From positions 284,458-348,457 of the forward strand of contig OZ253475.1 in NCBI GenBank assembly GCA_965261845.1: a stretch of DNA of 64,000 nucleotides, read 5' to 3'. The notes below the pieces were generated by a model, which worked only from the letters and a program-made list of their open reading frames with translations, ran no database searches and was not told where the DNA came from. Both the position numbers and the translations under genes were made by a program. This stretch comes from Candidatus Foliamicus sp. (GTDB taxonomy: Bacteria; Pseudomonadota; Gammaproteobacteria; Steroidobacterales; Foliamicaceae). Of this stretch, positions 1-64,000 are shown one piece after another. Position 1 is the first letter of the stretch. Every line of letters begins with the position of its first letter.

Positions 1-377
1 TGACGGCTCCGGGCACTTTTGCGTCCGGCACCCTTGTCTTCACCGCACCGGCCGATGCCGCCCTTTCCTCGGGTACGACCTACACCGTGGTGGCCACGCC
101 GGCCGGCACCACCTTGCGACTTGACGCGACGACCGCCGATGCCGAGGACACCGGAGGCGCCACCGGGTGGAGCCTGGCGGATGCATACGACTGGAGGAAC
201 AGTTCGAATATGTGGACCACAAACGTTACCAACAAATCGCTAAGGGTCGCCATCAAGGGCCCCACCGTCCAGGTCCCTGCCGCCGTCAGCGATGTGGTCG
301 TGGTGCCGGTACCCCGACCGCCAACTTGCTGCAAGTCTCCGGGTCCGCTCCCGATGACGCGGGGAGGGATCACGTGA
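1..377 (+). pseudogene. 3' remnant of a paralogous giant surface-protein gene (beta-rich N-terminal-type module plus the first residues of an FN3 domain); runs off the left edge
   Basis: Reading frame 3 gives ...GTLVFTAPADAALSSGTTYTVVATPAGTTLRLDATTADAEDTGGATGWSLADAYDWRNSSNMWTT...AVSDVVVVPVPR. This is colinear with GSVVVFTPPSG...GETGWTLADVFDWKQNGTTWMK...AVSDVVVVPVPR of the 377..7066 protein. nt 281-312 are almost identical to nt 1128-1159. Similarity then continues only in another frame (TANLLQVSGSAPDDAG vs SSSLTVSWTAPEDTG). Frame 3 ends at TGA 375-377. Confidence 0.45.
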
Positions 378-3300
378 TGGAAGACTCAAAAAAAGCTTGT
401 CAGCAGGCGCGCGCGGAGAAACTTGACATGATAAATGCCCAGAGCCCCGAGCCACACCTCACGCACCGACCCTGTTACGAGTCCCCGCCAGCCACGCGCC
501 GGCCTCGTCGTGTGGCCCTTGCCTGGGCCGCTCTTGGCCTGCTCGGCCTCCTGGCCACGGTCGCCCCGGAGCAGGCCGTGGCGCAGACGGAGATCACGCT
601 GGTCGGCAACGCCGGCCAACCGAACCACGAGCGACACACGGCCAGTTTTCAGGGTACGGTCGACCACGCGCAGCAGTTCACGACCGGGCCGAACGCGGCG
701 GGCGACACGCTGACGAAAATCGAGTTCCTGTCCAACGACGCCCAAAGCCACACGTTCAGCGCACAGCTGTGCGAGGCCAACAACACCGGGGAGTCCACTG
801 TGCCTGCCCCCATGAACTGTCAAACCCTGAGCACCACGAGCAGCTTCGCCCAGGGCAGCGTGGTGGTGTTCACACCGCCGTCAGGCATGACGATCACGCT
901 GGCGGCGTCTACGCGCTACGTCGTGGTGCTCTCGGAGAACAACAGTCCCAGTGCCGTGGTGGACATCTTGTCCACGCAAGCGAACAATCAGAACGGGGAG
1001 ACGGGTTGGACCCTCGCCGACGTGTTCGACTGGAAACAGAACGGCACGACGTGGATGAAGCAGGGCTCCGGCCGCGACGCGCTGATCATGGACGTGAAGG
1101 GCTACGCCAATTCCGGCCCCCCGGGCGCCGTCAGCGATGTGGTCGTGGTGCCGGTCCCCCGCAGCAGCAGCTCGCTGACGGTCTCCTGGACCGCTCCCGA
1201 AGACACCGGCAAGCCCGTCCCCATCGCTTACGACGTCCGCTACCGGGGTACTTTTGGCGGCGGTTGGACGACCGTGCGCCAGAACGACGCCGCCAACACC
1301 TCCCTCATCATCACCGGCCTCCAACCAAACGGGTATTACGACGTCCAGGTGCTTGCCCTCAACGCCGATGGTTCCGGCCCCTGGTCCTCGACCCGAGAGG
1401 CCGTCATCTCGCCGGATCCCGAAACGGTCCTTGCCAACAACCCGCTGATCCCCGACGACCTCGGAGTCGGCGACACCTTCCGCCTTCTGTTCATCACTGG
1501 CGACACGAATGACGTTTATACGACATTGACGGCAGCCACCGGCACGAACATCCAGGACTACAACAACTTCGCTATTGACCCCACCCTTCACATCGTTGAA
1601 ACAGGCAATTTCCTGAGATCCTGGGGGGAGGCTGCACTGTGGCAAGTGCCGCTGGTGAGCATGCCGGGCCATGACGCCCGGCTGCTTACCGACACCACCT
1701 GGACCCCAACCGACCGGGGCGTGCCGATCTACTGGCTCAACGGCGCCCGGGTCGCCGACGACTACGCGGACTTCTACGACGGCACTTGGGCTGACGAGGC
1801 CAATCCCAGGGACGGTCTCGGCCAGCCGTACCCGCTCGACGGCCCCGCCCCCTGGACCGGCACCGACCACGACGGCACGGAGCTGTTCGACGGCGCCGCG
1901 TCCAGGGCCCTGGGCCAGGCCACCGTCGGCGTCGGGGGGCTCGGTTCGAGCGCCGTCGGCGCCGGGCCGCTCAATGGCCGCGTCGCCTTCGCCAGCACCG
2001 AAGAGCGCCCCCTGTACGGGTTGTGGCAGGTCATGGTCGTCGGCGAGAACCTCCGGCTGGTCGACAACACCCATATACCGTCGGCCGACCGAAACGAAGG
2101 CAACGACGATCGCGCGGCCGTGAGGGCCCAGCTCTTCACCACGGGGACCCACCCGAGCGGCTACGGCATCGAAGTAATCCGGGTTTCGGCTGGAGAAGAC
2201 GATACCTTCCTGGGCCCCGTCGCCCTCTATACCACGGACGCGAACGGCAAGCCGGACACGGACGGGCTCCACGCCACGCTCAACCTGGATACGGACACCT
2301 ACTGGATCTTGAGAGCCCCCGTGGGTACGGTCCTCAAGCCCAACACGACCTACGCCCTGGTGTTCCAGGGGGATTCGGGTAGCTACCCCGAGCTACGTAC
2401 CCTCGGCGCCGATGGCGAGAATGTGCCGGCGGAAGGCTGGAGCATCGCCGACGCGCTCCTCTACCACAACGGGACCAGCTGGGTTGAGAACCCGGACGGA
2501 AGGTCGCTGACGATTAGGATGATAGGCCCGGCGCTGGAAACCGACGGGCCCGCGCTCATCAGCGCCACGGTCGGCGCCGCCGGCAACGCCGTCGCGCTGG
2601 CGTTCGATGAGGACCTGGCCCTGCCCTCGGACAGTGCCGAAGCGCTCACGTTCCTGGCGAGCCTGGCCTCGGCCTTCGCCGTCTCGGCCGACGGCTCCGG
2701 CGTCGCGGTCAGCGGGCTGACCGCCTCCGGTACCGACGGGCTGACCCTCGGCCTGTCCGGCGTCATCGTCCAGGGCCAGGCGGTCACCCTCACCTATACC
2801 GATCCCACCGCAGGCGACGACGCCATCGCCCTGCAGGACGGCCTCGGCAACGAGACCCCCACCTTCACCACCGGCATCGACGGCGTCCCCGACGTGATCA
2901 ACAATTCCACCATCAACGTGCCCGGCGCCCCCACGAGCCTCGTGGCAACGGCCAGCGGTAACACCCGGATCAACCTCTCCTGGACCGCGCCGGCCAGCAA
3001 CGGCGGCTTCGCCATCACCGGCTACAGGATCGAATGGTCTGCCGACGGCGCGGCCCCCTGGGCCGATCTGGTCGCCAACACCGCCGATTCCAACACCACC
3101 CACGCGGACACCGGGCTCGCCGCCGGGACCACCCGCCACTACCGCGTCTCCGCGATCAACACCCAAGGCACGGGCGCCTCCTCGAACGTTGCCAGCGCCA
3201 CCACCGACGCCGTGGTCGTCAACAACCCGCCGGAGTTCTCCGCCAACACCGCGGCGCGCAGCGTGGCCGAGAACACCGCCGCGGGCCAGGCCGTCGGCGC

Positions 3301-6300
3301 CGTGCTGACCGCCACCGACGACGACGGCCACACCCTGACCTACACGCTGGAGGGCGCCGACGCGGCCTCCTTCGACATCGCCTCCACCTCGGGACAGATC
3401 CGGACCAAGGCGGGCGTGACCTACAACCACGAAGCCAAGTCCACCTATACCGTCATCGTCAAGGCCGACGACGGCAACGGCGGCACCGACACCGTCACGG
3501 TGACGATCACCGTGACGGACGTGGCCGAGCCCCCGGGGCGCCCGGCGGCGCCCTCGGTGTCGGGGACGTCGGGATCGACCACCAGCCTGGACGTGACCTG
3601 GACCGCGCCGACGAACACCGGTCCGGCCATTACCTCCTACGACCTGCAATATCGCGAGGGCAGCAGCGGGAGCTTCACCGCCGGCCCGCAGAACGTGACC
3701 GGCACCAGCGCCGCCATCGCGAGCCTGATGGCGAGCACGTCGCATCAAGTAGAGGTGCGCGCCACCAACGCTGAGGGCGACGGCGCCTGGTCGTTTCCGG
3801 GGACCGGGCGGACCGGCGCCTCCGTGCCCGGCGCCCCCACGAGCCTTTCGGCAATTGCGAGCGGGTCCACGCAGATCGACCTCTCCTGGACCGCTCCCGG
3901 CAGCGACGGCGGCTCTTCGATCACCGGTTACAAGATCGAGATCTCCTCCGATGGCGGCGCCAACTGGACCGTCCACGTCGCCACTACCGGCAACCCCGCC
4001 ACGACTTACTCCCACATCGGGCTTGCCGCGGGCACGACGCGCCACTACCGCGTCTCCGCCATCAACGCCAACGGCGCCGGCGCCGCCTCCAACACTGACA
4101 ACGCCACCACCACCGGCCAGACGACCGTCCGTTTCGGGGCAGCGGCCTACACGGCCACGGAAGGCGGTGCCGACGCGACGGTGGCGGTGGTGCTGAGCGC
4201 GGCGCCGTCGGCGCCGGTGACGATTCCGCTGACGAAGGCGCATGTGGGGGGCGCCGCGGCGGCGGATTACTCGAGCGTGCCGGCGAACGTGATGTTCCCG
4301 ACCGGGCAGACGCGGCAGACGTTCACGTTGAGGGCAACCGACGACTCGCAGGCCGAAGGCGACGAGCGCGTTCGGTTCGGATTCGGGTCGCTGCCGAGCG
4401 GATACTCGTCGGGCCCTCCCCGCACGGCGACCGTGAGGCTCATCGACGACGATGCGGGCCTGATACTGAGCTTCGGCACGCGTTGGAGCCACACCGTGAA
4501 GGTGCGCGAGAGCGACACGGCGTGGCATCGGTTCACCGTGGACCTGAGGACACATAAGGCCGGGCCGCTGGACGGTAATCCGCAGCAGGCGTTTACGATC
4601 CCGCTGGTGGTGACGCACCGCAACGGCGCGACGCCGGAGGACTACACGGCGCTGCCGGCGAACGTGAAGTTCGAGGTGGGCCAGAGCACGACGTTCTTCC
4701 GCATGCGCGCGATACCGGACGACAGGAGAGAGCCCGGCGAGGGCCTTCGGCTGGACTTCGGCCCGCTGCCGCCGGGGCTGAGCAAGAGCAGCTGGGGGCC
4801 GTACGAAACGATCGAGTTCGTGGACCAGGACCTGCCCAGGGTGACGGCGTTGTTCGGGGCCGAATCCTACACGGCCACGGAGGGCGGCGCCGCCGCCCGG
4901 GTGTCGATCCATCTGAGTGAGCCGGTGGATGTCGAACCGCTCGATGTGCGGCTGTCGGTGCAGCCCGGCGGTGGCGCGACGACGGACGACTATTCCGTTC
5001 CGACGGTCGTGAGGTTCGCGGTGGGCGAGCAGACGAAGACGATCATGGTGACGGCGACGGACGATTCAGACGACGACGACGGCGAGAGCGTGACGCTGTC
5101 CTTCGTCGAGGATCCCAACGACCGGGTGGTCACCGGCGTGGGGTCGGGCAGAACGACGGTGGCGCTGGAGGACAACGACGGGCCTACGGCGGTGGCGGTG
5201 TCGTTCGGGGCGGCGACCTACACGGCCACGGAAGGCGGCGCCGATGCGACGGTGAGCGTCGAACTGGACAAGGCGCCCGGGCGCGCGGTGACGGTGCCGC
5301 TGACGGCGGTGGGCGCCGGCGGCGCGACGACGGCGGACTACTCCGTTCAGGCGAACGTGGCGTTCGGGCCGAACGAGACGTCGAAAACGGTCACCGTGAT
5401 CGCGGTGGACGACTCGGACCCCGACGGCGGCGAGAGCGTGAGGATCGGGTTCGGCGCGCTGCCCGACGGCGTGCTCGCGGGCCGCCCGGCGGCGACGGTG
5501 GTGACGCTGGCCGACGGCACCGAGCAGACGTTCGTGGTGAGCTTCGGCACGAGCCCCACCTTCCACGTCCAGGCGCGCGAGGGCAATGTGGGCAAACGGC
5601 TCGTTGTGTACTTGAGCAACGATCCGTGGGGGAGTGCGGGGAACGCCGAACCGCGGCGCCCGGTGACGATCCCGCTGGTGGTGACGTACCGGGGCGGCGC
5701 GACGGGGGCGGACCACACGCCCATCCCGGCGAGCGTGACGTTTGAGGTGGGCAGCGGCAGGGCGGGCTTCAACGTGCGCGCGTTACCGGACGGGCAGGCC
5801 GAAACCGGCGAGGGCCTGCGGCTGGACTTCGGCCCGCTTCCGCCGGGCGTGACCAAGGGCCGATGGGGGTACGAAACGATCGATTTCGTGGACGAGGCTC
5901 CGGTGCCGGCGGGCCTGTCGGTGTCGGGGTGGATGCTGACGATGGGCTACTCCTTGGCCCTCGATGGGGGCTCAACGCCGTCGGGCAGAGACTTCGTGGT
6001 GCTGGCCAGCGCGCCGGGGGCTGAGTCGGTCGTACCGGTGACGTCGGCATCGGTGGACGGGGACGCGGTCTTGCTGGCGCTGGCGCGCCCGGTGGCGGCG
6101 GACGAGACGGTGACGCTGACCTATCTGCCGGCCGCAATGCACCCGATCCGCAACGCGGCGGGCGTGGCGGTGGCGGCGCTGGCGGACGAGCCGGTACGCA
6201 ACGAGACCGGCGCGCCCGGTCTCCTGTCGGAGGCAGGGCTTGCGGCCGGGATCGCAATGCGGGCTCCGCCGAGAGTGGCGCAAGGGGGCGCCGAGAGGAA

Positions 6301-7066
6301 GCGTCTCGACCTGTCTTGGCGGAACTTGACCGACGTATCCGCGCTGGCAGGGCTGACCGGCGTAAGCGAACTGGATCTCAGCGACAACGCGATCACGGAC
6401 CTGAGCCCGCTGGCGGGGCTTACTGAACTGCGGGCGCTGGACCTTTCCGGCAACCGGATCGAGGACATCTCCATGCTGGCGGGCTTAACGGCGCTGGAGC
6501 GGCTGGGCCTGTCCGGCAACCGGATCAAAGACATCTCCACGCTGGCGGGCTTGAGCGGTCTTCAGGTGCTGGACCTTTCCGGCAACCGGGTCGAGGAACT
6601 CTGGCCGCTGGTGGGGCTGACCGCGCTGGAGCGGCTGAACCTGTCCGACAACCGGGTCGAGGAACTCTCCCCGCTGGAAGGCCTGGGCAGCCTGCAGGTG
6701 CTGCTGCTGGACGGCAACCGGGTCGCCGAAATCCTGGGACTGTTGCCGCTGGCGGGGCTGGAGAACCTGGGGCTGTCGGAGAACCAGATCGAGGATATCG
6801 GCCTGCTGGCGAATCTCGGCCAGCTGCGTCGGCTCGACCTGTCGGGAAATGCCGTCGCGGACATCTCGGCGCTGGGCGATGTGTCGGAACTGCTCTGGCT
6901 GCGGTTGCCCGGCAACCCGGTCTCGGACGTGGCCCCGCTGGGGCAGCTGGAGAACCTGCGCTGGCTATGGCTCGACTCGGCTAGGGTGGCGGGGGTGGAG
7001 GCATTGGCGCCGCACGCCCGGCGCGGGGCGGCACCGCTGTGGATCGAGCGGGTGCCGGCACAGTGA
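377..7066 (+). CDS. Giant secreted multidomain adhesin-like protein (2,229 aa): signal peptide, two copies of a beta-rich module, FN3 x4-5, cadherin domain, several Calx-beta domains, C-terminal leucine-rich repeats
   Basis: ATG at 377 lies inside the longer 167..7066 ORF and is followed by a signal-like segment (RRPRRVALAWAALGLLGLLATVAPEQAVAQ). FN3 signatures: PGAPTSLVATASGNTRINLSWTAPASNGGFAITGYRIEWS...HYRVSAINTQGTG. Cadherin-like: NNPPEFS...ATDDDGHTLTYTLEGADAASFDI...VKADDGNGGTDTVTVTITVTDV. Calx-beta-like: ADYS..PANV.F..GQT..TF...A.DD...EGDE. About ten 22-residue LRR units lie at the C-terminus. No beta-barrel or sortase signal seen. Confidence 0.85.
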   Translation: MEDSKKACQQARAEKLDMINAQSPEPHLTHRPCYESPPATRRPRRVALAWAALGLLGLLATVAPEQAVAQTEITLVGNAGQPNHERHTASFQGTVDHAQQFTTGPNAAGDTLTKIEFLSNDAQSHTFSAQLCEANNTGESTVPAPMNCQTLSTTSSFAQGSVVVFTPPSGMTITLAASTRYVVVLSENNSPSAVVDILSTQANNQNGETGWTLADVFDWKQNGTTWMKQGSGRDALIMDVKGYANSGPPGAVSDVVVVPVPRSSSSLTVSWTAPEDTGKPVPIAYDVRYRGTFGGGWTTVRQNDAANTSLIITGLQPNGYYDVQVLALNADGSGPWSSTREAVISPDPETVLANNPLIPDDLGVGDTFRLLFITGDTNDVYTTLTAATGTNIQDYNNFAIDPTLHIVETGNFLRSWGEAALWQVPLVSMPGHDARLLTDTTWTPTDRGVPIYWLNGARVADDYADFYDGTWADEANPRDGLGQPYPLDGPAPWTGTDHDGTELFDGAASRALGQATVGVGGLGSSAVGAGPLNGRVAFASTEERPLYGLWQVMVVGENLRLVDNTHIPSADRNEGNDDRAAVRAQLFTTGTHPSGYGIEVIRVSAGEDDTFLGPVALYTTDANGKPDTDGLHATLNLDTDTYWILRAPVGTVLKPNTTYALVFQGDSGSYPELRTLGADGENVPAEGWSIADALLYHNGTSWVENPDGRSLTIRMIGPALETDGPALISATVGAAGNAVALAFDEDLALPSDSAEALTFLASLASAFAVSADGSGVAVSGLTASGTDGLTLGLSGVIVQGQAVTLTYTDPTAGDDAIALQDGLGNETPTFTTGIDGVPDVINNSTINVPGAPTSLVATASGNTRINLSWTAPASNGGFAITGYRIEWSADGAAPWADLVANTADSNTTHADTGLAAGTTRHYRVSAINTQGTGASSNVASATTDAVVVNNPPEFSANTAARSVAENTAAGQAVGAVLTATDDDGHTLTYTLEGADAASFDIASTSGQIRTKAGVTYNHEAKSTYTVIVKADDGNGGTDTVTVTITVTDVAEPPGRPAAPSVSGTSGSTTSLDVTWTAPTNTGPAITSYDLQYREGSSGSFTAGPQNVTGTSAAIASLMASTSHQVEVRATNAEGDGAWSFPGTGRTGASVPGAPTSLSAIASGSTQIDLSWTAPGSDGGSSITGYKIEISSDGGANWTVHVATTGNPATTYSHIGLAAGTTRHYRVSAINANGAGAASNTDNATTTGQTTVRFGAAAYTATEGGADATVAVVLSAAPSAPVTIPLTKAHVGGAAAADYSSVPANVMFPTGQTRQTFTLRATDDSQAEGDERVRFGFGSLPSGYSSGPPRTATVRLIDDDAGLILSFGTRWSHTVKVRESDTAWHRFTVDLRTHKAGPLDGNPQQAFTIPLVVTHRNGATPEDYTALPANVKFEVGQSTTFFRMRAIPDDRREPGEGLRLDFGPLPPGLSKSSWGPYETIEFVDQDLPRVTALFGAESYTATEGGAAARVSIHLSEPVDVEPLDVRLSVQPGGGATTDDYSVPTVVRFAVGEQTKTIMVTATDDSDDDDGESVTLSFVEDPNDRVVTGVGSGRTTVALEDNDGPTAVAVSFGAATYTATEGGADATVSVELDKAPGRAVTVPLTAVGAGGATTADYSVQANVAFGPNETSKTVTVIAVDDSDPDGGESVRIGFGALPDGVLAGRPAATVVTLADGTEQTFVVSFGTSPTFHVQAREGNVGKRLVVYLSNDPWGSAGNAEPRRPVTIPLVVTYRGGATGADHTPIPASVTFEVGSGRAGFNVRALPDGQAETGEGLRLDFGPLPPGVTKGRWGYETIDFVDEAPVPAGLSVSGWMLTMGYSLALDGGSTPSGRDFVVLASAPGAESVVPVTSASVDGDAVLLALARPVAADETVTLTYLPAAMHPIRNAAGVAVAALADEPVRNETGAPGLLSEAGLAAGIAMRAPPRVAQGGAERKRLDLSWRNLTDVSALAGLTGVSELDLSDNAITDLSPLAGLTELRALDLSGNRIEDISMLAGLTALERLGLSGNRIKDISTLAGLSGLQVLDLSGNRVEELWPLVGLTALERLNLSDNRVEELSPLEGLGSLQVLLLDGNRVAEILGLLPLAGLENLGLSENQIEDIGLLANLGQLRRLDLSGNAVADISALGDVSELLWLRLPGNPVSDVAPLGQLENLRWLWLDSARVAGVEALAPHARRGAAPLWIERVPAQ
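6301..6990 (+). repeat. About ten tandem 66-bp (22-residue) leucine-rich-repeat units inside the giant protein gene
   Basis: Consecutive units LDLSDNAITDLSPLAGLTELRA / LDLSGNRIEDISMLAGLTALER / LGLSGNRIKDISTLAGLSGLQV / LDLSGNRVEELWPLVGLTALER and so on, read directly from the translation. Confidence 0.85.
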
Positions 7067-7230
7067 GCGCTGGGCCGACGGCGGGTGAGTTGGCGATCGT
7101 AGCTGACGACGAGGGCGAGGATGCCTACATTCACGCCTTTTCATTGCTGGCGGGCGGCGATGGCCAGGGCGACCTGTCTGAGGCCTTCGTCCGCCGGCTG
7201 ATGTGGTGCGCGCTTGCGTACGCGCTCATC

Positions 7231-7515
7231 GGCACTGTCAGAGAAAACCGGCTTGAACCGGGATCCAAGCTCTCGTAGCCTGCGGCCATGAACAATCCCT
7301 TTCGCTATTTCAACAGTTCGCCCGAGGTCATCCGCCTCGCAGTGATGATGTACATCCGCTATCCGTTGTCGTTGCGCCAGGTCGAAGACCTCCTGTTCGA
7401 ACGCGGCATCGACATCTGTCACAAGACGGTGCGTTTCTGGTGGAACCGTTTCGGCCCGATGTTTGCCGCTGAAATGAAGCTTCAATAGGTCCAATCCAGT
7501 TAGATTGACAACGCC
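7231..7515 (+). mobile_element. 285-bp internally deleted (MITE-like) IS6-family element that keeps both ends
   Basis: nt 7231-7475 match the first ~245 bp of the 800-bp IS at 15585 (left IR GGCACTGTCAGAGAAAACCGGCTTGAACCGG, then the first ~63 tnp codons). nt 7476-7515 match its last 40 bp (GAAGCTTCAATAGGT.CAATC.AGTT...TTGACAACGCC). The IR type GGCnnTGTCA resembles the IS26 GGCACTGTTGCAAA. Same orientation as the full copy. Confidence 0.8.
7288..7488 (+). pseudogene. Truncated IS6-family transposase (N-terminal 63 residues, then junction-derived tail)
   Basis: MNNPFRYFNSSPEVIRLAVMMYIRYPLSLRQVEDLLFERGIDICHKTVRFWWNRFGPMFAAE is nearly identical to the N-terminus of the 15642 ORF. The ORF ends where the internal deletion joins the right IS end. 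Confidence 0.8.
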
Positions 7516-7571
7516 CATGCACGTACTACATACGCGCCAACTCGCCTGATGCCGCACAAGCCGGATCAGAC

Positions 7572-9872
7572 TTGCGAGTAGGCTTGGTGGAATTCTTTGC
7601 CCACAGCGCTCCAGAAGCAGAGCCAGACACCCAGCTGCGGCACCCACTGGCTATCCACTTGCAGGATACGGGAAAGCTGGCAGCCCGCTTCCTGAAAGCC
7701 GTGAACGGCAACGAGCTCGGACGAGCCGCAGGGCTGCTCCATGATTTAGGCAAGTACAGCACCGAGTTCCAAGCGCGGCTGGCGGGCAGCCCGCAGCGAG
7801 TGGATCATGCCACGGCCGGCGCGCGGGTCGCGTTGGAGAAATACGGGCCTAGAATCGGAAAGATACTTGCGTTTTGTATCGCCGGACATCATACCGGCCT
7901 GTCCGACGGGCGCGGCGGTGGCGAGGGCAGAACAAGCCTGGAGTATCGGCTTGCGGACGATTACGTGATCCCGGAGATTGATGCGGTGTGGGAGCAGGAG
8001 ATTGCGCTGCCGGGAAGCAGTGATTTTTCCACGTTGACCCTTTGCCCCACGCGATGCGAAGAAGCCTTTGGTGTCGCGTTCCTTACCCGAATGCTGTTCT
8101 CCGCACTGGTGGACGCAGATCGAACCGACACTCGGGCTTGGTTCTCTGGCGAGAAAAGCAAGCTGAAAGCGCCGAGCCGCTCTCCGTCACCTTCAATCCG
8201 AGAGCTTCAGCGGCGCTTGGGCCAACACCTATTGCAACTTGCTGGCAATGCTCAACAAACCAAAATAAATGGCCTGCGCCGGCAGGTACTCCAGCATGTC
8301 CGCAGCCAGGCTGAACAAGCACCAGGCCTGTTCTCACTGACCGTCCCGACGGGAGGAGGCAAGACGCTGGCCTCGCTTGCTTTTGCGCTCGATCATGCCG
8401 TGCGACATGGGTTAAAGCGCGTCATCTATGTGATTCCATACATCAGTATCGTAGATCAGACTGCACGGACATTCCGCAGAGCGTTGAGCGATGAGGACGG
8501 CAGTATTGTCCTGGAACACCACAGCGCGTTCGATGAGGAACGCATCAGCGGACGTGAAGGCCAACAGGCGTTGCGTCTGGCGATGGAAACATGGGATCGG
8601 CCAATTGTCGTCACGACCGCGGTGCAATTTTATGAAAGCTTGTTTTCCGACCGTCCTTCGCGCTGCCGGAAACTTCATAATCTCGCCGAAAGCGTAGTCA
8701 TTCTGGACGAAGCACAGACGCTGCCGCTGGCATTGCTGCAACCCTGCGTGGCCGCGATCCGGGAATTGGCTCGCAATTGGAAAGCGAGCGTGGTTCTTTG
8801 CACCGCTACACAGCCGGCGCTCCATGCGCTGAAGCCGGCTGCTGGTTTTGCCGGGGGACTGGAGGACGTGCGGGAACTGGCGCCGGACCCCCAGGCGCTG
8901 TACACGTCCATTGCGGCGCAGCGCACTCGGATCGTTAAGGAACACGAACCGATTGATGATGTGGAACTGGCTTCGCACTTATTGGGCGTGAGGCAAGTGC
9001 TGTGCATCGTAAACACACGCCGCCACGGGCGCGAGCTATACGAGAGAATCCGGGCGGAGGAGGCAGAGGGCGTGTTTCATCTGACCACGGCTCTGTGCGC
9101 CCGCCACCGGGAACAAAAGCTGCGGCACATTATCGAGCGGTTAAAGGATGACGAGCCGGTTCGGCTCGTAGCCACGTCGCTGATTGAAGCCGGCGTGGAC
9201 ATTGACTTCCCGATGGTGTGGCGCGCGGAGACCGGCTTGGAGTCCATCATCCAGGCTGCCGGACGCTGCAACCGCGAAGGCCGCCGAGAACTCGGTACCG
9301 TTCATGTGTTCAAGTCGGTGGAAGCGGAAGGGCGCCGCCCTCCGCCTGCCATCGCACAGTTCGCTGCTATCGCGCGGTCGGTCATGCGGCAGCATGCCGA
9401 CCCGCTGTCGCTGGAGGCCATTGAAGCGTATTTCAGGGAAACGTACTGGGTAACAGAAGACCGCCTCGATAGAGAGGGAATCCTGGCAGAGATATGGAAG
9501 AGGAAGACATCGTTCGATTTTCCATTCCAGAAGATCGCACGCGACTTCCGGATGATTGACACGGCCATGGAGCCGGTCATTATCCCGTCCTGTCCGGCGG
9601 GCGCGGGACACCGGACATGGAAGATCCCCGAAGGGCTTCTGGACCAGCCGCGTGCAGGGGCGCTAGGCCGGCAGCTACAGCGGTACGTAGTGCAAATCCC
9701 GCCGAAGGCGCGTGCCAACCTGCTCGCGTCCGGAGCGGCCCGGTTGGTGCGCGAGCAGGAGTTCGGATTGCAGTTCGTCGTTCTGCTAGAGAACTCGGAT
9801 CTATACAACGCGGAAACCGGGTTGGATTGGGACGATCCGTTCTATCGGGCTGCGGAATCCCTGGTGGTTTGA
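7572..9872 (+). CDS. cas3: Cas3 HD-nuclease/helicase (type I)
   Basis: HD motifs LLHDLGKYSTEFQ and IAGHHTGL. Helicase Walker A LTVPTGGGKTLASL and DEAQ box VILDEAQTLP. First gene of a canonical I-C operon. The start is uncertain (TTG 7572 or GTG 7586). Confidence 0.9.
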   Translation: MRVGLVEFFAHSAPEAEPDTQLRHPLAIHLQDTGKLAARFLKAVNGNELGRAAGLLHDLGKYSTEFQARLAGSPQRVDHATAGARVALEKYGPRIGKILAFCIAGHHTGLSDGRGGGEGRTSLEYRLADDYVIPEIDAVWEQEIALPGSSDFSTLTLCPTRCEEAFGVAFLTRMLFSALVDADRTDTRAWFSGEKSKLKAPSRSPSPSIRELQRRLGQHLLQLAGNAQQTKINGLRRQVLQHVRSQAEQAPGLFSLTVPTGGGKTLASLAFALDHAVRHGLKRVIYVIPYISIVDQTARTFRRALSDEDGSIVLEHHSAFDEERISGREGQQALRLAMETWDRPIVVTTAVQFYESLFSDRPSRCRKLHNLAESVVILDEAQTLPLALLQPCVAAIRELARNWKASVVLCTATQPALHALKPAAGFAGGLEDVRELAPDPQALYTSIAAQRTRIVKEHEPIDDVELASHLLGVRQVLCIVNTRRHGRELYERIRAEEAEGVFHLTTALCARHREQKLRHIIERLKDDEPVRLVATSLIEAGVDIDFPMVWRAETGLESIIQAAGRCNREGRRELGTVHVFKSVEAEGRRPPPAIAQFAAIARSVMRQHADPLSLEAIEAYFRETYWVTEDRLDREGILAEIWKRKTSFDFPFQKIARDFRMIDTAMEPVIIPSCPAGAGHRTWKIPEGLLDQPRAGALGRQLQRYVVQIPPKARANLLASGAARLVREQEFGLQFVVLLENSDLYNAETGLDWDDPFYRAAESLVV

Positions 9873-9886
9873 GGAAGGAACGAGCA

Positions 9887-10564
9887 ATGGCTTATGGAGT
9901 TCGATTGCATGTATGGGGCGACTACGCTTGCTTCACGCGCCCGGAGATGAAGGTGGAGCGTGTTTCCTACGACGTAATGACTCCATCGGCGGCACGGGGA
10001 ATTCTCGAGGCCATCCACTGGAAGCCGGAAATCCGATGGGTCATTGACCGGATCCATGTGCTGAAACCGATTCGATTCGAGACGATCCGGCGCAATGAGG
10101 TGAGCAGCAAGATTTCAGAGAAAACCGCGCAGGCCGCCATGAAGAAAGGCTCTACGGAGGGATTGCGCCTGTTCGTTGATGACCACAAGGAGCGCCAGCA
10201 GCGCGCAGCACTGGTGCTGCGCGATGTCGCTTATGTCATTGAGGCGCATTTCACGGCCAAGGCGCAGGACGAAGACCTCCAGCAGGTAGCCGCCAAGCAC
10301 ATCTCCATGTTTAACCGCCGTGCCGCCATGGGGCAGTGTTTCCACCAGCCGTACCTGGGGACACGAGAGTTTGCTGCGCATTTCGCTTTAGTCGATGAGT
10401 TGCCGGTTTCGGAGCTGTCCGCGGAAGAGCGTGACCGCGACCTGGGTTGGATGCTGCATGACATTGATTACACGGACGGGAACACTGCCCGGTTGTTTCG
10501 GGCCCGGCTGCGCGACGCGGTAGTGGCGGTTCCGCCGCTGCACAGCTCAGAGACAAAAGCGTGA
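9887..10564 (+). CDS. cas5: Cas5c (Cas5d) pre-crRNA endoribonuclease, type I-C
   Basis: MAYGVRLHVWGDYACFTRPEMKVERVSYDVMTPSAARGILEAIHWKPE is the hallmark Cas5d N-terminus. GAGGAAGGA Shine-Dalgarno sequence upstream of ATG 9887. The longer ORF starting at 9617 is an upstream extension. Confidence 0.9.
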   Translation: MAYGVRLHVWGDYACFTRPEMKVERVSYDVMTPSAARGILEAIHWKPEIRWVIDRIHVLKPIRFETIRRNEVSSKISEKTAQAAMKKGSTEGLRLFVDDHKERQQRAALVLRDVAYVIEAHFTAKAQDEDLQQVAAKHISMFNRRAAMGQCFHQPYLGTREFAAHFALVDELPVSELSAEERDRDLGWMLHDIDYTDGNTARLFRARLRDAVVAVPPLHSSETKA

Positions 10565-12363
10565 TCCTGCAGGCGCTGAACCGCCACTACGAACGCCTGC
10601 ATGCGCAAGGGCGAGCGCCTGCACACGGGTTCTCCGTGGAGAACGTTTCCTACGCCATCGTGCTTTCTGCGGAAGGGCTCCTTGTGGATGTGCTGCCGCT
10701 TTCGGACGCGTCTGAAGGGAAACTGCGGCCCCTGCGGGAGCTGGTCCCGCAGGCCGCGAAGCGGGCCTCGAATGTGTGTCCGAACTTCCTATGGGACAAA
10801 ACGGAATATGCGTTGGGCGTAACGGGCGATACGAAGAAGAACTCCGCTCGCATAGTTCAGTGCCACGCGGCGTTCAAGGACTTTCATCGGCAAATGCTTC
10901 AAGACGCGGAGGATGCCGGTTTACGGGCGCTGCTGCTTTTCCTGGAGCGGTGGGACCCCTGTGATTACCACAATATCCCGCACGCCGAAGACATGCCCAG
11001 CGCCAACGTGGTGTTTCGGCTCGATGGGCAGCAGGCTTTCCTTCATGGCCTCCCGGCGGCGCAGGCGATATGGGAAAACTATATCGGGCAGACCCAGGAG
11101 CTCGCCGGCGCCAGCCCGCGGGCCTGTCTCGTAACCGGACAACCATCTGCCATTGCGAGATTGCATCCTCCAATCAAGGGACTGGGCGACCCCAGCGCGC
11201 AGTCTTCCGGGGTCAACATCGTTTCGTTCAACCGCCGCGCTTTCGAGTCCTTCGGCAAGTCTCAGGGCGAGAACGCTCCGGTCTCCAGGGAGGCCGCTTT
11301 CGGTTACACGACCGCGCTGAATATGCTGATGTCCCGGAATAGCGGTCAAAAATTGCGGATCGGGGATACGACGGTGGTGTTCTGGGCCGAAGCGGAGCAG
11401 AACACAGCAGAGGCGGAAGAAGCGGAACGCCTGATTGCATGGATGATGGATCCGCAAAGGAATCCCGATGACGAAGAGGAGACCGCGAAGGTCGGCGATC
11501 TCCTTCGGAAGATCGCTGAGGGGAGGCCGATCCATGAGGTTGCCCCCGACATCGACCCGACCACACGATTTTATGTCCTGGGCCTGGCACCGAACGCCTC
11601 GCGCTTGTCGGTGCGCTTCTGGCATGCCACGGCCGCGGGAGCGTTGTTCGAGCAGATCGCCGACCATTGGCGTGATCTGCGGTTGTTCCCTCTGCCGCGT
11701 CAATGGCCGGCGGCGGTATGGCAACTGCTGCTGGAAACGGCCGTGAGACGGGAAAGAAAGAACATTGCGCCGCTTTTGGGCGGCGCTTTGATGCGCGCCA
11801 TTCTGACCGGGGCGCCGTATCCTCGGCCCTTGCTATCGGCTGTCATTACGCGTTTCCAAGCGGACGGAAAGGTGACACCACTCCGCGCAGCCCTTGTTAA
11901 AGCCTGTGTTCGGCGTGCAGAACGCCTGAAAAACCCTGACAAAAAGGACACCCTTATGAGCCTTGACCCCTCAAGCCCCCATGTGGCCTATAACCTCGGG
12001 AGGCTGTTCGCCGCGTACGCGTATGTGGAGAAAAGTTATTCCAATCGGAACGCGACCATCCGCGACAAGTACATGGGAACGGCTTCAGCCAACCCACGGC
12101 GGGTGTTCCCGACCTTGATGCGGGGGTATGAGCACAACCGCGCCGCGCTGCTGAAGAAGCCCGGCAACAAAGCCGGCGCCGGCGTGCGGGCCGACAAGGC
12201 AGTAGGAGAAATACTGGGCCACTTGCCAGGAGCAGGCGAGTTGCCGGCCACACTGTCCCTTGAAGATCAGGGTCGGTTTTTCATTGGGTATTACCACCAG
12301 GAGCAAGCTTTTTACACGAAGGCGGTTTCTGAGCCCACGTTGCAATCCGATTTGGAGGAATAA
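10561..12363 (+). CDS. cas8c: Cas8c (Csd1) large subunit, type I-C
   Basis: Starts MILQALNRHYERL (GTG overlapping the cas5 stop). 600 aa. Position between cas5 and cas7 is as in I-C operons. Confidence 0.85.
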   Translation: MILQALNRHYERLHAQGRAPAHGFSVENVSYAIVLSAEGLLVDVLPLSDASEGKLRPLRELVPQAAKRASNVCPNFLWDKTEYALGVTGDTKKNSARIVQCHAAFKDFHRQMLQDAEDAGLRALLLFLERWDPCDYHNIPHAEDMPSANVVFRLDGQQAFLHGLPAAQAIWENYIGQTQELAGASPRACLVTGQPSAIARLHPPIKGLGDPSAQSSGVNIVSFNRRAFESFGKSQGENAPVSREAAFGYTTALNMLMSRNSGQKLRIGDTTVVFWAEAEQNTAEAEEAERLIAWMMDPQRNPDDEEETAKVGDLLRKIAEGRPIHEVAPDIDPTTRFYVLGLAPNASRLSVRFWHATAAGALFEQIADHWRDLRLFPLPRQWPAAVWQLLLETAVRRERKNIAPLLGGALMRAILTGAPYPRPLLSAVITRFQADGKVTPLRAALVKACVRRAERLKNPDKKDTLMSLDPSSPHVAYNLGRLFAAYAYVEKSYSNRNATIRDKYMGTASANPRRVFPTLMRGYEHNRAALLKKPGNKAGAGVRADKAVGEILGHLPGAGELPATLSLEDQGRFFIGYYHQEQAFYTKAVSEPTLQSDLEE

Positions 12364-12366
12364 ACT

Positions 12367-13266
12367 ATGCAAGCAATCAGCCACCGCTACGATTTCGTCT
12401 ATCTGTTCGATGTGGTCAATGGCAATCCCAACGGGGATCCGGATGCCGGTAATTTGCCCAGGCTGGATCCCGAGACGAACCAGGGACTGGTCTCTGATGT
12501 CTGTCTGAAACGCAAGGTAAGGAACTTTGTTGCGCTGACCAAAGAGGGTGCGTCAGGACACGAGATTTTCGTGGCCGAGCGAGCTATTTTGGAACTGCAG
12601 CAGAAGCGCGCATGGGATGCTCTTCTGCCGGAAGCCAAGGATCGCAGCAAACTGCCCAAGGAAGAACAACAGGCGCGTACGCTGAGCCGATGGATGTGCA
12701 AGAACTTTTATGATGTCCGCACGTTCGGTGCTGTCATGTCCACAAAGGGAGCTAACTGCGGACAGGTGCGCGGCCCAATCCAGCTTACCTTTGCGCGCTC
12801 CATTGAGCCCATTTCTCCGCTGGAAATATCCATTACCCGCATGGCGGCTACGACCGAAAAGGATGCGGATGCGAAAGGGGATATCCGCACGATGGGACGC
12901 AAGCACGTTGTTCCCTACGGGCTGTATCGGGCGCACGGCTTTGTTTCCGCTTGTCTGGCCGGTGATGAAACCAAGGGGACGGGGTTTTCTGAAGAAGACT
13001 TGGAATTGTTCTGGACGGCGCTCGAACAAATTTTCGAACATGATCGATCAGCGGCCCGGGGAGAAATGACGGCGCGCAGATTGATTGTCTTTCGGCACGA
13101 CAGCAAATTCGGGAACGCGCCGGCGCACCGGTTGTTCGAGCGGGTTACGGTTCAGCGGAGTCAACCGGAAGACGCAAGCTCGGCGCGTTCCTATTCGGAT
13201 TATGCTGTTCATGTAAATGAAAGCGATTTGCCCACCGGGATCACATTGATCGACAGGATCGCATGA
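12367..13266 (+). CDS. cas7: Cas7c (Csd2) backbone subunit, type I-C
   Basis: [47 protein letters not shown] is the conserved Csd2 N-terminal block. Confidence 0.9.
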
Positions 13267-13310
13267 CCGCTTGATTTCTGGCAGGTGGCATTCTGAAACT
13301 GAAATGCGAC

Positions 13311-13931
13311 ATGATCAGCAATGAGGACTTGATCCCGATTTCAGCTCTTCAGCACATGCTGTACTGCCCCAGGCAATGTGCACTGATTCATATAGAACGC
13401 CAATGGGCGGAAAATCAATTCACGGCCGAAGGACGCATTCTGCATACCCGAGTGGAGGCGGGCAAGCGCGAGACGCAAGGTACCTTGCGCATTGAGCGCA
13501 CCGTGCCGTTGCAATCCCGACGTCTCGGTGTGTTCGGTTTTGCGGATGTCGTAGAGGTTCATGATGGAGGCTGTCCTTTCCCCGTCGAGTACAAGCGAGG
13601 GAGGCAGAAGGCCCATCGGGCCGATGAAGTGCAACTTTGCGCCCAGGCGATCTGCCTGGAGGAAATGACTCAAACGCCTGTTCCCGCTGGGGCGTTGTTT
13701 TACGGCAAAGCCCGGCGGCGCAAGCAGGTGGTTTTCGATCCGTCGTTACGTCAATTGACCGAAAAAGTGGCGCGAGACGTGCGGGCAATGCTGATATTAG
13801 CGGAAACCCCGGCGCCAGAATATGTTCCAAGCAAGTGCAACTCATGTTCTTTGGAGAGCGTGTGCCAGCCCCAAAAGCCCAGAAAGTCTGGGCATGTAGC
13901 ACGCTGGTTAGCACAAGCTATTGAGAGCTGA
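13311..13931 (+). CDS. cas4: Cas4 RecB-like exonuclease with Fe-S cysteines
   Basis: ISALQHMLYCPRQCALIHIE near the N-terminus, C-terminal CNSCSLESVC cysteine cluster, operon position before cas1. Confidence 0.9.
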   Translation: MISNEDLIPISALQHMLYCPRQCALIHIERQWAENQFTAEGRILHTRVEAGKRETQGTLRIERTVPLQSRRLGVFGFADVVEVHDGGCPFPVEYKRGRQKAHRADEVQLCAQAICLEEMTQTPVPAGALFYGKARRRKQVVFDPSLRQLTEKVARDVRAMLILAETPAPEYVPSKCNSCSLESVCQPQKPRKSGHVARWLAQAIES

Positions 13932-13940
13932 TTTGTCGTA

Positions 13941-14981
13941 ATGCGTCGCCATCTGAACACGTTGTATGTCACTACTCCGGACGCTTGGCTTCACAAGGAC
14001 GGCGAAAATGCGGTTGTGAAGGCGGATGGAAAGGAGCTTGGACGTATTCCACTTCACATTCTTGGAGGCATCGTATGCTTTGGCGCTGTTGGGTTTACAC
14101 CATCTCTGATGGGACATTGCGCCAAGCAGGGCGTAGCCGTCTCCTTTTTGAGCCGTAGCGGGCGTTTCTTAGCGCGAGTTGAGGGGCCGGTTTCAGGCAA
14201 CGTGCTTTTGCGTAGAGCCCAGTATCGCGTAGCGGATGACATCAGGGAAAGCACTGCTCTGGCCCGTCATGTAGTGATCGGCAAGTTGCTAAACCAGCGC
14301 GCCGTAGTGCGTAGGGCATTGCGCGACTATGGCGAAAGCATGGATCCGGGAGCGCGCGGCCGCCTGCAAGACTGTGAGGGGGCCTTAAACAGCGCGGCCC
14401 GAGGGGCGCGTGCGGCCCTGGAGATGGACGTTTTACGTGGAGTTGAGGGGCAAGCAGCGCGAGCTTACTATCGCGTGCTCGGTGATCTAACACGCAATGA
14501 TGATCCCGCTTTCGCGTTTGCCCGGCGATCCCGCCGACCTCCGTTGGATCCGGTAAATGCCTTACTGTCCTTTTTCTATACGCTTCTTGTCCACGATTAC
14601 CGTTCCGCGCTGGAAACGGTCGGGTTGGACCCCTCCGTGGGGTACTTACACACAGATCGTCCAGGGCGCCCAAGTGTGGCGCTTGACCTGATGGAAGAAT
14701 TGCGGTCCGTTTTGGCTGATCGCTTGGCGTTATCCTTGATCAACCGCAAACAACTCTCAGCCCGCGATTTCACCACAGCGATAGGTGGGGGTGTACTCAT
14801 GCGAGAGGAGGCGCGAAAGAAGGTTCTGGTGGCGTATCAGGAACGGAAGCAAAACGAATTGACACATCCGTTTCTCAAAGAAAAGACAACGCTGGGACTA
14901 GTGCCATTCCTGCAGGCTACGCTTTTGGCGCGGCGCTTGCGTAACGAACTGGATGGTTATCCGCCATTCTTGTGGAAGTAG
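13941..14981 (+). CDS. cas1: Cas1 integrase, type I-C
   Basis: MRRHLNTLYVTTPDAWLHKDGENAVV start, 346 aa, followed by cas2. Confidence 0.95.
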   Translation: MRRHLNTLYVTTPDAWLHKDGENAVVKADGKELGRIPLHILGGIVCFGAVGFTPSLMGHCAKQGVAVSFLSRSGRFLARVEGPVSGNVLLRRAQYRVADDIRESTALARHVVIGKLLNQRAVVRRALRDYGESMDPGARGRLQDCEGALNSAARGARAALEMDVLRGVEGQAARAYYRVLGDLTRNDDPAFAFARRSRRPPLDPVNALLSFFYTLLVHDYRSALETVGLDPSVGYLHTDRPGRPSVALDLMEELRSVLADRLALSLINRKQLSARDFTTAIGGGVLMREEARKKVLVAYQERKQNELTHPFLKEKTTLGLVPFLQATLLARRLRNELDGYPPFLWK

Positions 14982-14990
14982 GAAGAAGTC

Positions 14991-15281
14991 GTGCTGATGC
15001 TCGTCACTTATGACGTTTCTACACTAGACCAAGCGGGCAGGAAGCGTCTTCGCAGAGTAGCTAAGGCTTGTCGGGACTTTGGCCAGCGCGTGCAGTATTC
15101 GGTATTTGAATGTGAAGTGGACCCAGCGCAATGGGCGAATCTGCGGCAGCGCCTTATCAACGAGATTGATAATGGCACTGACAGCCTCCGTTTCTATAGG
15201 ATAGGTGCTAATTGGCGTAGGCGCATTGAGCATATTGGCGCCAAGGAATCGTACGATCCTAGCGGGCCGCTCGTTTTCTAG
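14991..15281 (+). CDS. cas2: Cas2
   Basis: MLVTYDVSTLDQAGRKRLRRVAKACRDFGQRVQYSVFEC, 96 aa, directly upstream of the leader and array. Confidence 0.9.
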   Translation: MLMLVTYDVSTLDQAGRKRLRRVAKACRDFGQRVQYSVFECEVDPAQWANLRQRLINEIDNGTDSLRFYRIGANWRRRIEHIGAKESYDPSGPLVF

Positions 15282-15463
15282 CAGTGTGCGAACCGAAAGT
15301 GGCTTTATTTTGCGAGTTGATATAAGCGGAATCGCTACCCTATGATTTAACAGAGATTTATTTCTTTAAGTGCTTTCTTCGGTTACGCCTCATAAGGGCG
15401 CTTGACGGGGTTCGCAGAAGCACCGCAAATTTTCGCTCTTTTACAACAGGATAGAGTAGCAAA
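15282..15463 (+). promoter_or_regulatory. CRISPR leader (A+T-richer, non-coding, between cas2 and first repeat)
   Basis: 182 bp without a credible ORF, visibly A+T-richer than the flanks, abutting repeat 1. Confidence 0.5.
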
Positions 15464-15584
15464 GTCGCCCTCCGTGCGGGGGCGTGGATTGAAACTTTAC
15501 TGGCAAAGGTAATGCTTCTAAAGATTTAATGTCGCCCTCCGTGCGGGGGCGTGGATTGAAACACCTCTATTGGATAGTCCTGCT
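15464..15584 (+). CRISPR. Truncated type I-C CRISPR array: 2 repeats, 1 complete 35-bp spacer, 1 spacer cut after 22 nt
   Basis: 32-bp repeat GTCGCCCTCCGTGCGGGGGCGTGGATTGAAAC at 15464-15495 and 15531-15562 (identical). Spacer TTTACTGGCAAAGGTAATGCTTCTAAAGATTTAAT at 15496-15530. Partial spacer ACCTCTATTGGATAGTCCTGCT at 15563-15584 runs straight into the IS6 left IR at 15585. Confidence 0.9.
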
Positions 15585-16384
15585 GGCACTGTCAGAGAAA
15601 ACCGGCTTGAACCGGAATCCAAGCTCTCGTAGCCTGCGGCCATGAACCATCCCTTTCGTAATTTCAACAGTTCGCCCGAGGTCATCCGCCTCGCAGTGAT
15701 GATGTACATCCGCTATCCGTTGTCGTTGCGCCAGGTCGAAGACCTCCTGTTCGAACGCGGCATCGACATCTGTCACGAGACGGTGCGTTTCTGGTGGAAC
15801 CGTTTCGGCCCGATGTTTGCCGCTGAAATAAGGAGGAGGCGCGTCCACGGCCGCAATGGGTCGAACTGGTGCTGGAACCTTGATGAGGGGTTTGTTCGCA
15901 TCAACGGTGAGACACATTACCTATGGCGCGCTGTCGACCACGAAGGCGAGGTGCTTGAGGTTTTTGTCACGAAGCGGCGGGATCGCCGAACCGCACTGAA
16001 GTTCCTGAAGCGCACGATGAAACGGTATGGACGACCATCGTCAATGGTTACCGACCGGCTTCGATCTTATCAAGCCGCGATGAATGTGCTGGGAAATCCT
16101 GGGCGGCAGGAATGCCGGCGCTGGCTCAACAGCGGAGAACTCGCATCAACCGTTTCGAAGGCGGGAAGGGGCGATGGCGCGGTTCAGGGACATCAAGACC
16201 CTGCAAAAAATCGCCGCTGTCCATGCCTCGATCCATAACCACTTCAACCACCAACGCCATCTCACCCGCCGCGACGTTTTCAAACAGCACCGGACCGCTG
16301 CCCTGGCCGAGTGGCGCCAACTCGCAGCCTGAGAGCCCTCGATTGAAGCTTCAATAGGTTCAATCGAGTTGGTTTGACAACGCC
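15585..16384 (+). mobile_element. IS6-family insertion sequence, 800 bp
   Basis: Left IR GGCACTGTCAGAG at 15585. Right end ...TTTGACAACGCC ends at 16384 (reverse complement GGCGTTGTCAAA). Single transposase gene. Size typical for IS6/IS26-type elements. Confidence 0.85.
15642..16332 (+). pseudogene. IS6-family DDE transposase with one frameshift near 16128-16136
   Basis: Frame A (15642..16238) carries MNHPFRNFNSSPEVIRLAVMMY...INGETHYLWRAVDHEGEVLEVFVTKRRD...MVTDRLRSYQAAMNVLGNPGRQEC. The conserved C-terminus AENSHQPFRRREGAMARFRDIKTLQKIAAVHASIHNHFNHQRHL...EWRQLAA is in the frame of ORF 16084..16332. The frames switch around CTCAACAGCGGAGAAC. Confidence 0.8.
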
Positions 16385-16831
16385 CATGGCGGCAGTCGGG
16401 CACGACAAATGGCTTTTTAGTAGAGAACTTCCTCTCGTTCAGAGAGTCATGACATAAGGTGCGCTGGAAGAGCCCGTTGAGCCCCGTTGGCAAAAAAACA
16501 CGGGTCTTGGGGACATTGCAATATGGATCTCGATAACTATAATTATCGCGATCTAGGAGGAGAGAGGACCATGAGGTTGTGCACGTAACTACGAAGCAGG
16601 AAGCCCGCAGTTGATGGCGCTAGCGGGGGGCGCTGGTTGGCGGAGGACTCGGAGTGGTCCAGTCCGATGCCGGCGTGGCCGCGTCGGAAGGTCGCCGGCA
16701 GCGGGGCTGTCTGCCCGTCCTCAAGGGCGAATCCCGGACCCACTTGATTTCCAGCGGGCCTGGGTTGCTGCGGAAATCGCGGGCGAGCTGCCGTACGACT
16801 TCGTCGATTCGGGAGAGGTGGGGCGACCACA

Positions 16832-17600
16832 GTGAAATTCGCCGCCGGCGAGACGAGCGTGATGCTGACGGCGGGCCATGGCGACATCGCGGACATCGAC
16901 GGGTTGCCGGCAGCATTCCCCGACGACTACACCTTCCAGTGGGTTCGGGTGGATGCGGACGGCCCGTCGAATCCCGCCGACATCAACGACGCAACCTCGG
17001 GCGTCTACACCCGCGCCGACGGTGGTCTCCATTCTGTGCCAGTCTCCTGCGTTCTCGCCGACCCACGCCGACAGCCTGACCTGGCGGGTGGGGTTCAGCG
17101 AGGCCGTTCAGAATGTCGACGCGGCGGACTTCGCAATGTCCGGCACGACGGCCGCGCCGACCGTTGCCGCGGTGTCGGGGCTTCCGCGCAATACGACGTG
17201 ACGGTTTCCGGCGGCAATCTGGGGTCCCTCAACGCCACGGTCACGCTTTCCTTTGCCTCGGGCTGCGGGTCCGGCCGGAAACGCACTCGCGAACACCACG
17301 CCGGCGGGGACGACGTACACGCCGTCGGGTTCGCTGCAGGTGGGCGCGTCGATTGCGGCGATGAGCCCTGCGGGAGGCAGCGGCATCGACAGCTACAGCG
17401 CCACGGGGCTGCCGTCGAGGTTGGGCATCAACGCCGCGACCGGGGTGATCGGCGGCACGCCGGGCACGGCCAGCGACGGTACGACGGTGACCGCGTCCGA
17501 CAGTGCGGACAACACCGCCATGGTGTCGATCGCGTTCCCGGCGGTGGCCAGGGGCGCTCAGACGCTGAGCGGGTTCGCCTGCAGCGCGGCCTTGAGGACG
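16832..17600 (+). pseudogene. Multiply frameshifted remnant of an adhesin/autotransporter paralogue
   Basis: Pieces lie in three frames: VKFAAGETSVMLT...YTFQWVRVDADGPSNPADINDATSGVYT; THADSLTWRVGFSEAVQNVDAADFAMSGTTAAPTVAAVSGLP; VTVSGGNLGSLNATVTLSFASG; TPAGTTYTPSGSLQVGASIAAMSPAGGSGIDSYSATGLPSRLGINAATGVIGGTPGTASDGTTVTASDSADNTAMVSIAFPAVARGAQTLSGF. The last piece is colinear with the repeat module of the 18779 ORF. Similarity ends near 17590. Confidence 0.5.
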
Positions 17601-17937
17601 ATTTGCGCCTGGGAACGACCAACGACCTGGCCCTGCCCGTGCTGGCTGGGAGCAACCCGGCCGGCTACACCCGAGGCCCCGCCGCGGCGGGCATCCATCA
17701 AGGACAAGGGCAAGGGCGAGAAGACGCGAGAGCGATGAGCGGCTCCCAAAGGCCGCAGAGCCTACGAAGGATGAACCGCAACGGCAGTGACAGACAAGAG
17801 AACGAACGAGACCAATGCAGTCATGAGGCGATTCAGCGTTGAGCACGAATTGCAACGAGAGTGCGCCCTGCGCGGATTTGCGGAGCCGAACGGCGGACGC
17901 GGAATGCCGGGAATCAGGGCAGCGGCCGGGGCAGGTC

Positions 17938-18861
17938 ATGTCCCGGCTGACGCTCTCCTGCGAGGAACGTCCGTGTGAACCGTCCCGCCGCGCACAGGTA
18001 GCCCGGCAACATTCGGGCTGGCTGTGGTCCGCGCTGGCCGGTCTTATGGTACTGACCGGCCTCGCCGCACCCGCTGCTGCACAGACGGTGCAGACGTTGG
18101 TTTCGAATACCAGTGAAAGCCGACCCCTCAGTGGTGCAAGCTCAATTTTAGCGGCGTCTATAAGCACGGGCGACCACCGTAATGGATACACGATTTCGCA
18201 GCTTGAACTTCACATGTTTGAGGTCGCGTCACGTAGCACGACCGTCAAGCTCTATTCGAACAGCAGCAGCGGCGAACCGCAGAATCTGCTGGCGACGTTC
18301 ACGAACACGGTCAGTTTGGCGAGCCGGGCGCTCAATACGTATACCGCGCCACCCAACACGACGCTCAGTAAAAACACGACCTACTGGATAGTGGTAAACG
18401 AGGATATTAGCGACAGCAGCCAGCGTGTTAGTTATTCCACTACCAGGAGCAAAAACGATACAAGCAGCTACGGATGGAGTATCGGCAACAAAAGGTTAAT
18501 TAAATCCACGCAAACTGCCGTCTGGAGAACTAGTACTTTTAGCGTTCTCTCCCTGGCCGTGAGAGGGAACTTAACCAGCGGCTCCTCCCCGCTCACGGTG
18601 ACGATCAGCGATGTTCCGGACACCAGCAGCGAGCCCTTCACGGCGACCTTCACCTTCCTGGAGACTGTCACGGGCTTCACCGTCGACGATATCACGCTCA
18701 CCAATGCGACGGCCTCGAGCTTCATGACAACAACGACCCCGGGTGTCTACACGGCGCTGATCACGCCCACGGCGGACGGTGCAGGCCTCGTCGACCTACA
18801 CCGCGTCGAACACTGGCCCCACCACGCTGGTATTGAACCTCGCCGCCGTTGCCACGGATAA
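17938..18861 (+). CDS. N-terminal segment (signal peptide + beta-rich module + Ig-like domain) of the giant autotransporter, separated from the rest by a frameshift
   Basis: ATG 17938 gives MSRLTLS...WLWSALAGLMVLTGLAAPAAAQTVQT (signal-like). The module ...NTTYWIVVNEDISDSS...SYGWSIGNKR... resembles those at 1-377 and in the 377 gene. The frame is closed by TAA at 18859-18861, while the next frame opens after TGA 18758-18760. Confidence 0.7.
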   Translation: MSRLTLSCEERPCEPSRRAQVARQHSGWLWSALAGLMVLTGLAAPAAAQTVQTLVSNTSESRPLSGASSILAASISTGDHRNGYTISQLELHMFEVASRSTTVKLYSNSSSGEPQNLLATFTNTVSLASRALNTYTAPPNTTLSKNTTYWIVVNEDISDSSQRVSYSTTRSKNDTSSYGWSIGNKRLIKSTQTAVWRTSTFSVLSLAVRGNLTSGSSPLTVTISDVPDTSSEPFTATFTFLETVTGFTVDDITLTNATASSFMTTTTPGVYTALITPTADGAGLVDLHRVEHWPHHAGIEPRRRCHG

Positions 18862-21800
18862 CGTCATCAACATTGCCGAGAAGGCGTCCGGGTTCGACAT
18901 CACGGGCGACACCGGGACTGAGATCGGCGTGGCCGTGACGGTGCAGATCGGCACCGAGACACTCACCGCGACCTCGGCGGATAACGCCGGAACCGCCACC
19001 TGGTCGGTGAGCGTATCGGTTGGCGCGTCGTACATCACCGGCACGAGCGTGGATGTGACGGTGTCGGCCTCCAAGATCGGCTACACCGCGCCCAGTGCGA
19101 TCGAGCGCACCGTGACGGTAGACCTGACCGCGCCGACGGCGCCGAGCTACACGGCGCCTGCGTCGCTGCAGGTGGGTGAGGCGATCACGTCGATGAGTCC
19201 CACCGGCGGCGGCATCGACGAGTACAGCGCCACGGGGCTGCCGTCGGGGTTGAGCATCGACGCGGGCACCGGGGTAATCGGCGGCACGCCGGATACGGCC
19301 GATGCGGGCACCGCCAGTGCCACGGTGACCGTATCCGATGCCGCCGGCAACACCGCCGAGGTGTCGATCACGTTCCCGGCGGTGGGCAAGAGGGACCAGA
19401 CGCTGACGGGGTTCCAGTACAGCGCTTCTTCGGTGACGTTCGGTTCCACGGCCCCCACGGTGACCGCGCCCTCCGGCGTGCAGACGACCTTGAGCTACTC
19501 GGCTTCTCCTTCGACGGTATGCACGGTCAACTCGTCCACCGGTGCGCTCACCCTGGTGGGGGCGGGCAGCTGCGAGATCGCCGCGACCGCGGCTTCCACG
19601 GCCAACTACAACGAGGCCAGCGTGACCTACACGGTCACGGTGCAGGCGGCCGGCGCGCTGGTATTGAACCTCGCCGCCGTTGCCACGGATAACGTCATCA
19701 ACATTGCCGAGAAGGCGGCCGGGTTCACGATCAGCGGCGACACCGGCTCCGAGGGTGGTGTGTCGGTGACGGTGACGGTGGGCACTACGGAGTTGACGGC
19801 CACCTCCGCCGCCGCCGATCCTGCGACCTGGTCGGTGAACGTTCCGGTGGATGCGTCGTACATCACCGGCACGAACGTTGACATCGCCGTGTCGGCCTCC
19901 AAGACCGGGTTCACCGAGCCCAGCGCGGTGCAGCGCACCTTGACCGTTGACCTGACGGCGCCGACGGCGCCGGCCTACACGGCTCCCGCCACCCTGACCG
20001 CCGGTACCGTGATCAGTGCGATGACACCTTCCGGCGGCAGCGGCATTGCTGAGTACAGCGCCACGGACTTGCCGTCGGGACTGGCCATTGACACGAGCAC
20101 CGGGGTGATCAGCGGCACCCCGGATACAGCGGACACCAACACCACCAGTGCGACAGTGACGGTGAGTGACACGTCCGGCAACACCGCCGAGGTGTCGATC
20201 GCGTTCCCCGCGGTGGGCAAGGGCGATCAGACGCTGAGCGGGTTCGAGTACAGCTCGGCCTCCATTGCGTTCGGCAGTTCCGCTCCGACGGTGACCGCGC
20301 CCACGGGGGTGGAGACGACTTTGAGCTACTCGGCCGAGCCCTCGACGGTGTGCAGCGTGGACTCGTCCTCCGGGGCGCTGACGATTGTCGGGGTGGGCAG
20401 TTGCGAGATCACCGCGACCGCTGCATCCGACAGCAACTACAACGAGGCGGAGGCGACGTACACGGTGACGGTGCAGGCCACCGCCACGCTGGTATTGAAC
20501 CTCGCCGCCGTTGCCACGGATAACGTCATCAACATTGCCGAGAAGGCGTCCGGGTTCACGATCAGCGGCGACACGGGATCGGAGGGTGGTGTGTCGGTGA
20601 CGGTGACGGTGGGCACTACGGAGTTGACGGCCACCTCCGCCGCCGCCGATCCTGCGACCTGGTCGGTGAGCGTTCCGGTGGATGCGTCGTACATTACCGG
20701 CACGAGCGTTGACATCGCCGTGTCGGCCGCCAAGACCGGGTTCACCGAGCCCAGCGCGGTGCAGCGCACCTTGACCGTTGATTTGACGGCGCCGACGGCG
20801 CCGGCCTACACGGCTCCCGCGTCGCTGCAGGTGGATGTGGCGATTACGGCGATGAGTCCGTCGGGCGGCGTGGATGTCGATGCCTACGCCGTTACCGGCT
20901 TGCCGTCGGGGTTGAGCATGGACACGAGCGGCGTGATCAGCGGCACCCTGGACACGACCGATGCGAGCACCACCAGTGCCACGGTGACCGTATCCGATGA
21001 GGCCGGCAACACGGCTGCGGTGTTGATCACGTTCCCGGCGGTGGGCAAGGGCGATCAGACGCTGAGCGGGTTCGAGTACAGCTCGGCCTCCATTGCGTTC
21101 GGCAGTTCCGCTCCGACGGTGACCGCGCCCACGGGGGTGGAGACGACCTTGAGCTACTCGGCCGAGCCCTCGACGGTGTGCAGCGTGGACTCGTCCTCCG
21201 GGGCGCTGACGATTGTCGGGGTGGGCAGTTGCGAGATCACCGCGACCGCTGCATCCGACAGCAACTACAACGAGGCGGAGGCGACGTACACGGTCACGGT
21301 GCAGGCGGCCGGCGCGCTGGTATTGAACCTCGCCGCCGTTGCCACGGATAACGTCATCAACATTGCCGAGAAGGCGGCCGGGTTCACGATCAGCGGCGAC
21401 ACGGGATCGGAGGGTGGTGTGTCGGTGACGGTGACGGTGGGCACTACGGAGTTGACGGCCACCTCCGCCGCCGCCGATCCTGCGACCTGGTCGGTGAACG
21501 TTCCGGTGGATGCGTCGTACATCACCGGCACGAGCGTTGACATCGCCGTGTCGGCCTCCAAGACCGGGTTCACCGAGCCCAGCGCGGTGCAGCGCACCTT
21601 GACCGTTGACCTGGCGCCGCCGGCGGCGCCGACGCATACCGCGCCTTCGTCGTTGCAGGTTGGGGTTTCGATCAACGCGATGAGTCCTTCCGGCGGCAGC
21701 GGCATTGCTGAGTACGGCGCCACGGATCTGCCCTCGGGGCTGACCATGAACACCACCACCGGAGTGATCAGCGGCACGCCGGACACGGCGGATGCCGACC

Positions 21801-24800
21801 CGGCCTCGTCGACGGTGACGGTGCGTGACACGGTGGGCAACATTGACACGGTTTCGGTCGTATTCCCGGCGGTGGCCAAGGGCGACCAGACGCTGGCGGG
21901 GTTCCAGTACAGCGCCTCCTCGGTGACGCTCGGCAGTACCGCTCCGACGGTAACGGCGCCCACTGGGGTGCAGACGACCTTGAGCTACTCGGCCGCGTCT
22001 TCGACGGTGTGCACGGTCAATTCGTCCAACGGCGCGCTCACCCTGGTGGGCGCAGGTAGTTGCGAGATCACCGCCACGGCGGCGTCCTCGGCCAACTACA
22101 ACGAGGCGACTGTCACCGTCACGGTGCAGGCCACCGGCGTGCTGGTGAAGCTTTCGGTGAATCCCGCGTCGGTGGACGAGGATGGCAGCGGCGCCAGTGT
22201 GACCATAGAGGCCACACTCAGCGGGGTGGCGAGAGACGAGCCCACGACCCTTACCGTGGCCGTGGGCGCTTCTGACGACGCGGCGATCGCGGGCGCCGAC
22301 TACGTTGCCGTAGACAATCTAAGCGTGACGATCCCATCCGGCCAGACGAGCGGCACGGCGACCTTCACGTTCACGCCCCTGGAGGATTTCATCGACGAGC
22401 GCGTCGAGGCGGTGTCGATCACCGCGACGAGCCAGGTCGCCGACATTGCGGTAGCCGGCACGACGCTGTCCATCAACGACAACGACGAGCACGGTGTGCG
22501 GATCAGTCCCACCAGGATTACGGCGCCCGAAGGAGGCAATGCTACCTACACGGTGGAGCTGACTTCGGAGCCGACCGGAGACGTGACGGTTACGCCGTCG
22601 CTCGGTTCGGGCGATACGGACGTGACGGTGAGCGGCGCGCTCACGTTTACCACCACGAACTGGAATGTGATCCAGACGGTGACGGTCTCTGCTGGCCAGG
22701 ATTCCGATGCGGCGAACGACACGGCGGTGATCGAGCACGCGGTCGCGGGCGCCGACTATGGCGCCAACAGCGTGACGGCGGACGATGTATTAGTAACAGT
22801 CGACGATGATGAGACGGCGGTGACGCTGACGGTGAATCCCACGGCGGTGGACGAGGGTGGTAGTGGCATCAGTGTGACCGTGACGGGCACGCTCGACGGC
22901 GTGGCGAGAGCCGGGCCCACGGCCCTCACCGTGAGCGTGGGCTCCTCTGATGACCCGGCGATTGAGGGTGCCGACTACGTTGCGGTAAATGATCGGACGC
23001 TGACAATTGACGCCGGGCAGACGACGGGCACGGCGACGTTCATCCTGACGCCGATCAATGACGATGTGGACGAAGGCAACGAGGCGCTGACGGTGGCGGG
23101 TAGCACGACCGTGACCGGGCTGAGCGTCACCGCGACGATGATCACGATCAACGACAACGACGAGCGTGGCGTGCAGATCAGTCCCACGAGGTTAACCGTG
23201 CCCGAAGGCGGCGACGCAACGTACACGGCGGTGTTGACGTCTCAGCCGACCGGAGACGTGACGGTGACGCCGTTGCTGGTCACTGGGTCCAGCTCTGACG
23301 TGACGGTGAGTGCGGCGCTGACGTTCACGGCAACCAACTGGGACCGGGCGCAGACGGTGACGGTAAGTGCCGCGCAGGACACGGACGCGGATAACGATAC
23401 GGCGACATTGGAGTACACGGTGTCGGGCGCCGACTATGGCGCCAACAGCGTGACTGCGCCGGATGTGTCGGTGACGGTCGACGACGATGAGACGACGGTG
23501 ACGCTGACGGTAGATCCTGCGTCGGTGGACGAGGACGGCAGTGGCACCAGTATCACGGTGACGGGCACGCTCGACGGCGTGGCGAGAGCCGGGCCCACGA
23601 CCCTCACGGTGCGCGTGGGCGCCGCGGACGACGCGGCCACGGAGGGCGCCGACTACGCCGTCGTGAGCGACCTGAGCTTGACGATCCCATCCGGCCAGGT
23701 GAGCGGCACGGCGACCTTCACGCTCACGCCCCTGGAGGATCGCATCGACGAGCCCGATGAGGCCGTGTCGATCACTGGCATGAGCGACATTGCCGGCTTT
23801 GAAGTGACCGGCACGACGCTGTTCATCAACGACAACGATGAGCGCGGGTTGACCGTATCGCCGACCGACCTGACTCTCACCGAGGGCGCGAACGCGACCT
23901 ACACCGTCGTGCTGGATACCGAGCCAACGCAGACCGTGACGGTGACGCCGTCGGTGAGCGGCAGCCCTGACATGACATTCACGCCTTCGAGCCTGCTGTT
24001 CACGCCGTCCGATTGGGACCAGGCGCAGACGATGACCGTCTTCGCGACCGAGGATGACGACGCCTACCACGACTCGTTGATCATTTCCCAGGCCGCCCAG
24101 GGTGCAGAATATGCGGCCCTGGTCGATGGCCCAATCTCGGTGACCATCTCCGACAACGAGGTAGCCTCGCAAGGCGATCTGCCGGCGCAAGTCAGGGACC
24201 TGAGCGCAACGGCAACCGCAACGCATGTCGACCTGACCTGGACTACAGTAGAAGACGCGGTGCTCGGCTACCGTGTCGAGGCGTCCTACGACGGCGGCGC
24301 CAATTGGGCCGAGGTTGAGGACCATACCGAGAGTACCGACACCACCTACCGGCATGACGTCGGGCTGAACTTCAATGAAACGCGGCGCTATCGGGTATCG
24401 GCCGTGGGCGAGAATGGCGCCGGACTGCCTTCGGTTTACTTGCGAGCGAACGCGACAGTCACAACGGGCGGATTGACGGCCACCGTTACGGCGCCCGAGA
24501 ACATGACGGACTCGATGCCTGACGGCACAACGGACCCGGTTCCGGCCGTCGATCTTTGCTGGATTCCCGAAGGGGTGGCCGTGAGCGAGCTCAGCGACGC
24601 CGCCATCGCCTGGACCCCGGCTCATTCATCGCGTTCTGTCGATCTGAGCGATTTGCCCTGGCAATCCGTTGGGAGCGGATCGTCCGAGGTCGATTGCGAG
24701 GACGGCATTGGTATTCGGCTGACATCGATCAGCGAGAACCAGCGCTACGCATTCCGGATGCGCGCCAACCACGGCGGCGCGTGGTGGGTCTCGAACGACG

Positions 24801-27800
24801 CCCAGGCGCTGTGGGTCGATTCGTCCAAGCCGCTTCGTACGATCGTGACCGCCGGGACAAGCGGCTTGTCCGGAGATACGCCGGTGCCGGCGCTCATTTG
24901 CCGCAACTTCAACGATCCGGCGACCCGCGAGGATGAACAAGGGTCCTTCTTCATCAGCGTAGGCTTCACCACGGCGTCGCCGGAGTATCTGCGCTACGAG
25001 CCCGTTAGCGGCTTTGATTCTTCCAGCGACCTGACGCTCGTCAACGCCACGGCGCAACGGGTCGATCGGCCGTACGACACACGGCTGGGATACCGGGTGC
25101 GGATCACCCCCAGCGTTTGGGGCGAGCCCGTGGCGGTCAGCCTTGCGGCCGATGTCGTGGCCCATGAGGCGACTTCCGTGGGCAACCAGGCTTCCGGCGA
25201 GTTCCGGCGCGAAACCGCCGACAGCGTAGATTGCGCCACCTCCGCCCCGGAGCTGGCGCGCCGGGCGCAGGTCACGTCCGCGGGATTCGAACAAGATGGC
25301 GACCGCAACGGCGAGTGGACCACCGGCGAACCGATCCGCGTGACGCTTCAATTTGACGAGCCGGTCCGTGTGACCAGGGCCGCCGGCGTTCCCAGCGTCA
25401 CCCTCACCCTCGGCGAGGCGGCGACGGAGGTGACTGCGCTGTTCTCGCGCGTTGCGCACGAGGACACCCTGGTGTTCGAACACCTGGTGACGGCAGAAGA
25501 GAGCCCGATTCGCGACCTCGCCCTGCTGGCCGACAGCCTGTCGCTCAACGGCGGCGAGATCAGCAGCTTCAGCGGACCCGCGGTCGACGTTGCGCACGCG
25601 GGGGCCGCCGTAACGGGCGGGCAGATCGTGCGGCCGGACCTTACGGCAGCTTGGTCGATGATTCCGGGTGCGCACGAGGGCAGCGAGAGCCACTTTGAGA
25701 TCCACCTCAAGTTCAGCGAGGCTGTGGACCTGATCGAGGTCATCGGCGAACAGAACCTTCTTGAGCACGCCTTCACGGTAACGGACGGCAGCATAGAGGC
25801 GATCTGGCCGGCCAGGGATAGCAGCGGGGAGTTTCTCGCCAACGAGTGGGCGATGCGCGTTGCGGTCGCCTCGGAGGAGCCGGTGACGATTTCTCCAGTG
25901 GTGGATCTCGCATGCGACCAGCCCGGCGCTATCTGCACGATCGATGACCGGGTGCTCTCCGAAGCGCCGTCCGTAACCCTGCATCGAACCGAGCAGGGGC
26001 TGTCCGTGGCCGACGCCGAGGTTGGCGAAGGACCTGGTGCGGTGCTGGTGTTTGAGGTGTCGCTCGCGCGGGCAGTGGACCATCCGGTGTCGGTGGATTA
26101 CGAGACGGCCGACGGCACGGCCGCGGCCGGGCAGGACTATGCAGCCGCATCGGGCACGCTCCGCATCGAAGCGGGGCAGACCACGGGCCGAGTCCGGGTC
26201 AACATTATTGACGATAGCCACGATGAGGGCGAGGAAACCCTGACGCTGATTCTGTCGAACGCATCCAATGCGCAAATCCACGATGGCGAGGCGCTGGGCA
26301 TCATCGTCAACAGCGACCCCATGCCCGCTGCGTGGCTGGCACGGTTCGGGAGGGCGGCTTCGGACCATGTGGCGCAGGCCATCGCGCGTCGACTGGAGCG
26401 GGGGCCGCGCGAGGAGCACATGACCGTGGGCGGCTTGCGCCTGGACCAACTGTTCACGAGTTCTGCAAAGCCGAATGCCGAACGCGCGTCATCCGGGTCA
26501 ACGCACCTGGATCGTGATCCCCCGGGTTCGGGCGCCATGGCGCCTGCCTCCGGTCTTTGGGCCGCTAGCGGTTCGGGCTACCGGAACGGGCAGCCAGCCG
26601 GTGGCTGGGGCAGGGGATCCCCCTCGTCCGTGCCGATGGGCGGATCCGATGCGCAGGGGTCGCCGGGTGACATGGCAGTTCCTTATGGCCGTACCTCGCG
26701 CGCCTCCGATGCGCCACCGAGTCTGCGCGATGTGCTGATGGGCAGTTCCTTCTTCTACACCTACGGCGAAGGGGACGATGCGTCTTCCGGCCCTTGGACG
26801 GCCTGGGGCGAGACGGCGTCCACGCGCTTTAGCGGCAGTGAAGGAAGCCTTTCGCTCGACGGCGAGGTGACCACGGCCATGCTGGGCCTGGACAAGCGCT
26901 ACGGCCGCTGGCTAATTGGCTCGACTTTGTCCTACAGCGAGGGCGAGGGGGGCTACCAGGGCTCCGGCGCTCTGGGTGGATCGGTGCACAGCACCTTGGT
27001 GAGCCTGAGTCCCTATGCGCACTACGAGTTGAACGATACGAGCAGCCTGTGGGGCGTGATCGGCTACGGCAGTGGCCGCCTGCGGCTCACTCCGCAGGGC
27101 GCGGAGTCCTCGCTGGATACGGACCTGTCCAATCGCATGGCTGCGTTCGGCGGGCGCGGACTCCTGTCCGTGCGCTCCGGCGATGCGGGCCGGTTCGAGC
27201 TGGCGCTGCGCTCTGATGCGCTGCTGACGCGCACCGCATCGGAAGCGGTGCAAGGCCTTGTGGGCGCACAAGGCGCGACTAGTCGGGTGCGGATGATGCT
27301 GGAGGGTTCGGGCGCCATGCCCGTTTGGGGCGGAATGCTGAGTCCCACCCTGGAGGCGGGCCTGCGCTACGATGGCGGTGACGCGGAGACCGGAGCCGGC
27401 GTCGAGGTCAGCGGCGGGCTGGGCTTTGCGGCGAACCGCCTGAAAATCGAGGTCAACGCGCGTGTACTCGTCGCACACGAGGACACCGGGTACGAGGAGT
27501 GGGGGTTCAGCGGTTCTCTCGCCTACACCCCGGGCGAGGACGGTCGGGGGCTGTCGATGAAGCTGGGCTCGGCGTGGGGTTCGACCCAAAGCGGCGTGCA
27601 GTCGCTGTGGAGCTGGCAGGACGCCTCGGGGTTGGCAAGAAACGGCCCGTTCGAGGCGGCGCAACGCTTCCAGGCGGAACTCGGTTACGGGATTGCCGGT
27701 CGCGGCAAGGCCGCGCTGTGGGTGCCGTTCATTGCGGCGCAGGCGGCCAATGGCGACGGTCAGTCGCTGCGGATGGGCGTAAAGCTAACCTCCGGCCCCA

Positions 27801-27895
27801 ACGTCGAGGCGGGGCTCGAGTTGGGCTGGCGCCAGGGCCGTGCGGGCACGGAACCGGAGCACGCCGTGCAGCTTGGCGCCACGCTGCGCTGGTGA
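18779..27895 (+). CDS. Main body of a giant type Va autotransporter adhesin: 4 tandem Ig-like/He_PIG modules, 3 Calx-beta double modules, FN3, further Calx-beta, C-terminal beta-barrel
   Basis: Motifs: YSATGLPSGLSIDAGTGVIGGTP (putative-Ig/He_PIG type); GADYVAVDNLSVTIPSGQTSGTATFTFTPLEDFIDERVEAVSI (Calx-beta). The C-terminal ~300 aa show alternating beta-strand patterns (LSLDGEVTTAMLGLDKRYGRWLIGSTLSYSEGEG...), ending in ...VQLGATLRW with a terminal aromatic residue, typical of autotransporter barrels. The true start is the upstream segment 17938. Confidence 0.85.
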   Translation: MQASSTYTASNTGPTTLVLNLAAVATDNVINIAEKASGFDITGDTGTEIGVAVTVQIGTETLTATSADNAGTATWSVSVSVGASYITGTSVDVTVSASKIGYTAPSAIERTVTVDLTAPTAPSYTAPASLQVGEAITSMSPTGGGIDEYSATGLPSGLSIDAGTGVIGGTPDTADAGTASATVTVSDAAGNTAEVSITFPAVGKRDQTLTGFQYSASSVTFGSTAPTVTAPSGVQTTLSYSASPSTVCTVNSSTGALTLVGAGSCEIAATAASTANYNEASVTYTVTVQAAGALVLNLAAVATDNVINIAEKAAGFTISGDTGSEGGVSVTVTVGTTELTATSAAADPATWSVNVPVDASYITGTNVDIAVSASKTGFTEPSAVQRTLTVDLTAPTAPAYTAPATLTAGTVISAMTPSGGSGIAEYSATDLPSGLAIDTSTGVISGTPDTADTNTTSATVTVSDTSGNTAEVSIAFPAVGKGDQTLSGFEYSSASIAFGSSAPTVTAPTGVETTLSYSAEPSTVCSVDSSSGALTIVGVGSCEITATAASDSNYNEAEATYTVTVQATATLVLNLAAVATDNVINIAEKASGFTISGDTGSEGGVSVTVTVGTTELTATSAAADPATWSVSVPVDASYITGTSVDIAVSAAKTGFTEPSAVQRTLTVDLTAPTAPAYTAPASLQVDVAITAMSPSGGVDVDAYAVTGLPSGLSMDTSGVISGTLDTTDASTTSATVTVSDEAGNTAAVLITFPAVGKGDQTLSGFEYSSASIAFGSSAPTVTAPTGVETTLSYSAEPSTVCSVDSSSGALTIVGVGSCEITATAASDSNYNEAEATYTVTVQAAGALVLNLAAVATDNVINIAEKAAGFTISGDTGSEGGVSVTVTVGTTELTATSAAADPATWSVNVPVDASYITGTSVDIAVSASKTGFTEPSAVQRTLTVDLAPPAAPTHTAPSSLQVGVSINAMSPSGGSGIAEYGATDLPSGLTMNTTTGVISGTPDTADADPASSTVTVRDTVGNIDTVSVVFPAVAKGDQTLAGFQYSASSVTLGSTAPTVTAPTGVQTTLSYSAASSTVCTVNSSNGALTLVGAGSCEITATAASSANYNEATVTVTVQATGVLVKLSVNPASVDEDGSGASVTIEATLSGVARDEPTTLTVAVGASDDAAIAGADYVAVDNLSVTIPSGQTSGTATFTFTPLEDFIDERVEAVSITATSQVADIAVAGTTLSINDNDEHGVRISPTRITAPEGGNATYTVELTSEPTGDVTVTPSLGSGDTDVTVSGALTFTTTNWNVIQTVTVSAGQDSDAANDTAVIEHAVAGADYGANSVTADDVLVTVDDDETAVTLTVNPTAVDEGGSGISVTVTGTLDGVARAGPTALTVSVGSSDDPAIEGADYVAVNDRTLTIDAGQTTGTATFILTPINDDVDEGNEALTVAGSTTVTGLSVTATMITINDNDERGVQISPTRLTVPEGGDATYTAVLTSQPTGDVTVTPLLVTGSSSDVTVSAALTFTATNWDRAQTVTVSAAQDTDADNDTATLEYTVSGADYGANSVTAPDVSVTVDDDETTVTLTVDPASVDEDGSGTSITVTGTLDGVARAGPTTLTVRVGAADDAATEGADYAVVSDLSLTIPSGQVSGTATFTLTPLEDRIDEPDEAVSITGMSDIAGFEVTGTTLFINDNDERGLTVSPTDLTLTEGANATYTVVLDTEPTQTVTVTPSVSGSPDMTFTPSSLLFTPSDWDQAQTMTVFATEDDDAYHDSLIISQAAQGAEYAALVDGPISVTISDNEVASQGDLPAQVRDLSATATATHVDLTWTTVEDAVLGYRVEASYDGGANWAEVEDHTESTDTTYRHDVGLNFNETRRYRVSAVGENGAGLPSVYLRANATVTTGGLTATVTAPENMTDSMPDGTTDPVPAVDLCWIPEGVAVSELSDAAIAWTPAHSSRSVDLSDLPWQSVGSGSSEVDCEDGIGIRLTSISENQRYAFRMRANHGGAWWVSNDAQALWVDSSKPLRTIVTAGTSGLSGDTPVPALICRNFNDPATREDEQGSFFISVGFTTASPEYLRYEPVSGFDSSSDLTLVNATAQRVDRPYDTRLGYRVRITPSVWGEPVAVSLAADVVAHEATSVGNQASGEFRRETADSVDCATSAPELARRAQVTSAGFEQDGDRNGEWTTGEPIRVTLQFDEPVRVTRAAGVPSVTLTLGEAATEVTALFSRVAHEDTLVFEHLVTAEESPIRDLALLADSLSLNGGEISSFSGPAVDVAHAGAAVTGGQIVRPDLTAAWSMIPGAHEGSESHFEIHLKFSEAVDLIEVIGEQNLLEHAFTVTDGSIEAIWPARDSSGEFLANEWAMRVAVASEEPVTISPVVDLACDQPGAICTIDDRVLSEAPSVTLHRTEQGLSVADAEVGEGPGAVLVFEVSLARAVDHPVSVDYETADGTAAAGQDYAAASGTLRIEAGQTTGRVRVNIIDDSHDEGEETLTLILSNASNAQIHDGEALGIIVNSDPMPAAWLARFGRAASDHVAQAIARRLERGPREEHMTVGGLRLDQLFTSSAKPNAERASSGSTHLDRDPPGSGAMAPASGLWAASGSGYRNGQPAGGWGRGSPSSVPMGGSDAQGSPGDMAVPYGRTSRASDAPPSLRDVLMGSSFFYTYGEGDDASSGPWTAWGETASTRFSGSEGSLSLDGEVTTAMLGLDKRYGRWLIGSTLSYSEGEGGYQGSGALGGSVHSTLVSLSPYAHYELNDTSSLWGVIGYGSGRLRLTPQGAESSLDTDLSNRMAAFGGRGLLSVRSGDAGRFELALRSDALLTRTASEAVQGLVGAQGATSRVRMMLEGSGAMPVWGGMLSPTLEAGLRYDGGDAETGAGVEVSGGLGFAANRLKIEVNARVLVAHEDTGYEEWGFSGSLAYTPGEDGRGLSMKLGSAWGSTQSGVQSLWSWQDASGLARNGPFEAAQRFQAELGYGIAGRGKAALWVPFIAAQAANGDGQSLRMGVKLTSGPNVEAGLELGWRQGRAGTEPEHAVQLGATLRW
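18826..22138 (+). repeat. Four tandem ~830-bp (277-aa) coding repeats
   Basis: The landmark GCTGGTATTGAACCTCGCCGCCGTTGCCACGGATAACGTCATCAACATTGCCGAGAAGGCG recurs at 18826, 19657, 20488 and 21316 (periods 831, 831, 828 bp). Roughly 260 nt at 20212-20470 and 21041-21300 differ by a single base by eye. Confidence 0.9.
22139..24150 (+). repeat. Three tandem ~676-bp (225-aa) coding repeats (Calx-beta + Ig-like double module)
   Basis: GT(G/A)(A/G)ATCC...GTCGGTGGACGAGG landmarks at 22157, 22832 and 23510 (periods 675 and 678 bp). Protein units start VNPASVDEDGSGASVT / VNPTAVDEGGSGISVT / VDPASVDEDGSGTSIT. Confidence 0.85.
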
Positions 27896-27994
27896 ACGCC
27901 AGGCTAACTCTGGCGTGAATAGCCGGTGAAAGCCGGGCGGGAGGAAAGGTGTAACGAGCTGCCTTCGCCGCGACCACGGACCGAGCGCTGCAAC

Positions 27995-28196
27995 ACCACG
28001 CCCGTGCTCATCGAAACCTTCGTCGAGACTCCGCGCTACACCGGCGCCGTCTACAGGGCCACGGGATGGATTCATGTTGGCACCACCCGGGCACGGGGCC
28101 GCTACGATCCGGTCAGCCAATACGGCAAACGGAAAAAGAACATCTGGCTGCGCCCGCCAAGAAAAGACTGGAAACGAAGGCTCTACCGGAATCTCG
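27995..28196 (+). pseudogene. C-terminal fragment of a DUF4338-family gene
   Basis: PVLIETFVETPRYTGAVYRATGWIHVGTTRARGRYD....KRKKNIWLRPPRKDWKRRL matches from memory the conserved C-terminal block of DUF4338 proteins (LETFVD..RF.GTCYRAANW..VG.T.GRGR.D). No N-terminal part is present. Confidence 0.45.
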
Positions 28197-28383
28197 TCAA
28201 ATATCCCCAATATTCGCGATGCCCGGAAGGGCTCCAGCCCTCTAATCTATGCGCTGGAATAAGTGTCGCGGGGAGTTGGGCGCCGCCGGCATCTCGGTAC
28301 AGGGTTGCAGCGGAGCATCAGCGCAACAAAGGAGGGTTCTTGGCGACAGGGCCGATAGAACGCGCGCATGCGAGGGCTCGGCC

Positions 28384-29532
28384 GTGAGCGAACGGGAGGC
28401 GTTCGACCGCATCCTGGCTTCGTTGCACGAGGCGGCGCTGGACCCCGAGGGCTGGCCGAGCGCCACGGGGCTTATCGATGATGCCCTGCGCACGCACGGC
28501 AGCTGCATGGCGTTCGGCGACGGGGCCTCCGACGAGGACGTCCGGATCTACTTTGCGTGGTGCTTCATGCGTGGACAACGGCACCGGGAGTTCGAGCGCA
28601 CCTACTTCGAGGAGTACTACCACCGGGACGAACGGGTCCCGCGCCTGCGGCATCTGCCCGACAGCCGACTGTTCCACAACATCCAACTCTACACTGAGCA
28701 GGAGCGGAGGACCTCCGCGACCTACAAAGAGTTGTTGACCCGCCACCACTGCGGCAACGCCATCAATGTGCGCCTGGACGGACCCAACGGCACGAGCATC
28801 GTGTGGGTGGTCAACGACCCCCTCGACGGGGACGGCTGGTCGTCCGCCCAGCTTGACTCGATCCGGCGTCTGCTGCCCCATATCCGTCAGACCGTGCTCG
28901 TGCAGCAGGAGCTGGACGGGGCAGGCGCTATGGGCGCGTCGCTTGCGAATCTGCTCGACACCACGGGGATGGGCATCGTGCAGCTCGACGGGCGCGGGCG
29001 GATCGTGGCGGCGAACGACCGCGCCCGGGATGTGCTGCGCCGCGGCGATGGACTGGCGGACAAGCACGGTTTCCTTCACGCCCGCAGCCCGGAGGACGAT
29101 GCCGAACTCCAGGCGCTGTTGAGGCGAGCGCTGCCGCCGTTCGGGGCTCAGGGCGCTGGCGGCTCCACGATGCTGAGGCGCGCGTCTGGACCGGCCCTGG
29201 TGCTGCACGTCTCCCCGGTGGGCCGGCGGGAGGCGGACGCGCGGATCTGGCCGGTCGCCGCGCTCGTGCTGCTCATGGACCCGGCAAGCCAAACCCGCAT
29301 CGATCCGGCCGTGGCCGCGGCGGCGCTCGGGCTTACGCGGACGGAGAGCCGGGTGGCGGTGCTGTTGGCCGAAGGCAAGACCGTCCGCGAGGTGGCCGAG
29401 GCGACGGGCCGCCTGGAAAGCACGATCCACACGCACGTGAAGGACATGTTCGCCAAGCACCGCCTCTCGCGGCAGGCGGACCTGGTGCGGCTTGTGCGCT
29501 CGCTGGCCGGCGTTCCCAAGTCCTGGCGCTGA
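28384..29532 (+). CDS. LuxR-family transcriptional regulator (N-terminal sensory domain, C-terminal HTH)
   Basis: C-terminal LTRTESRVAVLLAEGKTVREVAEATGRLESTIHTHVKDMFAKHRL is a GerE/LuxR-type HTH. GTG 28384 (VSEREAFDRILASLHEAALDPEGW) was chosen as the start; the ORF is open from 28249. Confidence 0.8.
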   Translation: MSEREAFDRILASLHEAALDPEGWPSATGLIDDALRTHGSCMAFGDGASDEDVRIYFAWCFMRGQRHREFERTYFEEYYHRDERVPRLRHLPDSRLFHNIQLYTEQERRTSATYKELLTRHHCGNAINVRLDGPNGTSIVWVVNDPLDGDGWSSAQLDSIRRLLPHIRQTVLVQQELDGAGAMGASLANLLDTTGMGIVQLDGRGRIVAANDRARDVLRRGDGLADKHGFLHARSPEDDAELQALLRRALPPFGAQGAGGSTMLRRASGPALVLHVSPVGRREADARIWPVAALVLLMDPASQTRIDPAVAAAALGLTRTESRVAVLLAEGKTVREVAEATGRLESTIHTHVKDMFAKHRLSRQADLVRLVRSLAGVPKSWR

Positions 29533-29574
29533 AGGCGAAAGCCGCCGCCGATCGGCGCTGACCGCGCCCGTTCT

Positions 29575-30234
29575 CCCGCGGTGAAGTTCCGATGAACGAC
29601 ATCCGGCGGCCGCTCTATAGCCTCGTCCGGCCGAGTCGTTACCACACGCCGGCCGCGCCTGACCCCTTCCATGCCCATCGTCTTCATCAGTCTGGCAACG
29701 GCGCAGCGCGCTACACAGACCCCTTCCCGGTTCAATTGCAGCCACACTTTCCGTATACCGTAAACCTTGAAGTTCTCTCGCCACACCTGCTCAATCTCTG
29801 GCCTCAACGCCTCATCTCGTCGCGCGCGTACCGAGCGGCGCCAGGGATCTCGCTATCGCACCTGGTGTTCGTAGTAGGTCGATGGGGCAATCGGCAGCAC
29901 GCGCCAGATCGGCTCGACCCCATGGCGATCCTTGTGATCGCCAATAAAGGCGATCATCGCTTCAGTTTGCGGTCGAGCCGATCCTCCGAGGTCAATCCAT
30001 CCCGTCGACCCGTGTCAATCTCCACTCGCCTGACCCAACCGCGCAGGGTCTCGGGCGTGCATCCAATCTTGCTCGCGATCGATACCGTCGCAGCCCACCG
30101 CGACCGGTAGTCCTTCTCGTGTTCAAACAGCAGCCGTACGGCCCGTTCCCTGACCTCCGGGGAATAACGCTTCGCTTTGTTCATGCTCCAATCCTCTCAA
30201 GATCCGGAGCCTCCGGTAAGCCCGGATCGATTCA
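29575..30234 (-). mobile_element. IS3-family remnant: left end + intact orfA + 5' part of orfB with an in-frame TAG; 3' part deleted
   Basis: The terminal sequence on the minus strand, TGAATCGATCCGGG, ends at 30234 (IS3-type TG... tip). orfB-frame residues [33 protein letters not shown]-stop(29851-29853)-RDPWRRSVRARRDEALRPEIEQVWRENFKVYGIRKVWLQLNREG...HRNFTA. Homology stops near 29577, so the DDE core is missing. Confidence 0.75.
29954..30184 (-). CDS. IS3-family transposase OrfA (HTH)
   Basis: [59 protein letters not shown] is a typical IS3/IS911 OrfA. Confidence 0.8.
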
Positions 30235-30597
30235 CTCCCCAATTTCCCAGATCATACGAGCAATATTCTTTCCATCCATATACATCGGTTCGTCTTTCTC
30301 TATGAAACTTATAGTAGAACTTCCCATAGAGTTTATTTCCGTCTTCTCCGAAAGAAAATACCGCAACGCCCATTCGGCGTAAAAAGCGTCTTCCTGAATC
30401 GATCCGTGTTTGTTGAATTTACTAGTGCTGTGATGGCTGACTTCAAGAAATGTGATCACCTTATACCCCGGCGGGATTAGCCTCCGTTTCGCCCTGCGGC
30501 GCTTGGCCCGCAGCGTCAAAATAACGCGGCCGGAATTACAACAGAGAACAAGCAAAGGATTTTGTAATCGCTTCAGAGTGCGACGCAATAGCGTCAC
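30232..30597 (-). CDS. Hypothetical protein, probably C-terminally truncated by the IS3 insertion; real start probably internal
   Basis: The ORF's stop codon TGA (30232-30234) is the terminal TGA of the IS3 end. Its 5' part overlaps the DUF4238 gene in another frame. A GTG (VITFLEVSHH...) downstream of the DUF4238 stop is a plausible start. No recognisable motif. Confidence 0.3.
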   Translation of the reverse strand: MTLLRRTLKRLQNPLLVLCCNSGRVILTLRAKRRRAKRRLIPPGYKVITFLEVSHHSTSKFNKHGSIQEDAFYAEWALRYFLSEKTEINSMGSSTISFIEKDEPMYMDGKNIARMIWEIGE

Positions 30598-31402
30598 TGC
30601 GCTCTAAGATGTGTTGATTGATTTCCCGGACCTTGCGGTTATAGACCCAAATCGTCTTACACTTGCTTGTTGCTGCCAAGAACAGCGCGACATCGCTTGC
30701 GATGGGCATGATGATCTCGGCTTCTGGATCAGGCAGGATACTACCGCTTGGGAATGCTTGTATTACCGGATTGTCGCCTATGACAAATGCCTGTTGGCGC
30801 GGATTTCTGATTACACCAAGAACCAGACCTTTGGATAACATGGCCTTGTATCCGTCGCCTTGAAGCAATTCGCCAAAAACCGTGAGCCATTCGTTCTTGG
30901 AGAAGTGCCGTTCATTTCTCATTGCTTGCAATTTCTCCAGTTTTTGAGTCGAGACCTCGCTGCCCTGCATATTGTCTTGATCGATAGCTTTGTTTAGCAA
31001 CCCTTCAATTTCGCGACCCCAGAATTGTTTGGCATGCCGGCGCTTTGCGGGCGTCCTTAGGAATTGAAGAAAGACAAACACACGAGCTACTTCAAGCTCG
31101 TGAGCAGACAGGTCAATATTGATACGGCGCTGCCTATTGCTCCTCCTTGCAGCCTTTAGCAGCTTCTCCACTAAACAACAAAAATTGCTTTCCAAGTTTG
31201 CTATCCAATCCTCTAGCAAGAGTGACTTAGTTCCGTCTGGATGCATATACGCATACATATCTGTTTGCCTGAATGCATTGGATGGACTCGTTGCGTAGTG
31301 TTTCGTTCTTGACTTGTCGTAACAGTAGAGTAGCCCGCGTGCATCAGCAAAATTCTTCAAGACACATCGTGGCACGACGTGATGTACTTTGGCCTCACTC
31401 AT
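30536..31402 (-). CDS. DUF4238-family protein
   Basis: N-terminal VHHVVPRCVLKNF matches the DUF4238 hallmark (HH.P..YL..F). 288 aa. Lies in a visibly low-G+C islet. Confidence 0.7.
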   Translation of the reverse strand: MSEAKVHHVVPRCVLKNFADARGLLYCYDKSRTKHYATSPSNAFRQTDMYAYMHPDGTKSLLLEDWIANLESNFCCLVEKLLKAARRSNRQRRINIDLSAHELEVARVFVFLQFLRTPAKRRHAKQFWGREIEGLLNKAIDQDNMQGSEVSTQKLEKLQAMRNERHFSKNEWLTVFGELLQGDGYKAMLSKGLVLGVIRNPRQQAFVIGDNPVIQAFPSGSILPDPEAEIIMPIASDVALFLAATSKCKTIWVYNRKVREINQHILERSDAIASHSEAITKSFACSLL

Positions 31403-31770
31403 TCAGTGCACCATTACTTCTCGACAGTGAACTTGGTCGGATTGACCAAAGTTCAATAGACAGACCTCAGGTTGTCCAAGGTCATTCGTCTTGCCTTGTA
31501 TGCAATCATGAGTGTGGATTGCAAGAGCAAGGCTTCGGCAACCATCCGAATGCCGACACCTTCTCCCAAGACCCCTCCGGACGTGATTAAGGAGTTCTAG
31601 CGAGCGGGAAGGCGAAGAGCGTGCAACCTGCCCGTGTGGGATTGGCGGACCGGATGCACGGTTGATTTTCCTGGCTTTGGCGGGAGGCTTACCCGTGGCT
31701 GGTGCTGGTCCAAGATTGGGGCTTCGGATAAAATTGTCCTCAGCTAAATTCATCCATTCAAGAGGACAAT

Positions 31771-32019
31771 ATGAACACGATTCCACACCCCCACGGCGCA
31801 GAGTATGACGCACGCCATTGGGTCTGTGTAGCAGACTACCCGGCGACCTGTAGTTGTGGCAAAGGGATCACTCCCGGCGAAATTTGCCACGTTTACGAAA
31901 AGAGTAGCGCTGAGCCCATCCTCTGTCGAGATTGCGCGACAGCACGGCCTAATCTCCCCGCTATCAATCCCAATGAAATCGCCCAAAGTTTGAGCGACGT
32001 AATCCCGCGCCCAACCTGA
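31771..32019 (+). CDS. Small Cys-rich hypothetical protein (82 aa)
   Basis: Good Shine-Dalgarno sequence (AAGAGGACAATATG). CSCGKG...C...CRDC spacing suggests a zinc ribbon. No family recognised. Confidence 0.4.
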   Translation: MNTIPHPHGAEYDARHWVCVADYPATCSCGKGITPGEICHVYEKSSAEPILCRDCATARPNLPAINPNEIAQSLSDVIPRPT

Positions 32020-32079
32020 TCACGCGGCCAGTTTCGCGATTAGGTATTCCTGCCCCCGATCCCCTTCGATCGAGCTGCA

Positions 32080-32307
32080 ATGCCCGCAGAGATGAAGCAC
32101 CTTACCCGAGGATTATCAAATGCAAAATTGGCAAAGGTCAGGCGGAAGAACCTAGACGGCAGTGAGTACGAAGCTGCTGTGAACACTGCACTAGTTCGAT
32201 ACGTTATTTCCCAAGATTCGGGCACGTATATCGCATTCGATGATGCACAAGATCCCATGGGGATTGATTCTCCAGAGGAACGGTCAATTGCGGCCTGTGG
32301 GGATTAG
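32080..32307 (+). CDS. Hypothetical protein (75 aa)
   Basis: ORF only. Protein-like composition, no clear RBS, no motif. Confidence 0.25.
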   Translation: MPAEMKHLTRGLSNAKLAKVRRKNLDGSEYEAAVNTALVRYVISQDSGTYIAFDDAQDPMGIDSPEERSIAACGD

Positions 32308-32672
32308 GCCCAAAGGGATATCGTAGCTACCGGTATTGGAGTTTCAAGCAGTGTTACAAAATATGGGAAAATTGACATGATGCGTGTTATTCGCGCTTTG
32401 ATGTACATCTTCTTCTGGCCATTCTATTCAGGGCCAAGTAAGAAGGAGTGAGCAATGAATGTGAGTGTCTTCCCTTATCCTTACCCACGAGTGATGTGAT
32501 TTCTGAAATTTACCGCATTTGGGTCTTTTCGGGCGGGCTTTGACCGAGCGGCCGAGTGTCACGTGTGCGGATTGTGAAAAAGCAGTGCGGTGCCAGTCAC
32601 CCGCGTTGGAACAAATGTGGGGACGAGAATTCGAGGTAGACACAAACCGTCGATAAAACAATAAGATGCAAT

Positions 32673-33209
32673 CTATTGCAACCCCGCCGCCTCCACCGCG
32701 TGGAACCCGTCGAACGGACCCCGGTAAGCCATCAGATACGGCTGCTCTTGCTCGTAAACTTCCCACACCGTCTTGTCCTTGATCGTGGGATGACGCCGCC
32801 GCTTCGCCTCACGGATGCACTGATCCTCAAGCCACGCGTTGATCTCCGCGTAACTGCGCCCGCGCGGGCGCGGCACGAACATACGCCCGCGCACGTGCCC
32901 CACCTGGCTCTCCACCTGGCCCTTCTCCCAACCCGCCCCGGGCGTGCAGGCCACAGGCTCAATCAGATGATGCGAACACATCTCCACGAATCGCCTTGCG
33001 AACCGTGTTCCTCGACAACTTCAACTCACGGGCAATCCGCCTGATCGGCACCCCGCGATCCAGATGATCCCGACGGATCCGCGCAATCGTCTCCACTATC
33101 AACATCTCCCGTCACCCCGTCCGTCCAAACAACGAGGCGAGTTGAATCGCTCAACTTAAGGGGGGTCAATATTGGACGCCGATTCCCCCGCTAGGGGGTC
33201 ACTATTGCA
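32673..33209 (-). pseudogene. IS21-family remnant: left terminal repeats + istA with a large internal deletion and 3' truncation
   Basis: Minus-strand ATG 33105 gives MLIVETIARIRRDHLDRGVPIRRIARELKLSRNTVRKAIRG (IstA HTH). This is joined out of frame to ACTPGAGWEKGQVESQVGHVRGRMFVPRPRGRSYAEINAWLEDQC (IstA C-terminal block, ORF 32673..32987). Two terminal direct repeats GGGGGTCA(A/C)TATTG(G/C)A at 33161 and 33194, with the tip TGCAATAGTGACCCCC ending at 33209. Confidence 0.75.
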
Positions 33210-33397
33210 TGCCGATTAACAGTCAGGCGCAGTACGCCAAGCGCAAGTGGCTGTCGGAGGCGCCCAACGGCTGGATCAAGCAGGCGCTGGGCTTTCGCCG
33301 CTTCAGCGTGCGCGGCTTGAACCAAGCGCAGGGCGAGTGGGTCCTGGTGTGTCCGGCGTTGAACATGAAGCGGATGCAAGGGCTGGCGGCGGCGTGA
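33210..33397 (+). pseudogene. C-terminal fragment of an IS1182/IS5-like transposase, interrupted by the IS21 remnant
   Basis: AKRKWLSEAPNGWIKQALGFRRFSVRGLNQAQGEWVLVCPALNMKRM matches the conserved transposase C-terminus (..GFRQF.LRGL.KV.GEW.LVC.A.NLKRM). The ATG at 33209 is created at the IS21 junction. Confidence 0.65.
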
Positions 33398-33800
33398 AGA
33401 AGGGCAATTCGGCCCCCATCCGCTCTGCCGGCGGGCCCATCCGCCAACATTCCCCGCCCGCCTGCGGATCTATGACCTCGCGTGGCGCTTCGGAGGAGGC
33501 AACCCGACGTTTCATTGCCTGCGAACCGCCAATCCGCCCAGCCGAAACATCCCACGGCGCACGCTCCTAGCGCAGTCCAGGGAGGGCGGAGCAGGGGCAG
33601 GAGGCACGCCGAACCGGGCCAAACGACGTAAAATATCAGCGTGCGTTTAATAGGCACTCCCCATCAGTAGTGACACTCGGAGGAATACCAGCCCATTTGG
33701 CTCTTCGTAAAGCCCTTTATAATCATCTAGTTAATAGTCATTATAAACGGTTATCCTAGCCTTCCCTGCCTCGTCTCGGGGCGTTTTTCTGATCGCCAAC

Positions 33801-35144
33801 ATGCCACGCAAGCCAACCAGCCTATTCTCGCTGATTGCGTACTCCGGGCCGGCCATTCCGCTGGCGATGCTGGGCTTGCCTCTCATTCTTTACCTGCCGC
33901 CTTTCTATGCCGGCGAACTGGGCATGGACCTGGCGGCAGTGGGTATCGTATTCGCCCTGGCCCGCATGTGGGACGCGGTAATTGATCCGCTGATCGGCTA
34001 CTGGTCGGACAAGACCGGCGGACGATTCGGCCGTCGCAAGCCTTGGCTGGTGGCCGGTGCGCCATTGTGGATGCTTGGAGTGTATGCGCTGCTGAGCCCG
34101 CCCGAAGGCGTGAGCACCTTGTACCTGTGGTTTGCCGCCTTCGGCTTCTACGTGGCCTGGACCATGGTGCAGATTCCCTACCAGTCCTGGGGAGTGGAGC
34201 TGTCCCGGCAATACGAGGAACGCTCGCGCATCACGGGCATCCGGGAAACCGGCACCCTGGTGGGCGTGATACTGGCCACAGCCGCGCCGGTACTGGTGTT
34301 TTCCACCCCCAATCCTCCACTGCGCGACATTTTGTGGGTGTTCACCGTAGCCTTGCTGATACTGATACCGGCCACGGTGCTGATCACGTGCGTAGTGACC
34401 CCTGCGGTGCCGCCGATCGTGGCCAAGCGTCCCGGCCCCATGGTTTCCCTCCGGGTTCTGAGGCGCAACCGGCCGCTGTTGCGGGTGCTGATCGGTTCAT
34501 TCTGCATGACCCTGGCCGCCGGAGTGCTGAACTCGGGCTTGCTGTTCGTCTGGGCGGAGGCGCTCGAGTTGTCGCGCCTGGACTTTATGGTCTACGTGCT
34601 GGTCCAGTATGGCTTTGCAATCGTGGGAATGCCGTTGATGGTGTGGCTGGGCAACCGCATTGGGCGGCACCGCGTCCTGGCGATGGGCGGCGCAGGGTTT
34701 CTTGCGCTGCAACTGGTTCTGCTGGCGGTTACGCCCGGGGCCTTCGAGCAGGCGTTGGCCGTTGCGGTAGTGGGCGGGCTTATCACCAGCGTCATCTGGG
34801 TCATGCCGCCCGCGCTGGTGGGCGATACGGTCGAGTACGGCATGCTGAAGGGCGGGGGCGATCAGGCGGCGCTGTATATGGCGGCGCTGAACTTCGTAAC
34901 CAAGATGGCCTTTGCGGCAGGTGTTGGAATCTCATTGCCGCTGCTTGGAGCGCTCGGATTTGACGCCCAGGGAGGGAACAATCCCGATGCCTTGTTCGGG
35001 CTGAAGATGGTGGTGATCGTGTTGCCGCTCATACCGGGGCTGTTGGGGGCGGCCGTCCTGTTCAACCACAAGCTGACCGCCAGCGAGCACGCCGCGATCC
35101 GCAGGCGTCTGGCAGAGCGTGGCGTCGAAAGCGGTGCTGCCTGA
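33801..35144 (+). CDS. MFS transporter, glycoside-pentoside-hexuronide (GPH/MFS_2)-like
   Basis: 447 aa with about 12 hydrophobic segments. The N-terminal block ALARMWDAVIDPLIGYWSDKTGGRFGRRKPWL is typical for GPH-family symporters. Confidence 0.8.
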   Translation: MPRKPTSLFSLIAYSGPAIPLAMLGLPLILYLPPFYAGELGMDLAAVGIVFALARMWDAVIDPLIGYWSDKTGGRFGRRKPWLVAGAPLWMLGVYALLSPPEGVSTLYLWFAAFGFYVAWTMVQIPYQSWGVELSRQYEERSRITGIRETGTLVGVILATAAPVLVFSTPNPPLRDILWVFTVALLILIPATVLITCVVTPAVPPIVAKRPGPMVSLRVLRRNRPLLRVLIGSFCMTLAAGVLNSGLLFVWAEALELSRLDFMVYVLVQYGFAIVGMPLMVWLGNRIGRHRVLAMGGAGFLALQLVLLAVTPGAFEQALAVAVVGGLITSVIWVMPPALVGDTVEYGMLKGGGDQAALYMAALNFVTKMAFAAGVGISLPLLGALGFDAQGGNNPDALFGLKMVVIVLPLIPGLLGAAVLFNHKLTASEHAAIRRRLAERGVESGAA

Positions 35145-35220
35145 GTGATCGTGATGTCCATTCGGCGATTCGCTCGAAGCATGAGTTGCAGGACTTGGGA
35201 GTATTCACAGCGACCGCGCT

Positions 35221-35348
35221 ACGCTGACGCGCAAGGAACACGCTGCGAGTTTTCGCAGCGGGCGCCGCTGCGCTGGCGCGCAGGGAACACGCTGGGAACG
35301 AGGGCGTCCCGCCCTCGTGGAGGGCGGGGACGCCCTCGCTCCCAGGCT
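35221..35348. repeat. REP-like palindromic intergenic element, copy A (two adjacent GC-rich hairpins)
   Basis: GGGAACGAGGGCGTCCCGCCCTCGTGGAGGGCGGGGACGCCCTCGCTCCC contains the hairpins GAGGGCG-TCC-CGCCCTC and GAGGGCG-GGGA-CGCCCTC. The reverse complement of 35221-35348 aligns along its length with 56605-56716. Confidence 0.8.
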
Positions 35349-35354
35349 AGAGCT

Positions 35355-35819
35355 TTGGTGGCGCTTTGCGGTGCGCTGGTCCTTGCGGTTTCCTGCGAGA
35401 GTCCCGCACCGGGCGAAGAACAATTCCGGACCTGGGTCGAGGAACGCTACGCTCAGCCGTTCCGTGATGGCGAAACCGACCGCTGGGTCGAGGCGTTCGG
35501 CGACGATGCGGTGGGAATGCACCACACACTGCCTGCGCTGGAAGGGCGCGAGGCCATAAGAGATTTCGGGCGCATGGTGCATGAGACTTTCGTGATCGAC
35601 CGCTTTGATCTGACCGTTGAGGCAGTTCGCGTGGAGGGCGCCTGGGCGCTCACTCGCGGCATTTTTACCAGCCGTTTCCTGCCGCGTGACGCCTCTGAGT
35701 CGATTGCTCCCGGCGCAGAAACGCCCGCGACCGAGGGCAAGTTCATCCTGATCTGGGAGCGCCAGGACGATGGAGAATGGCGAATCGTGCTGGACATGGG
35801 CAACCTGAATTCGCCGTGA
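35355..35819 (+). CDS. NTF2-fold (SnoaL/DUF4440-like) lipoprotein
   Basis: TTG 35355 / GTG 35358 precede LVALCGALVLAVSC (lipobox LAVSC). The C-terminal KFILIWERQDDGEWRIVLDMGN is typical of DUF4440/SnoaL-like proteins. The upstream part of ORF 35145..35819 is just translated REP element. Confidence 0.6.
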   Translation: MVALCGALVLAVSCESPAPGEEQFRTWVEERYAQPFRDGETDRWVEAFGDDAVGMHHTLPALEGREAIRDFGRMVHETFVIDRFDLTVEAVRVEGAWALTRGIFTSRFLPRDASESIAPGAETPATEGKFILIWERQDDGEWRIVLDMGNLNSP

Positions 35820-36468
35820 TCCGAGGACGATTGCGACTGGCCGGCCTGGCGCTCTGCTTTTTTGCGGCGCCCACGGGCGCCGCAGCGCCGGAATCGGCAG
35901 GAGCCAGGATTTACTACGCTTGCGTTACCTGCCACGGTCAAAACGGTGAGGCTGACGAGGCTCGGCAAACTCCGGCGCTGGCGGTGTTGCCCGCCTGGTA
36001 TACAGCCGCGCAGCTTCGCGCCTACCGAGCCGGCTGGCGCGGCGCCGTGAACGAGGACTTCATCGCTCGCAAGATGACCCTTTTCGCAGAGGCCCTGGCT
36101 TCCGAACAGGCGCTGGAGGCGGTAGCCGAATACGCCGCCAGCCTTGGGGGTCAAGGAACTCTCCCGGAAGGGCAGATCAACAGGCCCCGATACCAGCGCC
36201 GCCGGACGCCGTCACGGCCCGTCATTTCGAAGGATGCGCGAGCTGCCATGGATTGAAAGGGGAGGGGATCGAGCCGCTGGGCGCGCCGCCGATCGCCGGT
36301 CAGCCGGCCTGGTACCTCAAGCGCCAGATGGAAGCGTTCTCAAGCGGCGATCGTGGCTCCCACCCGGACGACGCATTCGGCCGCCAGATGCGCGCCGCAC
36401 CCGTCCCTGCCAATCCCGGCCAACTCGCCGCCCTGATCGCTTACCTCTCCCGCCTCCCCCGGCCCTGA
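35816..36468 (+). pseudogene. Dihaem c-type cytochrome (c4-like) split by a frameshift between the two haem domains
   Basis: GTG 35816 (overlapping the previous stop) then a signal-like RLAGLALCFFAAPTGAAA. First CXXCH is CVTCH at 35921-35935, in a frame closed by TGA 36254-36256. Second CXXCH is CASCH at 36235-36249, in the frame of ORF 36253..36468 (…GAPPIAGQPAWYLKRQMEAFSSGDRG…). The frames must switch between about 36140 and 36230. Confidence 0.6.
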
Positions 36469-36480
36469 CCCGCGAGCGAG

Positions 36481-36560
36481 ACCTGGGAGGGAGGGATCCT
36501 GCCGCTCGCCGACGCGCAGGGAACACCCTGGGAACGAGGGCATCCTGCCCTCGTCGAGGA
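36481..36560. repeat. REP-like element, copy B, left part (interrupted by the IS)
   Basis: CGCGCAGGGAACACCCTGGGAACGAGGGCATCCTGCCCTCGTCGAGGA matches copy A up to the second hairpin stem, then the IS begins. Confidence 0.75.
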
Positions 36561-38520
36561 CTAGGCTGAACTTCCAGAGTGTGCCGCATTGAACTCGTTG
36601 ATTTTCGGGACAAATCGAGAGATACGGTGTGTCGCTACTGGGAACGTTCGAGCCGCACGCCGAGCAGTTTGAAGGCTTCGCGCTGTAGCGCGGTGGGCCG
36701 GGTGAGGACCTCGAACGGCTCGGCGCCGGGCACTTGGGGGACGACGCGGTTCTTGGCGATCGTCGCCAGGTCGCCGAGCAGGGTGCGGAAGCTGTGCACC
36801 GGCAGACCGTTCGCGGTGCGTTTGCTGCGGGCTTTTTCCCTGGCCGCTTCGGAGACCTTCGCAGGCGCCACGACGGACGCGCGCGCCGCCTCGGCGGCGG
36901 CCGGATCGTCGTCGTCGAACAGCAGCGGCTTGAGCCGCTCGCGCAGGTGCCATTCCACGTAGTAGGCCAGCATGCACAGAAACACGTGCGCGCGCACCCG
37001 GTTCGCGGCGTGGTGGAAGACCGGTCGAACCTTCAGGTCCACGGTCTTGAGGCTTCGGAAGGCGCGCTCGACCGCGCTCAGGCGCTTGTAGGCGCGCACG
37101 GCGCCCTCGGCGTCGAGTTGCGTCTTCGCCAGGCTGGTGCGCACGACGTACAAGCCGTCCAGCACCGCCTCGGCGGCGATGGACTCAGGCTTTCGCCGAT
37201 AGCCGAACGCGTCGTCCTGGATATCCAGATCGAAGTGCTTGGCCATCTTGTATTGGCCGACGACCTTGCCCACCCGCACGCCGATCTTGTCCGCACCCTT
37301 CAGGCGCCACTTGTCGCGCCGCGTGGCCGCGACGATGGGATCGAGCAACGCCTCGGTGGCTTGGAGCAGTTCGTCTCGCTTGCGCGCCCGCGCCTCGGCC
37401 AGCAGCGGATTGCGGCACACCATGAGGCGCTCGCCCGGATAGGTATCGCTTCGGATCTCCACCAGGTCGGTCTCATCAAACAGCGAGAGCTGCACGGCGC
37501 CGGATTCCACCAGCGAGCGCACCGCCGGACCCCGCAACGCGCTAATCCAGTCCAGCCCCGCCGGCTTCACGTCCTCGCGAATGCGCGCCTCGGTCAACAT
37601 CCCGCGGTCGCCCACCAACACCACCCTGGAGAACCCGAAGCGGTGCCTGAGCTTGTCGACCTGCGCGCCCACGGTGGCCGGATCCGCGGTGTTGCCGGCG
37701 AACACCTCCACCGCCACCGGCCGGCCCTCGGCGTCGCACAACAGCCCGAACTCGATCTGCACCTTGCCGCGCCGCCCGTCGCGGGAATACCCGCGCTTGG
37801 CCAGCGGGCAGCGGCGCCCTTCCATGTGGACCGACGTCAGGTCGTAGAACACCAGGGCGCCGTCCTTGAGATGGCGCTTGGCCAAGCGCCGCTCGATGGC
37901 GTGCTGGCGCTCGATGAGCCAGTCCATGGCGGCGTAGAGGTCGTCCTCGTCGATCTCCCCAAGTGCCAGCGTCTCGGCGAGCGAGTCGCGCGCGGTCGCC
38001 TCGGCCAAGCCCCGGGCGGTGGCCAGTTTCGAGCCGGGGTCCAGGATTCGGGCGACGATCATCGCCAGCACGCGTCGGCGCTCGGGCGAGTCCGCACCGG
38101 CGATCGCGCGCTCCACTCGCAGCTTGCGCAACGTGCCGAGCACGGCGGCGACATGACCGTGGGGTTTGGAGCGCACGATGTCGAAGGCCTCCTCGCGCCC
38201 TACCAGGGGCTCGTTCCTCAGCACCCGCCGCAGGGCATCGATTTTCTGCGGGGGCCACTTGGTGAGGTTGGCCAAGGTGCGTTTCTTGACTTTGCCGTTT
38301 TCGCGCCAGCCCTCGCGCAAGAGAATAGCGGGAGGCGATTTGCGGTTGGGGACCTTTTCGATATACATGGGAACGATGATAGTTCATGAATCTCTACACT
38401 GCAATACTATCAGATCACTATACATGGGAATACATGCGCGGCACTCGAACACACTATTCCCCACCGAGTCAATCACTTAAATCAATCCGGACGGTTAAAT
38501 CGAGGGGAACTTCAGACTAG
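36561..38520 (-). mobile_element. IS1634-like (IS4 superfamily) insertion sequence, about 1.96 kb
   Basis: Imperfect terminal IRs CTAGGCTGAACTTCC (36561-36575) and GGAACTTCAGACTAG (38506-38520), 13/15 matching. Single 577-aa transposase gene. Confidence 0.75.
36635..38368 (-). CDS. IS1634-family DDE transposase
   Basis: MYIEKVPNRKSPPAILLREGWRENGKVKKRTLANLTKWP N-terminus, VVLVGDRGM block, and C-terminal AYKRLSAVERAFRSLKTVDLKVRPVFH (IS4-type Y..R..E..F..K motif). Confidence 0.85.
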   Translation of the reverse strand: MYIEKVPNRKSPPAILLREGWRENGKVKKRTLANLTKWPPQKIDALRRVLRNEPLVGREEAFDIVRSKPHGHVAAVLGTLRKLRVERAIAGADSPERRRVLAMIVARILDPGSKLATARGLAEATARDSLAETLALGEIDEDDLYAAMDWLIERQHAIERRLAKRHLKDGALVFYDLTSVHMEGRRCPLAKRGYSRDGRRGKVQIEFGLLCDAEGRPVAVEVFAGNTADPATVGAQVDKLRHRFGFSRVVLVGDRGMLTEARIREDVKPAGLDWISALRGPAVRSLVESGAVQLSLFDETDLVEIRSDTYPGERLMVCRNPLLAEARARKRDELLQATEALLDPIVAATRRDKWRLKGADKIGVRVGKVVGQYKMAKHFDLDIQDDAFGYRRKPESIAAEAVLDGLYVVRTSLAKTQLDAEGAVRAYKRLSAVERAFRSLKTVDLKVRPVFHHAANRVRAHVFLCMLAYYVEWHLRERLKPLLFDDDDPAAAEAARASVVAPAKVSEAAREKARSKRTANGLPVHSFRTLLGDLATIAKNRVVPQVPGAEPFEVLTRPTALQREAFKLLGVRLERSQ

Positions 38521-38590
38521 AAGTCCTCGCTCCCGGCTTGTTCCACGCAAGGGAGGGCATCCTGCCCTCCGCCGAGGGCGGGCTCGGGCC
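38521..38590. repeat. REP-like element, copy B right part plus a further degenerate hairpin
   Basis: AAGTCCTCGCTCCC completes the second hairpin stem begun at 36553-36560 (CGAGGAC / GTCCTCG). This is followed by GGGAGGGCATCCTGCCCTCC GCCGAGGGCGGGCTCGG. Confidence 0.7.
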
Positions 38591-38599
38591 GTGTGTCTT

Positions 38600-38638
38600 A
38601 CCCTGAAATCTCGGCTACAGTCGCCGAGATTTCAGGGT
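38600..38638. other. Perfect 16-bp-stem hairpin (ACCCTGAAATCTCGGC / GCCGAGATTTCAGGGT, 7-nt loop) 79 nt downstream of the helicase stop
   Basis: Read directly: arms at 38600-38615 and 38623-38638 are exact reverse complements. No T-tract on either side. Confidence 0.6.
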
Positions 38639-38716
38639 GAAGCAGCTCTGAATATTGCTCGCTACGAGCACACAATAGATGCTTGAGTTTTCGTTACTAC
38701 GAGATGCGCAGGCCAC

Positions 38717-40798
38717 TCAAGAAAGTCGTCCGCTTAAGTCATCCAGGAATTCGGATGTGGGGTCAACACCAGTGACCAGCAGGTAGTCTCGCGCACGCGT
38801 GCAGGCCACGTAAAGCAAGTGGCGTTCAGTGTCGTAAACTTCCTGGAGATCCGCGTCGTCGGAGACGGATTCAATTCGTTCCTGGAGAGGTATCGTCTCA
38901 TCGTCGCAAGCCATGACTGCGACCGCTCTGAACTCCAGCCCTTTGACGAGATGCATCGTGCTTACGGACAACTGGCCGGCACTCTCCGCCAGCTGTTCGT
39001 CGAGCACTTTCCAGGGAAACCCAGACTGCTGAGCGGCGTCGGAGGCGCGGTCGACTTCCTTTTTTGAGCGCACAACAACGCAAGTCTCGTGGGGCGCGAC
39101 ACCGTCAGCTATTCGTTGTGCAATCCACGCACCGACTGCTTGGATCTCTTGCTCAATGCTCTCGAAAACGCGGATATCCGGTTTTGGACCATTGAACATC
39201 GACACCGTCCCACGGCGGCTTTCCACATTGCCGTCGACATCGGAGGTTTCCGGTTCCAACAGAAGATCGGCCTGCATCCTGATCTGGTGTGAAGTCCGAT
39301 AGTTGATCCGAAGCGTCTGCGAACGGCCTCGGACATCGACTCCGAGCGACTTCCAGGAGAATGGTGTCTGAAAAATGCGTTGCCCCAGGTCTCCCGCGAA
39401 GAAAAGAGCATTCGGCTGTTCGCTGCCTAGCGCTGCAAGGAACCGGAGTTGCGCGACACTGACATCCTGTGCTTCATCTACTATGGCGAAGTCGAATGGC
39501 GGGTTGCGGCGGGCCTGCATTTTCTCAGCAAGCACACTGAACATTTCTGATCGGGTTATCAATCCCCGCTCACGCAAGTGTCGCTTAACCTGCTCGAAGG
39601 ATTCCCACAACACCGCTCGGCGTTGTTCCGGAATTCCGGTCTTCCGACCCAACCGCTTGACGTTCCGATAGTCCTCCCATGACTGCAATTGCCAAGCGTC
39701 AACGACATGCTCCCATTCCCCAAGAAGAAATCGGGGGCTGAAACTCAACCCGTCACTTGCTTGAATTGCTTCGCTTAGCAATTCCTCAATGTGTTTTCTG
39801 GCGGCGATTTTTGGTCGCGCAACATGCGCTTCGTACAGACGCTGTCCAATCGTGTTTATCGCGTGAACCTCAAGGCGTTCAGCAAGGCGCGGTTCGTTGC
39901 CGATAAGCCGTCGCAACTTCTTTCTTAGCGCATTGGACAGCATGTCGGAAAACGTGGTCAGAAGCACTCGCGCATCCGGATTCTTCCGTGCCAAGTGGAC
40001 CGCGCGATGCAACGCAACTATCGTTTTCCCTGTGCCTGCTGAACCGGAGACCCGAGCCGAGCCTCCAAAGTCTTTCTCGACGACCGCGCGTTGTGCAGGA
40101 TGCAGAAAAACGGCCCACTTCTCCCAAGGGTAGTCCAAGGCTCGCGCCAACTCTTCGGAATCCGCCATAACGCGAAAGCGTCGCTGCGCGTCTGGATGCT
40201 CGAACGGGTCGGCGCCATCCACTGCTGCCGTTGGGATTCGTGGTTGTCCCCCAGTTGCCAGCTCCAGTAGCGCTTCAGCCGCCTCACTTGGAAGGTTTTC
40301 GGCCAGCACAAGCAACTCGTCTTCATCGGCCCTGCGCACGTCCTCCAGCCACTCGACTGGCACGCCAAAGCCGAGAAGTTCCTCCTCCGCCATATCCATG
40401 AACAGAGCGGGCTTAGCCGGCGTTGGGGCATCCCTGACCACGAATGCAGGGACCATGATCTCCTGAACGGTCTCACGTAATTCGACAAGCTGCGCAGCTC
40501 CGGTCTTGGGATGGGTCTTGAGTTTTCGCCGCTCCGCCCACTGATACGCTTTGTCGTGATGATCGACGTAACACAGCAACAGGCTGTTGACGCTGCGGTG
40601 AACGATGAGTCTGATGTCACGACTCACCCGTATCGACCAGAAGTTGGGATCTCGGACTCCGTCAAGCCTGTGAAATCGCATGCCCGGAGCGGCTGGATTT
40701 AGCTGCAGGTCAAATGCCTTTGTCTTTACGACCTTCTGCTCCCCGCCCGTCAATTTGGCGAGGCTGTTGGTAAACGTGTCGGCGATGCGGAAATGCAT
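38717..40798 (-). CDS. SF1 (UvrD/PcrA-like) helicase with a RelE/ParE-like N-terminal domain
   Basis: Helicase motifs GSAGTGKT (I), FAIVDEAQDVS (II), INYRTSHQI, TMHLVKGLEFRAVAV and LLYVACTRARD (VI). N-terminal ~110 aa: MHFRIADTFTNSLAKLTGGEQ...FWSIRVSRDIRLIVHRSVNSLLLCYVDHHDKAYQWAERR. ATG 40796-40798 shares one nt with the upstream TGA; TTG 40801 is the alternative start. Confidence 0.85.
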   Translation of the reverse strand: MHFRIADTFTNSLAKLTGGEQKVVKTKAFDLQLNPAAPGMRFHRLDGVRDPNFWSIRVSRDIRLIVHRSVNSLLLCYVDHHDKAYQWAERRKLKTHPKTGAAQLVELRETVQEIMVPAFVVRDAPTPAKPALFMDMAEEELLGFGVPVEWLEDVRRADEDELLVLAENLPSEAAEALLELATGGQPRIPTAAVDGADPFEHPDAQRRFRVMADSEELARALDYPWEKWAVFLHPAQRAVVEKDFGGSARVSGSAGTGKTIVALHRAVHLARKNPDARVLLTTFSDMLSNALRKKLRRLIGNEPRLAERLEVHAINTIGQRLYEAHVARPKIAARKHIEELLSEAIQASDGLSFSPRFLLGEWEHVVDAWQLQSWEDYRNVKRLGRKTGIPEQRRAVLWESFEQVKRHLRERGLITRSEMFSVLAEKMQARRNPPFDFAIVDEAQDVSVAQLRFLAALGSEQPNALFFAGDLGQRIFQTPFSWKSLGVDVRGRSQTLRINYRTSHQIRMQADLLLEPETSDVDGNVESRRGTVSMFNGPKPDIRVFESIEQEIQAVGAWIAQRIADGVAPHETCVVVRSKKEVDRASDAAQQSGFPWKVLDEQLAESAGQLSVSTMHLVKGLEFRAVAVMACDDETIPLQERIESVSDDADLQEVYDTERHLLYVACTRARDYLLVTGVDPTSEFLDDLSGRLS

Positions 40799-43317
40799 CA
40801 AGTCTGGATCGGGAGCAACCCTACGATCTTGCTGGCCACCGCCGAATAGAGGTCAACCTCCACTTCAGGTGCGCGGATTGATACCAAGAGAGCGTATCGT
40901 GCCACGCTATCGTATCGCTTCAGCTTTGTCCTCGACTTCCACCAGCCAAGCGCGGGCCAAATTCCGATGGCTCCCCGGCTTGCAAGTTCCGCTGCACTGC
41001 CCCGCCAGATATCGCTGTGTAAGGATCCCCTATGCCGATTCTGCGTTCCTATGACCCATCCGGCATCGTTTCCACTACTCCGCGTCCATTCTTCCGCGTC
41101 GCGCGCCGCTGCATTCAAACGTCCACGGAAGTCCGCCTCCGACTCCAATGGCCGCTTCACATCGAATCTCAAACCGTGCGATTCGTAACGATACCGGCGA
41201 GCAAATCCACGCGCGGACGGATTGGGTTCCACGAAATACGAAAGAGTCACCCGCATTTCTACCCGCGTCTCTCCGAGCGCTTCCAACTCATCAAGAGGCC
41301 AGGGCAATCGGTGCAGATTCATTTCCCGGAAAGTAGGTTGATTGCTCCCTTCACGTCTAAATGGATGCAACCGGTCCTCGCTTACCATGGTCAGAGAGTT
41401 ATCCACGCTCCACATGGCGCGGTCCAGATCGGGAATTCCGAATCCACAGCATCGCACGAGACGGGCCATATCCGATTTGTTAGGCGTTCGGTTTTCCGGC
41501 AGAAATGCCTCACGCATAGCATCGGTCCACTCTGCCGAGTGCACGATCAAGGCCCTAATGGTTTCGGGCCAGAGACGGGGATAGGCCACCATCAACTGCG
41601 CGGCCATCCGCGCGGCGAGTGCCGATGCCGCGCTGGTTGCGTTCGTGATTGTGAATAGCCTTTTCGTTGGCTCCCTATTCGTCGTCAGTAGGCTAAGGCT
41701 CGCCTTGGTTTCGGCATACGGGGTCGCATACAGATTTGTCTCGGCGGCATTGCCTCCTTCGAGGACGACATCCGGCTTTAGCGGCCAGTGCTTCTGCCAG
41801 GTTGCCGAGGTGGTGCTGAACGGGCTTAGGCCGCCAGCAGGTGCGACCGGCTGATAATTCTGTGCATCGGGCTCCGTAATCCGCACGAGTTGAGTCGCCG
41901 CGCCGACAGTCAGCGCGTTCCAGCTTTGACCCGGGTCATGAACCCCGTCGGAGCAATTGCTCTCCGGGTACTGCGTCCACGCATTTGGGTCCTGTACGTT
42001 TCCAGCAGAAATGACAAAGAGCCTCGGCGTATCCCCTTGTGTGTCTGAGTCGGCCGAGAGCCGGTCTATTGCCGCGGACCAGGCCGATGGCCGGCCACGA
42101 TCACGATTGTCGCGTGCAGTAACCGCCATGCTGAACACGCGGCGCCGTTGCGGTGCGGTAATTTCAGGCCGCGCGACTGCCTCGACAGTTAGGTAGCCAT
42201 GATGCTGTGCGTCTCCAGTGTTGGGGCTGCCATGAGTCAATAATTTCACTGATTCGAGTCGATGACGTATTTCGATCGGGTCTTGGGATTCGATTGCCTC
42301 TGTTAGGTTTCCGATCAGAGCAAGTCCAGCCATTTCCGTCCCGTGGCCGTCACTGTCATCGGTACCCCATCCTGGCTGCACTGAGTGCATGTCCGCACCG
42401 GCCAGTCCGGGGGTGATAAGCGGATGCCCTCGGTTGACACCGGTATCGAACAAGCACACGTGCGCCGCTTCCTCCTCCTCGCCGTGCACCGTCATCCGGC
42501 CCTGCAAGTCCTCAAGCCATTCTGCTTGTTCTTCGGGCGGTAACGCATCAAAGAACTCCGCCGTTTCTTTGGCGCGCCTCAACTCGGCAATACTGTTCAA
42601 TGTCAACATTGATTGCTTCATCTGACCTGCCGACCCATATGCCAGGAGGACGGTGCGTTCCGGGAACTGGAAATCCCCAGGTGCGAACGCTAAGTCCAGT
42701 CCATCAGCGAGTGCCCGGAACTGATTCGTGACGGCTGCACGATCACCCCGCACCGGTAGCCAGATTTCCCACCAAAAGGGTTCGTCGTCTGTTGTGGGGA
42801 ACTCCTCGGGCTCGTCCGTCCACAGAGCCTTCAGCGTAGCTGCCCGAATTTTGGAGATCGAGTTAAGTAGTTTGTGATTCTTGGGACCGAGTTTCGTGTC
42901 CTTTGATTCGTCCAAGTACGATCGGATGAGGTTCTCAAGAATATGCAACTTGCCGTCGGGAACGAACACTGTGGCGAGCGTCCGCGGCCCGTCGTGACGA
43001 ACATTCAGCAACTCGATTCCGGAGTGCTCCCGGGCGAGAGATTCGAAGGCCAGTTCGATTTCAGGAAAGCTTTCAAATTCAACACGTAGGCCGAAGCCCG
43101 CTTCAAGCCCGGCTGATTCTTGCTGCATCCGCGCAGTTGCCAATTGTGGACGCAATGTCTCGACCTGGCTCAGCAGCGCACTGCCATGCGGAATCCGATC
43201 CCTGTCTTGCAGCGAAACGCCGCCGCCAATTGCCCGCGGAGGACGGAGGAAGCGTTCCGTCTCGCCATTTCTCTCAAGAACAAAGTGCGGCTTGCGCCGA
43301 ACGTCCTGATCCGCCAT
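40798..43317 (-). CDS. ietS: S8-family (subtilisin-like) serine peptidase, IetS-like, 839 aa
   Basis: Catalytic-triad contexts CLFDTGVNRGHP (Asp), SDGHGTEMAGLA (His) and TNATSAASALAARMAA (Ser). About 280-aa non-catalytic N-terminal region. Lies directly after an AAA+ ATPase gene. Confidence 0.8.
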   Translation of the reverse strand: MADQDVRRKPHFVLERNGETERFLRPPRAIGGGVSLQDRDRIPHGSALLSQVETLRPQLATARMQQESAGLEAGFGLRVEFESFPEIELAFESLAREHSGIELLNVRHDGPRTLATVFVPDGKLHILENLIRSYLDESKDTKLGPKNHKLLNSISKIRAATLKALWTDEPEEFPTTDDEPFWWEIWLPVRGDRAAVTNQFRALADGLDLAFAPGDFQFPERTVLLAYGSAGQMKQSMLTLNSIAELRRAKETAEFFDALPPEEQAEWLEDLQGRMTVHGEEEEAAHVCLFDTGVNRGHPLITPGLAGADMHSVQPGWGTDDSDGHGTEMAGLALIGNLTEAIESQDPIEIRHRLESVKLLTHGSPNTGDAQHHGYLTVEAVARPEITAPQRRRVFSMAVTARDNRDRGRPSAWSAAIDRLSADSDTQGDTPRLFVISAGNVQDPNAWTQYPESNCSDGVHDPGQSWNALTVGAATQLVRITEPDAQNYQPVAPAGGLSPFSTTSATWQKHWPLKPDVVLEGGNAAETNLYATPYAETKASLSLLTTNREPTKRLFTITNATSAASALAARMAAQLMVAYPRLWPETIRALIVHSAEWTDAMREAFLPENRTPNKSDMARLVRCCGFGIPDLDRAMWSVDNSLTMVSEDRLHPFRREGSNQPTFREMNLHRLPWPLDELEALGETRVEMRVTLSYFVEPNPSARGFARRYRYESHGLRFDVKRPLESEADFRGRLNAAARDAEEWTRSSGNDAGWVIGTQNRHRGSLHSDIWRGSAAELASRGAIGIWPALGWWKSRTKLKRYDSVARYALLVSIRAPEVEVDLYSAVASKIVGLLPIQT

Positions 43318-43338
43318 GTAACGCCTGCAGTTCCTTTG

Positions 43339-44343
43339 CTACTCGTTTTTTGTCCTGAGTCGGCTGGAAATGTCTAGTCTTTCCCGTAGCGTATGGCGAA
43401 TTTCGTCCTCCGAAACCTTGTTCCGCCCTTCTATGAGTGCCTCTTTCAGAGCTTCATCCGACGCTCTGGCCACTTCGGCATAACTCAACCCCGCCCCCCC
43501 CTTGGCCAGCCGCTGCCAGGACACGCCTTTCGCGGCCATCCGTGCCAAGCGGGACTTCAATACCGATGCAATCCGTTCCTCATTTGGCAACTCGTAATGA
43601 AGCACATCGTCGAATCGGCGGAACAACGCATGGTCCAGGATATCCGGGTGATTGGTAGCCGCGACAATCAGGCTGTGGGATCCGTCCTGTTCAATCATTT
43701 GCAAGAAGCTGTTCAGGATACGCCGGACCTCCCCGACGTCGTTAGCAAGCCCGCGGTGTGAACCGATCGCATCAAACTCGTCGAAGAAATAGACTCCACG
43801 CGTTTTTTCGGTCGCTTCGAATACCTGCCGCAATTTGGCCGCGGTCTCGCCCATGTACTTCGTAATCAACCCGTCAAGCCGCACCTGTAGCAGCGGCATG
43901 CCAAGCTCGCCGGCGAGTACGGATGCCGTCATCGTCTTGCCGGTGCCCGGCGGCCCCATCAGCAGCAGCTTTCGCCTCGGAGAGAGTCCATGCGCCAATA
44001 TCTCTGACGCCCTTCGCTGTTCCCGGATAATCCGCTTGAGTTGGCCCAACAAGACGTCGTCCAGAACCATATCCGCAAGCCGTGCCTTTGCGTACGCGAC
44101 GTTAAGCAGCCCCGCCAACTCTCCTCGTGGGCGGCTGATGGGAATCGGCTTCTCGCCGCGTTTTGATAGTAGTCCCCGGCGCACCTTTGCTTGGTCGATC
44201 AGCGCCCTCAACTCCACCGCGAGCTTGCCATGACCCAGTTTCGCCTCGTGCGCGGCGACCTGCATAGCCACGGAGAAAAACCGCTCGTCGTTATCTTCAA
44301 GGTGGGACTTGAGCAACGCTTTCAATTGAGCGGCACTAGCCAT
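43339..44343 (-). CDS. ietA: AAA+ ATPase (CDC48/FtsH-type module), IetA-like, 334 aa
   Basis: Walker A LLLMGPPGTGKT, Walker B VYFFDEFDAIG, sensor/Arg-finger region ATNHPDILDHALFRRFD. Confidence 0.85.
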   Translation of the reverse strand: MASAAQLKALLKSHLEDNDERFFSVAMQVAAHEAKLGHGKLAVELRALIDQAKVRRGLLSKRGEKPIPISRPRGELAGLLNVAYAKARLADMVLDDVLLGQLKRIIREQRRASEILAHGLSPRRKLLLMGPPGTGKTMTASVLAGELGMPLLQVRLDGLITKYMGETAAKLRQVFEATEKTRGVYFFDEFDAIGSHRGLANDVGEVRRILNSFLQMIEQDGSHSLIVAATNHPDILDHALFRRFDDVLHYELPNEERIASVLKSRLARMAAKGVSWQRLAKGGAGLSYAEVARASDEALKEALIEGRNKVSEDEIRHTLRERLDISSRLRTKNE

Positions 44344-44546
44344 CTCTCTCCCCTGCGACTGTGTCGCATCATACCCTGAACACCTTGAAAACCTCGTCGC
44401 ACACCCCGCTCCGCAGTCGCACCATAGCCCAGCAGATCGGTCTCAACAATATCCGCAAGCTGCGGCGGGTTGGGCGGCAAGTGATTCAGGATGCGCTTCC
44501 AGTTTGCCTCGTTCGGCCCAAGAGTATCGGCAATGCGGAAATCCAT
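44322..44546 (-). CDS. 74-codon ORF whose first 8 codons duplicate the start of the helicase gene; doubtful as a gene, possibly a recombination scar
   Basis: ATGGATTTCCGCATTGCCGATAC (MDFRIADT) vs ATGCATTTCCGCATCGCCGACAC (MHFRIADT) at 40798, with no similarity afterwards. The 3' end overlaps the ietA start by 22 nt. Confidence 0.25.
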   Translation of the reverse strand: MDFRIADTLGPNEANWKRILNHLPPNPPQLADIVETDLLGYGATAERGVRRGFQGVQGMMRHSRRGERWLVPLN

Positions 44547-44574
44547 AGAGGTCGGGCCTATTAGGCTTTCTATA

Positions 44575-45267
44575 TCAGGCTTGCGTGCATTCCAGGCGTT
44601 TGAGCCAGCCTCGAAAGTTGAGACATTCAGAACGGATTCTGTCGAACCCGATTTCCAGCGCCGCCACATTGCCCATCAACGGCTTCTGGTAGTCGGGAAC
44701 GAGTTCCAAGATACGACGGGATGGCGCTGTGGCGGGAGAATCGTCTATTTCCTCTGGAGTGGCGAATTGATCTCGAATCTCCTGGAACCGCGGCGCAAGT
44801 TGAGGACGACCGATTGCTTCCCCGAATCGTTCACAATCGCTGAAGAGCATGGCCTCAAACTCATGCATCATGACGTAGGGTATGAAGCGCCTGTCGTCGA
44901 AGCCGGCACCCATCGTCCGCCGGATATCCGCCGCGAGCTCGTCCTCAATCGTCTTCGCCTTACGCGGAAAGGCCAGCCCGGCTGCCTGAGACCGGCCCGG
45001 CCAGGCTCTTGAACCCGCCTTCGGCATCCCGTAATAGTCAACCATTGTGGTTGCAATGCATTCCTGATCTTCCCGCAAGTGAGCCACGATGTCATTTCGA
45101 GCGGCGCTCCATGGCTTGATTCCGCCACGGCGGGAGCGTTGACGGGCGTTACCGATCAAGCGCGCGCCAACACGGGTCATACCAAACCTGTAAAGATGTG
45201 GGGCGAGCGCCTCATTGACGAAAGTCTCCTCGGTTTGGCCCTCAACGTGAACGAGGAGCCGGGTCAT
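44575..45267 (-). CDS. DUF4276-family protein (Toprim-like N-terminus)
   Basis: MTRLLVHVEGQTEETFVNE start and 230 aa, the pattern I recall for DUF4276. 4-nt overlap (ATGA) with the upstream ATPase gene. Confidence 0.8.
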   Translation of the reverse strand: MTRLLVHVEGQTEETFVNEALAPHLYRFGMTRVGARLIGNARQRSRRGGIKPWSAARNDIVAHLREDQECIATTMVDYYGMPKAGSRAWPGRSQAAGLAFPRKAKTIEDELAADIRRTMGAGFDDRRFIPYVMMHEFEAMLFSDCERFGEAIGRPQLAPRFQEIRDQFATPEEIDDSPATAPSRRILELVPDYQKPLMGNVAALEIGFDRIRSECLNFRGWLKRLECTQA

Positions 45268-46364
45268 CGCGCGGAATCTGGGCCTTTGTTCTCCTCCGCC
45301 GGACGGCCGCCAAACTCATTCTTCTCCCAGAGCTGGCCGAGACTGTAATCTTCCAGCCACGCCGAGAGTTTCTCGCCGTCCAGCCTGCGAAGCGTTGTAG
45401 CGCCCTTTACGCGATCAGCCACAAGTACGTCTTCCGGTTCGAAGTGATCCAGTAACAAGGATGACTGTGTCGCTAGGATGATTTGCGAGGTGTGGGATGC
45501 TTGTTTGAGCAGCGACGCCAACAGAGTGATGGCGTACGGATGCAGGCCAAGCTCGGGTTCGTCTAAAAGTATGACGGAGGGCCGATGCGATTCAGGTTGG
45601 AGCAAGAGGGTAGCGAGAGAGATAAACCGGAGAGAACCATCCGATAGTGACGAGGCATTGAAATAGGCGTTCGACCCCCGATGACGCCATTCGAAGAGAA
45701 TCTTTTCCTCGTTCAACTCCAGCGGCTGAAGGACAAAGTCGTCGAAGAATGGCGCGGCCAGCCGCACGGTTTGTCGAATTTGAGTGTACGCGTTCCGGTG
45801 CTTTTTGCTTAGCAGAAACAGGAAGGCGGCGAGATTCGAACCGTCTGCGCGCAACTGACGATTGTCTTGCAGGTCAGCCGTCTTTTTCATCGGGGATGCC
45901 GCGCCAGCGTCGTGAAAATGGAAAGACCGCCAGCAACTCACTTCGCTTTGCACGAACTCAACTTCAGGTCCAAGTCCAAGGCTTTCTTCCAAGTCACTGA
46001 CAAAATCCTGGGGGATATTGATTTGAAATATCTCAAACCCGGCATTCAACTGGTCGTCAACTCCGTATGGCATTCCGACCCTGAAGTCAGCTGATCCATC
46101 CTTAAAGCTGACCACGAACCCAATCTTTGGCGTTACCTTTGATCCAAAGTGAAGCAAGCGGTCCGCTCCGCCGGATCGGGCAACAAGATCGGACAGCTCG
46201 GACCCGCTAAGCACGGCTGAGCGCAACAGCTTGAGCGCGCCAAGGAAGTTTGATTTGCCCGATCCGTTGGCGCCGATCAGGACGTTGATGGCACGCAATT
46301 GCAACTGTTCGATTGCGGCGATGCTCCTGTAGCCCCAAATCGAAATTTCGCGTATCGCGGCCAT
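45264..46364 (-). CDS. ABC/SMC-type (AAA_21/23-like) ATPase, 366 aa
   Basis: Walker A LIGANGSGKSN, signature-like SSLSDGSLRF, Walker B VILLDEPELGLHP. No nuclease domain in the same chain. Confidence 0.85.
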   Translation of the reverse strand: MAAIREISIWGYRSIAAIEQLQLRAINVLIGANGSGKSNFLGALKLLRSAVLSGSELSDLVARSGGADRLLHFGSKVTPKIGFVVSFKDGSADFRVGMPYGVDDQLNAGFEIFQINIPQDFVSDLEESLGLGPEVEFVQSEVSCWRSFHFHDAGAASPMKKTADLQDNRQLRADGSNLAAFLFLLSKKHRNAYTQIRQTVRLAAPFFDDFVLQPLELNEEKILFEWRHRGSNAYFNASSLSDGSLRFISLATLLLQPESHRPSVILLDEPELGLHPYAITLLASLLKQASHTSQIILATQSSLLLDHFEPEDVLVADRVKGATTLRRLDGEKLSAWLEDYSLGQLWEKNEFGGRPAEENKGPDSAR

Positions 46365-46373
46365 GACCTTTTA

Positions 46374-49136
46374 CTAAACCCGAAATACCTTGATGACCTC
46401 GTCGCCCAGGTGGTTGATGACCTTGACGGCGATACGGCCTGTCTCGGGTTTCGGGAATGGGCGCGAGGTGTCACTATGGAGTGTAGCCCAAGCGTCCCGG
46501 TTGATTTCAGCCTTCAATGTGGTCTTCAGCGCCTTATAGGGATCGTTTGCGCCGAGGAAATAGGCATGGCGCACGAAGAAGCTCTCTTCGTTGTAGTCGG
46601 TGTCGATGAACCAGCAGGCGATCCCATCCGGTCCGTCGGAGCGGACTTCGCCGGTTTGCGGATGAAAGACATCCACGCCGTTGACCTTGACCTGGATCTG
46701 ATCGTCCTCCGCGTTCAGAATCTCAATATCGGGTTCACCGAAGATCACGAACAGGTTGCCCTTGCCGGTATTCTTCAGCTCGGCGGCCATATGCAGATCG
46801 GCGTTCATACGCGCCTTGAGAACGGGAATTCGTCCCAGCTTATCGAACTCCGAGGAGTGCGCGTCATAGCTGAAAGCACAAGCGATAAGCACATCGAAAT
46901 CCGCGTCTCCGGCTTCGCGAGCTGCCTTGACCAGATCCGGCCGAGAAACAGTGCCGAACTCTGGACCAATGAAAATAGCGCCACGCCTTTCGGGATCGCT
47001 GCCGCTTTCCAAATAGCGGCCCTCTGCGCAGATAAGATCGCCCGGCCAAGGCTTCACAGACGTAAAGGTAATCTTGTCTTCCTTGTGGGCTTGCTGAACA
47101 CCTGCGGAAGCAAGGTTCTCAAGAACGACCTCGGCGAAATCGGCTTGACCGGCATAATCCCCGCGCGCATCGGCAACGCCTCCGATCAACTCATCGTTCT
47201 CGTCAACACCCAGTTCACGGTGTGGCGAAAGGCTCTCTACGGTGAACGGCCCGGCGACTCGCACCTTTTTGCGGTCCCCGTACGGCTTGTCGTACAGATA
47301 TTCGTAGTTTGCCTTGGCGGCGATGGAAGCGTCGAATTCCTTTTGCCGGGCGATGCGCTGTTCCCACCAATTCGCGTGAATTCTTCTGCTCTCCTCGGGC
47401 CATGCTTCGTCGGCGTCGCGGGGGATTTCCCATTCCTCGTAGGATGTGCCGAGCGCAGCGTTCAATTCCTGACACAGCGGTTCCAGCGTTTCTTGGAACT
47501 TCTCCCAAATTACGTCGATCTCGGCGTTGTGGGCGATGGACTTGAGGGTGATGTGGGGGACGCGCTCGTACACGAAGCCTTGGCGGATGTCGTTGTACGT
47601 GGGCGTTTCAGAGGCGGCTTTGCGGGTGAGCGCGGCTTCCTTGATTTGGCCGTCGCGGCTGTCGGCGAGCAGATAGTAGGGATAGCGTGCGCCCATGATG
47701 CGAGCGCGGGCCAGCGCGAGTGCGACGCGGGAGGTGTCGATGGTGATCCAGCGGCGGCCCCACTGCTCGGCAACGTACGCGGTCGTGCCGGAGCCGCAGG
47801 TAGGGTCGAGGACGAGGTCACCAGGGTCGGTGGTCATTAGGATGCAGCGTTGGATGACGCTGATAGCAGTCTGGACAACGTAGACTTTTGAGTCACCGAA
47901 CCCAGATTGCCGTGTGTCATTCCATACGTCCGCGTGTGCTTGAAATCCGAAGTCAGAAAAAGGTCTGACAAAACCCAAAGTTAGCCCAGAGAAGGTCAAC
48001 CTCTGCGCTTTGCGGAGCCTTTCCATCCCTACGAGATTAGTTTTCCACCCCCCCTTCCCAGGTCGAAACTTCTTCCCATCAAGATCATACTCAAAGAGAG
48101 TCGTTGAGCTTGCAGACTGAGATGTGATCGGATTCATGCGAGCGATGCGGTAAGGTGTATCGCCCGCTGGTGCCAAGAAACCATCCTCGGCAAAGTCAAA
48201 CCGGAAATTGTTGTCCTGGTCTACCTCTCTCTCAAAAAGGGGACGACGAAATTTGAGGTCGTTCAACGATTTTGCGAACCATAGGACAAAATCACGAGTG
48301 CTATCCAACGCCGCCGATGCTTTACCTGTCGTAGTTCTGTAGACAATCTCACTGACAAAATTCTCTTCCCCAAACACCTCGTCCATCAACGCCCGCACAC
48401 GATGTACATTCTCGTCCCCGATTTGCACGAGAACTGAACCACTTTCGGTCAACAAATCCCTCGCTACGGTCAGCCTATCCCGCAAGTACGTCAAATACGA
48501 ATGAATCCCATCGCGCCAAGTATCTCGAAACGCCTTTACCTGCTCCGGCTCTCGCGTGATGTGATCGGCCTTGCCATCCTTGACGTTGCGGCTGCTCGTT
48601 GACCATTGGAAGTTGGAGTTGAACTTGATGCCGTAGGGCGGGTCGATGTAGATGCACTGCACCTTGTCTCGCAGCCCTTCCCGCTCCGCGAGCGATGCCA
48701 TCACCTGCAGGCTATCCCCGAGAATCATGCGGTTCGACCAGTTCGCATCGTGCTGATAAAACTCGGTCTTGGCGTTGTCATCAGGCAGCCCATTGAAATC
48801 TGCAAATAGATCAACCTGCGGTTCACTAGACTGCTGCTCCGCGTGACTGCGGCGAAGCAGGTCGTCGATCAGCGCCTTGGGATGGACTTTTTCCTGGATA
48901 TAGAGCGGTGGCGCGTGAGCTACAAGGTCTGACCAGTCCTGCTTATCCTTCCCGCGCCACACAAGCTGCGGATCGAGGTCCCGGTTACGGCGCTCGTAGG
49001 CGACGCGCACCGGGGATTGCTCCTCCTTGCGCAACACTGACTCGTATTCCGCCGTCGGGATATTCTTCCGCGTCGATTCCTGATGAGTCAGCACTTCGAT
49101 TGACTTGCGTTTCGGTTTGCTGGGTCTTCTTGCCAT
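46374..49136 (-). CDS. mod: DNA methyltransferase (beta-class N6A/N4C, Type III Mod-like) with long C-terminal extension, 920 aa
   Basis: Motif IV IYIDPPYG precedes motif I LDPTCGSGTTAYVA (beta-class order). About 300 extra C-terminal residues ending KVINHLGDEVIKVFRV. Confidence 0.85.
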   Translation of the reverse strand: MARRPSKPKRKSIEVLTHQESTRKNIPTAEYESVLRKEEQSPVRVAYERRNRDLDPQLVWRGKDKQDWSDLVAHAPPLYIQEKVHPKALIDDLLRRSHAEQQSSEPQVDLFADFNGLPDDNAKTEFYQHDANWSNRMILGDSLQVMASLAEREGLRDKVQCIYIDPPYGIKFNSNFQWSTSSRNVKDGKADHITREPEQVKAFRDTWRDGIHSYLTYLRDRLTVARDLLTESGSVLVQIGDENVHRVRALMDEVFGEENFVSEIVYRTTTGKASAALDSTRDFVLWFAKSLNDLKFRRPLFEREVDQDNNFRFDFAEDGFLAPAGDTPYRIARMNPITSQSASSTTLFEYDLDGKKFRPGKGGWKTNLVGMERLRKAQRLTFSGLTLGFVRPFSDFGFQAHADVWNDTRQSGFGDSKVYVVQTAISVIQRCILMTTDPGDLVLDPTCGSGTTAYVAEQWGRRWITIDTSRVALALARARIMGARYPYYLLADSRDGQIKEAALTRKAASETPTYNDIRQGFVYERVPHITLKSIAHNAEIDVIWEKFQETLEPLCQELNAALGTSYEEWEIPRDADEAWPEESRRIHANWWEQRIARQKEFDASIAAKANYEYLYDKPYGDRKKVRVAGPFTVESLSPHRELGVDENDELIGGVADARGDYAGQADFAEVVLENLASAGVQQAHKEDKITFTSVKPWPGDLICAEGRYLESGSDPERRGAIFIGPEFGTVSRPDLVKAAREAGDADFDVLIACAFSYDAHSSEFDKLGRIPVLKARMNADLHMAAELKNTGKGNLFVIFGEPDIEILNAEDDQIQVKVNGVDVFHPQTGEVRSDGPDGIACWFIDTDYNEESFFVRHAYFLGANDPYKALKTTLKAEINRDAWATLHSDTSRPFPKPETGRIAVKVINHLGDEVIKVFRV

Positions 49137-49157
49137 TGGTTGGTACCGTGCTTGCGG

Positions 49158-52100
49158 CTATGCCGTTACCGAATCGATCATTGCGTTGAAGTGTTCTTCC
49201 ACCTTCGCTTCGAAGTCGGATTGCATCGCCCACGCGTCCGTGAACTCTGCGAACGCCCAGCGCCCGTAACGCTCGTGGTTGTTCACGCCAGGAACCCAGT
49301 ATGTCTCCATGGTGTTTTTCTTGTCCTTGGCGTCCTCCCGCCGGTACCCCTTGATCTCGACAATCAGGTGCAAAGGATCATTATGGCCATGGCCGTCATC
49401 GACGAGGACGACGAAGTCCGGGATGTAGGTACGCGTCTCGGAGCCATACCGGTAGGGCGCCTCAAGCCCCAGATTGTGGTTCTTCACGTATGCGAGCACT
49501 CGGGGATGAGCTTCTGCGACTCGGCAGAATTCAGCTTCCCAGCCGCTGTCCAGAACTACCCAGTTGACGTGGCAACGCCGTGCGTCGGTTTCGTATCTGT
49601 TTGTTTTGGTGGTATTGAAATTTACGTGCGCTGTCGAACCCACTGGGTTGTACGGATCAAGCACCGCTTTCACCGGGCGGCTGCCGATCTCGGCGCGGGT
49701 GATGGCCGCCGTAATCCGTTCGCAGGCCATGTCCGCCAGTTCCTGGTACATGAGTTGCGCAGGGTAGGCGCCGCCCTTGCAGACGAGGCAGTTGTCCAGC
49801 CATTGCTTTGTGATGCGCTTGAGTTGGCCGAATAGATGCAGCTTGGGTTCCTCGCCCGGATCGCGCCATTTCGTGTAGAGCAGACGGTGGGTGACGTGAA
49901 ACAGAAGCGTCGAGCGCCGCATATCCTGAAGATGTTCCAGGCTGAGGTCCACATCTTCGCCAATTATCCCGGCATTCTTTGTGATGGAGGGGCCGATTAG
50001 GTCAGGCGTCAACTCAAGCACTGAATCATCGGTGAATTCGGCAGTGAGTCGTTCTTCCGGAAGCTCGACGCGATAACCGGCCACGCGCGGAAACCGGATT
50101 TCCAGCGCGTCCCGGTCCGGCCTCACCGCCCTGACGTGAATGGTCTCCCGGGGCGGCTGCGGCGGCGCCACAACCGGCTTCGCCGTGAAATCGAAGGGGA
50201 TCCCCAGCACATCCGCGTACTCGACGCTGAACAATCCCTCGTGCGGGCCGTCCTCGTTCAGATCGTAGGACTGCCGCCTGAGCGCGCGGCCCACGACCTG
50301 CTCGCAGAGTAATTGGGTGCCGAAGGCGCGGACGCCCAGAACATGGGTGACGGTATTCGCATCCCAACCCTCGGTCAGCATGGAAACGGACACGACGCAG
50401 CGGATTGAACCGCCCAATCGCCCTGGTTTTCCGACCGTGTTCATAACCTCGCGCAGCAAATCCTGATCGGTGATCTTTTCGGCTTGGCCCCGATCGCCGG
50501 TGCGCTCCACGATTTCGCGGCGGAATCGCTCGATCTCATCTGCCGCCATTTTCCGGAAATTCCTGTCCAACGCATCCCCTGACTCCAGTTGCTCACTATC
50601 GATCAGCAGCGTGCGCGGACGAGCCAGCTGGTTGCCGTGCTCGTCGAAATTGCGGAACAGCGGCAAGCGGCCATTCTCCAGGGTGGTCGTGCCGTCGTCG
50701 TTCTCGCGGTGAAAGCCCGAAATGAAGTCGTAAACGAGCTTGGATGTCGATGTGTTGTTGCACACGATGATGAAACATGGCGGCACGCTGATGTGTGCCT
50801 TTTCCCAGAGTTCAAAGGTCTGTTTGTAATGCCCGTACAGCGCCTCAAGGGCGGTTTGCAGTTCTACCGGCAGGCTGAGCGGATCGAGTGTCTTGGCCTT
50901 TCCGCGTCCTTTTTTCGGCATGCGGGTTCGAATGTGCTGCCACAGGTTGCGGAACCTGGGCATTTCCCCATCCGGGATGTTGTCCGCGACGGGGACACGC
51001 GGCAGTTTGACGATGCCGCACTCGATGGCGTCCATGAGAGAGAAATCGCTCATCGTCCAAGGGAACAGCGTGCCCTCGGCATAGCCGGAACCGCTAAGGA
51101 AAAATGGTGTGGCGGAAAGATCAATGACGCTGGAAAGCCCAAGTGTTCGATTCACCGCCTCAAGACCGGAAATCCAAAGCCGCGCTGCCTCCTTGTTTTT
51201 CTCGGCTTCTTTCTTGTCGTCACCTTTCAGAACGGCTTCCTGGTCTTCTCCCGGTTTCTCGCGGTAGCAATGATGCGCTTCATCGTTGATCGCCAGAATG
51301 TGCTTCATGCCCATCAGGCCAGGCATTACCCGTTGCAGCATCTGTCCCTCGGTTTCGACCGTATTGAGGGCTGCGCCCCGTCCCTGGAGCAGCGACCGGC
51401 CGCCCTTTGAGAGGACAATTCGGTCGCGGAGCTTGAAGGCGTGGTAGTTCGTGATGACGATCTTCGCGCGCTCAAGATCAGAGAGCATATCCGCCGGCGC
51501 CAGCTGCCGGCTCTGGTAGTAGCTGTCCGGATCATTAGGCTGTAGCACGCGCAGCCGGTCACGAATGGTCAGACCCGGTGCGACAACGAGAAATCCGCGC
51601 GTGAAACGCTTGCTTTGCGGGTGACGGACGGCATTCATCGTCTGCCAGGCAATCAGCATTGCCATTACAGTAGTCTTGCCCGCGCCCGTCGCGAGTTTGA
51701 GCGCCATGCGCATCAGTTGGGGATTGGCATTGCTGCTGGCGTTTGCCAGATGCTCCAGGAGCCCTTTTTCCGCCTTTCCTCCGCGCGGCGCTACCTCGGC
51801 GAGCCAGATGGCGGTTTCTACTGCTTCGATCTGGCAGAAGAAGGGACGAATCCCGCTGAATTTGTGGTGTCTCCAGTGCTGAAGAAGACGCGCCGTTTCA
51901 GGAGTCACGCGCCACTGATTGGGGTTCGGTAGCCGTCGCCAGCGGTCCACCTCCTGGCGAACGCCGTTGATGATGGCAGTGTGATCGTATTGCTGTGCCT
52001 CTGTCGAGAGCCCTTTGCCCTCATCGAACACCAGCGCAGCCTGCTTGGAGGATCCCTTTTGCTGCCTCGGTTTCGGTATCGGGGTGATGAACTCCGCGAG

Positions 52101-52217
52101 CCGGCGCGATTCAATGGTTCTTTGGGTGGGCTGACCGGTTGCATCCAGCTCCCAGTGGCGAGAGGGGTACTCGTATGGAGAATTCAGTATTGGCCCTTCA
52201 AAGAACCGATCCCCCAT
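49158..52217 (-). CDS. res: Type III restriction enzyme Res-like helicase-nuclease, about 1,019 aa
   Basis: Motif I LATGAGKTTVMAML, DEAH box AINDEAHHC, C-terminal PD-(D/E)XK-like IPDFVVL...LIVEIKG. ATG 52217 is preceded by AAGAGGAAG; GTG 52220 is the alternative start. Confidence 0.85.
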   Translation of the reverse strand: MGDRFFEGPILNSPYEYPSRHWELDATGQPTQRTIESRRLAEFITPIPKPRQQKGSSKQAALVFDEGKGLSTEAQQYDHTAIINGVRQEVDRWRRLPNPNQWRVTPETARLLQHWRHHKFSGIRPFFCQIEAVETAIWLAEVAPRGGKAEKGLLEHLANASSNANPQLMRMALKLATGAGKTTVMAMLIAWQTMNAVRHPQSKRFTRGFLVVAPGLTIRDRLRVLQPNDPDSYYQSRQLAPADMLSDLERAKIVITNYHAFKLRDRIVLSKGGRSLLQGRGAALNTVETEGQMLQRVMPGLMGMKHILAINDEAHHCYREKPGEDQEAVLKGDDKKEAEKNKEAARLWISGLEAVNRTLGLSSVIDLSATPFFLSGSGYAEGTLFPWTMSDFSLMDAIECGIVKLPRVPVADNIPDGEMPRFRNLWQHIRTRMPKKGRGKAKTLDPLSLPVELQTALEALYGHYKQTFELWEKAHISVPPCFIIVCNNTSTSKLVYDFISGFHRENDDGTTTLENGRLPLFRNFDEHGNQLARPRTLLIDSEQLESGDALDRNFRKMAADEIERFRREIVERTGDRGQAEKITDQDLLREVMNTVGKPGRLGGSIRCVVSVSMLTEGWDANTVTHVLGVRAFGTQLLCEQVVGRALRRQSYDLNEDGPHEGLFSVEYADVLGIPFDFTAKPVVAPPQPPRETIHVRAVRPDRDALEIRFPRVAGYRVELPEERLTAEFTDDSVLELTPDLIGPSITKNAGIIGEDVDLSLEHLQDMRRSTLLFHVTHRLLYTKWRDPGEEPKLHLFGQLKRITKQWLDNCLVCKGGAYPAQLMYQELADMACERITAAITRAEIGSRPVKAVLDPYNPVGSTAHVNFNTTKTNRYETDARRCHVNWVVLDSGWEAEFCRVAEAHPRVLAYVKNHNLGLEAPYRYGSETRTYIPDFVVLVDDGHGHNDPLHLIVEIKGYRREDAKDKKNTMETYWVPGVNNHERYGRWAFAEFTDAWAMQSDFEAKVEEHFNAMIDSVTA

Positions 52218-52244
52218 CACTCACTTCCTCTTAACCCGCTCTGA

Positions 52245-52760
52245 TTAGCGGCGCGCGAAGGAGTTGGTCCAGACGGCCCAGGCGGTGAGACCAAGCAGGG
52301 CCAGCAGGACCCAGCCGGGCATGGAAAGGCCCAGCAGGGACCAGTCGACTTTGGAGCATTCGCCGGAGGCGGTAAGGGCCTCTTTCACGGCCGTCATGAC
52401 TCCAAAGTTCTCCAGGATGAAATCGAAGCTCGCGCCGCAGGGCGGCACGCTGCCTTCGGGCTGACTCTGTATCCAGAGGTGGCGCACCGCCACGCCGCCG
52501 CCGGCGAGCCCTACGGCGCCGCACAGCACGGAGTAGGCATGCCGAAACCAGCCAGCGGGGCTGTGGATGGCGGCAAGCAGGAAGACCAGGCCCATGCCTG
52601 CCACCGCCACTCGCTGCAGTATGCACAAAGGGCAGGGGACCAGGCCCTGCACCTGCTCGGCGAACAGCGCGTAACCGAACAGCAGAAAGCAGACGGCCGC
52701 TCCCACCAAGTTGAGCTTGCGGGCGCCGGCGTTGAGGATTGCTTGCAGGAGCGATTTCAC
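52245..52760 (-). CDS. dsbB: Disulfide bond formation protein B
   Basis: 171 aa with four hydrophobic segments. N-terminal CPLCILQR motif, and a second Cys pair in the periplasmic loop (PPCGASF...GECSKV). Confidence 0.85.
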   Translation of the reverse strand: MKSLLQAILNAGARKLNLVGAAVCFLLFGYALFAEQVQGLVPCPLCILQRVAVAGMGLVFLLAAIHSPAGWFRHAYSVLCGAVGLAGGGVAVRHLWIQSQPEGSVPPCGASFDFILENFGVMTAVKEALTASGECSKVDWSLLGLSMPGWVLLALLGLTAWAVWTNSFARR

Positions 52761-54361
52761 TTTGCGGTCTCTAACGCACCTTCATCGTGCTTGTCGGTAA
52801 CGGTTGCTGCCGCATTCTCGCACATGCGGGCGAGAAGGCCGTTGAATGTACTGCCTTCTTCATCGGCTAGCGCAGCATCCCGCAGTTCACGCACGGCCGC
52901 GGCCGGATTGTCGCGGCCGCGTAGATTCGGCAAAGCCTTGCCGATGGCCTGAAAGCGGCCCAGGCCACGCTCGAATGTCTCGCCGTAGCCCTTGACCAGT
53001 TGCTGGAGGGCGGCCATTTGCACTGCCAGTTCGTAATCTGTCGGCGCCAGCCGCTCCAATGTGGCAAGCCAGTCGCGTATCCGCTGGTCCTCTTCGCGGT
53101 GGCGCAGCGTACTGAGTCGCCAGGCCCGCGTTCGGGCCATTGATCGCATGAGCAAGTAACCCCACAGCCGGTCGGTGGAGATTTTCTTCCCGCCGGTAAA
53201 AACGCTGAGCACGCGGCGCGTCACGCTCCACTTCAGCAGCGGTCCGCCCAGCCAGGCTGGCAGGCTGCCGGCGATTTCCTCCACCCGGGGGCTCAGGTAG
53301 TCGACGATCCGCATGACCTGGCCTTCGCCGGTGTTCCCCTCGGCCCGAACACGGGCAAATCGGGCGGAACGGGTCTTGAGGTCGGCTACCCTCGCGGTGT
53401 CCTCGTAACTCATCCAGAGGGCCAGACCGCGAGCGGCTTCCCGCAGCAGCCTGTAGTGGCGCGCGGCGCCATCCACTTTCAGGATTCCCAGCAGCCGGTC
53501 GAGGTAGAGGCCGGCGTAGGCGTGACTCTGATAATCCACCAGGCGGTGCACTCCGATCCCGAGAAGTCCCGCACAGGTGTTAGGGAATTCCGAGGAGATG
53601 CGCGCCATAAGCCGTTGGGCGCGCTTGTTTCGCGGCGCGGGAACCGGATCGAATTGTTGCGCTGAGTCGGCCTGCAACGCCGGGTCGCCATCGTCGGGGG
53701 CGGGGTGGTTCCCCGCCGCAACTTCGGCGCGGGCCTTGCCGGACGCAAACGCCGCCAGATTGGTTTCCAGCGCTCGGCCGCTCTTCCTGATGGCCTGTTC
53801 GCAGGCCTCGGCGGGAAAGGGCAGGGCGCCGGAGCCGGCCAAAGCGCCCAGAACGACCGAACTGATGACGCTGCCGCTTTGCCGGGCCAGGGCCTCCATG
53901 TCCAGTGCTACCAGCCGCTTTGCCGTGGCGCTAGCCACCTGCATGACGGTTTCGCTGTCGGCCAGCCCATCGCCTAGCGCGGACTTTTCGCCGATCGTAA
54001 ACACCCGGTGGGTGGACGTGAGCAGCGTGGTGCGGTCACGGCTTACCAACCCGCGCTGTATGGCGCGGCCCGCTTCCATCAACTCGGAAGCCACCATCAG
54101 GTCCACGTCGCCGGGGTTGGGCATCAGCGCCAGGACCGGCTGTGCTCCGGCTGCTTCGGCCGCAGCGCGGGGGAAGAACTCCAGGTAATACAAGGTGGCG
54201 CCGGTTCGCTGCGCCACGCCCGGCACGGACGTGGCCTGCGCCAGAAAGCCGCTGGCCTCGGCGGCTGAAAGCAGCCATTGCGTCAGAACACCGCCTCCCT
54301 GGCCACCCAGCGCGGCGATGGCAAGCTTGAAGACCCCCGGGGCCGTTTGCCCTGCTACCAC
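52757..54361 (-). CDS. iorB: Indolepyruvate/2-oxoacid ferredoxin oxidoreductase beta-subunit family protein
   Basis: N-terminal FKLAIAALGGQGGGVLTQWL (pyruvate-ferredoxin oxidoreductase gamma-like GGQG motif). Overlaps the upstream alpha-subunit gene by 7 nt. Confidence 0.75.
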   Translation of the reverse strand: MVAGQTAPGVFKLAIAALGGQGGGVLTQWLLSAAEASGFLAQATSVPGVAQRTGATLYYLEFFPRAAAEAAGAQPVLALMPNPGDVDLMVASELMEAGRAIQRGLVSRDRTTLLTSTHRVFTIGEKSALGDGLADSETVMQVASATAKRLVALDMEALARQSGSVISSVVLGALAGSGALPFPAEACEQAIRKSGRALETNLAAFASGKARAEVAAGNHPAPDDGDPALQADSAQQFDPVPAPRNKRAQRLMARISSEFPNTCAGLLGIGVHRLVDYQSHAYAGLYLDRLLGILKVDGAARHYRLLREAARGLALWMSYEDTARVADLKTRSARFARVRAEGNTGEGQVMRIVDYLSPRVEEIAGSLPAWLGGPLLKWSVTRRVLSVFTGGKKISTDRLWGYLLMRSMARTRAWRLSTLRHREEDQRIRDWLATLERLAPTDYELAVQMAALQQLVKGYGETFERGLGRFQAIGKALPNLRGRDNPAAAVRELRDAALADEEGSTFNGLLARMCENAAATVTDKHDEGALETAK

Positions 54362-56481
54362 GCGCTAGCCCGCTTGCGCTGCGTTTGCCTTTGCAGAAAG
54401 CCGATCAGCAAGCCGCGCAGGCGATTCGCGGACCGTTCCACGATGCCGGGATTGTCCACCAGTTCGGCATGGTAGAACGAAGGACACAGGATCGCCGCAT
54501 GCGCGACTTCGCCGCACACGCCGCAGCCCACGCAGTCGTAATCCACGGTCGCTACCGGGGCCTGGCGCAGGGGATCGGGGTTGGGCTTTACGGTCAGCGA
54601 CGGACAACCGGACAGCCGGATACAGGAGTGATCGCCGGTACAGGTTTCGGGGTCCACGCCATATTGCTTGCGGGTTACCCGCTTGCCGGCCTTGCGCAAG
54701 CGATTGAGCAACGGGCGAACGCGCCGCTCGCGGTTCAATTGGCACTCGCCCTGGGCCACGATCACTTTCGGGCCCTTCTCACCGGTGCTCATGGCCTCGT
54801 GCAGGATACGCAGGGTGCCCTTCATGTCATAGGTATTGAGACTGCGCACCCAGCGCACGCCCACGCCCCGCACCGCATCGACAATGGAAAGTCGCCCGGT
54901 GCGGCGCGGCGAATCCAACTGCGATGACGGAATCCACTGGCCCCCGGTGGCCGCGGAGTAGCCGTTGTCCACGATTATGGTGACGCCGTCGTGCTCATTG
55001 AACACTGCGTTACTGATGCCGCTGGTCAAGCCGTTGTGCCAGAACCCGCCGTCCCCCATGAGCGAGATCGGGCGCTTGCTCCCGCTTGCGTGCAGGGCGG
55101 AAGCCGCGGCGCTGCCCAGTCCGTAGCCCAGGATGCTGGCCCCAAGGTGGAACGGCGCCAGGCTGGCGAATGAGTGGCAGCCGATGTCGGCGCTTACATG
55201 GATCGGCCCCACTTCCTTCTGCAGCAGCTTCAGCGAGGCGAACAGCGGGCGTTCCGGGCATCCCGTACATAAGCCGGAGGGTCGCTCCGGCACCGCGGAA
55301 GCAAGTTCCGACGCCGGCAGCAGCGGCGCTTCGCGCAGCGGATGCAGCAGGCGGGGCGCGCATTCTTCCACGAACGCCCGAATTCCCTCCTGAAGAGCCT
55401 GGCCGGTGTATTCGCCGGCCATGGGCAAGGGGCCTTTACCCAGGATCCGGGTTTGCAGGTCGGCCCGGCGCAGAAACTGGTGTGCCGCCTGTTCAATATG
55501 CTCGGGCTGACCTTCCTCCACAATCAGCAAGGCCCGCTTGCCGGCGGCAAAGCGGGCGAATTCTTCCTCCACCAGCGGGTAGGTCACGTTGAGGACATAC
55601 AGCGGCAGCCGCGAGGCGCCATAGCCATCGGCCAAGCCCAGCAATTCCAGCGCCCGCAGCACTCCGTTGTACAGGCCGCCCTGCAGCACGATGCCCAGGT
55701 CGTTCTCCGGCCCGTCAATGAACTCGTTCAGCTTCCGCTGCTGCACGAAGCGCACGGCGGCCGGCCAGCGCTGCTCGGTCTTTTCCTTTTCCTGCTGGTA
55801 GGTGTACGGCGGCAGGATGATGCGCGACGGATCGCGCTGCGGGGCATTGAGCGCATCGGCGGCGGTGAACGGCGGGCGGCGATTGTCGCTGGCAATAAAG
55901 CTGCCGTACAAATGGCATGCGCGAATTCTGAGCATCAGCATCACCGGCGTATTGCTGGCCTCGGACAGCTCGAAGCCCTGCTGCACGGCGCTCACGATAC
56001 AGTCCAGCCGGGGCTTGGGATCGAGCAGCCACATTTGCGATTTCATGGCGAAGGCATGGGTGCGTTCCTGCATGATGCTGGAGCCGTCGCCGTAGTCTTC
56101 GCCGAGAATGATCAGCGCGCCGCCCTTGACTCCGGCTGAGGCCAGGTTGCCCAGTGCGTCGCTGGCCACGTTGGTGCCCACTGTGGATTTCCAGGTCACC
56201 GCACCGCGCAGCGGGTAGTTGATGGAGGCCGCCAGCGTGGCGGCGGCAGTGGCCTCGCTGGCGCTGGATTCAAAACGCACGCCCAGCTCATCGAGAATCT
56301 CGCCGGCGTCGGCCAGCACATCCATCAGGTGCGAAACCGGGGCGCCCTGGTAGCCGGCCACATAGGCCACGCCGGACTGCAGCAAGGCCTTGGTTACGGC
56401 CAGAATGCCCTCGCCGCGGAACTCCTCACCGGCGCCCAAACGGAGCAATTCAACTTCTTTGGCGAATGATCGTTCGGCCAC
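54355..56481 (-). CDS. iorA: Indolepyruvate ferredoxin oxidoreductase alpha subunit (TPP- and 4Fe-4S-binding)
   Basis: TPP motif LMGDGGFWHNG. Cysteine clusters CTGDHSCIRLSGCPSL and CVGCGVCGEVAHAAILCP. Start placed at GTG 56481 (VAERSFAKEVELL...). The 64 upstream codons of ORF 54355..56673 are translated REP element. Confidence 0.8.
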   Translation of the reverse strand: MAERSFAKEVELLRLGAGEEFRGEGILAVTKALLQSGVAYVAGYQGAPVSHLMDVLADAGEILDELGVRFESSASEATAAATLAASINYPLRGAVTWKSTVGTNVASDALGNLASAGVKGGALIILGEDYGDGSSIMQERTHAFAMKSQMWLLDPKPRLDCIVSAVQQGFELSEASNTPVMLMLRIRACHLYGSFIASDNRRPPFTAADALNAPQRDPSRIILPPYTYQQEKEKTEQRWPAAVRFVQQRKLNEFIDGPENDLGIVLQGGLYNGVLRALELLGLADGYGASRLPLYVLNVTYPLVEEEFARFAAGKRALLIVEEGQPEHIEQAAHQFLRRADLQTRILGKGPLPMAGEYTGQALQEGIRAFVEECAPRLLHPLREAPLLPASELASAVPERPSGLCTGCPERPLFASLKLLQKEVGPIHVSADIGCHSFASLAPFHLGASILGYGLGSAAASALHASGSKRPISLMGDGGFWHNGLTSGISNAVFNEHDGVTIIVDNGYSAATGGQWIPSSQLDSPRRTGRLSIVDAVRGVGVRWVRSLNTYDMKGTLRILHEAMSTGEKGPKVIVAQGECQLNRERRVRPLLNRLRKAGKRVTRKQYGVDPETCTGDHSCIRLSGCPSLTVKPNPDPLRQAPVATVDYDCVGCGVCGEVAHAAILCPSFYHAELVDNPGIVERSANRLRGLLIGFLQRQTQRKRASAW

Positions 56482-56604
56482 TACCGACTCCAGCGCGGCT
56501 TCCTTGGAAAACGAGCCAAGTGTACTACCCGGTGGGCATGAAATCAGACCCGTTGGCGTGTGCGGATTCGGTAGGCGCGCGAACGAGAAACCGGTCGGTG
56601 ATTT

Positions 56605-56716
56605 GGACGGTTGGGAACGACCTGGGAACGAGGGCGTCCCGCCCTCGACGAGGGCAAGATGCCCTCGCTCCATTGTTCCTTGCGCGTCAGCGCAGTCAGG
56701 CCGCTGCGAAAACTCC
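56605..56716. repeat. REP-like element, copy D (opposite orientation to copy A)
   Basis: GGGAACGACCTGGGAACGAGGGCGTCCCGCCCTCGACGAGGGCAAGATGCCCTCGCTCCATTGTTCCTTGCGCGTCAGCG...CCGCTGCGAAAACTC aligns with the reverse complement of 35221-35348. Confidence 0.8.
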
Positions 56717-56729
56717 CAGGGGTTGTGGA

Positions 56730-59558
56730 CTACGGACCGAGGGCCTTGATGCGCTCGGTCTGTTCGCGGAGGCGTTCAAGGACGCGGCGCAATGCCTTCT
56801 GGCGGTCCCGCGCGGCCTGCACGACTTCGTCCGGGGCTCTGGACAGAAATTGCGGATTGGACAGCTTGTTGTCCGCCGCTTGCAGGGCTTTCTCGGCCTG
56901 TGTGAGCAGCTTGGCGAGTCGCGCGCTTTCCGCGGCCGGGTCGATAACGCCGGCCAGCGGCGTAAGCAAGCGTAGTTCGCCATGCAGTGCGGCAGCGGCT
57001 GGAGGCGGTTCGGCATCCGCCGCCAGCAACTTCAGTTCGCTTATTCCCGCCAGCGGATACAGCAGGTCCGCCAGGGATTCGATTCGCGCCCGGTCATTTG
57101 CACTTGCGCCTTGTGCCAGCACTTCCAGTGGCCGGCCCGGCGGCAGGTTCAATTCGCCCCGAATCTGGCGTATGCCCAGCACGAAGCCCTGCAGCCATTC
57201 GATGTCGGCTTCGGCCATGGAGTCTTGGGGATAGTCCTCAGCCTGCGGCCAGGCAGCAATCATCACGCTTTCGCCGCCAACTCCCGCCAGCGGCGCAGCT
57301 CGCTGCCATAGCGCTTCGGTGATGAACGGCATGATGGGGTGCAAGGAGCGCAGGGCCACTTCCAGAACTTGCGCCAGCGTCCGACGGGCCGAAGCCGCAG
57401 CTCCTTGATCGCCGCCGGCCAGCACGATCTTGGAAAGCTCCAGGTACCAGTCGCAGTACTCGCGCCAAACGAAGTCGTACATGGCGCGGCTGGCCAGGTC
57501 CAGCCGGTAGCCGTCCAGCCCCTGGCGGGTGGCGGCCAATGCCTTGCCAAGCCGCGAAACGATCCAGCGGTCGGCCAGGCTGGTTTCTGTGCCGGTTCCT
57601 GGGGTGGCGTTCGGGTTCTGCGCGGGAATTGGATTCGAGGGCGGGACGCCCTCGTTCCCGGGGTGTTGCATGAAGACGAAGCGTGCCGCGTTCCAGAGTT
57701 TGGTGCAGAAGTTGCGGTAGCCGGCGGTGCGGTCCAGGTCGTAGCGAATGTCCTGCCCGGTGCTGGCCATGGCGGCGAAGCTGAAGCGCACTGCGTCGGC
57801 GCCGAAGGCCGGAATCCCGTCGGGGAATTGCTTGCGGGTGGAGGCTTCGATCTGCGGCGCCAGTTGCGGCTGCATCAGGCCGGCGGTGCGCTTTTCTACC
57901 AGCGTCTCCAAATCCACACCGTCGATCAGGTCCAGCGGATCAATCACGTTGCCGCGCGATTTCGACATCTTATGGCCTTCGTGGTCACGGATCAGGCCGT
58001 GCACGTACACCTCCCGAAACGGCACGTCGCCCATCAATTTCAAACCCATCATGATCATGCGGGCCACCCAGAAGAACAGTATGTCGAAGCCGGTAACCAG
58101 CACCGTGCCTGGATAAAAGCGTTTGAGCTCCGGTGTCTCAGCCGGCCAGCCGACGGTCGAGAATGGCCACAAGGCCGAAGAGAACCAGGTGTCCAGCACG
58201 TCCTCGTCGCGCCGCAACGGAAAACCTTTCGCCAGCTTATGCCGCCGGCGCACCTCGGCTTCATCTCGACCTACGAATATTTGACCGTCTTCGCCGTACC
58301 AGGCCGGGATCTGATGTCCCCACCACAACTGGCGGCTGATGCACCAGTCCTCGATGTTGCGCATCCACTCGAAATAGGTCGCCGACCAGTTTTCCGGCAC
58401 GAAGCGCACGCGCCCGTCCTCCACCGCGGCGATCGCGGGTTCGGCCAGCGGCTTGGCGCGCACGAACCACTGATCGGTAAGGAAGGGCTCCAGTATTGCT
58501 TGCGAACGGTCGCCCCTGGGCACTGTGTGGCGATGTTCTCGAACCTCCACTAGCGCACCCTGGCTTCGCAGCGCCTCCACGACCGCCTTGCGAGCGGCGA
58601 AGCGGTCCAGGCCGGCGAACGCCCTGGGAGCGTCGTCGTTCAGGGCGGCTTTGGGCGTAAAAAGGTTGATAGCCGGAAGCTTGTGGCGCCGGCCGATTTC
58701 GTAATCGGTGAAGTCATGCGCCGGCGTGACCTTGACGCAGCCGGTTCCGAATTCCGGATCCACCGCCTCGTCGGCCACGATCGGGATTTCCCGGCCGACC
58801 AGCGGCAGGCGCACACTAAGGCCTACCAGGCCGCTGTAGCGCTCATCGTTCGGGTGCACCGCAACGCCGGTGTCGCCCAGCATGGTTTCGGGGCGGGTGG
58901 TATCCACTTCCACGGCGCCTTGGCCATTAATCAGCGGATAGCGCAGCCGCCAAAGGTGGCCGTCTTCCTCGCTGGACACCACCTCCAGATCGGATAGAGC
59001 GGTTTGCAGCACCGGGTCCCAGTTCACCAGCCGCTGTCCACGGTAGATCAAGCCCTCTTCGTGCAGGCGCACAAATGCTTCGGTCACGGCGCGGCTGCGT
59101 GCTTCGTCCAGGGTGAAGCAGTCGCGCGAGAAGTCCAGCGACGCCCCCAGGCGCCGAAGTTGGGCGCTGATCCGCCCGCCCGAGGATTCCTTCCAGGCCC
59201 AGACTCGTCTTATGAATTCCTCACGGCCCAGATCGCGGCGGTTCAGGCCCTCGGCTTCAAGCTGGCGCTCCACCACCATCTGGGTGGCGATGCCGGCGTG
59301 GTCCACGCCGGGTTGCCAAAGCGTGCAATCGCCACGCATCCGATGGTAGCGGGTCAGTGCATCCATCACCGTGTCCTGAAAGGCATGGCCCATGTGCAGG
59401 CTGCCGGTCACGTTGGGCGGCGGGATGACGATGCAGAAGGACTGGCCTTTCCCGCTTGGCGCGAAATAGCCGGCCTGCTCCCAGCGCCGGTAGGCCTCGC
59501 CCTCCAGTTCAGCCGGCCGATAGCGATCGGCCAGCGGTTGCCCGCCGGGCGGACTCAC
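56730..59558 (-). CDS. valS: Valine--tRNA ligase
   Basis: HIGH motif [20 protein letters not shown] motif, 942 aa, C-terminal coiled-coil. GTG start at 59558. Confidence 0.95.
57636..57667. repeat. REP-like hairpin segment embedded in frame in valS
   Basis: The minus strand reads AACACCCCGGGAACGAGGGCGTCCCGCCCTCG. The 24-nt core GGGAACGAGGGCGTCCCGCCCTCG is identical to copies A and D. It is translated as [10 protein letters not shown]. Confidence 0.8.
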
Positions 59559-59613
59559 TTCGGGGCCGCCCGGCTCGGTAAATCAACCCTCATGCTTGAT
59601 CATGGCGGCGGAA

Positions 59614-61098
59614 CTATTGCCCCAACAGGAATTCAGTAAGCAGTGGCACCGGCCGCCCGGTGCTGCCCTTGCTGCTGCCGGTCTTCCATGCCGTGCCGGC
59701 AACGTCCAGATGCGCCCAGTTGGCATCCTTGACGAAACGCGACAGGAAACAGGCAGCGGTTGTGGCTCCCGCCAGTCGCGAACCGATGTTGGCCACGTCG
59801 GCGAAATTGCTCTTCAACTCCGGCATGTACTCGGGCCCCATGGGCAGCTGCCAGGCCGGATCGTGGGCGTCCTTGCCGGCCTTGCGAAGCTCGTCCGCCA
59901 ACGCGTCGTTGTTGGAGAACAGGCCGCTGTAGTGCCGGCCCAGCGCCATCAGGCAGGCGCCGGTCAGGGTAGCCACGTCCACCATCTTGGTGGGTTTGAA
60001 GCGCAGGGCGTAGTACAGGGCATCCGCCAGGATCAATCGCCCTTCGGCGTCGGTGTTGAGAACTTCGATGGTTTCTCCGGACATGGCCTTGACGATGTCC
60101 CCCGGCTTGGTAGCGTGGCCGCTGGGCATGTTCTCGACTGCCGCAGCTACCACCACCAGATTGATCGGCAGCTTGAGTTCGATCACCGCTTGCATGGTCG
60201 CCAGCACCGAGCCCGCGCCGCTCATGTCGAATTTCATTTCGTCCATGGCCCGGCCGGGTTTGAGTGAGATTCCGCCGGTATCGAAAGTCACGCCCTTGCC
60301 CACCAGCGCCACCGGGCGAACCTCGGGTGCGGCGCCCTTGTAATTGAGCACGATCAGCCGGGGTGACAGCACACTGCCCTCGCAAACCGAAAGCAGGGAG
60401 TGCATGCCCAGCTCCTTCATCTCTTTTTCCAACAGGATCTTGGCGCTAACACGGGTGCTGCTGCGGGCCAGCTTGCGGGCTTCAGTAGCCAGGTAGGCCG
60501 GGGTGCAGATGTTGGCCGGCAGATTGCCCAGTTGCCGGGCGTAGTTGCGGGCCCGGCCGATCGCCTGGCCCTGCTGTAGACCCTCGGTGGCGTGGGGAAC
60601 GTCAGCATCGCCGTCCACCGCCACGGTGAGCTGGCGCTGCTGGGGACGGGCGTCTTTCTTGGCCTTGCGGGTGGTGGTGTAACGGTAGGAGGCGTAGTGC
60701 CACTGTTCGGCGAAATCGCGCGCCTTGCGTGTTGCGTCGAGATCCGGCACTTCTTCCAGGCCCAGCAGGTTGACTACGGTTGCCGCGGCCGACCGCTCGC
60801 TACGCTGCACCGCTGCCGCCATAGCCTTGCGCCAGACGGCCGCGTCCAGCTTGGCCTTGGGGCCGAGTCCGGCCAGCAGCAAATGGCGCACGCCCAGCCT
60901 GCCGGTGTGGGTAAGCAGCAGGGTATCGCCGGGCTTGCCGCGGATATCGCCGGAAGCCATCGCTTGCTTGATCTGCGACCGCAGGCCTGCGGTCAATCCC
61001 GCTGTCGCCTTGGCCGGCTTGCCATCCTGATAGACCGGCGCGATGGCCAGGTCCGCTTGTAAACTGTTCAATCCTTGGGTAGTGATTTCGAATTGCAT
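59614..61098 (-). CDS. pepA: Leucyl aminopeptidase (M17)
   Basis: NTDAEGRLILADAL signature. Start placed at ATG 61098 (MQFEITTQ...), preceded by AAGAGG; the ORF is open to 61125. Confidence 0.95.
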   Translation of the reverse strand: MQFEITTQGLNSLQADLAIAPVYQDGKPAKATAGLTAGLRSQIKQAMASGDIRGKPGDTLLLTHTGRLGVRHLLLAGLGPKAKLDAAVWRKAMAAAVQRSERSAAATVVNLLGLEEVPDLDATRKARDFAEQWHYASYRYTTTRKAKKDARPQQRQLTVAVDGDADVPHATEGLQQGQAIGRARNYARQLGNLPANICTPAYLATEARKLARSSTRVSAKILLEKEMKELGMHSLLSVCEGSVLSPRLIVLNYKGAAPEVRPVALVGKGVTFDTGGISLKPGRAMDEMKFDMSGAGSVLATMQAVIELKLPINLVVVAAAVENMPSGHATKPGDIVKAMSGETIEVLNTDAEGRLILADALYYALRFKPTKMVDVATLTGACLMALGRHYSGLFSNNDALADELRKAGKDAHDPAWQLPMGPEYMPELKSNFADVANIGSRLAGATTAACFLSRFVKDANWAHLDVAGTAWKTGSSKGSTGRPVPLLTEFLLGQ

Positions 61099-61223
61099 GC
61101 GGTTGCCTCTTGAAGAATCATCCAACGGCGCTGCCGTTCAGTTTGTGCGCAGGCCGTAATTGTGGCTCATTCTATTGCGTTTGCACGCCGTGAGGAACGA
61201 ACAGGCAGGCTTGCCCGGCGCCG

Positions 61224-62327
61224 ATGATCCGCATCCTTGATCGATACCTCTTCCGCGAGGCGCTGATGTCGTTCTCCGGCGCACTTTTGGTGCTGCTGGT
61301 GCTGCTGGGCACCAACCAATGTGTGCGAATCCTGTCGGCGGCCGCATCCCAGAGCTTGCCTCGGGACGCCGTGCTGCCCATGATCGGATACACCTGCCTG
61401 CAGTATCTTCCGGTGGTGATGCCCGCGGCGCTTTTCTTCGGACTGTTGCTGGCTCTGGGGCGCATGTACCGCGACAGCGAGCTGCCGGTATTGCGGGCTT
61501 GCGGATACGGTTCCCGCTCTCAACTGCTGCCGGTACTGTCGCTGGCCCTGCCGGTGGCCGCGCTGGCCTGCTGGATGACTCTGGACCTGGCGCCCGGCGC
61601 CCGCCGCGCGGTGGACGAACTGGAGCTGGAGGCAGCCTCCATGGGTGACTTGCGGCGCCTGGAGCCGGGGCGTTTCGTGTCCCTGGGAGGCCAGGGCGTG
61701 GTCTATGCGGAACAGCAGGATGAAGAGGGGCAGCTGTATCGAGTATTCGCTCATTACCTCATGGACGGAGGCATGCAGGTGCTGGTTGCCGACTCCATGG
61801 CTCTGCGGGAAACTGACGACCCGCTACTCCGTGTGGTGACTTTTTACGATGGTGTGCTGTATGACGGCTGGCCCGGCGAGGCAAGAGTGCTCACAGTTCG
61901 CTTCAAGGAGTACGGTATTCCCGTGCCGATGCCGGATGCCGCCGGCGCGGCGCCAGGTATGGACGCGGCAAGCAGCGCCGAATTGTGGTCACGCGGGGAC
62001 ACGGAGTCCCTGCTGGAATTGCAACGGCGGGTCTCGGCGCCGCTGGTCATGCTGATCCTGGCGATTCTGGCGCTGCCCCTGAGCCGCCGCCCGCCCCGGC
62101 AAAGCCGTTTCGCGGCCTTGCCCTGGGCGCTGCTGCTGTACGTGGTGTACACCAATCTCTTGACCGCTGCGCTTTCCTGGGCCAAGCAGGGAATTACACC
62201 GGCCTGGTTGGGCCTTTGGTGGGTGCATGTCCTGCTGGCCCTGGCGGTGGCGGTGTATTTCGGCTTGGGTGACCAGCATTGGCTGGCCCAGTGGAGGCGG
62301 CGCGCCGGCGCGCCACAGGCCGCATGA
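61224..62327 (+). CDS. lptF: LPS export ABC transporter permease LptF
   Basis: MIRILDRYLFREALMSF start (YjgP/YjgQ family). Divergent from pepA and followed by lptG, as in many proteobacteria. Confidence 0.9.
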   Translation: MIRILDRYLFREALMSFSGALLVLLVLLGTNQCVRILSAAASQSLPRDAVLPMIGYTCLQYLPVVMPAALFFGLLLALGRMYRDSELPVLRACGYGSRSQLLPVLSLALPVAALACWMTLDLAPGARRAVDELELEAASMGDLRRLEPGRFVSLGGQGVVYAEQQDEEGQLYRVFAHYLMDGGMQVLVADSMALRETDDPLLRVVTFYDGVLYDGWPGEARVLTVRFKEYGIPVPMPDAAGAAPGMDAASSAELWSRGDTESLLELQRRVSAPLVMLILAILALPLSRRPPRQSRFAALPWALLLYVVYTNLLTAALSWAKQGITPAWLGLWWVHVLLALAVAVYFGLGDQHWLAQWRRRAGAPQAA

Positions 62328-63415
62328 ACCTGCTGGACCGCTACCTGTTACGTAGCGTGGCGCCGGCTGTGCTGGTGTGCCTCGCCGCGCTGCTCTCACT
62401 GTCGCTGTTCGTGGAGTTCGCGCAACAGTCCCGGTTCGCGGGGCAGGGCCAGTACACCCTTGTTCACGGCCTTGCCTACGCTGCGCTGCGCATTCCGCAG
62501 TTCGCGTTTGAGGCCCTGCCAGCGGCCGCCATTATCGGGTCCTTCCTGGCGCTGGGTAATCTGCAGGCCCATCACGAACTTACCGTGGCCCGGGCCTCGG
62601 GCGTGTCGGTATTGAGGCTTTCGGCGCCGGTGTGGGGCGCCGGCTTTCTGCTGGTGCTGCTGGCCTTGTTCCTGGGCGAGTCACTTGCCCCGCCAATGCA
62701 TGCGCTGGGCAAACGAATGCGCGCAACCGCCCTGAACCTGACGCCGGCGCTGACTCAGGGAGAGGGCGTATGGATGCGCGACGGGGACCTGATCCTGAAC
62801 CTGCGCCCCGCCGGCGATGCAGCAGGGCTAGCCAGCGCCTTTTTGTTTCGACTCGGTCCCGACGGCGTATCCGCACTGGGACGCGCTGCGATGGCGAGAA
62901 TCAACGAGGACGGAAGACTGGAGCTCAGCGGTTACGCGGAAACGGTTCTTGAGGCAGGAGGCGGATCGCGCGTGAACTCCAGCGATGCGTGGGTTACTGA
63001 AACCCGATTGAGTCCCGACATCGTGGAACTGGTGGAATTGCGCCCGGAGCTGATGAAGATCGGCAGCCTGCTGCGCTACGCGCGCTACCTGGAATCGAAT
63101 CAACTAAACGGCGTGCGCTTCCGGCTGGAAATGCAATCCCGACTGGCGACCATGGCCGCCGTGGCCCTGATGTGCGTCCTGGCCTTACCGCTGGTCTTTA
63201 CCAACCGCCGAACTCTGGGAGGCGGCGCCCGGGCGGCGCTGGGCCTGGGCATCGCGCTGATCTGGTTTCTGGCCAATCGCGGCGTGGCCGAGGCCGGCCA
63301 GCTATACGGCCTGCCGCCCTGGATCGCAAGCTGGACCCCGACCGTAGCGCTGGCCGTGGCCGTGGTCCTGCTGTTGTTGCGCGCCGATCGGCTGCGCTGG
63401 CGCGTACACTCGTAG
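62324..63415 (+). CDS. lptG: LPS export ABC transporter permease LptG
   Basis: MNLLDRYLLRSV start at ATG 62324, overlapping the lptF stop (ATGA). The ORF is open from 62279. Confidence 0.9.
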   Translation: MNLLDRYLLRSVAPAVLVCLAALLSLSLFVEFAQQSRFAGQGQYTLVHGLAYAALRIPQFAFEALPAAAIIGSFLALGNLQAHHELTVARASGVSVLRLSAPVWGAGFLLVLLALFLGESLAPPMHALGKRMRATALNLTPALTQGEGVWMRDGDLILNLRPAGDAAGLASAFLFRLGPDGVSALGRAAMARINEDGRLELSGYAETVLEAGGGSRVNSSDAWVTETRLSPDIVELVELRPELMKIGSLLRYARYLESNQLNGVRFRLEMQSRLATMAAVALMCVLALPLVFTNRRTLGGGARAALGLGIALIWFLANRGVAEAGQLYGLPPWIASWTPTVALAVAVVLLLLRADRLRWRVHS

Positions 63416-63474
63416 GCGAGCACCGGAGCCGTGCATCTGTCGCCCACCTCCACACGAGGAATTTCGCAGGATAA

Positions 63475-63549
63475 TGGCGCTCCCTAGGGGAATCGAACCC
63501 CTGTTTCCAGATTGAGAGTCTGGTGTCCTGACCCCTAGACGAAGGGAGC
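63475..63549 (-). tRNA. tRNA-Glu (anticodon CUC), 75 nt with encoded CCA
   Basis: The minus strand reads GCTCCCTTCGTCTAGGGGTCAGGACACCAGACTCTCAATCTGGAAACAGGGGTTCGATTCCCCTAGGGAGCGCCA. Acceptor pairing GCTCCCT/AGGGAGC, anticodon stem CCAGA/TCTGG with loop CTCTCAA, T-arm GGGGTTCGATTCCCC. Closely resembles E. coli tRNA-Glu. Confidence 0.9.
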
Positions 63550-63582
63550 GTGCCGCGTGCCGCGGGCCCGGAAGGGCTTGCC

Positions 63583-64000
63583 GTGGGATATTATAGGCAG
63601 CCGAATTCCGGTGCGCTTGGTTTGCGCGCCGCGACATTCGTAGTTGGAGTCTCGCACTCGATCGAAACAACGGCGCTGAAAATTAATTCGGGCGAGCCGC
63701 GCATTCAGACGCGGCAATTTCCGTCCAATGTGCTGAAGGTGCTTCGCGGCTTGCACCGGGGAGGCTATCGCGCCTGCGTGGTGGGCGGGGGCGTGCGCGA
63801 CCTGTTGCTGAACCTGCGGCCCAAAGACTTTGACATCGTCACTGACGCAAGACCGGAGCAGGTGAAGAAGCTGTTTCGCAGGGTGATTCTGATCGGCCGG
63901 CGTTTCCGCCTCGCGCACGTAATGTTCGGTCGCGAATACATCGAGGTGGCCACTTTTCGCGGTTCCGACAAGGACGCTGCGGAGCCGGAGGGTACGGTCG
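63583..64000 (+). CDS. pcnB: Poly(A) polymerase I, 5' part (runs off the right edge); start codon uncertain
   Basis: [79 protein letters not shown] is colinear with E. coli PcnB ([36 protein letters not shown]...[26 protein letters not shown]). There is no in-frame ATG; candidates are GTG 63583 and TTG 63622. Confidence 0.8.

Follow-up and report, generated by a model that had tools for sequence, protein, structure and literature searches.

A type I-C CRISPR-Cas module between two IS6-family ends in Candidatus Foliamicus sp.: a plausible fossil of a pseudo-compound-transposon-like cassette

How does a whole CRISPR-Cas system come to lie between two copies of the same insertion sequence? The question is raised by a 64,000-nucleotide stretch of Candidatus Foliamicus sp. 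DNA (contig OZ253475.1, positions 284,458 to 348,457; hereafter, the window). The initial annotation proposed that the type I-C module found there may have been acquired, or could be mobilised in trans, as an IS6-bounded unit. The architecture behind this proposal was reproduced: a 285-bp left copy with both termini and an 800-bp right copy lie in the same orientation and enclose only type I-C cas genes, a leader and an array stub; no other open reading frames (ORFs) with family matches were found between the copies. The features, in window coordinates, are:

7063 to 7230, + strand: 5' fragment of a small putative ORF, 56 codons, cut off by the left IS
7231 to 7515, + strand: left IS6-family copy, 285 bp, with an internal deletion, MITE-like
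7505 to 7532, + strand: candidate hybrid cas3 promoter, read from sequence
7587 to 9872, + strand: cas3 (HD nuclease and helicase), GTG start, 761 aa; TIGR01587, TIGR01596
9887 to 10564, + strand: cas5c, 225 aa; TIGR01876, 181 bits; start taken from the L006 gene calls
10561 to 12363, + strand: cas8c/csd1, 600 aa; TIGR01863, 507 bits
12367 to 13266, + strand: cas7/csd2; TIGR02589, 381 bits
13311 to 13931, + strand: cas4; TIGR00372
13941 to 14981, + strand: cas1c; TIGR03640, 491 bits
14991 to 15281, + strand: cas2; TIGR01573
15282 to 15463, + strand: CRISPR leader, 182 bp, with a promoter-like site at 15317-15346
15464 to 15584, + strand: array stub, repeats at 15464-15495 and 15531-15562, spacer at 15496-15530 (35 nt)
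15585 to 16384, + strand: right IS6-family copy, 800 bp, with a transposase pseudogene at 15642-16332

All seven cas genes score above the NCBIfam cut-offs for type I-C or general models, and their order (cas3-cas5c-cas8c-cas7-cas4-cas1-cas2, without cas6) is that of type I-C; a 761-aa Cas3 is called in relatives too. The leader is conserved in L001, L006, L008-L011, L017 and L020 (loci compared with the window), and the 32-nt repeat occurs exactly twice in the window (at 15464 and 15531; 0 occurrences expected by chance), the second spacer being cut to 22 nt (15563-15584) where it abuts the right IS. The module is complete, and its cas genes are under purifying selection (operon dN/dS = 0.22, window vs. 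L017). Neither spacer had an exact match in IMG/VR, so no protospacer was found. A search of genome contigs with Cas8c returned only two relatives (54-55% identity), and a search of JGI metagenomes with Cas3 gave no matches.

The bounding copies belong to one IS species: the possibility that they represent different species was rejected by alignment, which also confirmed the scattered differences reported initially (98% identity over the first 245 bp, 36/40 over the last 40 bp). Intact copies of 805 bp, with confirmed ends GGCACTG...ACGCC, are present in L004 and L005; they encode a 231-aa DDE transposase, and transposases 94-96% identical occur in related genomes. These copies are typical of the IS6 family, characterized by a length of about 700-890 bp, one DDE transposase ORF of 213-254 aa and short terminal inverted repeats (about 14 bp, starting GG); the right-copy transposase scores 153.6 bits against NF033587 (NCBIfam IS6; cut-off 125). 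The terminal repeats are 9/14 identical in the window (GGCACTGTCAGAGA vs. GGCGTTGTCAAACC) and near-perfect in related copies, e.g., GGCATTGTCAGAGT. The tetranucleotide CATG, present after both window copies, was considered as part of the IS and rejected, since other bases follow the intact copies.

The left copy keeps both 14-bp terminal repeats (IRL, 7231-7244; IRR, 7502-7515, the latter with one substitution) and has lost 520 bp at the junction 7475|7476 (IS positions 246-765, catalytic domain included), leaving a residual 66-codon N-terminal ORF (7288-7488) with the first 63 transposase codons. The transposase of the right copy is frameshifted, as the initial annotation held, because 5 bp (ATAGA, between 16131 and 16132, just upstream of the AENSHQ motif) are missing relative to the intact 805-bp relatives, and the frameshift precedes the catalytic E. 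The right copy of L008 has the identical deletion; at the same time, right copies differ among strains in a pattern suggesting frequent gene conversion. With a 285-bp remnant on one side and a 5-bp frameshift on the other, both window copies are dead, i.e., neither can transpose alone, and the unit that they bound is without a working transposase. IS6-family MITEs of 227 and 336 bp are present in ISfinder (cited in PMC7986276), and the left copy resembles them in its size, in keeping both ends and in lacking the catalytic region. Unlike them, it was seen at one locus only and still harbors the 63 transposase codons; its occurrence at a single locus suggests a local deletion product, not a propagated family.

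The left copy ends 71 bp upstream of cas3, whose transcription may now start at the transposase promoter of the remnant itself, at a hybrid promoter or at both, hybrid promoters being common in the IS6 family (PMC7986276). The possible hybrid promoter combines a -35-like TTGACA (7505-7510) within the right end of the IS, a 16-nt spacer and a weak -10-like TACATA (7527-7532) in resident DNA, aligned with TATAAG in the IS-free L014; it went unreported by the consensus scan because position 6 of the -10 is not a T.

The borders of the module can be read against L020, a locus without IS6 that is 97.95% identical to the window over 7515-15565. The homology begins at 7516, the first base past the left IS (window 7516-7523, CATGCACG, aligns with CTTGCACG of L020), and ends within the array; since it breaks at the IS end, the IS6 ends are the exact borders of the conserved module. 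L020 possesses at least 243 bp of extra sequence upstream of the operon and an array of at least 57 repeats (57 perfect and one degenerate terminal repeat), while in the window the right copy sits inside a spacer, and all older array content is gone. Thus compared, the module was trimmed by IS6 activity, which defines its borders. The presence of IS21 and IS3 fragments at the flanks of L020 makes the direction of events unreadable from this locus.

The upstream flank of L020 differs from that of the window and is homologous to the region upstream of L014. The latter, together with L015 and L016, represents homologous type I-C loci without IS6 in another chromosomal context (AbiEi/AbiEii ... 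PhyH). For this operon lineage, no IS6-free contexts other than L020 and L014-L016 were recovered; their flanks are dissimilar to the window's, and neither outer flank of the window module is ancestral cas-flanking DNA, which is a prediction of IS6-mediated capture or relocation. In a more distant genome (L018), the orthologous adhesin matches the window up to position 7087 (80% DNA identity); next to it come an IS66 transposase and a type I-G system. An empty site, sought via the LRR domain of the adhesin, was not found; the search yielded L018 and L019 (an ICE-like context). The small ORF between the adhesin and the left IS has a GTG start overlapping the adhesin stop codon and is called in L008 and L009 with a 71-aa product that extends into the IS; the window does not contain its 3' part, and no homologue was found in any other locus compared. 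As initially stated, the enclosed DNA is less G+C-rich than the adhesin genes (58% vs. 69% and 66%). Still, the compositional outliers are the adhesin genes (GC3 of adhesin 1, 0.88; core genes, 0.78-0.79), and the cas genes (0.58-0.70) are close in this respect to the defence island beside them (0.62-0.71).

The same junctions are encountered in other assemblies, which fall into three accession series (ERZ6103982-ERZ6104481, ERZ234951xx and ERZ25071132): the spacer|IS junction is shared by seven independent metagenome contigs and the remnant|cas3 junction by eight, and the deletion junction of the left copy is also present in L006 and L008-L013. IS elements are multicopy, and metagenome assemblies often misjoin at them, so one might ask if the copies were misplaced by a repeat-induced chimera. 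Such an artefact is highly improbable and effectively refuted, since the unique deletion junction and the cut spacer are found again in assemblies of several studies, built from short as well as long reads, and a 430-kb long-read contig is collinear with window 1-17251. Every assembly reaching beyond the IS copies displays the same chromosomal site. The IS-bounded structure has been passed on at this single place among the strains of a natural population.

The same cas locus at the same site without IS, which would speak for independent later insertions, was not found in the strict sense: in L017 both IS copies are gone, but 15 bp of the IRL remain as a scar, which means IS loss, not prior absence. 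A uniform divergence of 3.8% was considered for L017 and rejected in favour of a close relative in which the cas8c-cas7 block has been replaced. The divergence between L008 and the window amounts to 0.25% in the cas interior and about 2% in the flanks; its reading as a recent cassette sweep was set aside, the flanks being non-coding or hypervariable adhesin DNA.

The arrays of these strains contain one (L006, L011), two (window), three (L009), five (L008), six (L010) or seven (L017) repeats. The cut spacer is common to all compared arrays and one older spacer to four of them; the trailer end is shared, and the leader-proximal spacers are all different between strains, i.e., spacer gain downstream of cas2 is polarised as in type I-C. 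By this distribution, the array was reset to one repeat and then regrew; its independent regrowth in different strains shows working adaptation, and the module still acquires spacers.

The reported absence of an 8-bp target duplication at either copy or at the composite was confirmed (outer flanks, CGCTCATC vs. CATGGCGG). The intact copies of L004 and L005 are likewise without duplications, as are 33 of 34 related IS copies, the exception (L053) having a perfect 8-mer duplication; these are metagenome contigs, possibly chimeric. In the IS6 family, target-repeat loss follows intramolecular events, and adjacent deletions without duplications are standard (PMC7986276). Such facts favour the possibility that the type I-C system was always here and was trimmed in situ by two independent IS6 insertions nearby, each with an adjacent deletion. 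Of these deletions, both arising by intramolecular replicative transposition, one would have stopped 71 bp short of cas3 and the other inside the array; the direct orientation would be coincidental, and the structure would never have moved as a unit. The occurrence of the IS-bounded unit at one site only agrees with such a history, and the type I-G system past the L018 adhesin might reflect an ancestral CRISPR locus at the site. However, two insertions and two deletions sparing the operon, the leader and one repeat are needed, the IS6-free contexts (L020, L014-L016) have flanks unlike the window's, and the composition relative to core genes points to a foreign origin. Trimming in place is a serious contender that we hold to be somewhat doubtful. 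Against relocation, two independent insertions would have a 50% prior of lying in direct orientation and, if followed by IS-mediated adjacent deletions, would give the same picture.

Evidence of movement was sought more widely. No assembly showed the IS-bounded unit at another site or on a plasmid, and the same IS-cas junctions were not found in a second context, the operon being present elsewhere only without IS6 (L020). In the plasmid collection, IS copies reached at most 70% DNA identity and type I-C operons at most about 69%; neither being close, no plasmid donor was identified. No CRISPR neighbours were found at 80 JGI loci with related IS6 copies, which argues against a recurrent IS6-CRISPR association. 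Of the hallmarks of a pseudo-compound transposon, direct copies of the same IS are present; a competent flanking IS, an 8-bp duplication flanking the unit and at least two genomic contexts are not. Nothing shows that the module still moves.

One observation could suggest otherwise. In L006 and L011, the cut spacer is followed by an IS left end whose alleles (G32, C57, C75) are private to the left remnant, being absent from right copies and from intact copies. This junction is expected of a circle or tandem of the remnant and the cas segment (8.3 kb) and would be the footprint of a still-mobile translocatable unit circulating in such a form in natural populations, with the complete CRISPR-Cas system as cargo and the 285-bp non-autonomous remnant as its sole IS, moved in trans by intact copies elsewhere. 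The remnant does retain both terminal repeats, and the intact 805-bp copies of related genomes could serve as such a source. On the other hand, both contigs end 60-83 bp before closing, where k-mers are shared with other IS copies, so they do not distinguish a circle from a left-converted chromosomal right copy, and the variation of right copies suggests that conversion is frequent. Considering also the substitution in the right terminal repeat of the remnant, the L006 coverage of only 3.6x and the failure to find a second insertion site, we regard a unit that still moves as unlikely. The left-type alleles at this junction were also considered as an assembler majority consensus; this was rejected, since neither the majority nor the intact alleles match them, and right-type alleles were assembled in L009 and L010.

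Overall, we favour, with restraint, the reading of the locus as a fossil IS6-bounded, pseudo-compound-transposon-like CRISPR-Cas cassette. The proposal of IS6-bounded acquisition holds in so far as the IS species is the same, the orientation is direct (the rule for IS6 pseudo-compound transposons; PMC7986276), the module borders coincide with the IS6 ends, the flanks are non-ancestral and another CRISPR type lies past the orthologous adhesin. It falls short on mobilisation: a single site, no composite duplication, no working transposase, no second IS-cas context and no CRISPR at the 80 related IS6 loci. That the module was brought to, or stranded at, the adhesin locus by IS6-type chemistry is a finely balanced judgement, to which we would give a cautious yes. 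Candidate routes include a cointegrate, recombination between IS copies, or incorporation of a translocatable unit beside a resident IS copy with an earlier adjacent deletion; the last would explain both the truncated small ORF and the missing target duplication.

Like the IS26/IS6 pseudo-compound transposons (Tn4352, Tn6023, Tn610) and translocatable units, the locus has direct copies of one IS around a passenger, and its missing duplications and adjacent deletions fit the cointegrate and intramolecular chemistry of the family (PMC7986276). Unlike them, it carries an adaptive-immunity operon, not resistance genes, between a 285-bp derivative and a frameshifted copy, with no flanking 8-bp repeat and no documented movement. 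CRISPR-Cas systems are known from mobile elements, e.g., type I-C on P. aeruginosa ICEs (PMC4669384) and Vibrio islands (PMC6360697). The window system similarly resides in a variable island (an integrase upstream in L008 and L017, IS3 and IS4-type elements, other defence systems) with a composition unlike core genes, although its immediate borders are IS6 ends, not att sites. As in Tn7-like CASTs, the CRISPR-Cas genes are physically linked to transposon ends, but functionally they are not: the system is cargo rather than targeting machinery and, possessing cas3 and adaptation genes, is predicted to provide ordinary immunity.

Phylogeny is the main source of inference on the movement of whole CRISPR-Cas loci between sites or genomes; in the present case, the cut points can be seen to a single base, and an IS6-free twin shows the DNA removed. 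IS insertions disabling CRISPR-Cas are known (PMC10359306), and in this locus, too, an IS lies within (here, in a spacer), and stored immunity was removed; no cas gene was hit, however, and the operon is intact. Since adaptation resumed after the IS event, the system was reset, not inactivated. The locus is thus a natural experiment in which an IS wiped out the stored memory, leaving one repeat, and different strains rebuilt it with different spacers. The leader and one repeat are therefore enough for adaptation in the wild, and a CRISPR system whose locus is struck by an IS can be reset instead of killed. If IS6-mediated relocation is true, defence systems would join the cargo of IS26-type pseudo-compound transposons, so far represented mainly by antibiotic resistance genes.

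The type I-C CRISPR-Cas locus of the window is enclosed by two copies of an IS6-family insertion sequence, laid out as follows.

7231–7515, same strand as the right copy: left IS6 element, 285 bp, an internally deleted remnant
From 7587 (GTG start of cas3): cas3, cas5c, cas8c, cas7, cas4, cas1 and cas2
After cas2: 182-bp leader, two identical 32-nt repeats, a 35-nt spacer and a 22-nt partial (cut) spacer abutting the right IS
15585–16384, same strand as the left copy: right IS6 element, 800 bp

All seven cas genes exceed the NCBIfam cut-offs, five of them with type I-C-specific models; two repeats are observed against none expected by chance, and dN/dS over the operon is 0.22 between the window and the compared locus L017. 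The boundaries of the IS were set at GGCACTG...ACGCC because the flanks of two intact 805-bp copies from a related genome (L004, L005) diverge directly outside. The left and right elements share 98% identity over the first 245 bp and 36/40 positions over the last 40 bp and are directly oriented copies of a single insertion sequence, as the initial annotation had proposed. IS positions 246–765 are missing from the left copy (junction 7475|7476, reading GCTGAAAT|GAAGCTTC), and both 14-bp ends are retained. In the right copy, 5 bp (ATAGA) are absent between 16131 and 16132; the resulting frameshift falls immediately ahead of the AENSHQ motif and bears out the earlier suggestion of a frameshifted resident transposase. 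The N-terminal 198-aa ORF of this transposase exceeds the NCBIfam IS6 cut-off; repaired, the protein measures 231 aa and has hundreds of homologues of that length, the closest with 93–96% identity. Neither the type I-C system nor the IS6 element is unusual for its family.

The absence of 8-bp target duplications, as initially noticed, was also upheld, for the left copy, the right copy and the composite. The JGI metagenome contigs L021–L100 contain 34 related IS6 copies for which both ends and the flanking DNA are available, and just one of these (L053) has an 8-bp duplication; this rarity could reflect assemblies that are chimeric at a multicopy repeat or a genuine lack of duplication. IS6/IS26 chemistry is expected to yield copies in direct orientation, adjacent deletions and a lack of duplications (PMC7986276). 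The tetranucleotide CATG directly follows both window copies (7516–7519, 16385–16388) and is lacking at intact copies elsewhere, which is probably a chance event (1 in 256). The remnant also carries an intact 66-codon ORF (7288–7488, plus strand), present in all strains with the remnant and encoding transposase residues 1–63, including the region normally binding DNA; its product may be a truncated regulator, or the ORF may simply be a by-product.

The locus was retrieved from several independent metagenome assemblies by exact-protein look-up. The stretch from the remnant to cas3 is present in seven contigs (L006 and L009–L013, short-read; L008, long-read, 430 kb) with 99.5–99.8% identity to the window, and the remnant deletion junction and the remnant|cas3 junction are identical in all seven. 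The junction of the cut spacer with the IS is likewise identical in every contig reaching the array. L008 is collinear with window positions 1–17251, and its right copy bears the same 5-bp deletion. The recurrence of these junctions in short- and long-read assemblies rules out an assembly artefact, so the structure is real and inherited. Adhesin 2, to the right of the cassette, contains tandem units (18783–23955), of which four to five measure ~830 bp and three ~677 bp; here a whole-unit deletion separates L008 from the window.

The limits of the module are defined by an IS6-free twin of the operon, L020 (ERZ28669063 ctg62891), which is 97.95% identical to window 7515–15565, the differences being spread along the whole length. 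Its array comprises 57 perfect repeats and a degenerate terminal one; IS6 is absent on both sides of the operon; the flanking elements in L020 are a fragment of IS21 IstA and an IS3 orfA. The 243 bp preceding the L020 cas3 share homology with the corresponding upstream stretch of L014, which represents a type I-C locus of another genome located between AbiEi/AbiEii and a PhyH gene. Window CATGCACG aligns with CTTGCACG of L020, the match running from 7516 onward; thus, homology starts at the first base past the left IS, on whose other side the window carries a small, truncated and unrelated ORF together with the gene of adhesin 1. On the right side, the match spans the leader into the first repeats, and no L020 counterpart was found for the window DNA beyond the right IS. 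Hence, the inner IS ends mark the exact borders of a conserved module, and the DNA outside the two IS copies is foreign to that module on either side.

The enclosed DNA is, as initially noticed, less G+C-rich than the adhesin genes outside (58% vs. 66–69%). The compositional outliers are the adhesin genes. GC3 of the cas genes (0.58–0.70) lies below that of the more distant core genes for ValRS and indolepyruvate oxidoreductase (0.78–0.79) and resembles that of the adjoining defence island.

A three-stage route, or its equivalent by IS–IS recombination, requires the fewest ad hoc steps, and we consider it slightly favored by the evidence. First, an IS copy residing in the small ORF would make an adjacent deletion; next, a translocatable unit or cointegrate would be incorporated beside this copy, bringing a type I-C segment that had been cut beforehand at −71 of cas3 and within a spacer; decay of both IS copies would follow. 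The same borders could have arisen in situ by two independent insertions and two adjacent deletions, which is the main alternative and a credible though rather less probable history. That the unit is still mobile appears quite unlikely. Alleles private to the left remnant (G32, C57, C75) follow the cut spacer in L006 and L011, which would fit a circle or a tandem copy; however, gene conversion between the copies explains these alleles equally well, and both contigs end where k-mers are no longer unique.

The remnant retains the transposase promoter region, directed towards cas3. Its right end supplies a TTGACA hexamer, separated by 16 nt from a downstream TACATA that is aligned with TATAAG of L014; an IS-derived promoter is a plausible candidate for the cas operon.

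Every array terminates in the identical 22-nt cut spacer, but array lengths differ.

Repeats per array in the window and related contigs
L006: 1
L011: 1
Window: 2
L009: 3
L008: 5
L010: 6
L017: 7

The spacer adjoining the cut spacer is common to the window, L008, L009 and L010, and all spacers closer to the leader are strain-specific. This is the pattern left by polarised acquisition once the IS event had occurred: the shortened locus still adapts, its initial state being the leader and one repeat. In L011, one of the two strains with a single repeat, cas8c is divided between 503-aa and 96-aa products (L011:3141–4943), owing to a genuine frameshift or nonsense mutation or else to an error of assembly.

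Further rearrangements characterize the region as a hot spot of CRISPR-module and IS turnover. L017 and L008 were recovered from one sample. On the left side of L017, window ~525 (in the adhesin signal-peptide region) is joined to 7541 by a microhomology-mediated deletion, with loss of the remnant and adhesin 1; on its right side, the cut spacer is followed by just 15 bp of the IS left end and then by unrelated DNA. Its cas8c–cas7 block (L017:10064–12763 vs. window 10561–13266) is replaced by a diverged allele, with dS of 0.24–0.28 against ≤0.004 in cas3/cas5, which indicates recombination inside effector genes between close strains. In a more distant relative (L018, 2.96 Mb), the orthologous LRR adhesin (80% DNA identity, up to window 7087) precedes an IS66 transposase and a CRISPR-Cas system of type I-G (GSU0053/GSU0054); in this arrangement (L018:12548–21743), the equivalent site is taken by a different CRISPR type. 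The AbiE-linked type I-C locus of L015 and L016, with cas3 shortened to 616 aa and an IS256-type (Transposase_mut) gene between a shortened cas5 and cas8c (L015:12826–14085, L016:11488–12747), is apparently an IS-inactivated sister locus.

Other elements populate the surroundings. A LuxR-type gene downstream of adhesin 2 (28186–29579) has an 88.8% identical copy upstream of an integrase in L017 (1873–3282); the layout of the island may differ between these strains. An Rfam ALIL pseudoknot (29883–30002, minus strand; 54.4 bits, above the gathering score), an IS3-family frameshift signal, places another IS ~2 kb beyond adhesin 2. The 577-aa DDE_Tnp_1 transposase at 36635–38368 (minus strand) recurs as an identical protein on seven contigs, its element being a multicopy IS in the lineage; L004 encodes a 578-aa DDE_Tnp_1 transposase. 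Short, scattered intergenic inverted-repeat elements with the GC-rich motif GGGAACGAGGGCGTCCCGCCCTCG (35196–35317, 36517–36559, 56616–56718, 57635–57672), whose pairs are 84–93% complementary, form a REP- or MITE-like family. The defence island (38717–52220, minus strand) encodes a UvrD-like helicase together with a subtilase S8 and an AAA ATPase; a DUF4276 protein alongside an AAA_21 ATPase; and N6_N4_Mtase and ResIII as a type III-like restriction-modification pair, after which come the core genes for indolepyruvate oxidoreductase, ValRS and tRNA-Glu.

Overall, the cassette is similar in structure to an IS6 pseudo-compound transposon but differs in having no competent IS, flanking duplication or second context. 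Of the initial proposal of an IS6-bounded unit, acquired or mobilisable, the coincidence of IS ends with module borders stands; given the three differences, the cassette is described as pseudo-compound-transposon-like and fossil. CRISPR-Cas systems on mobile elements and IS insertions in CRISPR loci have been documented already (PMC4669384, PMC6360697, PMC10359306). The present locus has some value in that the trimming of a CRISPR module by IS6 is visible at the single-base level, together with a natural reset and regrowth of the array.

Follow-up and report, generated by a model that had tools for sequence, protein, structure and literature searches.

The 64,000-nucleotide stretch of Candidatus Foliamicus sp. 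DNA analysed here (the window) carries, at positions 38717 to 52220, what is most likely a single co-oriented defence operon in which two cassettes are nested in a three-gene restriction framework composed of Res, Mod and an ArmD-like helicase (Table 1). The IetA/IetS pair that precedes the helicase is very probably one interchangeable cassette in the slot between Mod and the helicase and not, as an initial annotation of the sequence had proposed, part of a three-gene Iet system.

Table 1. Features of the defence operon and its flank (positions are those of the window).
Feature	Position	Strand	Description
Res	49158..52220	-	First gene of host operon, 1020 aa
Mod	46374..49136	-	Second gene of host operon, 920 aa; 21 nt after Res
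HEC-01A	45264..46364	-	First gene of embedded cassette 1; ABC-type ATPase (AAA_21/AAA_15)
HEC-01B	44575..45267	-	Second gene of cassette 1; DUF4276 (TOPRIM-like); 4-nt overlap with HEC-01A
IetA	43339..44343	-	First gene of embedded cassette 2; AAA+ ATPase, 334 aa; preceded by 231-nt spacer
IetS	40798..43317	-	Second gene of cassette 2; S8 peptidase, 839 aa
ArmD-like helicase	38717..40798	-	Last gene of host operon; 693 aa from ATG at 40798
RelE/YoeB-fold N-terminal domain of helicase	40514..40798	-	Residues 1-95
TGATG stop/start overlap IetS/helicase	40796..40800	-	Read from sequence
IS4-type DDE transposase	36635..38368	-	Island flank; Pfam DDE_Tnp_1 6.3e-15

The ORF list and translations agree with the initial annotation in that IetA, IetS and the helicase are real, consecutive genes lying head to tail in this order, with 21 nt between the IetA stop and the IetS start and with the expected motifs. 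IetA contains Walker A (GPPGTGKT) and Walker B (YFFDEFD) motifs and matches the PADLOC IetA model at 4.6e-73 over residues 3-322 and Pfam AAA at 1.4e-30. In IetS, the motifs FDTGVN, DGHGTEMAG, SAGN and NATSAAS correspond to the D/H/S triad and the oxyanion Asn of S8 peptidases; the protein matches PADLOC IetS (7.9e-39) and Pfam Peptidase_S8 (1.6e-56), a region of about 280 aa precedes its catalytic part, and an N-terminal Y4kK_N region (PF27160) is on record for it. These matches are far above chance and bear out the earlier assignment of the pair to the Iet family. The curated NCBIfam equivalog cut-offs were not reached by either protein (205.1 bits against 510 for IteA and 72.4 against 900 for IteS), and the pair has, judging from its sequence, diverged from the family's characterised members. 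IetAS is a plasmid-stability toxin-antitoxin pair of pTiC58 and was reportedly described as an antiphage system by Gao et al. in 2020.

Upstream of this pair, HEC-01A and HEC-01B match the PADLOC models of the same names at 2.6e-122 and 1.1e-70, and Pfam AAA_21 and DUF4276 at 1.6e-30 and 6.4e-49, respectively. Res belongs to the NCBIfam family NF046055, 'BPTD_3080 family restriction endonuclease' (1375 bits for a cut-off of 800); its translation shows the motifs ATGAGKT and DEAH of an SF2 helicase-like ATPase and a C-terminal PD-(D/E)xK motif (IPDF...VEIKG), and it matches Pfam ResIII at 3.6e-8 and RE_endonuc at 2.8e-4, the latter under its cut-off. Its sole PADLOC match is a marginal one to REase_III (7e-4). 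Mod is an N6/N4 DNA methyltransferase (PADLOC MTase_III PDLC03632, 1391.5 bits; Pfam N6_N4_Mtase, 4.9e-31).

The third gene of the initial annotation encodes an SF1 helicase, as claimed there: the motifs GSAGTGKT, VDEAQD, GDLGQRIF, INYRTS, MHLVKGLEF and VACTRAR are all present in its translation, it matches Pfam UvrD-helicase (4.1e-19) and UvrD_C (1.3e-18), and its Walker A lysine and Walker B residues are K258 and D441/E442. A BLASTP comparison aligned residues 5-685 with ArmD of an E. coli ARMADA II operon (31% identity, E 5e-93), pairing K258 and D441 with the published ArmD residues K266 and D454; by this alignment the protein is a full-length homologue of ARMADA type II ArmD. Its architecture comprises a RelE-fold domain, a linker and a UvrD core. 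The AlphaFold2 model of the full-length protein is poor (pLDDT 61, pTM 0.40); the model of residues 1-120 has a pLDDT of 89.7 and a pTM of 0.79, and its top PDB matches in Foldseek are YoeB (2a6r), RelE (3bpq/3g5o/2khe), YafQ and ParE (ParE2), with probability 1.0 and target-normalised TM scores of 0.65-0.73. The RelE/ParE-like N-terminus suspected in the initial annotation is thus confirmed, residues 1-95 being modelled in the beta-alpha-alpha-beta-beta-beta RelE fold.

This assignment needed a fold search because a sequence-profile search of the N-terminus against the PDB gave nothing significant, with RelE3 on top at E = 0.34. Among 62 diverse members of the helicase family, 47 match Pfam HigB-like_toxin (best 1.8e-7); the window helicase does so at 3.4e-4, under the gathering cut-off. 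When the N-terminus was searched against a representative library of 1.84 billion proteins, the 150 matches listed all belonged to this same family and were largely fragments. Conservation within the protein is highest in the N-terminal module, whose nearly invariant residues (H43, R57, R63, H67, H80, H81, D82 and Y85) are compatible with a putative active site. No antitoxin-like small gene is conserved beside the helicase in related loci. Members of the RelE branch of this fold cleave mRNA in a ribosome-dependent manner and those of the ParE branch poison gyrase, in both cases with a cognate antitoxin.

The organisation of related loci was examined in 80 genome loci, chosen as the best tblastn matches of 218 obtained via six peptide patterns and therefore not an unbiased census, in which the helicase homologues are 63-77% identical and come from many phyla. 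In 70 of the 80 loci the helicase is preceded by Mod, always in the same order and orientation, and in 53 by a BPTD_3080-family Res. Loci missing Res or Mod are mostly truncated contigs, and nine of the ten without Mod have less than 3.5 kb of upstream DNA. IetAS is found at about 10 of the 80. The initial annotation had held that linkage of the helicase to unrelated genes would speak against its being the third part of an enlarged Iet system; the gene neighbourhoods link it overwhelmingly to Res and Mod. On neither flank of the unit, outside Res or past the helicase, was a conserved gene seen in related loci, so a conserved fourth gene is lacking. The Res-Mod-helicase framework occurs in Pseudomonadota, Planctomycetota, Acidobacteriota and Cyanobacteriota, and also on plasmids; one plasmid of Pseudomonas amygdali carries a cargo-free Res-Mod-helicase triad in which the Mod stop overlaps the helicase start. 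Res-Mod can exist without the helicase, since more distant BPTD_3080 R-M pairs lack it.

Cassettes enter this framework at two slots, between Res and Mod and between Mod and the helicase. The distance from Mod to the helicase ranges from 5-9 nt (8 loci) up to 7.3 kb, and the cargo found there in related loci amounts to 121 ORFs in about 88 protein clusters, including Dsr1/SIR2, GmrSD, AriA/HEC-01-like ABC ATPases, reverse transcriptases, HerA, RhuM, KAP and TatD. Almost all of this cargo is co-oriented with the host genes, with gaps of 0-25 nt or overlaps. IetAS is the commonest single cassette (about 10 of 72 informative loci); in the window the slot holds both HEC-01 and IetAS. Many slot cassettes have no Pfam or PADLOC match and are, by the logic of guilt by embedding, candidate new defence genes.

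That defence systems can lie embedded in multi-gene ones is well established, and the hosts in the 'guilt by embedding' study of Payne et al. are Hma, BREX, DISARM and type I R-M; HEC-01 was defined in that study, and IetAS is not mentioned there (bioRxiv 10.1101/2024.01.29.577857). The window operon shares with these cases co-oriented cassettes lying between genes of a methylase-containing host and a very diverse cargo, with ABC ATPase pairs such as HEC-01, GmrSD-like proteins and RNases, but its host is none of the four. Hma, considered as host owing to the HEC-01 match, consists of the HmaA helicase, the HmaB m5C methyltransferase and the HmaC ATPase (PMC8565338) and was rejected, Mod being an N6/N4 enzyme; PADLOC matches to Hma models were absent for Res, and absent among the best 25 of the 45-46 matches of the helicase and of Mod.

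ARMADA type II, like the window operon, is methyltransferase-based and co-directional, and its ArmD aligns end to end with the window helicase. Membership was rejected on the grounds that PADLOC and Pfam found no ArmA (Snf2/BrxHII-like), PglX-like ArmB or YprA/DUF1998 ArmC domains in the island ORFs, the partners of the helicase being instead ResIII/BPTD_3080 and N6_N4_Mtase proteins. Gabija was rejected as well: the UvrD-type SF1 core recalls GajB, but PADLOC GajB models match the window helicase only partly (best 3.3e-24) and GajA is absent. To our knowledge, GajB has no RelE-like N-terminal domain.

Type III R-M systems such as EcoP1I and EcoP15I share with the window an N6_N4_Mtase-type Mod and a Res that combines a ResIII SF2 ATPase with a C-terminal PD-(D/E)xK motif; the window differs by its res-mod order, by the helicase as a third conserved gene and by the marginal score of REase_III, and a search by sequence gave no PDB relative. 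Both Res and Mod are larger than their EcoP15I counterparts. Type III R-M enzymes cleave DNA in an ATP-dependent manner when two inversely oriented unmethylated sites are present, and hemimethylation protects. A literature search for 'BPTD_3080' found no paper, and the searchable literature gave no description of a type III-like R-M system with an ArmD-like helicase as an embedding host. The framework is very conserved. The RelE-UvrD helicase type is now known from ARMADA II and from Res-Mod-helicase, methylase-based systems that are unrelated to each other, which makes its role a well-posed experimental question.

In the proposed explanation, Mod would mark host DNA while Res, together with the helicase, would attack unmodified incoming DNA. 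By analogy with the need of ARMADA II for ArmD and its Walker A lysine, the helicase may work with the restriction module, probably by loading on DNA ends or structures produced by Res, and its RelE-like domain could add a putative RNase activity or a docking function. IetAS would be a separate protease/ATPase module of toxin-antitoxin type, whose co-transcription would allow a second line of defence to be expressed together with the first. The cassettes are probably swapped when the genes on either side, which are highly conserved, recombine.

It is possible to go further and to regard the triad as an undescribed chassis present in many phyla and equipped with two dedicated insertion slots, whose terminal helicase, invariably last and often coupled in translation to the gene before it, is a shared module that also serves the embedded cassettes and into which a subclade of IetAS has become wired. 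The helicase could, for example, detect stalled complexes or the ends of DNA and on that signal allow restriction, and also cargo (the IetS protease, for one), to act. This wider reading is considered unlikely, but a secondary functional tie to the helicase may exist for the IetAS subclade linked to it.

The helicase might alternatively be an autonomous single-gene defence or toxin module, with a RelE RNase regulated by a UvrD motor, that tends to lodge at the 3' end of R-M operons without any mechanistic tie to Res-Mod or to the cargo. One locus (L034) with the helicase but neither Res nor Mod, the attachment of a like architecture to the quite different ARMADA II, the high conservation of the N-terminal module and the phenotype of an armD deletion in EHEC, milder than that of other arm deletions (bioRxiv 10.1101/2025.09.22.677730), would all fit such a module. 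We nevertheless find it quite unlikely, for the helicase has a fixed position after Mod in many phyla and no conserved gene follows it, its start frequently overlaps the Mod stop where cargo is absent, and ARMADA II defence in a plasmid system is lost both on deletion of ArmD and with the K266A substitution (PMC12458937), a result that speaks for this helicase type being an integrated subunit.

Very unlikely, in our estimation, is the reading of the initial annotation, in which the helicase joins IetA and IetS in a three-component Iet system as nucleic-acid sensor or effector, produced stoichiometrically with IetS through translational coupling. The junction on which it was based does exist: it reads cagacTTGATGcat, the TGA at 40800-40798 and the ATG at 40798-40796 sharing one base, and an overlap with the helicase start is kept in most IetAS-bearing loci. 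Overlaps of -1 or -4 nt with this start are, however, also seen for non-Iet cargo and for Mod itself, so that the tight junction is generic to the slot; a stop/start overlap alone is no proof of membership in the adjoining system. The association with closely related IetS is also real, since all but one of the sampled IetS proteins of at least 61% identity have their gene immediately before that of the helicase (in 6 of 6 informative metagenome loci and in about 10 genome loci). Against it, a 66%-identical IetAS lies within a type I R-M operon that lacks this helicase, and relatives at 40-59% identity are free-standing, IetA and IetS being kept together with no other conserved neighbour and with helicase, Mod and Res all absent beside them. 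IetAS is thus a two-gene module that is autonomous elsewhere.

The helicase, for its part, stays in place and retains its sequence whether the slot carries one of more than 40 other cassettes or is empty, its constant partners being Res and Mod. Helicases that are 85-92% identical follow wholly different cargo, IetAS loci are scattered over the helicase tree, and the helicase N-terminus does not covary with IetAS, IetAS-bearing loci showing no excess of N-terminal similarity (permutation p = 0.39). A precedent for a helicase-dependent Iet variant is provided by ietHAS, published in 2026, in which the SNF2 helicase IetH is encoded upstream of ietA (PMC13069673). The earlier statement that a helicase-extended Iet system was undescribed is outdated by this work. 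The window pair agrees with IetAS in having an AAA+ ATPase gene and next to it, downstream, that of an S8 protease, and in its strong PADLOC IetA and IetS matches, and ietHAS indicates that Iet systems are able to recruit a helicase; the window helicase is, by contrast, an SF1/UvrD protein located downstream and common to many non-Iet cassettes, and no SNF2 IetH-like gene was found in the island with PADLOC or Pfam.

Ordinary defence-island clustering, in which chance neighbours would lack operon-level organisation, could draw on the IS element of this low-GC island and on the CRISPR-Cas locus but is highly improbable, as the cassettes lie inside the Res-Mod-helicase unit and not beside it, with near-universal co-orientation and tight spacing, at an identical internal position used in dozens of unrelated genomes. 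A scan of the island for promoters and terminators found sites no more numerous than in shuffled sequences. The CRISPR-Cas locus is situated elsewhere in the window. The G+C content falls from about 0.65 to about 0.57 across 38.5-52.2 kb, and the IS4-type transposase, which is outside the system, marks the edge of the island.

The three minus-strand open reading frames predicted by the initial annotation (genes for an AAA ATPase, an S8 peptidase and a UvrD-like helicase) were found exactly at the positions it had assigned to them, both in the ORF list and in the translations, which also contain all of the catalytic and motor motifs that it had quoted. The three family assignments are backed by PADLOC and Pfam profile searches, and the junction sequence cagacTTGATGcat agrees with the reported stop/start overlap, in which one base is common to the TGA of ietS and the ATG of the helicase gene. 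These genes occupy the 3' half of a co-oriented operon of 13.5 kb, which also contains genes for a restriction endonuclease (Res), a type III-like N6/N4 methyltransferase (Mod) and the two-gene cassette HEC-01. The order is Res, Mod, HEC-01A, HEC-01B, IetA, IetS and helicase, with successive gaps of 21 nt, 9 nt, a 4-nt overlap, 231 nt, 21 nt and the 1-nt overlap. The island extends over roughly 38.5-52.2 kb and has a G+C content of about 0.57 versus about 0.65.

Genes of the restriction island and the adjoining transposase
Feature	Coordinates	Strand	Remarks
Res	49158-52220	minus	NCBIfam 'BPTD_3080 family restriction endonuclease' 1375 bits; SF2 ATPase; PD...EIK motif
Mod	46374-49136	minus	PADLOC MTase_III 1391 bits
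HEC-01A	45264-46364	minus	
HEC-01B	44575-45267	minus	
IetA	43339-44343	minus	334 aa; PADLOC IetA 4.6e-73; Pfam AAA
IetS	40798-43317	minus	839 aa; PADLOC IetS 7.9e-39; Pfam Peptidase_S8
Helicase	38717-40798	minus	693 aa counted from ATG; Pfam UvrD-helicase and UvrD_C
IS4-type DDE transposase	36635-38368	minus	abuts helicase

The spacer between HEC-01B and ietA (44344-44574) is the sole sizeable non-coding gap of the operon and may contain an internal promoter; a consensus promoter scan returned nothing above chance. A 74-aa ORF called there in the source assemblies (44322-44546, minus strand) overlaps the start of ietA, and other IetAS loci leave no room for it. On another contig (L110), the block from Res to the helicase and insertion sequence is found again with different flanks (two integrases and RadC), which indicates that it moves as a unit.

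Homologues of the helicase are abundant in many phyla and unusually conserved, with 70-83% identity among the best 120 matches. Eighty loci were fetched from species-representative genomes and searched with all island proteins; they had been found with six peptide patterns followed by similarity ranking, so that the proportions derived from them are estimates. In 70 of the 80 loci, Mod precedes the helicase on the same strand, and Res is present in 53, as compared with ten for IetS (eight with complete IetA and IetS pairs, two truncated at contig ends) and three to four for HEC-01. Nine of the ten loci devoid of Mod have less than 3.5 kb of upstream DNA, and the only one with a long upstream region (L034) shows neither Res nor Mod over 10 kb. 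No other conserved gene was found in the 80 loci, either beyond the 3' end of the helicase gene or before Res. Based on this linkage, and with nothing conserved outside of it, Res-Mod-helicase is the conserved unit (hereafter the triad). The proposal that the helicase is a third Iet component is thus not borne out by the neighbourhood statistics, which tie it to Res and Mod and not specifically to IetAS.

The initial annotation had also taken the stop/start overlap as an argument for stoichiometric expression of the helicase with IetS. An overlap of 1 or 4 nt with the preceding stop codon is observed in 20/86 loci, and it also occurs with non-Iet cargo (L025, L030, L033, L040, L053 and L068) and with Mod itself (L061 and L072). 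About half of the gaps before the helicase in these 86 loci are of 9 nt or less. Close coupling to any preceding gene goes with the position that the helicase occupies.

Metagenome contigs scanned for IetS yielded 23 loci. At 61-65% identity, all seven loci are in the order Mod-IetA-IetS-helicase, one of them being cut before the helicase. At 40-59% identity (sixteen loci), IetA is kept wherever upstream DNA exists, while helicase, Mod and Res are absent, twelve of the sixteen having at least 1.5 kb of downstream DNA, and no other conserved neighbour was found. Three further IetS proteins share a reported identity range of 67-73%, and two of them are located in the interval between Mod and helicase (the slot). 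The third is from Lacimicrobium alkaliphilum (L115, 1-12031), where a 66%-identical IetAS lies, without this helicase, within a type I restriction-modification (R-M) operon, in the order hsdR-hsdS-945-aa ABC ATPase-ietA-ietS-hsdM, which shows that one cassette type uses different R-M hosts. Moreover, IetAS-bearing loci are scattered over the neighbour-joining tree of the helicase and their nearest relatives hold other cargo; helicases found with differing cargo are 92% identical between L028 and L032, and 85% identical both between L004 and L001 (Dsr1) and between L014 and L013. Loci with IetAS are no more alike than others in the N-terminal 225 residues of the helicase (permutation p = 0.39). 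Taken together, the helicase-less relatives, the type I R-M case, the scattered tree and the lack of N-terminal covariation mark IetAS as an autonomous cassette, carried often but not solely in the Mod-helicase slot. The three-gene Iet system suggested at first is not there.

The slot itself is highly variable. Eight loci have 5-9 nt between the stop of Mod and the start of the helicase, and in the others this distance goes up to 7.3 kb. Mechanical ORF calling in this slot gave 121 ORFs, nearly all co-oriented, which fall into about 88 BLAST clusters. Cargo recognised by PADLOC and Pfam includes Dsr1/SIR2, IetAS, GmrSD, reverse transcriptases, HerA and RhuM, HEC-01/AbiL/AriA-like ABC ATPases with RloB or DUF4276 partners, as well as KAP NTPase, TatD, ABC-3C components, an SNF2 protein, a kinase and Z1. 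Between Res and Mod lies a second slot, whose ORFs were called in the same way. It is filled in 26 of 53 loci, mostly with single genes (SoFic-like Fic, Bro-N, NYN, PIN, DUF4062 and YhcG/DUF1016), the same kinds of genes that type I R-M operons often hold; in the window it is empty (21 nt). A Pseudomonas amygdali plasmid carries the bare triad, with the start of the helicase overlapped by the Mod stop, and a Rhizobium plasmid carries unknown genes in both slots. This architecture is the same as the embedded defence reported with Hma, BREX, DISARM and type I R-M as hosts (bioRxiv 10.1101/2024.01.29.577857), a study in which HEC-01 was defined and in which no defence by HEC-01 was detected. Turnover of cassettes probably proceeds through recombination in the conserved flanks. 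The junctions have no room for dedicated sites. In L086 (10531-11647), a fragment of the helicase (residues 1-33) directly follows IetS and precedes a 335-aa ORF and the start of the full helicase; the arrangement suggests an insertion with duplication of the 5' end of the helicase gene, and could be the footprint of a cassette entering the slot. In L028 (3871-6429), only two fragments of Mod are left (residues 1-213 and 755-920) beside intact IetAS and helicase, a decaying host system retaining its cargo.

A tblastn search of plasmids recovered full-length relatives of the helicase in 86 records. In E. coli, IncY-type plasmids carry the relative (704 aa) at the end of a four-gene operon, after a DEAD/DEAH helicase, a 1644-aa SAM-dependent DNA methyltransferase and a 2113-aa DEAD/DEAH helicase, which agrees with the published ARMADA type II (PMC12458937). 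Its Lys266 and Asp454 are exactly at the ArmD positions mutated in that study, where armD deletion or Walker A mutation abolishes a non-abortive defence; a milder armD phenotype was reported in EHEC (bioRxiv 10.1101/2025.09.22.677730). The window helicase aligns with the 704-aa protein over residues 5-685 (31% identity, E 5e-93), through the RelE domain, the HDxAYxWA and HPxTGAxQ motifs and the linker, and Thermus and cyanobacterial relatives are also housed in ARMADA-like operons. This end-to-end alignment and the operon context of the relatives identify, at the level of homology, an ArmD-family protein predicted to serve a methylase-based system other than ARMADA II. Distant BPTD_3080 Res-Mod pairs (≤47% identity) lack the helicase, which makes the triad one subclade of the BPTD_3080 R-M family. 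One distant pair, on the Picosynechococcus PCC 7002 plasmid pAQ5 (L112, 15717-17591), has an embedded UPF0175/DUF3368 pair and is followed by a 624-aa cytidine-deaminase-domain protein unrelated to the helicase.

The RelE/ParE-like N-terminus noted by the initial annotation is real. The Pfam family HigB-like_toxin is matched by 47 of 62 diverse relatives (best E-value 1.8e-7), the match of the window's copy being weak; AlphaFold2 gave a confident model for residues 1-120 (pLDDT 89.7), with YoeB, RelE, YafQ and ParE as top PDB matches (probability 1.0 each). No other part of the helicase is as conserved as this domain, in which a set of His, Arg, Asp and Tyr residues is almost invariant. This argues that the domain is under selection, putatively for an RNase activity or for docking. 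The same module starts a 1951-aa protein (P0348).

From operon structure, linkage statistics, fold and homologies, we infer a mechanism in which Mod would methylate host DNA and Res would translocate on, then cut, unmodified DNA. By analogy with ARMADA II, the ArmD-like helicase would be a working part of this restriction module. IetAS, presumably expressed from the same transcript, would probably provide a protease/ATPase toxin-antitoxin-like second line, as described for IetAS and for ietHAS, a variant of Iet whose helicase is a different one (PMC13069673). IetAS, HEC-01, ietHAS, the embedding principle and the RelE-UvrD helicase type (ArmD) are already known. A literature search, with subscription journals outside its scope, returned no description of a BPTD_3080 type III-like R-M with an ArmD-like helicase as a conserved triad and embedding host, and it is this host and its cargo catalogue that deserve a closer look.

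Elsewhere in the window, a type I-C CRISPR-Cas operon (7572-15562, plus strand) comprises cas3, cas5d, csd1/cas8c, cas7, cas4 and cas1 according to Pfam, with a minimal array of two identical 32-nt repeats GTCGCCCTCCGTGCGGGGGCGTGGATTGAAAC (15464-15495 and 15531-15562) and one 35-nt spacer. The lowest-GC patch of the window (29500-33000, about 0.51) carries IS-like ORF fragments and a gene for a DUF4238 protein (30536-31402, minus strand); it is possibly a further small insert, mobile or defence-related. Finally, a giant surface or adhesin protein is the likely product of a 2299-aa ORF (167-7066, plus strand), whose domains are of the fibronectin type III, cadherin, Calx-beta and leucine-rich repeat kinds.

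Follow-up and report, generated by a model that had tools for sequence, protein, structure and literature searches.

The closest described relative of the gene pair considered here is HEC-01, which is catalogued in PADLOC as 'Hma-embedded candidate 01' (Payne et al. 2024, bioRxiv 10.1101/2024.01.29.577857). That report described HEC-01 as an ABC ATPase together with a TOPRIM protein and noted a metal site in common with BpOLD. One representative assayed in E. coli protected against none of the phages tested, and many of the candidates in the same report were not enriched near defence systems. In a second study, E. coli B carrying a HEC-01 representative was protected from one or more of the phages T7, T5 and T4. 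Related architectures have been drawn together elsewhere. The PARIS paper added MADS3-4 to the ABC-ATPase/TOPRIM systems and grouped them with PARIS and OLD, while the Menshen paper described DUF4276 as a new Toprim member, assigned RloB to Toprim together with DUF4276, and reported RloB to be part of Type I R-M systems. Genetic analysis of MADS has established that both mad3 and mad4 are required for defence.

The pair analysed here is located in a 64,000-nucleotide stretch of DNA from Candidatus Foliamicus sp. (referred to as the window), where it is flanked on the same strand by the following features, given in the order of transcription.

49158..52220, minus strand: Res-like subunit with a ResIII helicase and a C-terminal RE_endonuc domain (Pfam; no PADLOC match)
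46374..49136, minus strand: Mod, a 920-aa N6/N4 DNA methyltransferase (PADLOC MTase_III PDLC03632, 1391 bits; Pfam N6_N4_Mtase)
45264..46364, minus strand: HEC-01A, a 366-aa ABC-type (AAA_21/AAA_15) ATPase (open reading frame list, ATG start; Pfam and PADLOC)
45264..45267, minus strand: ATGA stop/start overlap, translational coupling (the plus strand reads 'tcat')
44575..45267, minus strand: HEC-01B, a 230-aa DUF4276 protein, putative Toprim-like nuclease effector (open reading frame list, ATG start; Pfam and PADLOC)
43339..44343, minus strand: IetA (PADLOC, 4.6e-73; Pfam AAA / Peptidase_S8 for IetA and IetS)
40798..43317, minus strand: IetS (PADLOC, 7.9e-39; Pfam as for IetA)
38717..40801, minus strand: UvrD-like helicase closing the host operon (Pfam UvrD-helicase and UvrD_C; PADLOC GajB-like)
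36635..38368, minus strand: IS transposase (DDE_Tnp_1) at the island edge (Pfam)

The ATPase stop and the DUF4276 start share four nucleotides (ATGA on the coding strand). The two overlapping genes and the motifs quoted in the preliminary description were all recovered from the open reading frame list, the 'tcat' at 45264-45267 and the translations. In the ATPase these motifs are GANGSGKSN (residues 31-39), LSDGSLRF (240-247) and ILLDEPELGLHP (265-276), and in the DUF4276 protein LLVHVEGQTEETFV occupies residues 4-17. Judged from its sequence, the pair is an ordinary new instance of the catalogued candidate anti-phage system HEC-01. Family membership follows because both proteins match the HEC-01A and HEC-01B models over their full length, and the A model, the B model and adjacency on the same strand, by which HEC-01 is recognized, are all found here. 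The profile searches proposed at the outset matched AAA_21, DUF4276, HEC-01A and HEC-01B, with no DUF4435. The pair had been thought to lie outside the named systems; this claim of novelty falls away with the PADLOC name. The family is large, with approximately 3,300 clusters at 50% identity distributed over many phyla.

The match of the ATPase to Pfam AAA_21 (E 1.6e-30, residues 26-306) is far beyond chance, and AAA_21 is the only Pfam domain within its 366 residues, in agreement with the earlier statement that it carries no nuclease domain. Its match to the PADLOC HEC-01A model PDLC04175 (E 2.6e-122, 406 bits) covers residues 3-355 of the protein and positions 5-362 of the 363-position profile. 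Models of better-known relatives scored far lower. The AriA model PDLC02980 reached 4.8e-29 with its best stretch restricted to residues 165-306, far below the HEC-01A match; the AbiLi model reached 1.5e-22 in PADLOC, weak beside the same match; and the PADLOC Old and GajA models gave partial, weak matches of 67 and 58 bits. The NCBIfam MAD3 equivalog NF047739 scored 109 bits against a cut-off of 420. An AF2 model of the ATPase (pLDDT 78) consists entirely of an ABC head, matching the SMC head 4i99 at 3.6e-15 as well as Rad50 and PtuA. Walker A (G31-K37-S38), the signature (S239/S241/G243/R246) and Walker B (D268-E269) are invariant, demonstrating an ABC fold with an intact nucleotide-binding site. 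The H-loop histidine is replaced by an invariant glutamine in the motif T299-Q300-S301, and because of this replacement the hydrolysis kinetics of the enzyme may differ from those of OLD and PARIS.

The smaller protein belongs to DUF4276 far beyond chance (Pfam E 6.4e-49, residues 8-226 of 230) and matches the PADLOC HEC-01B model PDLC04188 over residues 1-227 (E 1.1e-70, 236 bits). Its other PADLOC matches were confined to HEC-01B models and a weak DrmD model, with no MADS model among them, and neither PADLOC nor Pfam returned an AriB or DUF4435 match. Conserved acidic residues, which the preliminary description had proposed to look for, are present: E9, G10, E13, E136, E138 and E172 are invariant among homologs of 37-60% identity, and D77 and H135 are conserved in at least 90% of the same homologs. 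In the AF2 model (pLDDT 82) a beta1-alpha-beta2-alpha-beta3-alpha-beta4 core precedes a helical C-terminal part, a secondary-structure order compatible with a four-stranded alpha/beta core. E9 is positioned at the C-terminal end of strand 2-8 with E13 at +4, and the spacing of this VEGxxE motif is identical to that of Toprim motif 1 in BpOLD, XccOLD, P2 Old and YbjD. D77 ends strand 70-77 (strand 3), where OLD has DxD. The second aspartate of the Toprim DxD is absent (D77-Y78-Y79). The carboxylates lost with it might come from the invariant E136-x-E138 after strand 4, which belongs to a fully or almost invariant H135-E136-x-E138 (HExE) motif.

Direct comparisons of the DUF4276 protein with known Toprim domains gave no significant match. 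Foldseek searches of PDB and BFVD with the AF2 model returned nothing at E <= 0.001; generic Rossmann-like folds were the top matches, and the top 50 contained no OLD, Toprim or AriB structure, so that the anticipated structural agreement with OLD Toprim domains did not emerge from these two databases. Alignment by hhalign with P2 Old, YbjD and an OLD Toprim alignment gave probabilities of only 1.1%, 2.4% and 5.5%, the last profile comprising only six sequences; a scan of viral_contigs with P2 Old for a deeper OLD profile yielded only nine close relatives. Searches of PDB sequences with phmmer and hmmsearch found nothing relevant to DUF4276. A Pfam scan of 30 diverse DUF4276 members at E <= 10 produced no significant match to the OLD-like_TOPRIM families, with one sub-threshold OLD-like_TOPRIM_1 match (E 0.07) and one OLD-like_TOPRIM match (E 0.26). 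The sequence-profile tests amount to sub-threshold hints only, at motif 1. Because the fold and profile tests performed here fell below significance, the Toprim assignment rests on the literature and on motif resemblance, and we regard the DUF4276 protein as a probable Toprim-like metal-dependent nuclease. The original proposal of a split, PARIS-like ATPase/Toprim system with DUF4276 in place of DUF4435 is accordingly upheld in part: three published sources and the conserved VEGxxE/D/HExE residues speak for it, while our own fold and profile comparisons did not reach significance.

To place the pair in a wider context, 80 related loci were fetched, of which 78 were complete; the remaining two end at contig ends. 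Both genes, with the ATPase directly upstream of DUF4276, were present in 78/78 complete loci, a strict co-inheritance that bears out the expected co-occurrence, and the distance from ATPase stop to DUF4276 start was between -8 and +20 nt in 74 of the 78. Most of these loci have no RM or UvrD-like neighbour. In a syntenic Ca. Foliamicus relative (L001) the pair stands by itself, with dsbB on one side and a cytochrome c gene on the other; at this syntenic site dN/dS amounts to 0.26 (ATPase) and 0.16 (DUF4276), compared with 0.18 for the flanking iorB. The pair is under purifying selection. It also occurs alone on the small, mobilizable 10,958-bp plasmid pTR11_2, where its neighbours are VapBC and a resistance gene, and it adjoins trfA on a Piscirickettsia plasmid; its chromosomal neighbours include many housekeeping genes. 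The pair is able to outlast its host RM operon under purifying selection and travels alone on small plasmids.

In the window the pair sits within a defence island, as had been stated: Res and Mod lie upstream and IetA, IetS and the UvrD-like helicase downstream, all on the same strand. The gap between the Mod stop and the ATPase start is 9 nt, the start of the UvrD-like helicase overlaps the IetS stop, and synteny with Ca. Foliamicus is picked up again at window position 36441. The N-terminal 230 aa of the UvrD-like helicase gave a weak HigB/RelE match (E 0.0012). A promoter and terminator scan of 36-53 kb returned counts at or below shuffled expectation and carries no information on operon boundaries. 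Res homologs head the same operon in L002, L026, L044 and L096-L100, and the order Res-Mod-ATPase-DUF4276-UvrD is repeated in L002 and L026. When loci were looked up by helicase homolog, without bias towards the pair, UvrD-like homologs followed Res-Mod-[cargo] in 7/7 cases and the slot between Mod and UvrD was filled in all seven. Slot cargo elsewhere consists of SIR2_2, IetAS or large AAA_21 proteins / ABC ATPases, including a 1,260-aa SIR2 protein and an ABC ATPase of about 930 aa, and L099 and L100 have identical flanks with different slot cargo. In the window, the variable slot of the Type III-like Res-Mod-[slot]-UvrD-like operon carries two cargo modules, the HEC-01 pair and IetAS. Approximately seven loci place the pair with a Type III-like Mod, and 7 to 8 of about 76 loci have it flanked by a Type I specificity gene upstream and by hsdR downstream.

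We consider it reasonably probable that this HEC-01 member is a self-contained two-gene anti-phage or anti-MGE module, in which an OLD/PARIS-type ABC ATPase is translationally coupled to the probable Toprim-like nuclease, and that it is carried as cargo in the slot of an RM operon. By analogy with PARIS, AbiL and OLD, an ATPase oligomer would keep the nuclease inactive and act as the infection sensor. An interface between the two proteins might involve the invariant C-terminal tail WL..YSLGxLWxKNExGGRP. The trigger would be a phage-derived factor; an anti-restriction protein is plausible, since the pair turns up repeatedly inside RM operons. Such a trigger would lead to ATP-dependent release or activation of the nuclease, which would then cut tRNA or DNA and abort the infection. 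This scheme draws purely on analogy for its trigger, its substrate and its abortive outcome.

The setting of the pair in the window invites the alternative that it is not autonomous but works as a built-in effector or regulator of the methylation-based system around it, as Mad3/Mad4 do in MADS, with Res-Mod-ATPase-DUF4276-(IetAS)-UvrD forming one machine. The 9-nt spacing to Mod on the same strand, the recurrence of the gene order in L002 and L026, and a slot that was never empty in the seven helicase look-ups would all agree with such a machine, as would the absence of defence in one study when HEC-01 was cloned alone and the MADS genetics, where mad3 and mad4 are each needed and mad5 is deletable only together with mad2 or mad3. 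We nevertheless judge it unlikely, given that most related loci lack an RM or UvrD-like neighbour, that the pair is maintained alone under purifying selection in Ca. Foliamicus and occurs alone on small plasmids, that Res possesses an endonuclease domain of its own, that unrelated effectors take its place in the slot elsewhere, and that MAD3 scored far under its cut-off with no other MADS model matching in the neighbours. Another arrangement can also be envisaged. Since the slot was filled in 7/7 look-ups and differs in cargo between the identical flanks of L099 and L100, the Res-Mod-[slot]-UvrD-like operon, whose UvrD-like protein has a RelE-like N-terminus, may be an undescribed modular host system whose slot effector is functionally wired to the restriction module, HEC-01 being one plug-in effector; this extension is speculative and rather doubtful. 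Wiring of this kind might, for example, make the slot effector a second line that fires upon blocked restriction.

A partnership with restriction could instead take the form of a guard, as with PrrC and EcoprrI, whereby the pair would lie latent on the RM complex and fire once a phage anti-restriction protein disables it. Its recurrent embedding between Type I specificity genes and hsdR or beside a Type III-like Mod points in this direction; anti-restriction factors trigger PARIS and PrrC (quoted in Payne et al. 2024), and in MADS the specificity subunit can be lost without lethality only when the methylase or the ATPase is deleted as well. A guard dependent on a cognate RM partner would not be expected to persist alone, as this pair does, and proteins of 60-84% identity occur beside Type I, Type III-like or no RM, which argues against a specific protein-protein lock and leaves this analogy improbable in our estimation. 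We consider it very unlikely that the pair is not primarily anti-phage but a hitch-hiker in mobile islands, either a module for addiction or plasmid competition or an ATPase/nuclease of DNA-repair type. VapBC and a resistance gene beside the pair on a small mobilizable plasmid, trfA on the Piscirickettsia plasmid, the many housekeeping chromosomal neighbours, the frequent lack of defence enrichment among the candidates of Payne et al. and the negative HEC-01 phage assay are consistent with such a role. They are outweighed by the positive phage assay of one representative, the action of the homologous Mad3/4 in defence, an embedding in RM operons far above expectation for random genes, and the fact that the closest characterised relatives (AriA, AbiLi, Old and GajA) are all defence proteins.

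Several known systems have features in common with this pair and differ from it in others. The ATPase shares the AAA_15/21-group ABC type with OLD and Gabija (P2 Old, GajA/GajB), and the DUF4276 protein has the Toprim motif-1 VEGxxE in common with P2 Old, YbjD, BpOLD and XccOLD, although DxD is reduced here to D-x-Y and ATPase and nuclease are separate proteins rather than the one fused polypeptide of OLD and GajA. A UvrD-like helicase is present in the operon, as GajB is with GajA. A split Gabija (ATPase, Toprim and UvrD) was rejected, since the UvrD-like gene accompanies Res-Mod and also cargo unrelated to the pair, and most HEC-01 loci lack it. PD-T4-4 was likewise rejected as a named equivalent, its nuclease being PD-(D/E)xK according to the papers and not DUF4276. 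PARIS has the split ABC ATPase/Toprim-like architecture in common, and the proposed logic of a sensor and a released nuclease is the same; its nuclease AriB is however DUF4435 instead of DUF4276, and the 366-aa ATPase is much smaller than AriA (55 kDa). AbiL (AbiLi ATPase with the RloB-type Toprim AbiLii) and rloA/rloB also pair an ATPase with a small Toprim-superfamily protein, the Pfam family of the latter being RloB (PF13707) in AbiL and DUF4276 (PF14103) here.

In MADS of P. aeruginosa SMC4386, the gene for an AAA_21-type ATPase (Mad3) likewise precedes that for a DUF4276 protein (Mad4) beside a methyltransferase; MADS does not include Res, IetAS or the UvrD-like gene. MAD6-8 are mandatory in the MADS detection model. 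The PADLOC scan of the neighbours matched MTase_III, IetA, IetS and a GajB-like helicase, and neither mad6, mad7 or mad8 nor any other MADS model figured among the matches listed; membership of MADS was rejected on this ground and on the sub-cut-off MAD3 score. HEC-01 has the same two-gene layout of an ABC ATPase (A) and a DUF4276/TOPRIM-like protein (B), both inside a methylase-containing defence operon. Its Hma host carries an m5C methyltransferase, and the host here is a Type III-like Res with an N6/N4 Mod and a UvrD-like helicase; Hma itself, comprising the m5C methyltransferase HmaB, the helicase HmaA and the ATPase HmaC, was rejected as the host given that Mod is N6_N4_Mtase/MTase_III. 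The locus requires no new category, its PADLOC label would be HEC-01, and its value lies in the context that it provides for an under-characterised family. If the mechanism of HEC-01 were solved, a large family would be added to the ABC-ATPase/Toprim paradigm known from OLD, Gabija, PARIS and AbiL.

Analysis of the window confirmed most of what the preliminary description had reported for a two-gene module. Both open reading frames and their ATGA overlap were found, the overlap reading 'tcat' on the plus strand at 45264-45267, where the ATPase stop overlaps the start of the DUF4276 gene. All of the sequence motifs quoted for the two proteins are present in their translations. The features of the pair are as follows:

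45264-46364, minus strand: ATPase gene, 366 aa, Pfam AAA_21
44575-45267, minus strand: DUF4276 gene, 230 aa, Pfam DUF4276
45297-45359, minus strand: ATPase C-terminal tail, residues 336-356, WL..YSLGxLWxKNExGGRP

As described, the ATPase lacks a nuclease domain by Pfam, which assigned AAA_21 to residues 26-306 (1.6e-30) with weaker AAA_15, SMC_N and DUF2813 matches, and its partner carries a DUF4276 domain (6.4e-49). The two reading frames were confirmed not to be a chance pair. System assignment with the PADLOC-DB v2 models gave full-length matches of the ATPase to HEC-01A (PDLC04175; 2.6e-122, 406 bits) and of the DUF4276 protein to HEC-01B (PDLC04188; 1.1e-70, 236 bits), establishing family membership. 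The AriA, AbiLi, mad3, Old and GajA models produced partial and far weaker matches, and the sole NCBIfam match, MAD3, was below threshold (109 bits vs a cut-off of 420).

The ATPase belongs to a large family (at least 7,998 candidates at E <= 1e-5). Comparison of 33 homologs (58-79% identity) demonstrated an intact ABC nucleotide-binding site, with invariant Walker A (G31..G36-K37-S38), ABC signature (S239, S241, G243, R246) and Walker B/D-loop residues (D268-E269-P-E-L-G-L-H-P). The usual H-loop site is an equally invariant T299-Q300-S301, with Gln instead of the canonical His. The AF2 model (pLDDT 78, pTM 0.79) resembles ABC heads with high confidence, including the SMC head 4i99 (3.6e-15), Rad50 and PtuA of retron/Septu complexes. 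These results confirmed an ABC-type ATPase, while only the HMM matches point to a specifically OLD-like placement. The C-terminal tail is also invariant in the homologs (W336-L337..L342-G343-x-L345-W346-x-K348-N349-E350-x-G352-G353-R354) and is modeled with low confidence (pLDDT < 50 at residues 345-347 and 350-366); the tail may serve to dock the DUF4276 partner or to support oligomerisation.

The DUF4276 family comprises 4,356 clusters at 90% identity and 3,301 at 50% identity (E <= 1e-3). No fusions were seen, and no member exceeded 270 aa among the best 150 of the 3,301 clusters. In an alignment of 30 members (37-60% identity), E9, G10, E13, F16, G49, P90, E136, E138, E172, P182, K195, C215, F218 and W221 are invariant, and D77 and H135 are at least 90% conserved. 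The small protein thus has an invariant acidic cluster. In the AF2 model (pLDDT 82, pTM 0.79), strands at 2-8, 30-37, 70-77 and 128-133 alternate with helices and are followed by a helical C-terminal part. E9 and E13 lie directly after strand 1 within a VEGxxE motif that matches, in sequence and spacing, those of BpOLD (IFVEGDAE), XccOLD (ILVEGDAE), P2 Old (LLVEGKTE) and E. coli YbjD (LLVEGETE), and an H135-E136-x-E138 motif comes after strand 4. OLD proteins carry DxD after strand 3, whereas D77 of the DUF4276 protein ends strand 3 but reads D-Y-Y.

These motifs and this topology are compatible with a Toprim fold. The expected likeness to OLD Toprim structures did not appear, as Foldseek returned no match to the model at E <= 0.001 in PDB or BFVD, and a profile search against PDB sequences found nothing relevant. 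Alignment by hhalign gave probabilities of 1.1% with P2 Old, 2.4% with YbjD (though covering motif 1) and 5.5% with a small OLD Toprim alignment, and Pfam OLD-like TOPRIM families gave matches, both sub-threshold, in only 2 of the 30 members (E 0.07 and 0.26). The proposal of a split ATPase/Toprim system is partly supported: its architecture agrees with the literature, while five tests of our own gave no significant Toprim link. The assignment rests on published work: HEC-01B was reported to resemble TOPRIM proteins in structure and to share a metal-binding site with BpOLD (Payne et al. 2024), and the Menshen paper counted DUF4276 and RloB as new additions to Toprim.

One genome per species was scanned, giving 524 relatives, of which the best 80 loci (59-84% identity) were retained; they derive from Gammaproteobacteria, Acidobacteriota, Poribacteria, Chloroflexota, Planctomycetota, Verrucomicrobiota, Latescibacterota and others. 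Co-occurrence was strict, the ATPase lying directly upstream of DUF4276 in all 78 loci uncut by a contig end, and translational coupling is evident from the -8 to +20 nt between ATPase stop and DUF4276 start in 74 of these 78. Neighbours are heterogeneous. At loci with a Type I specificity subunit upstream (7 loci) or HsdR downstream (8), the pair lies inside Type I RM; a homolog of the window Mod lies upstream in about 7 and AriA-like ATPases nearby in 3. Outside these cases the neighbours are mostly housekeeping genes.

In the window, the pair occupies a variable slot of a Type III-like operon, and the surrounding island includes:

38717-52220, minus strand: operon Res - N6/N4 Mod - [variable slot] - UvrD-like, also seen at loci L002 and L092-L100
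40798-44343: IetA (AAA+)/IetS (S8 subtilase) defence pair, directly downstream of the HEC-01 pair
40112-40801: first 230 aa of the UvrD-like protein, with a weak HigB/RelE-like toxin match (E 0.0012, below the Pfam cut-off)
36635-38368: IS-type DDE_Tnp_1 transposase at the island edge

Res combines ResIII with a weak RE_endonuc match, and Mod is an N6_N4_Mtase (PADLOC MTase_III, 1391 bits). Hma was rejected as the host of the window pair, since Hma has an m5C methyltransferase. Res, Mod and the UvrD-like helicase recur together in other genomes, and seven helicase homologs looked up regardless of DUF4276 all showed the Res-...-[cargo]-UvrD layout, with Mod called in six (none at L094/L095). 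The cargo was a 1,260-aa SIR2_2 protein at L092/L093 and L100, IetA and IetS at L097 and L098, a 924-937-aa AAA_15/21 protein at L096 and L099, and AAA_21 with a short DUF4276 at L095; L099 and L100 have identical flanks and different cargo. In the window, the slot carries both HEC-01 and IetAS as cargo. Res and Mod are at times separated by Fic or small toxin-antitoxin genes. IetS and the UvrD-like gene overlap, stop on start, at 40798-40801, a junction shared with L097 and L098. Several UvrD-like homologs are named 'mRNA-degrading endonuclease RelE ... / superfamily I helicase' by JGI, and the protein may combine a RelE-fold nuclease with an SF1 helicase. Because no empty slot was found in this small sample of seven, functional coupling of cargo to host operon could be considered, and we regard it as unlikely.

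The best-matching relative, the Ca. Foliamicus locus L001, is syntenic with the window (71-80% nucleotide identity) and shares the gene order pepA-valS-iorA-iorB-dsbB. There the pair directly follows dsbB and precedes a cytochrome c gene, while the window has an additional Res-Mod block (52220-46368) and an additional IetA-IetS-UvrD-IS block (about 44560-36441), synteny picking up again at 36441. On the left, the break coincides exactly with start codons, which bound the Res-Mod block (window 52215-52247 and 46362-46373; L001 8875-8906). The ribosome-binding region 5' of the L001 ATPase (AAGGAAGTAAGTAATG) corresponds to that 5' of the window Res (GAGGAAGTGAGTGATG), and a similar string precedes Res in the unrelated contig L097. 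Together these observations suggest, short of proof, a deletion from start codon to start codon in which Foliamicus lost Res-Mod and kept the pair expressed. The dN/dS values between window and L001 were 0.26 for the ATPase, 0.16 for DUF4276 and 0.18 for the flanking iorB. Plasmids also carry the pair alone. On pTR11_2, a mobilizable plasmid of Acinetobacter (10,958 bp), it lies at 4883-6639, adjoining VapBC and tet(39), and this shows the module moving in the absence of an RM system; a Piscirickettsia plasmid is a second example.

Elsewhere in the window, a type I-C CRISPR-Cas locus (7572-14981) comprises Cas3 (7572-9872), Csd1/Cas8c (10561-12363) and more cas-sized ORFs, and a mini-array at 15461-15562 consists of just two 35-nt repeats (…GTCGCCCTCCGTGCGGGGGCGTGGATTGAAAC) with a single spacer. 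Two giant plus-strand genes encode proteins of 2,299 aa (167-7066; fn3, LRR, cadherin, Calx-beta) and 3,038 aa (18779-27895; He_PIG, Calx-beta), which we take to be eukaryote-like repeat proteins, a type reported from host-associated bacteria; long antisense ORFs inside both had no Pfam matches and are probably spurious. A DUF4238 gene (3.9e-29; 30536-31402) lies in a low-GC patch (0.51 vs about 0.65 in the flanks) and may likewise have been acquired horizontally.

By analogy with PARIS, AbiL, OLD and PrrC, an ATPase oligomer would sequester the nuclease and sense infection, a trigger would free or activate the nuclease in an ATP-dependent manner, and the nuclease would then degrade tRNA or DNA, aborting infection. 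The recurrent RM embedding and the MADS genetics make an anti-restriction protein a possible trigger. That same embedding fits two rival readings which remain, namely that the pair is an integral accessory of a methylation system, as in MADS, where defence needs mad3 and mad4 individually and Mad4 is a DUF4276 homolog (Menshen paper), or that it is a PrrC-like guard physically dependent on its RM partner. Against both, the pair is present and conserved without RM neighbours, and the strict pairing, mixed neighbours, lone L001 pair, dN/dS values and plasmid copies together argue for a self-contained module. A non-defence or addiction role is a third and unlikely rival, with which the mostly housekeeping neighbours sit easily.

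Comparison with known systems removes the novelty claimed for the pair, since PADLOC already lists HEC-01 and the split-system proposal is essentially the published view. The definition of HEC-01 pairs an ABC ATPase with a TOPRIM protein, and the system was found embedded in Hma systems (Payne et al. 2024, bioRxiv 10.1101/2024.01.29.577857). The representative in that study gave no protection against any phage tried; a representative in a later cold-seep study was reported to protect E. coli B from one or more of T7, T5 and T4. The window pair is an instance of HEC-01, a system catalogued before, and its embedded context, though of interest, is known in concept.
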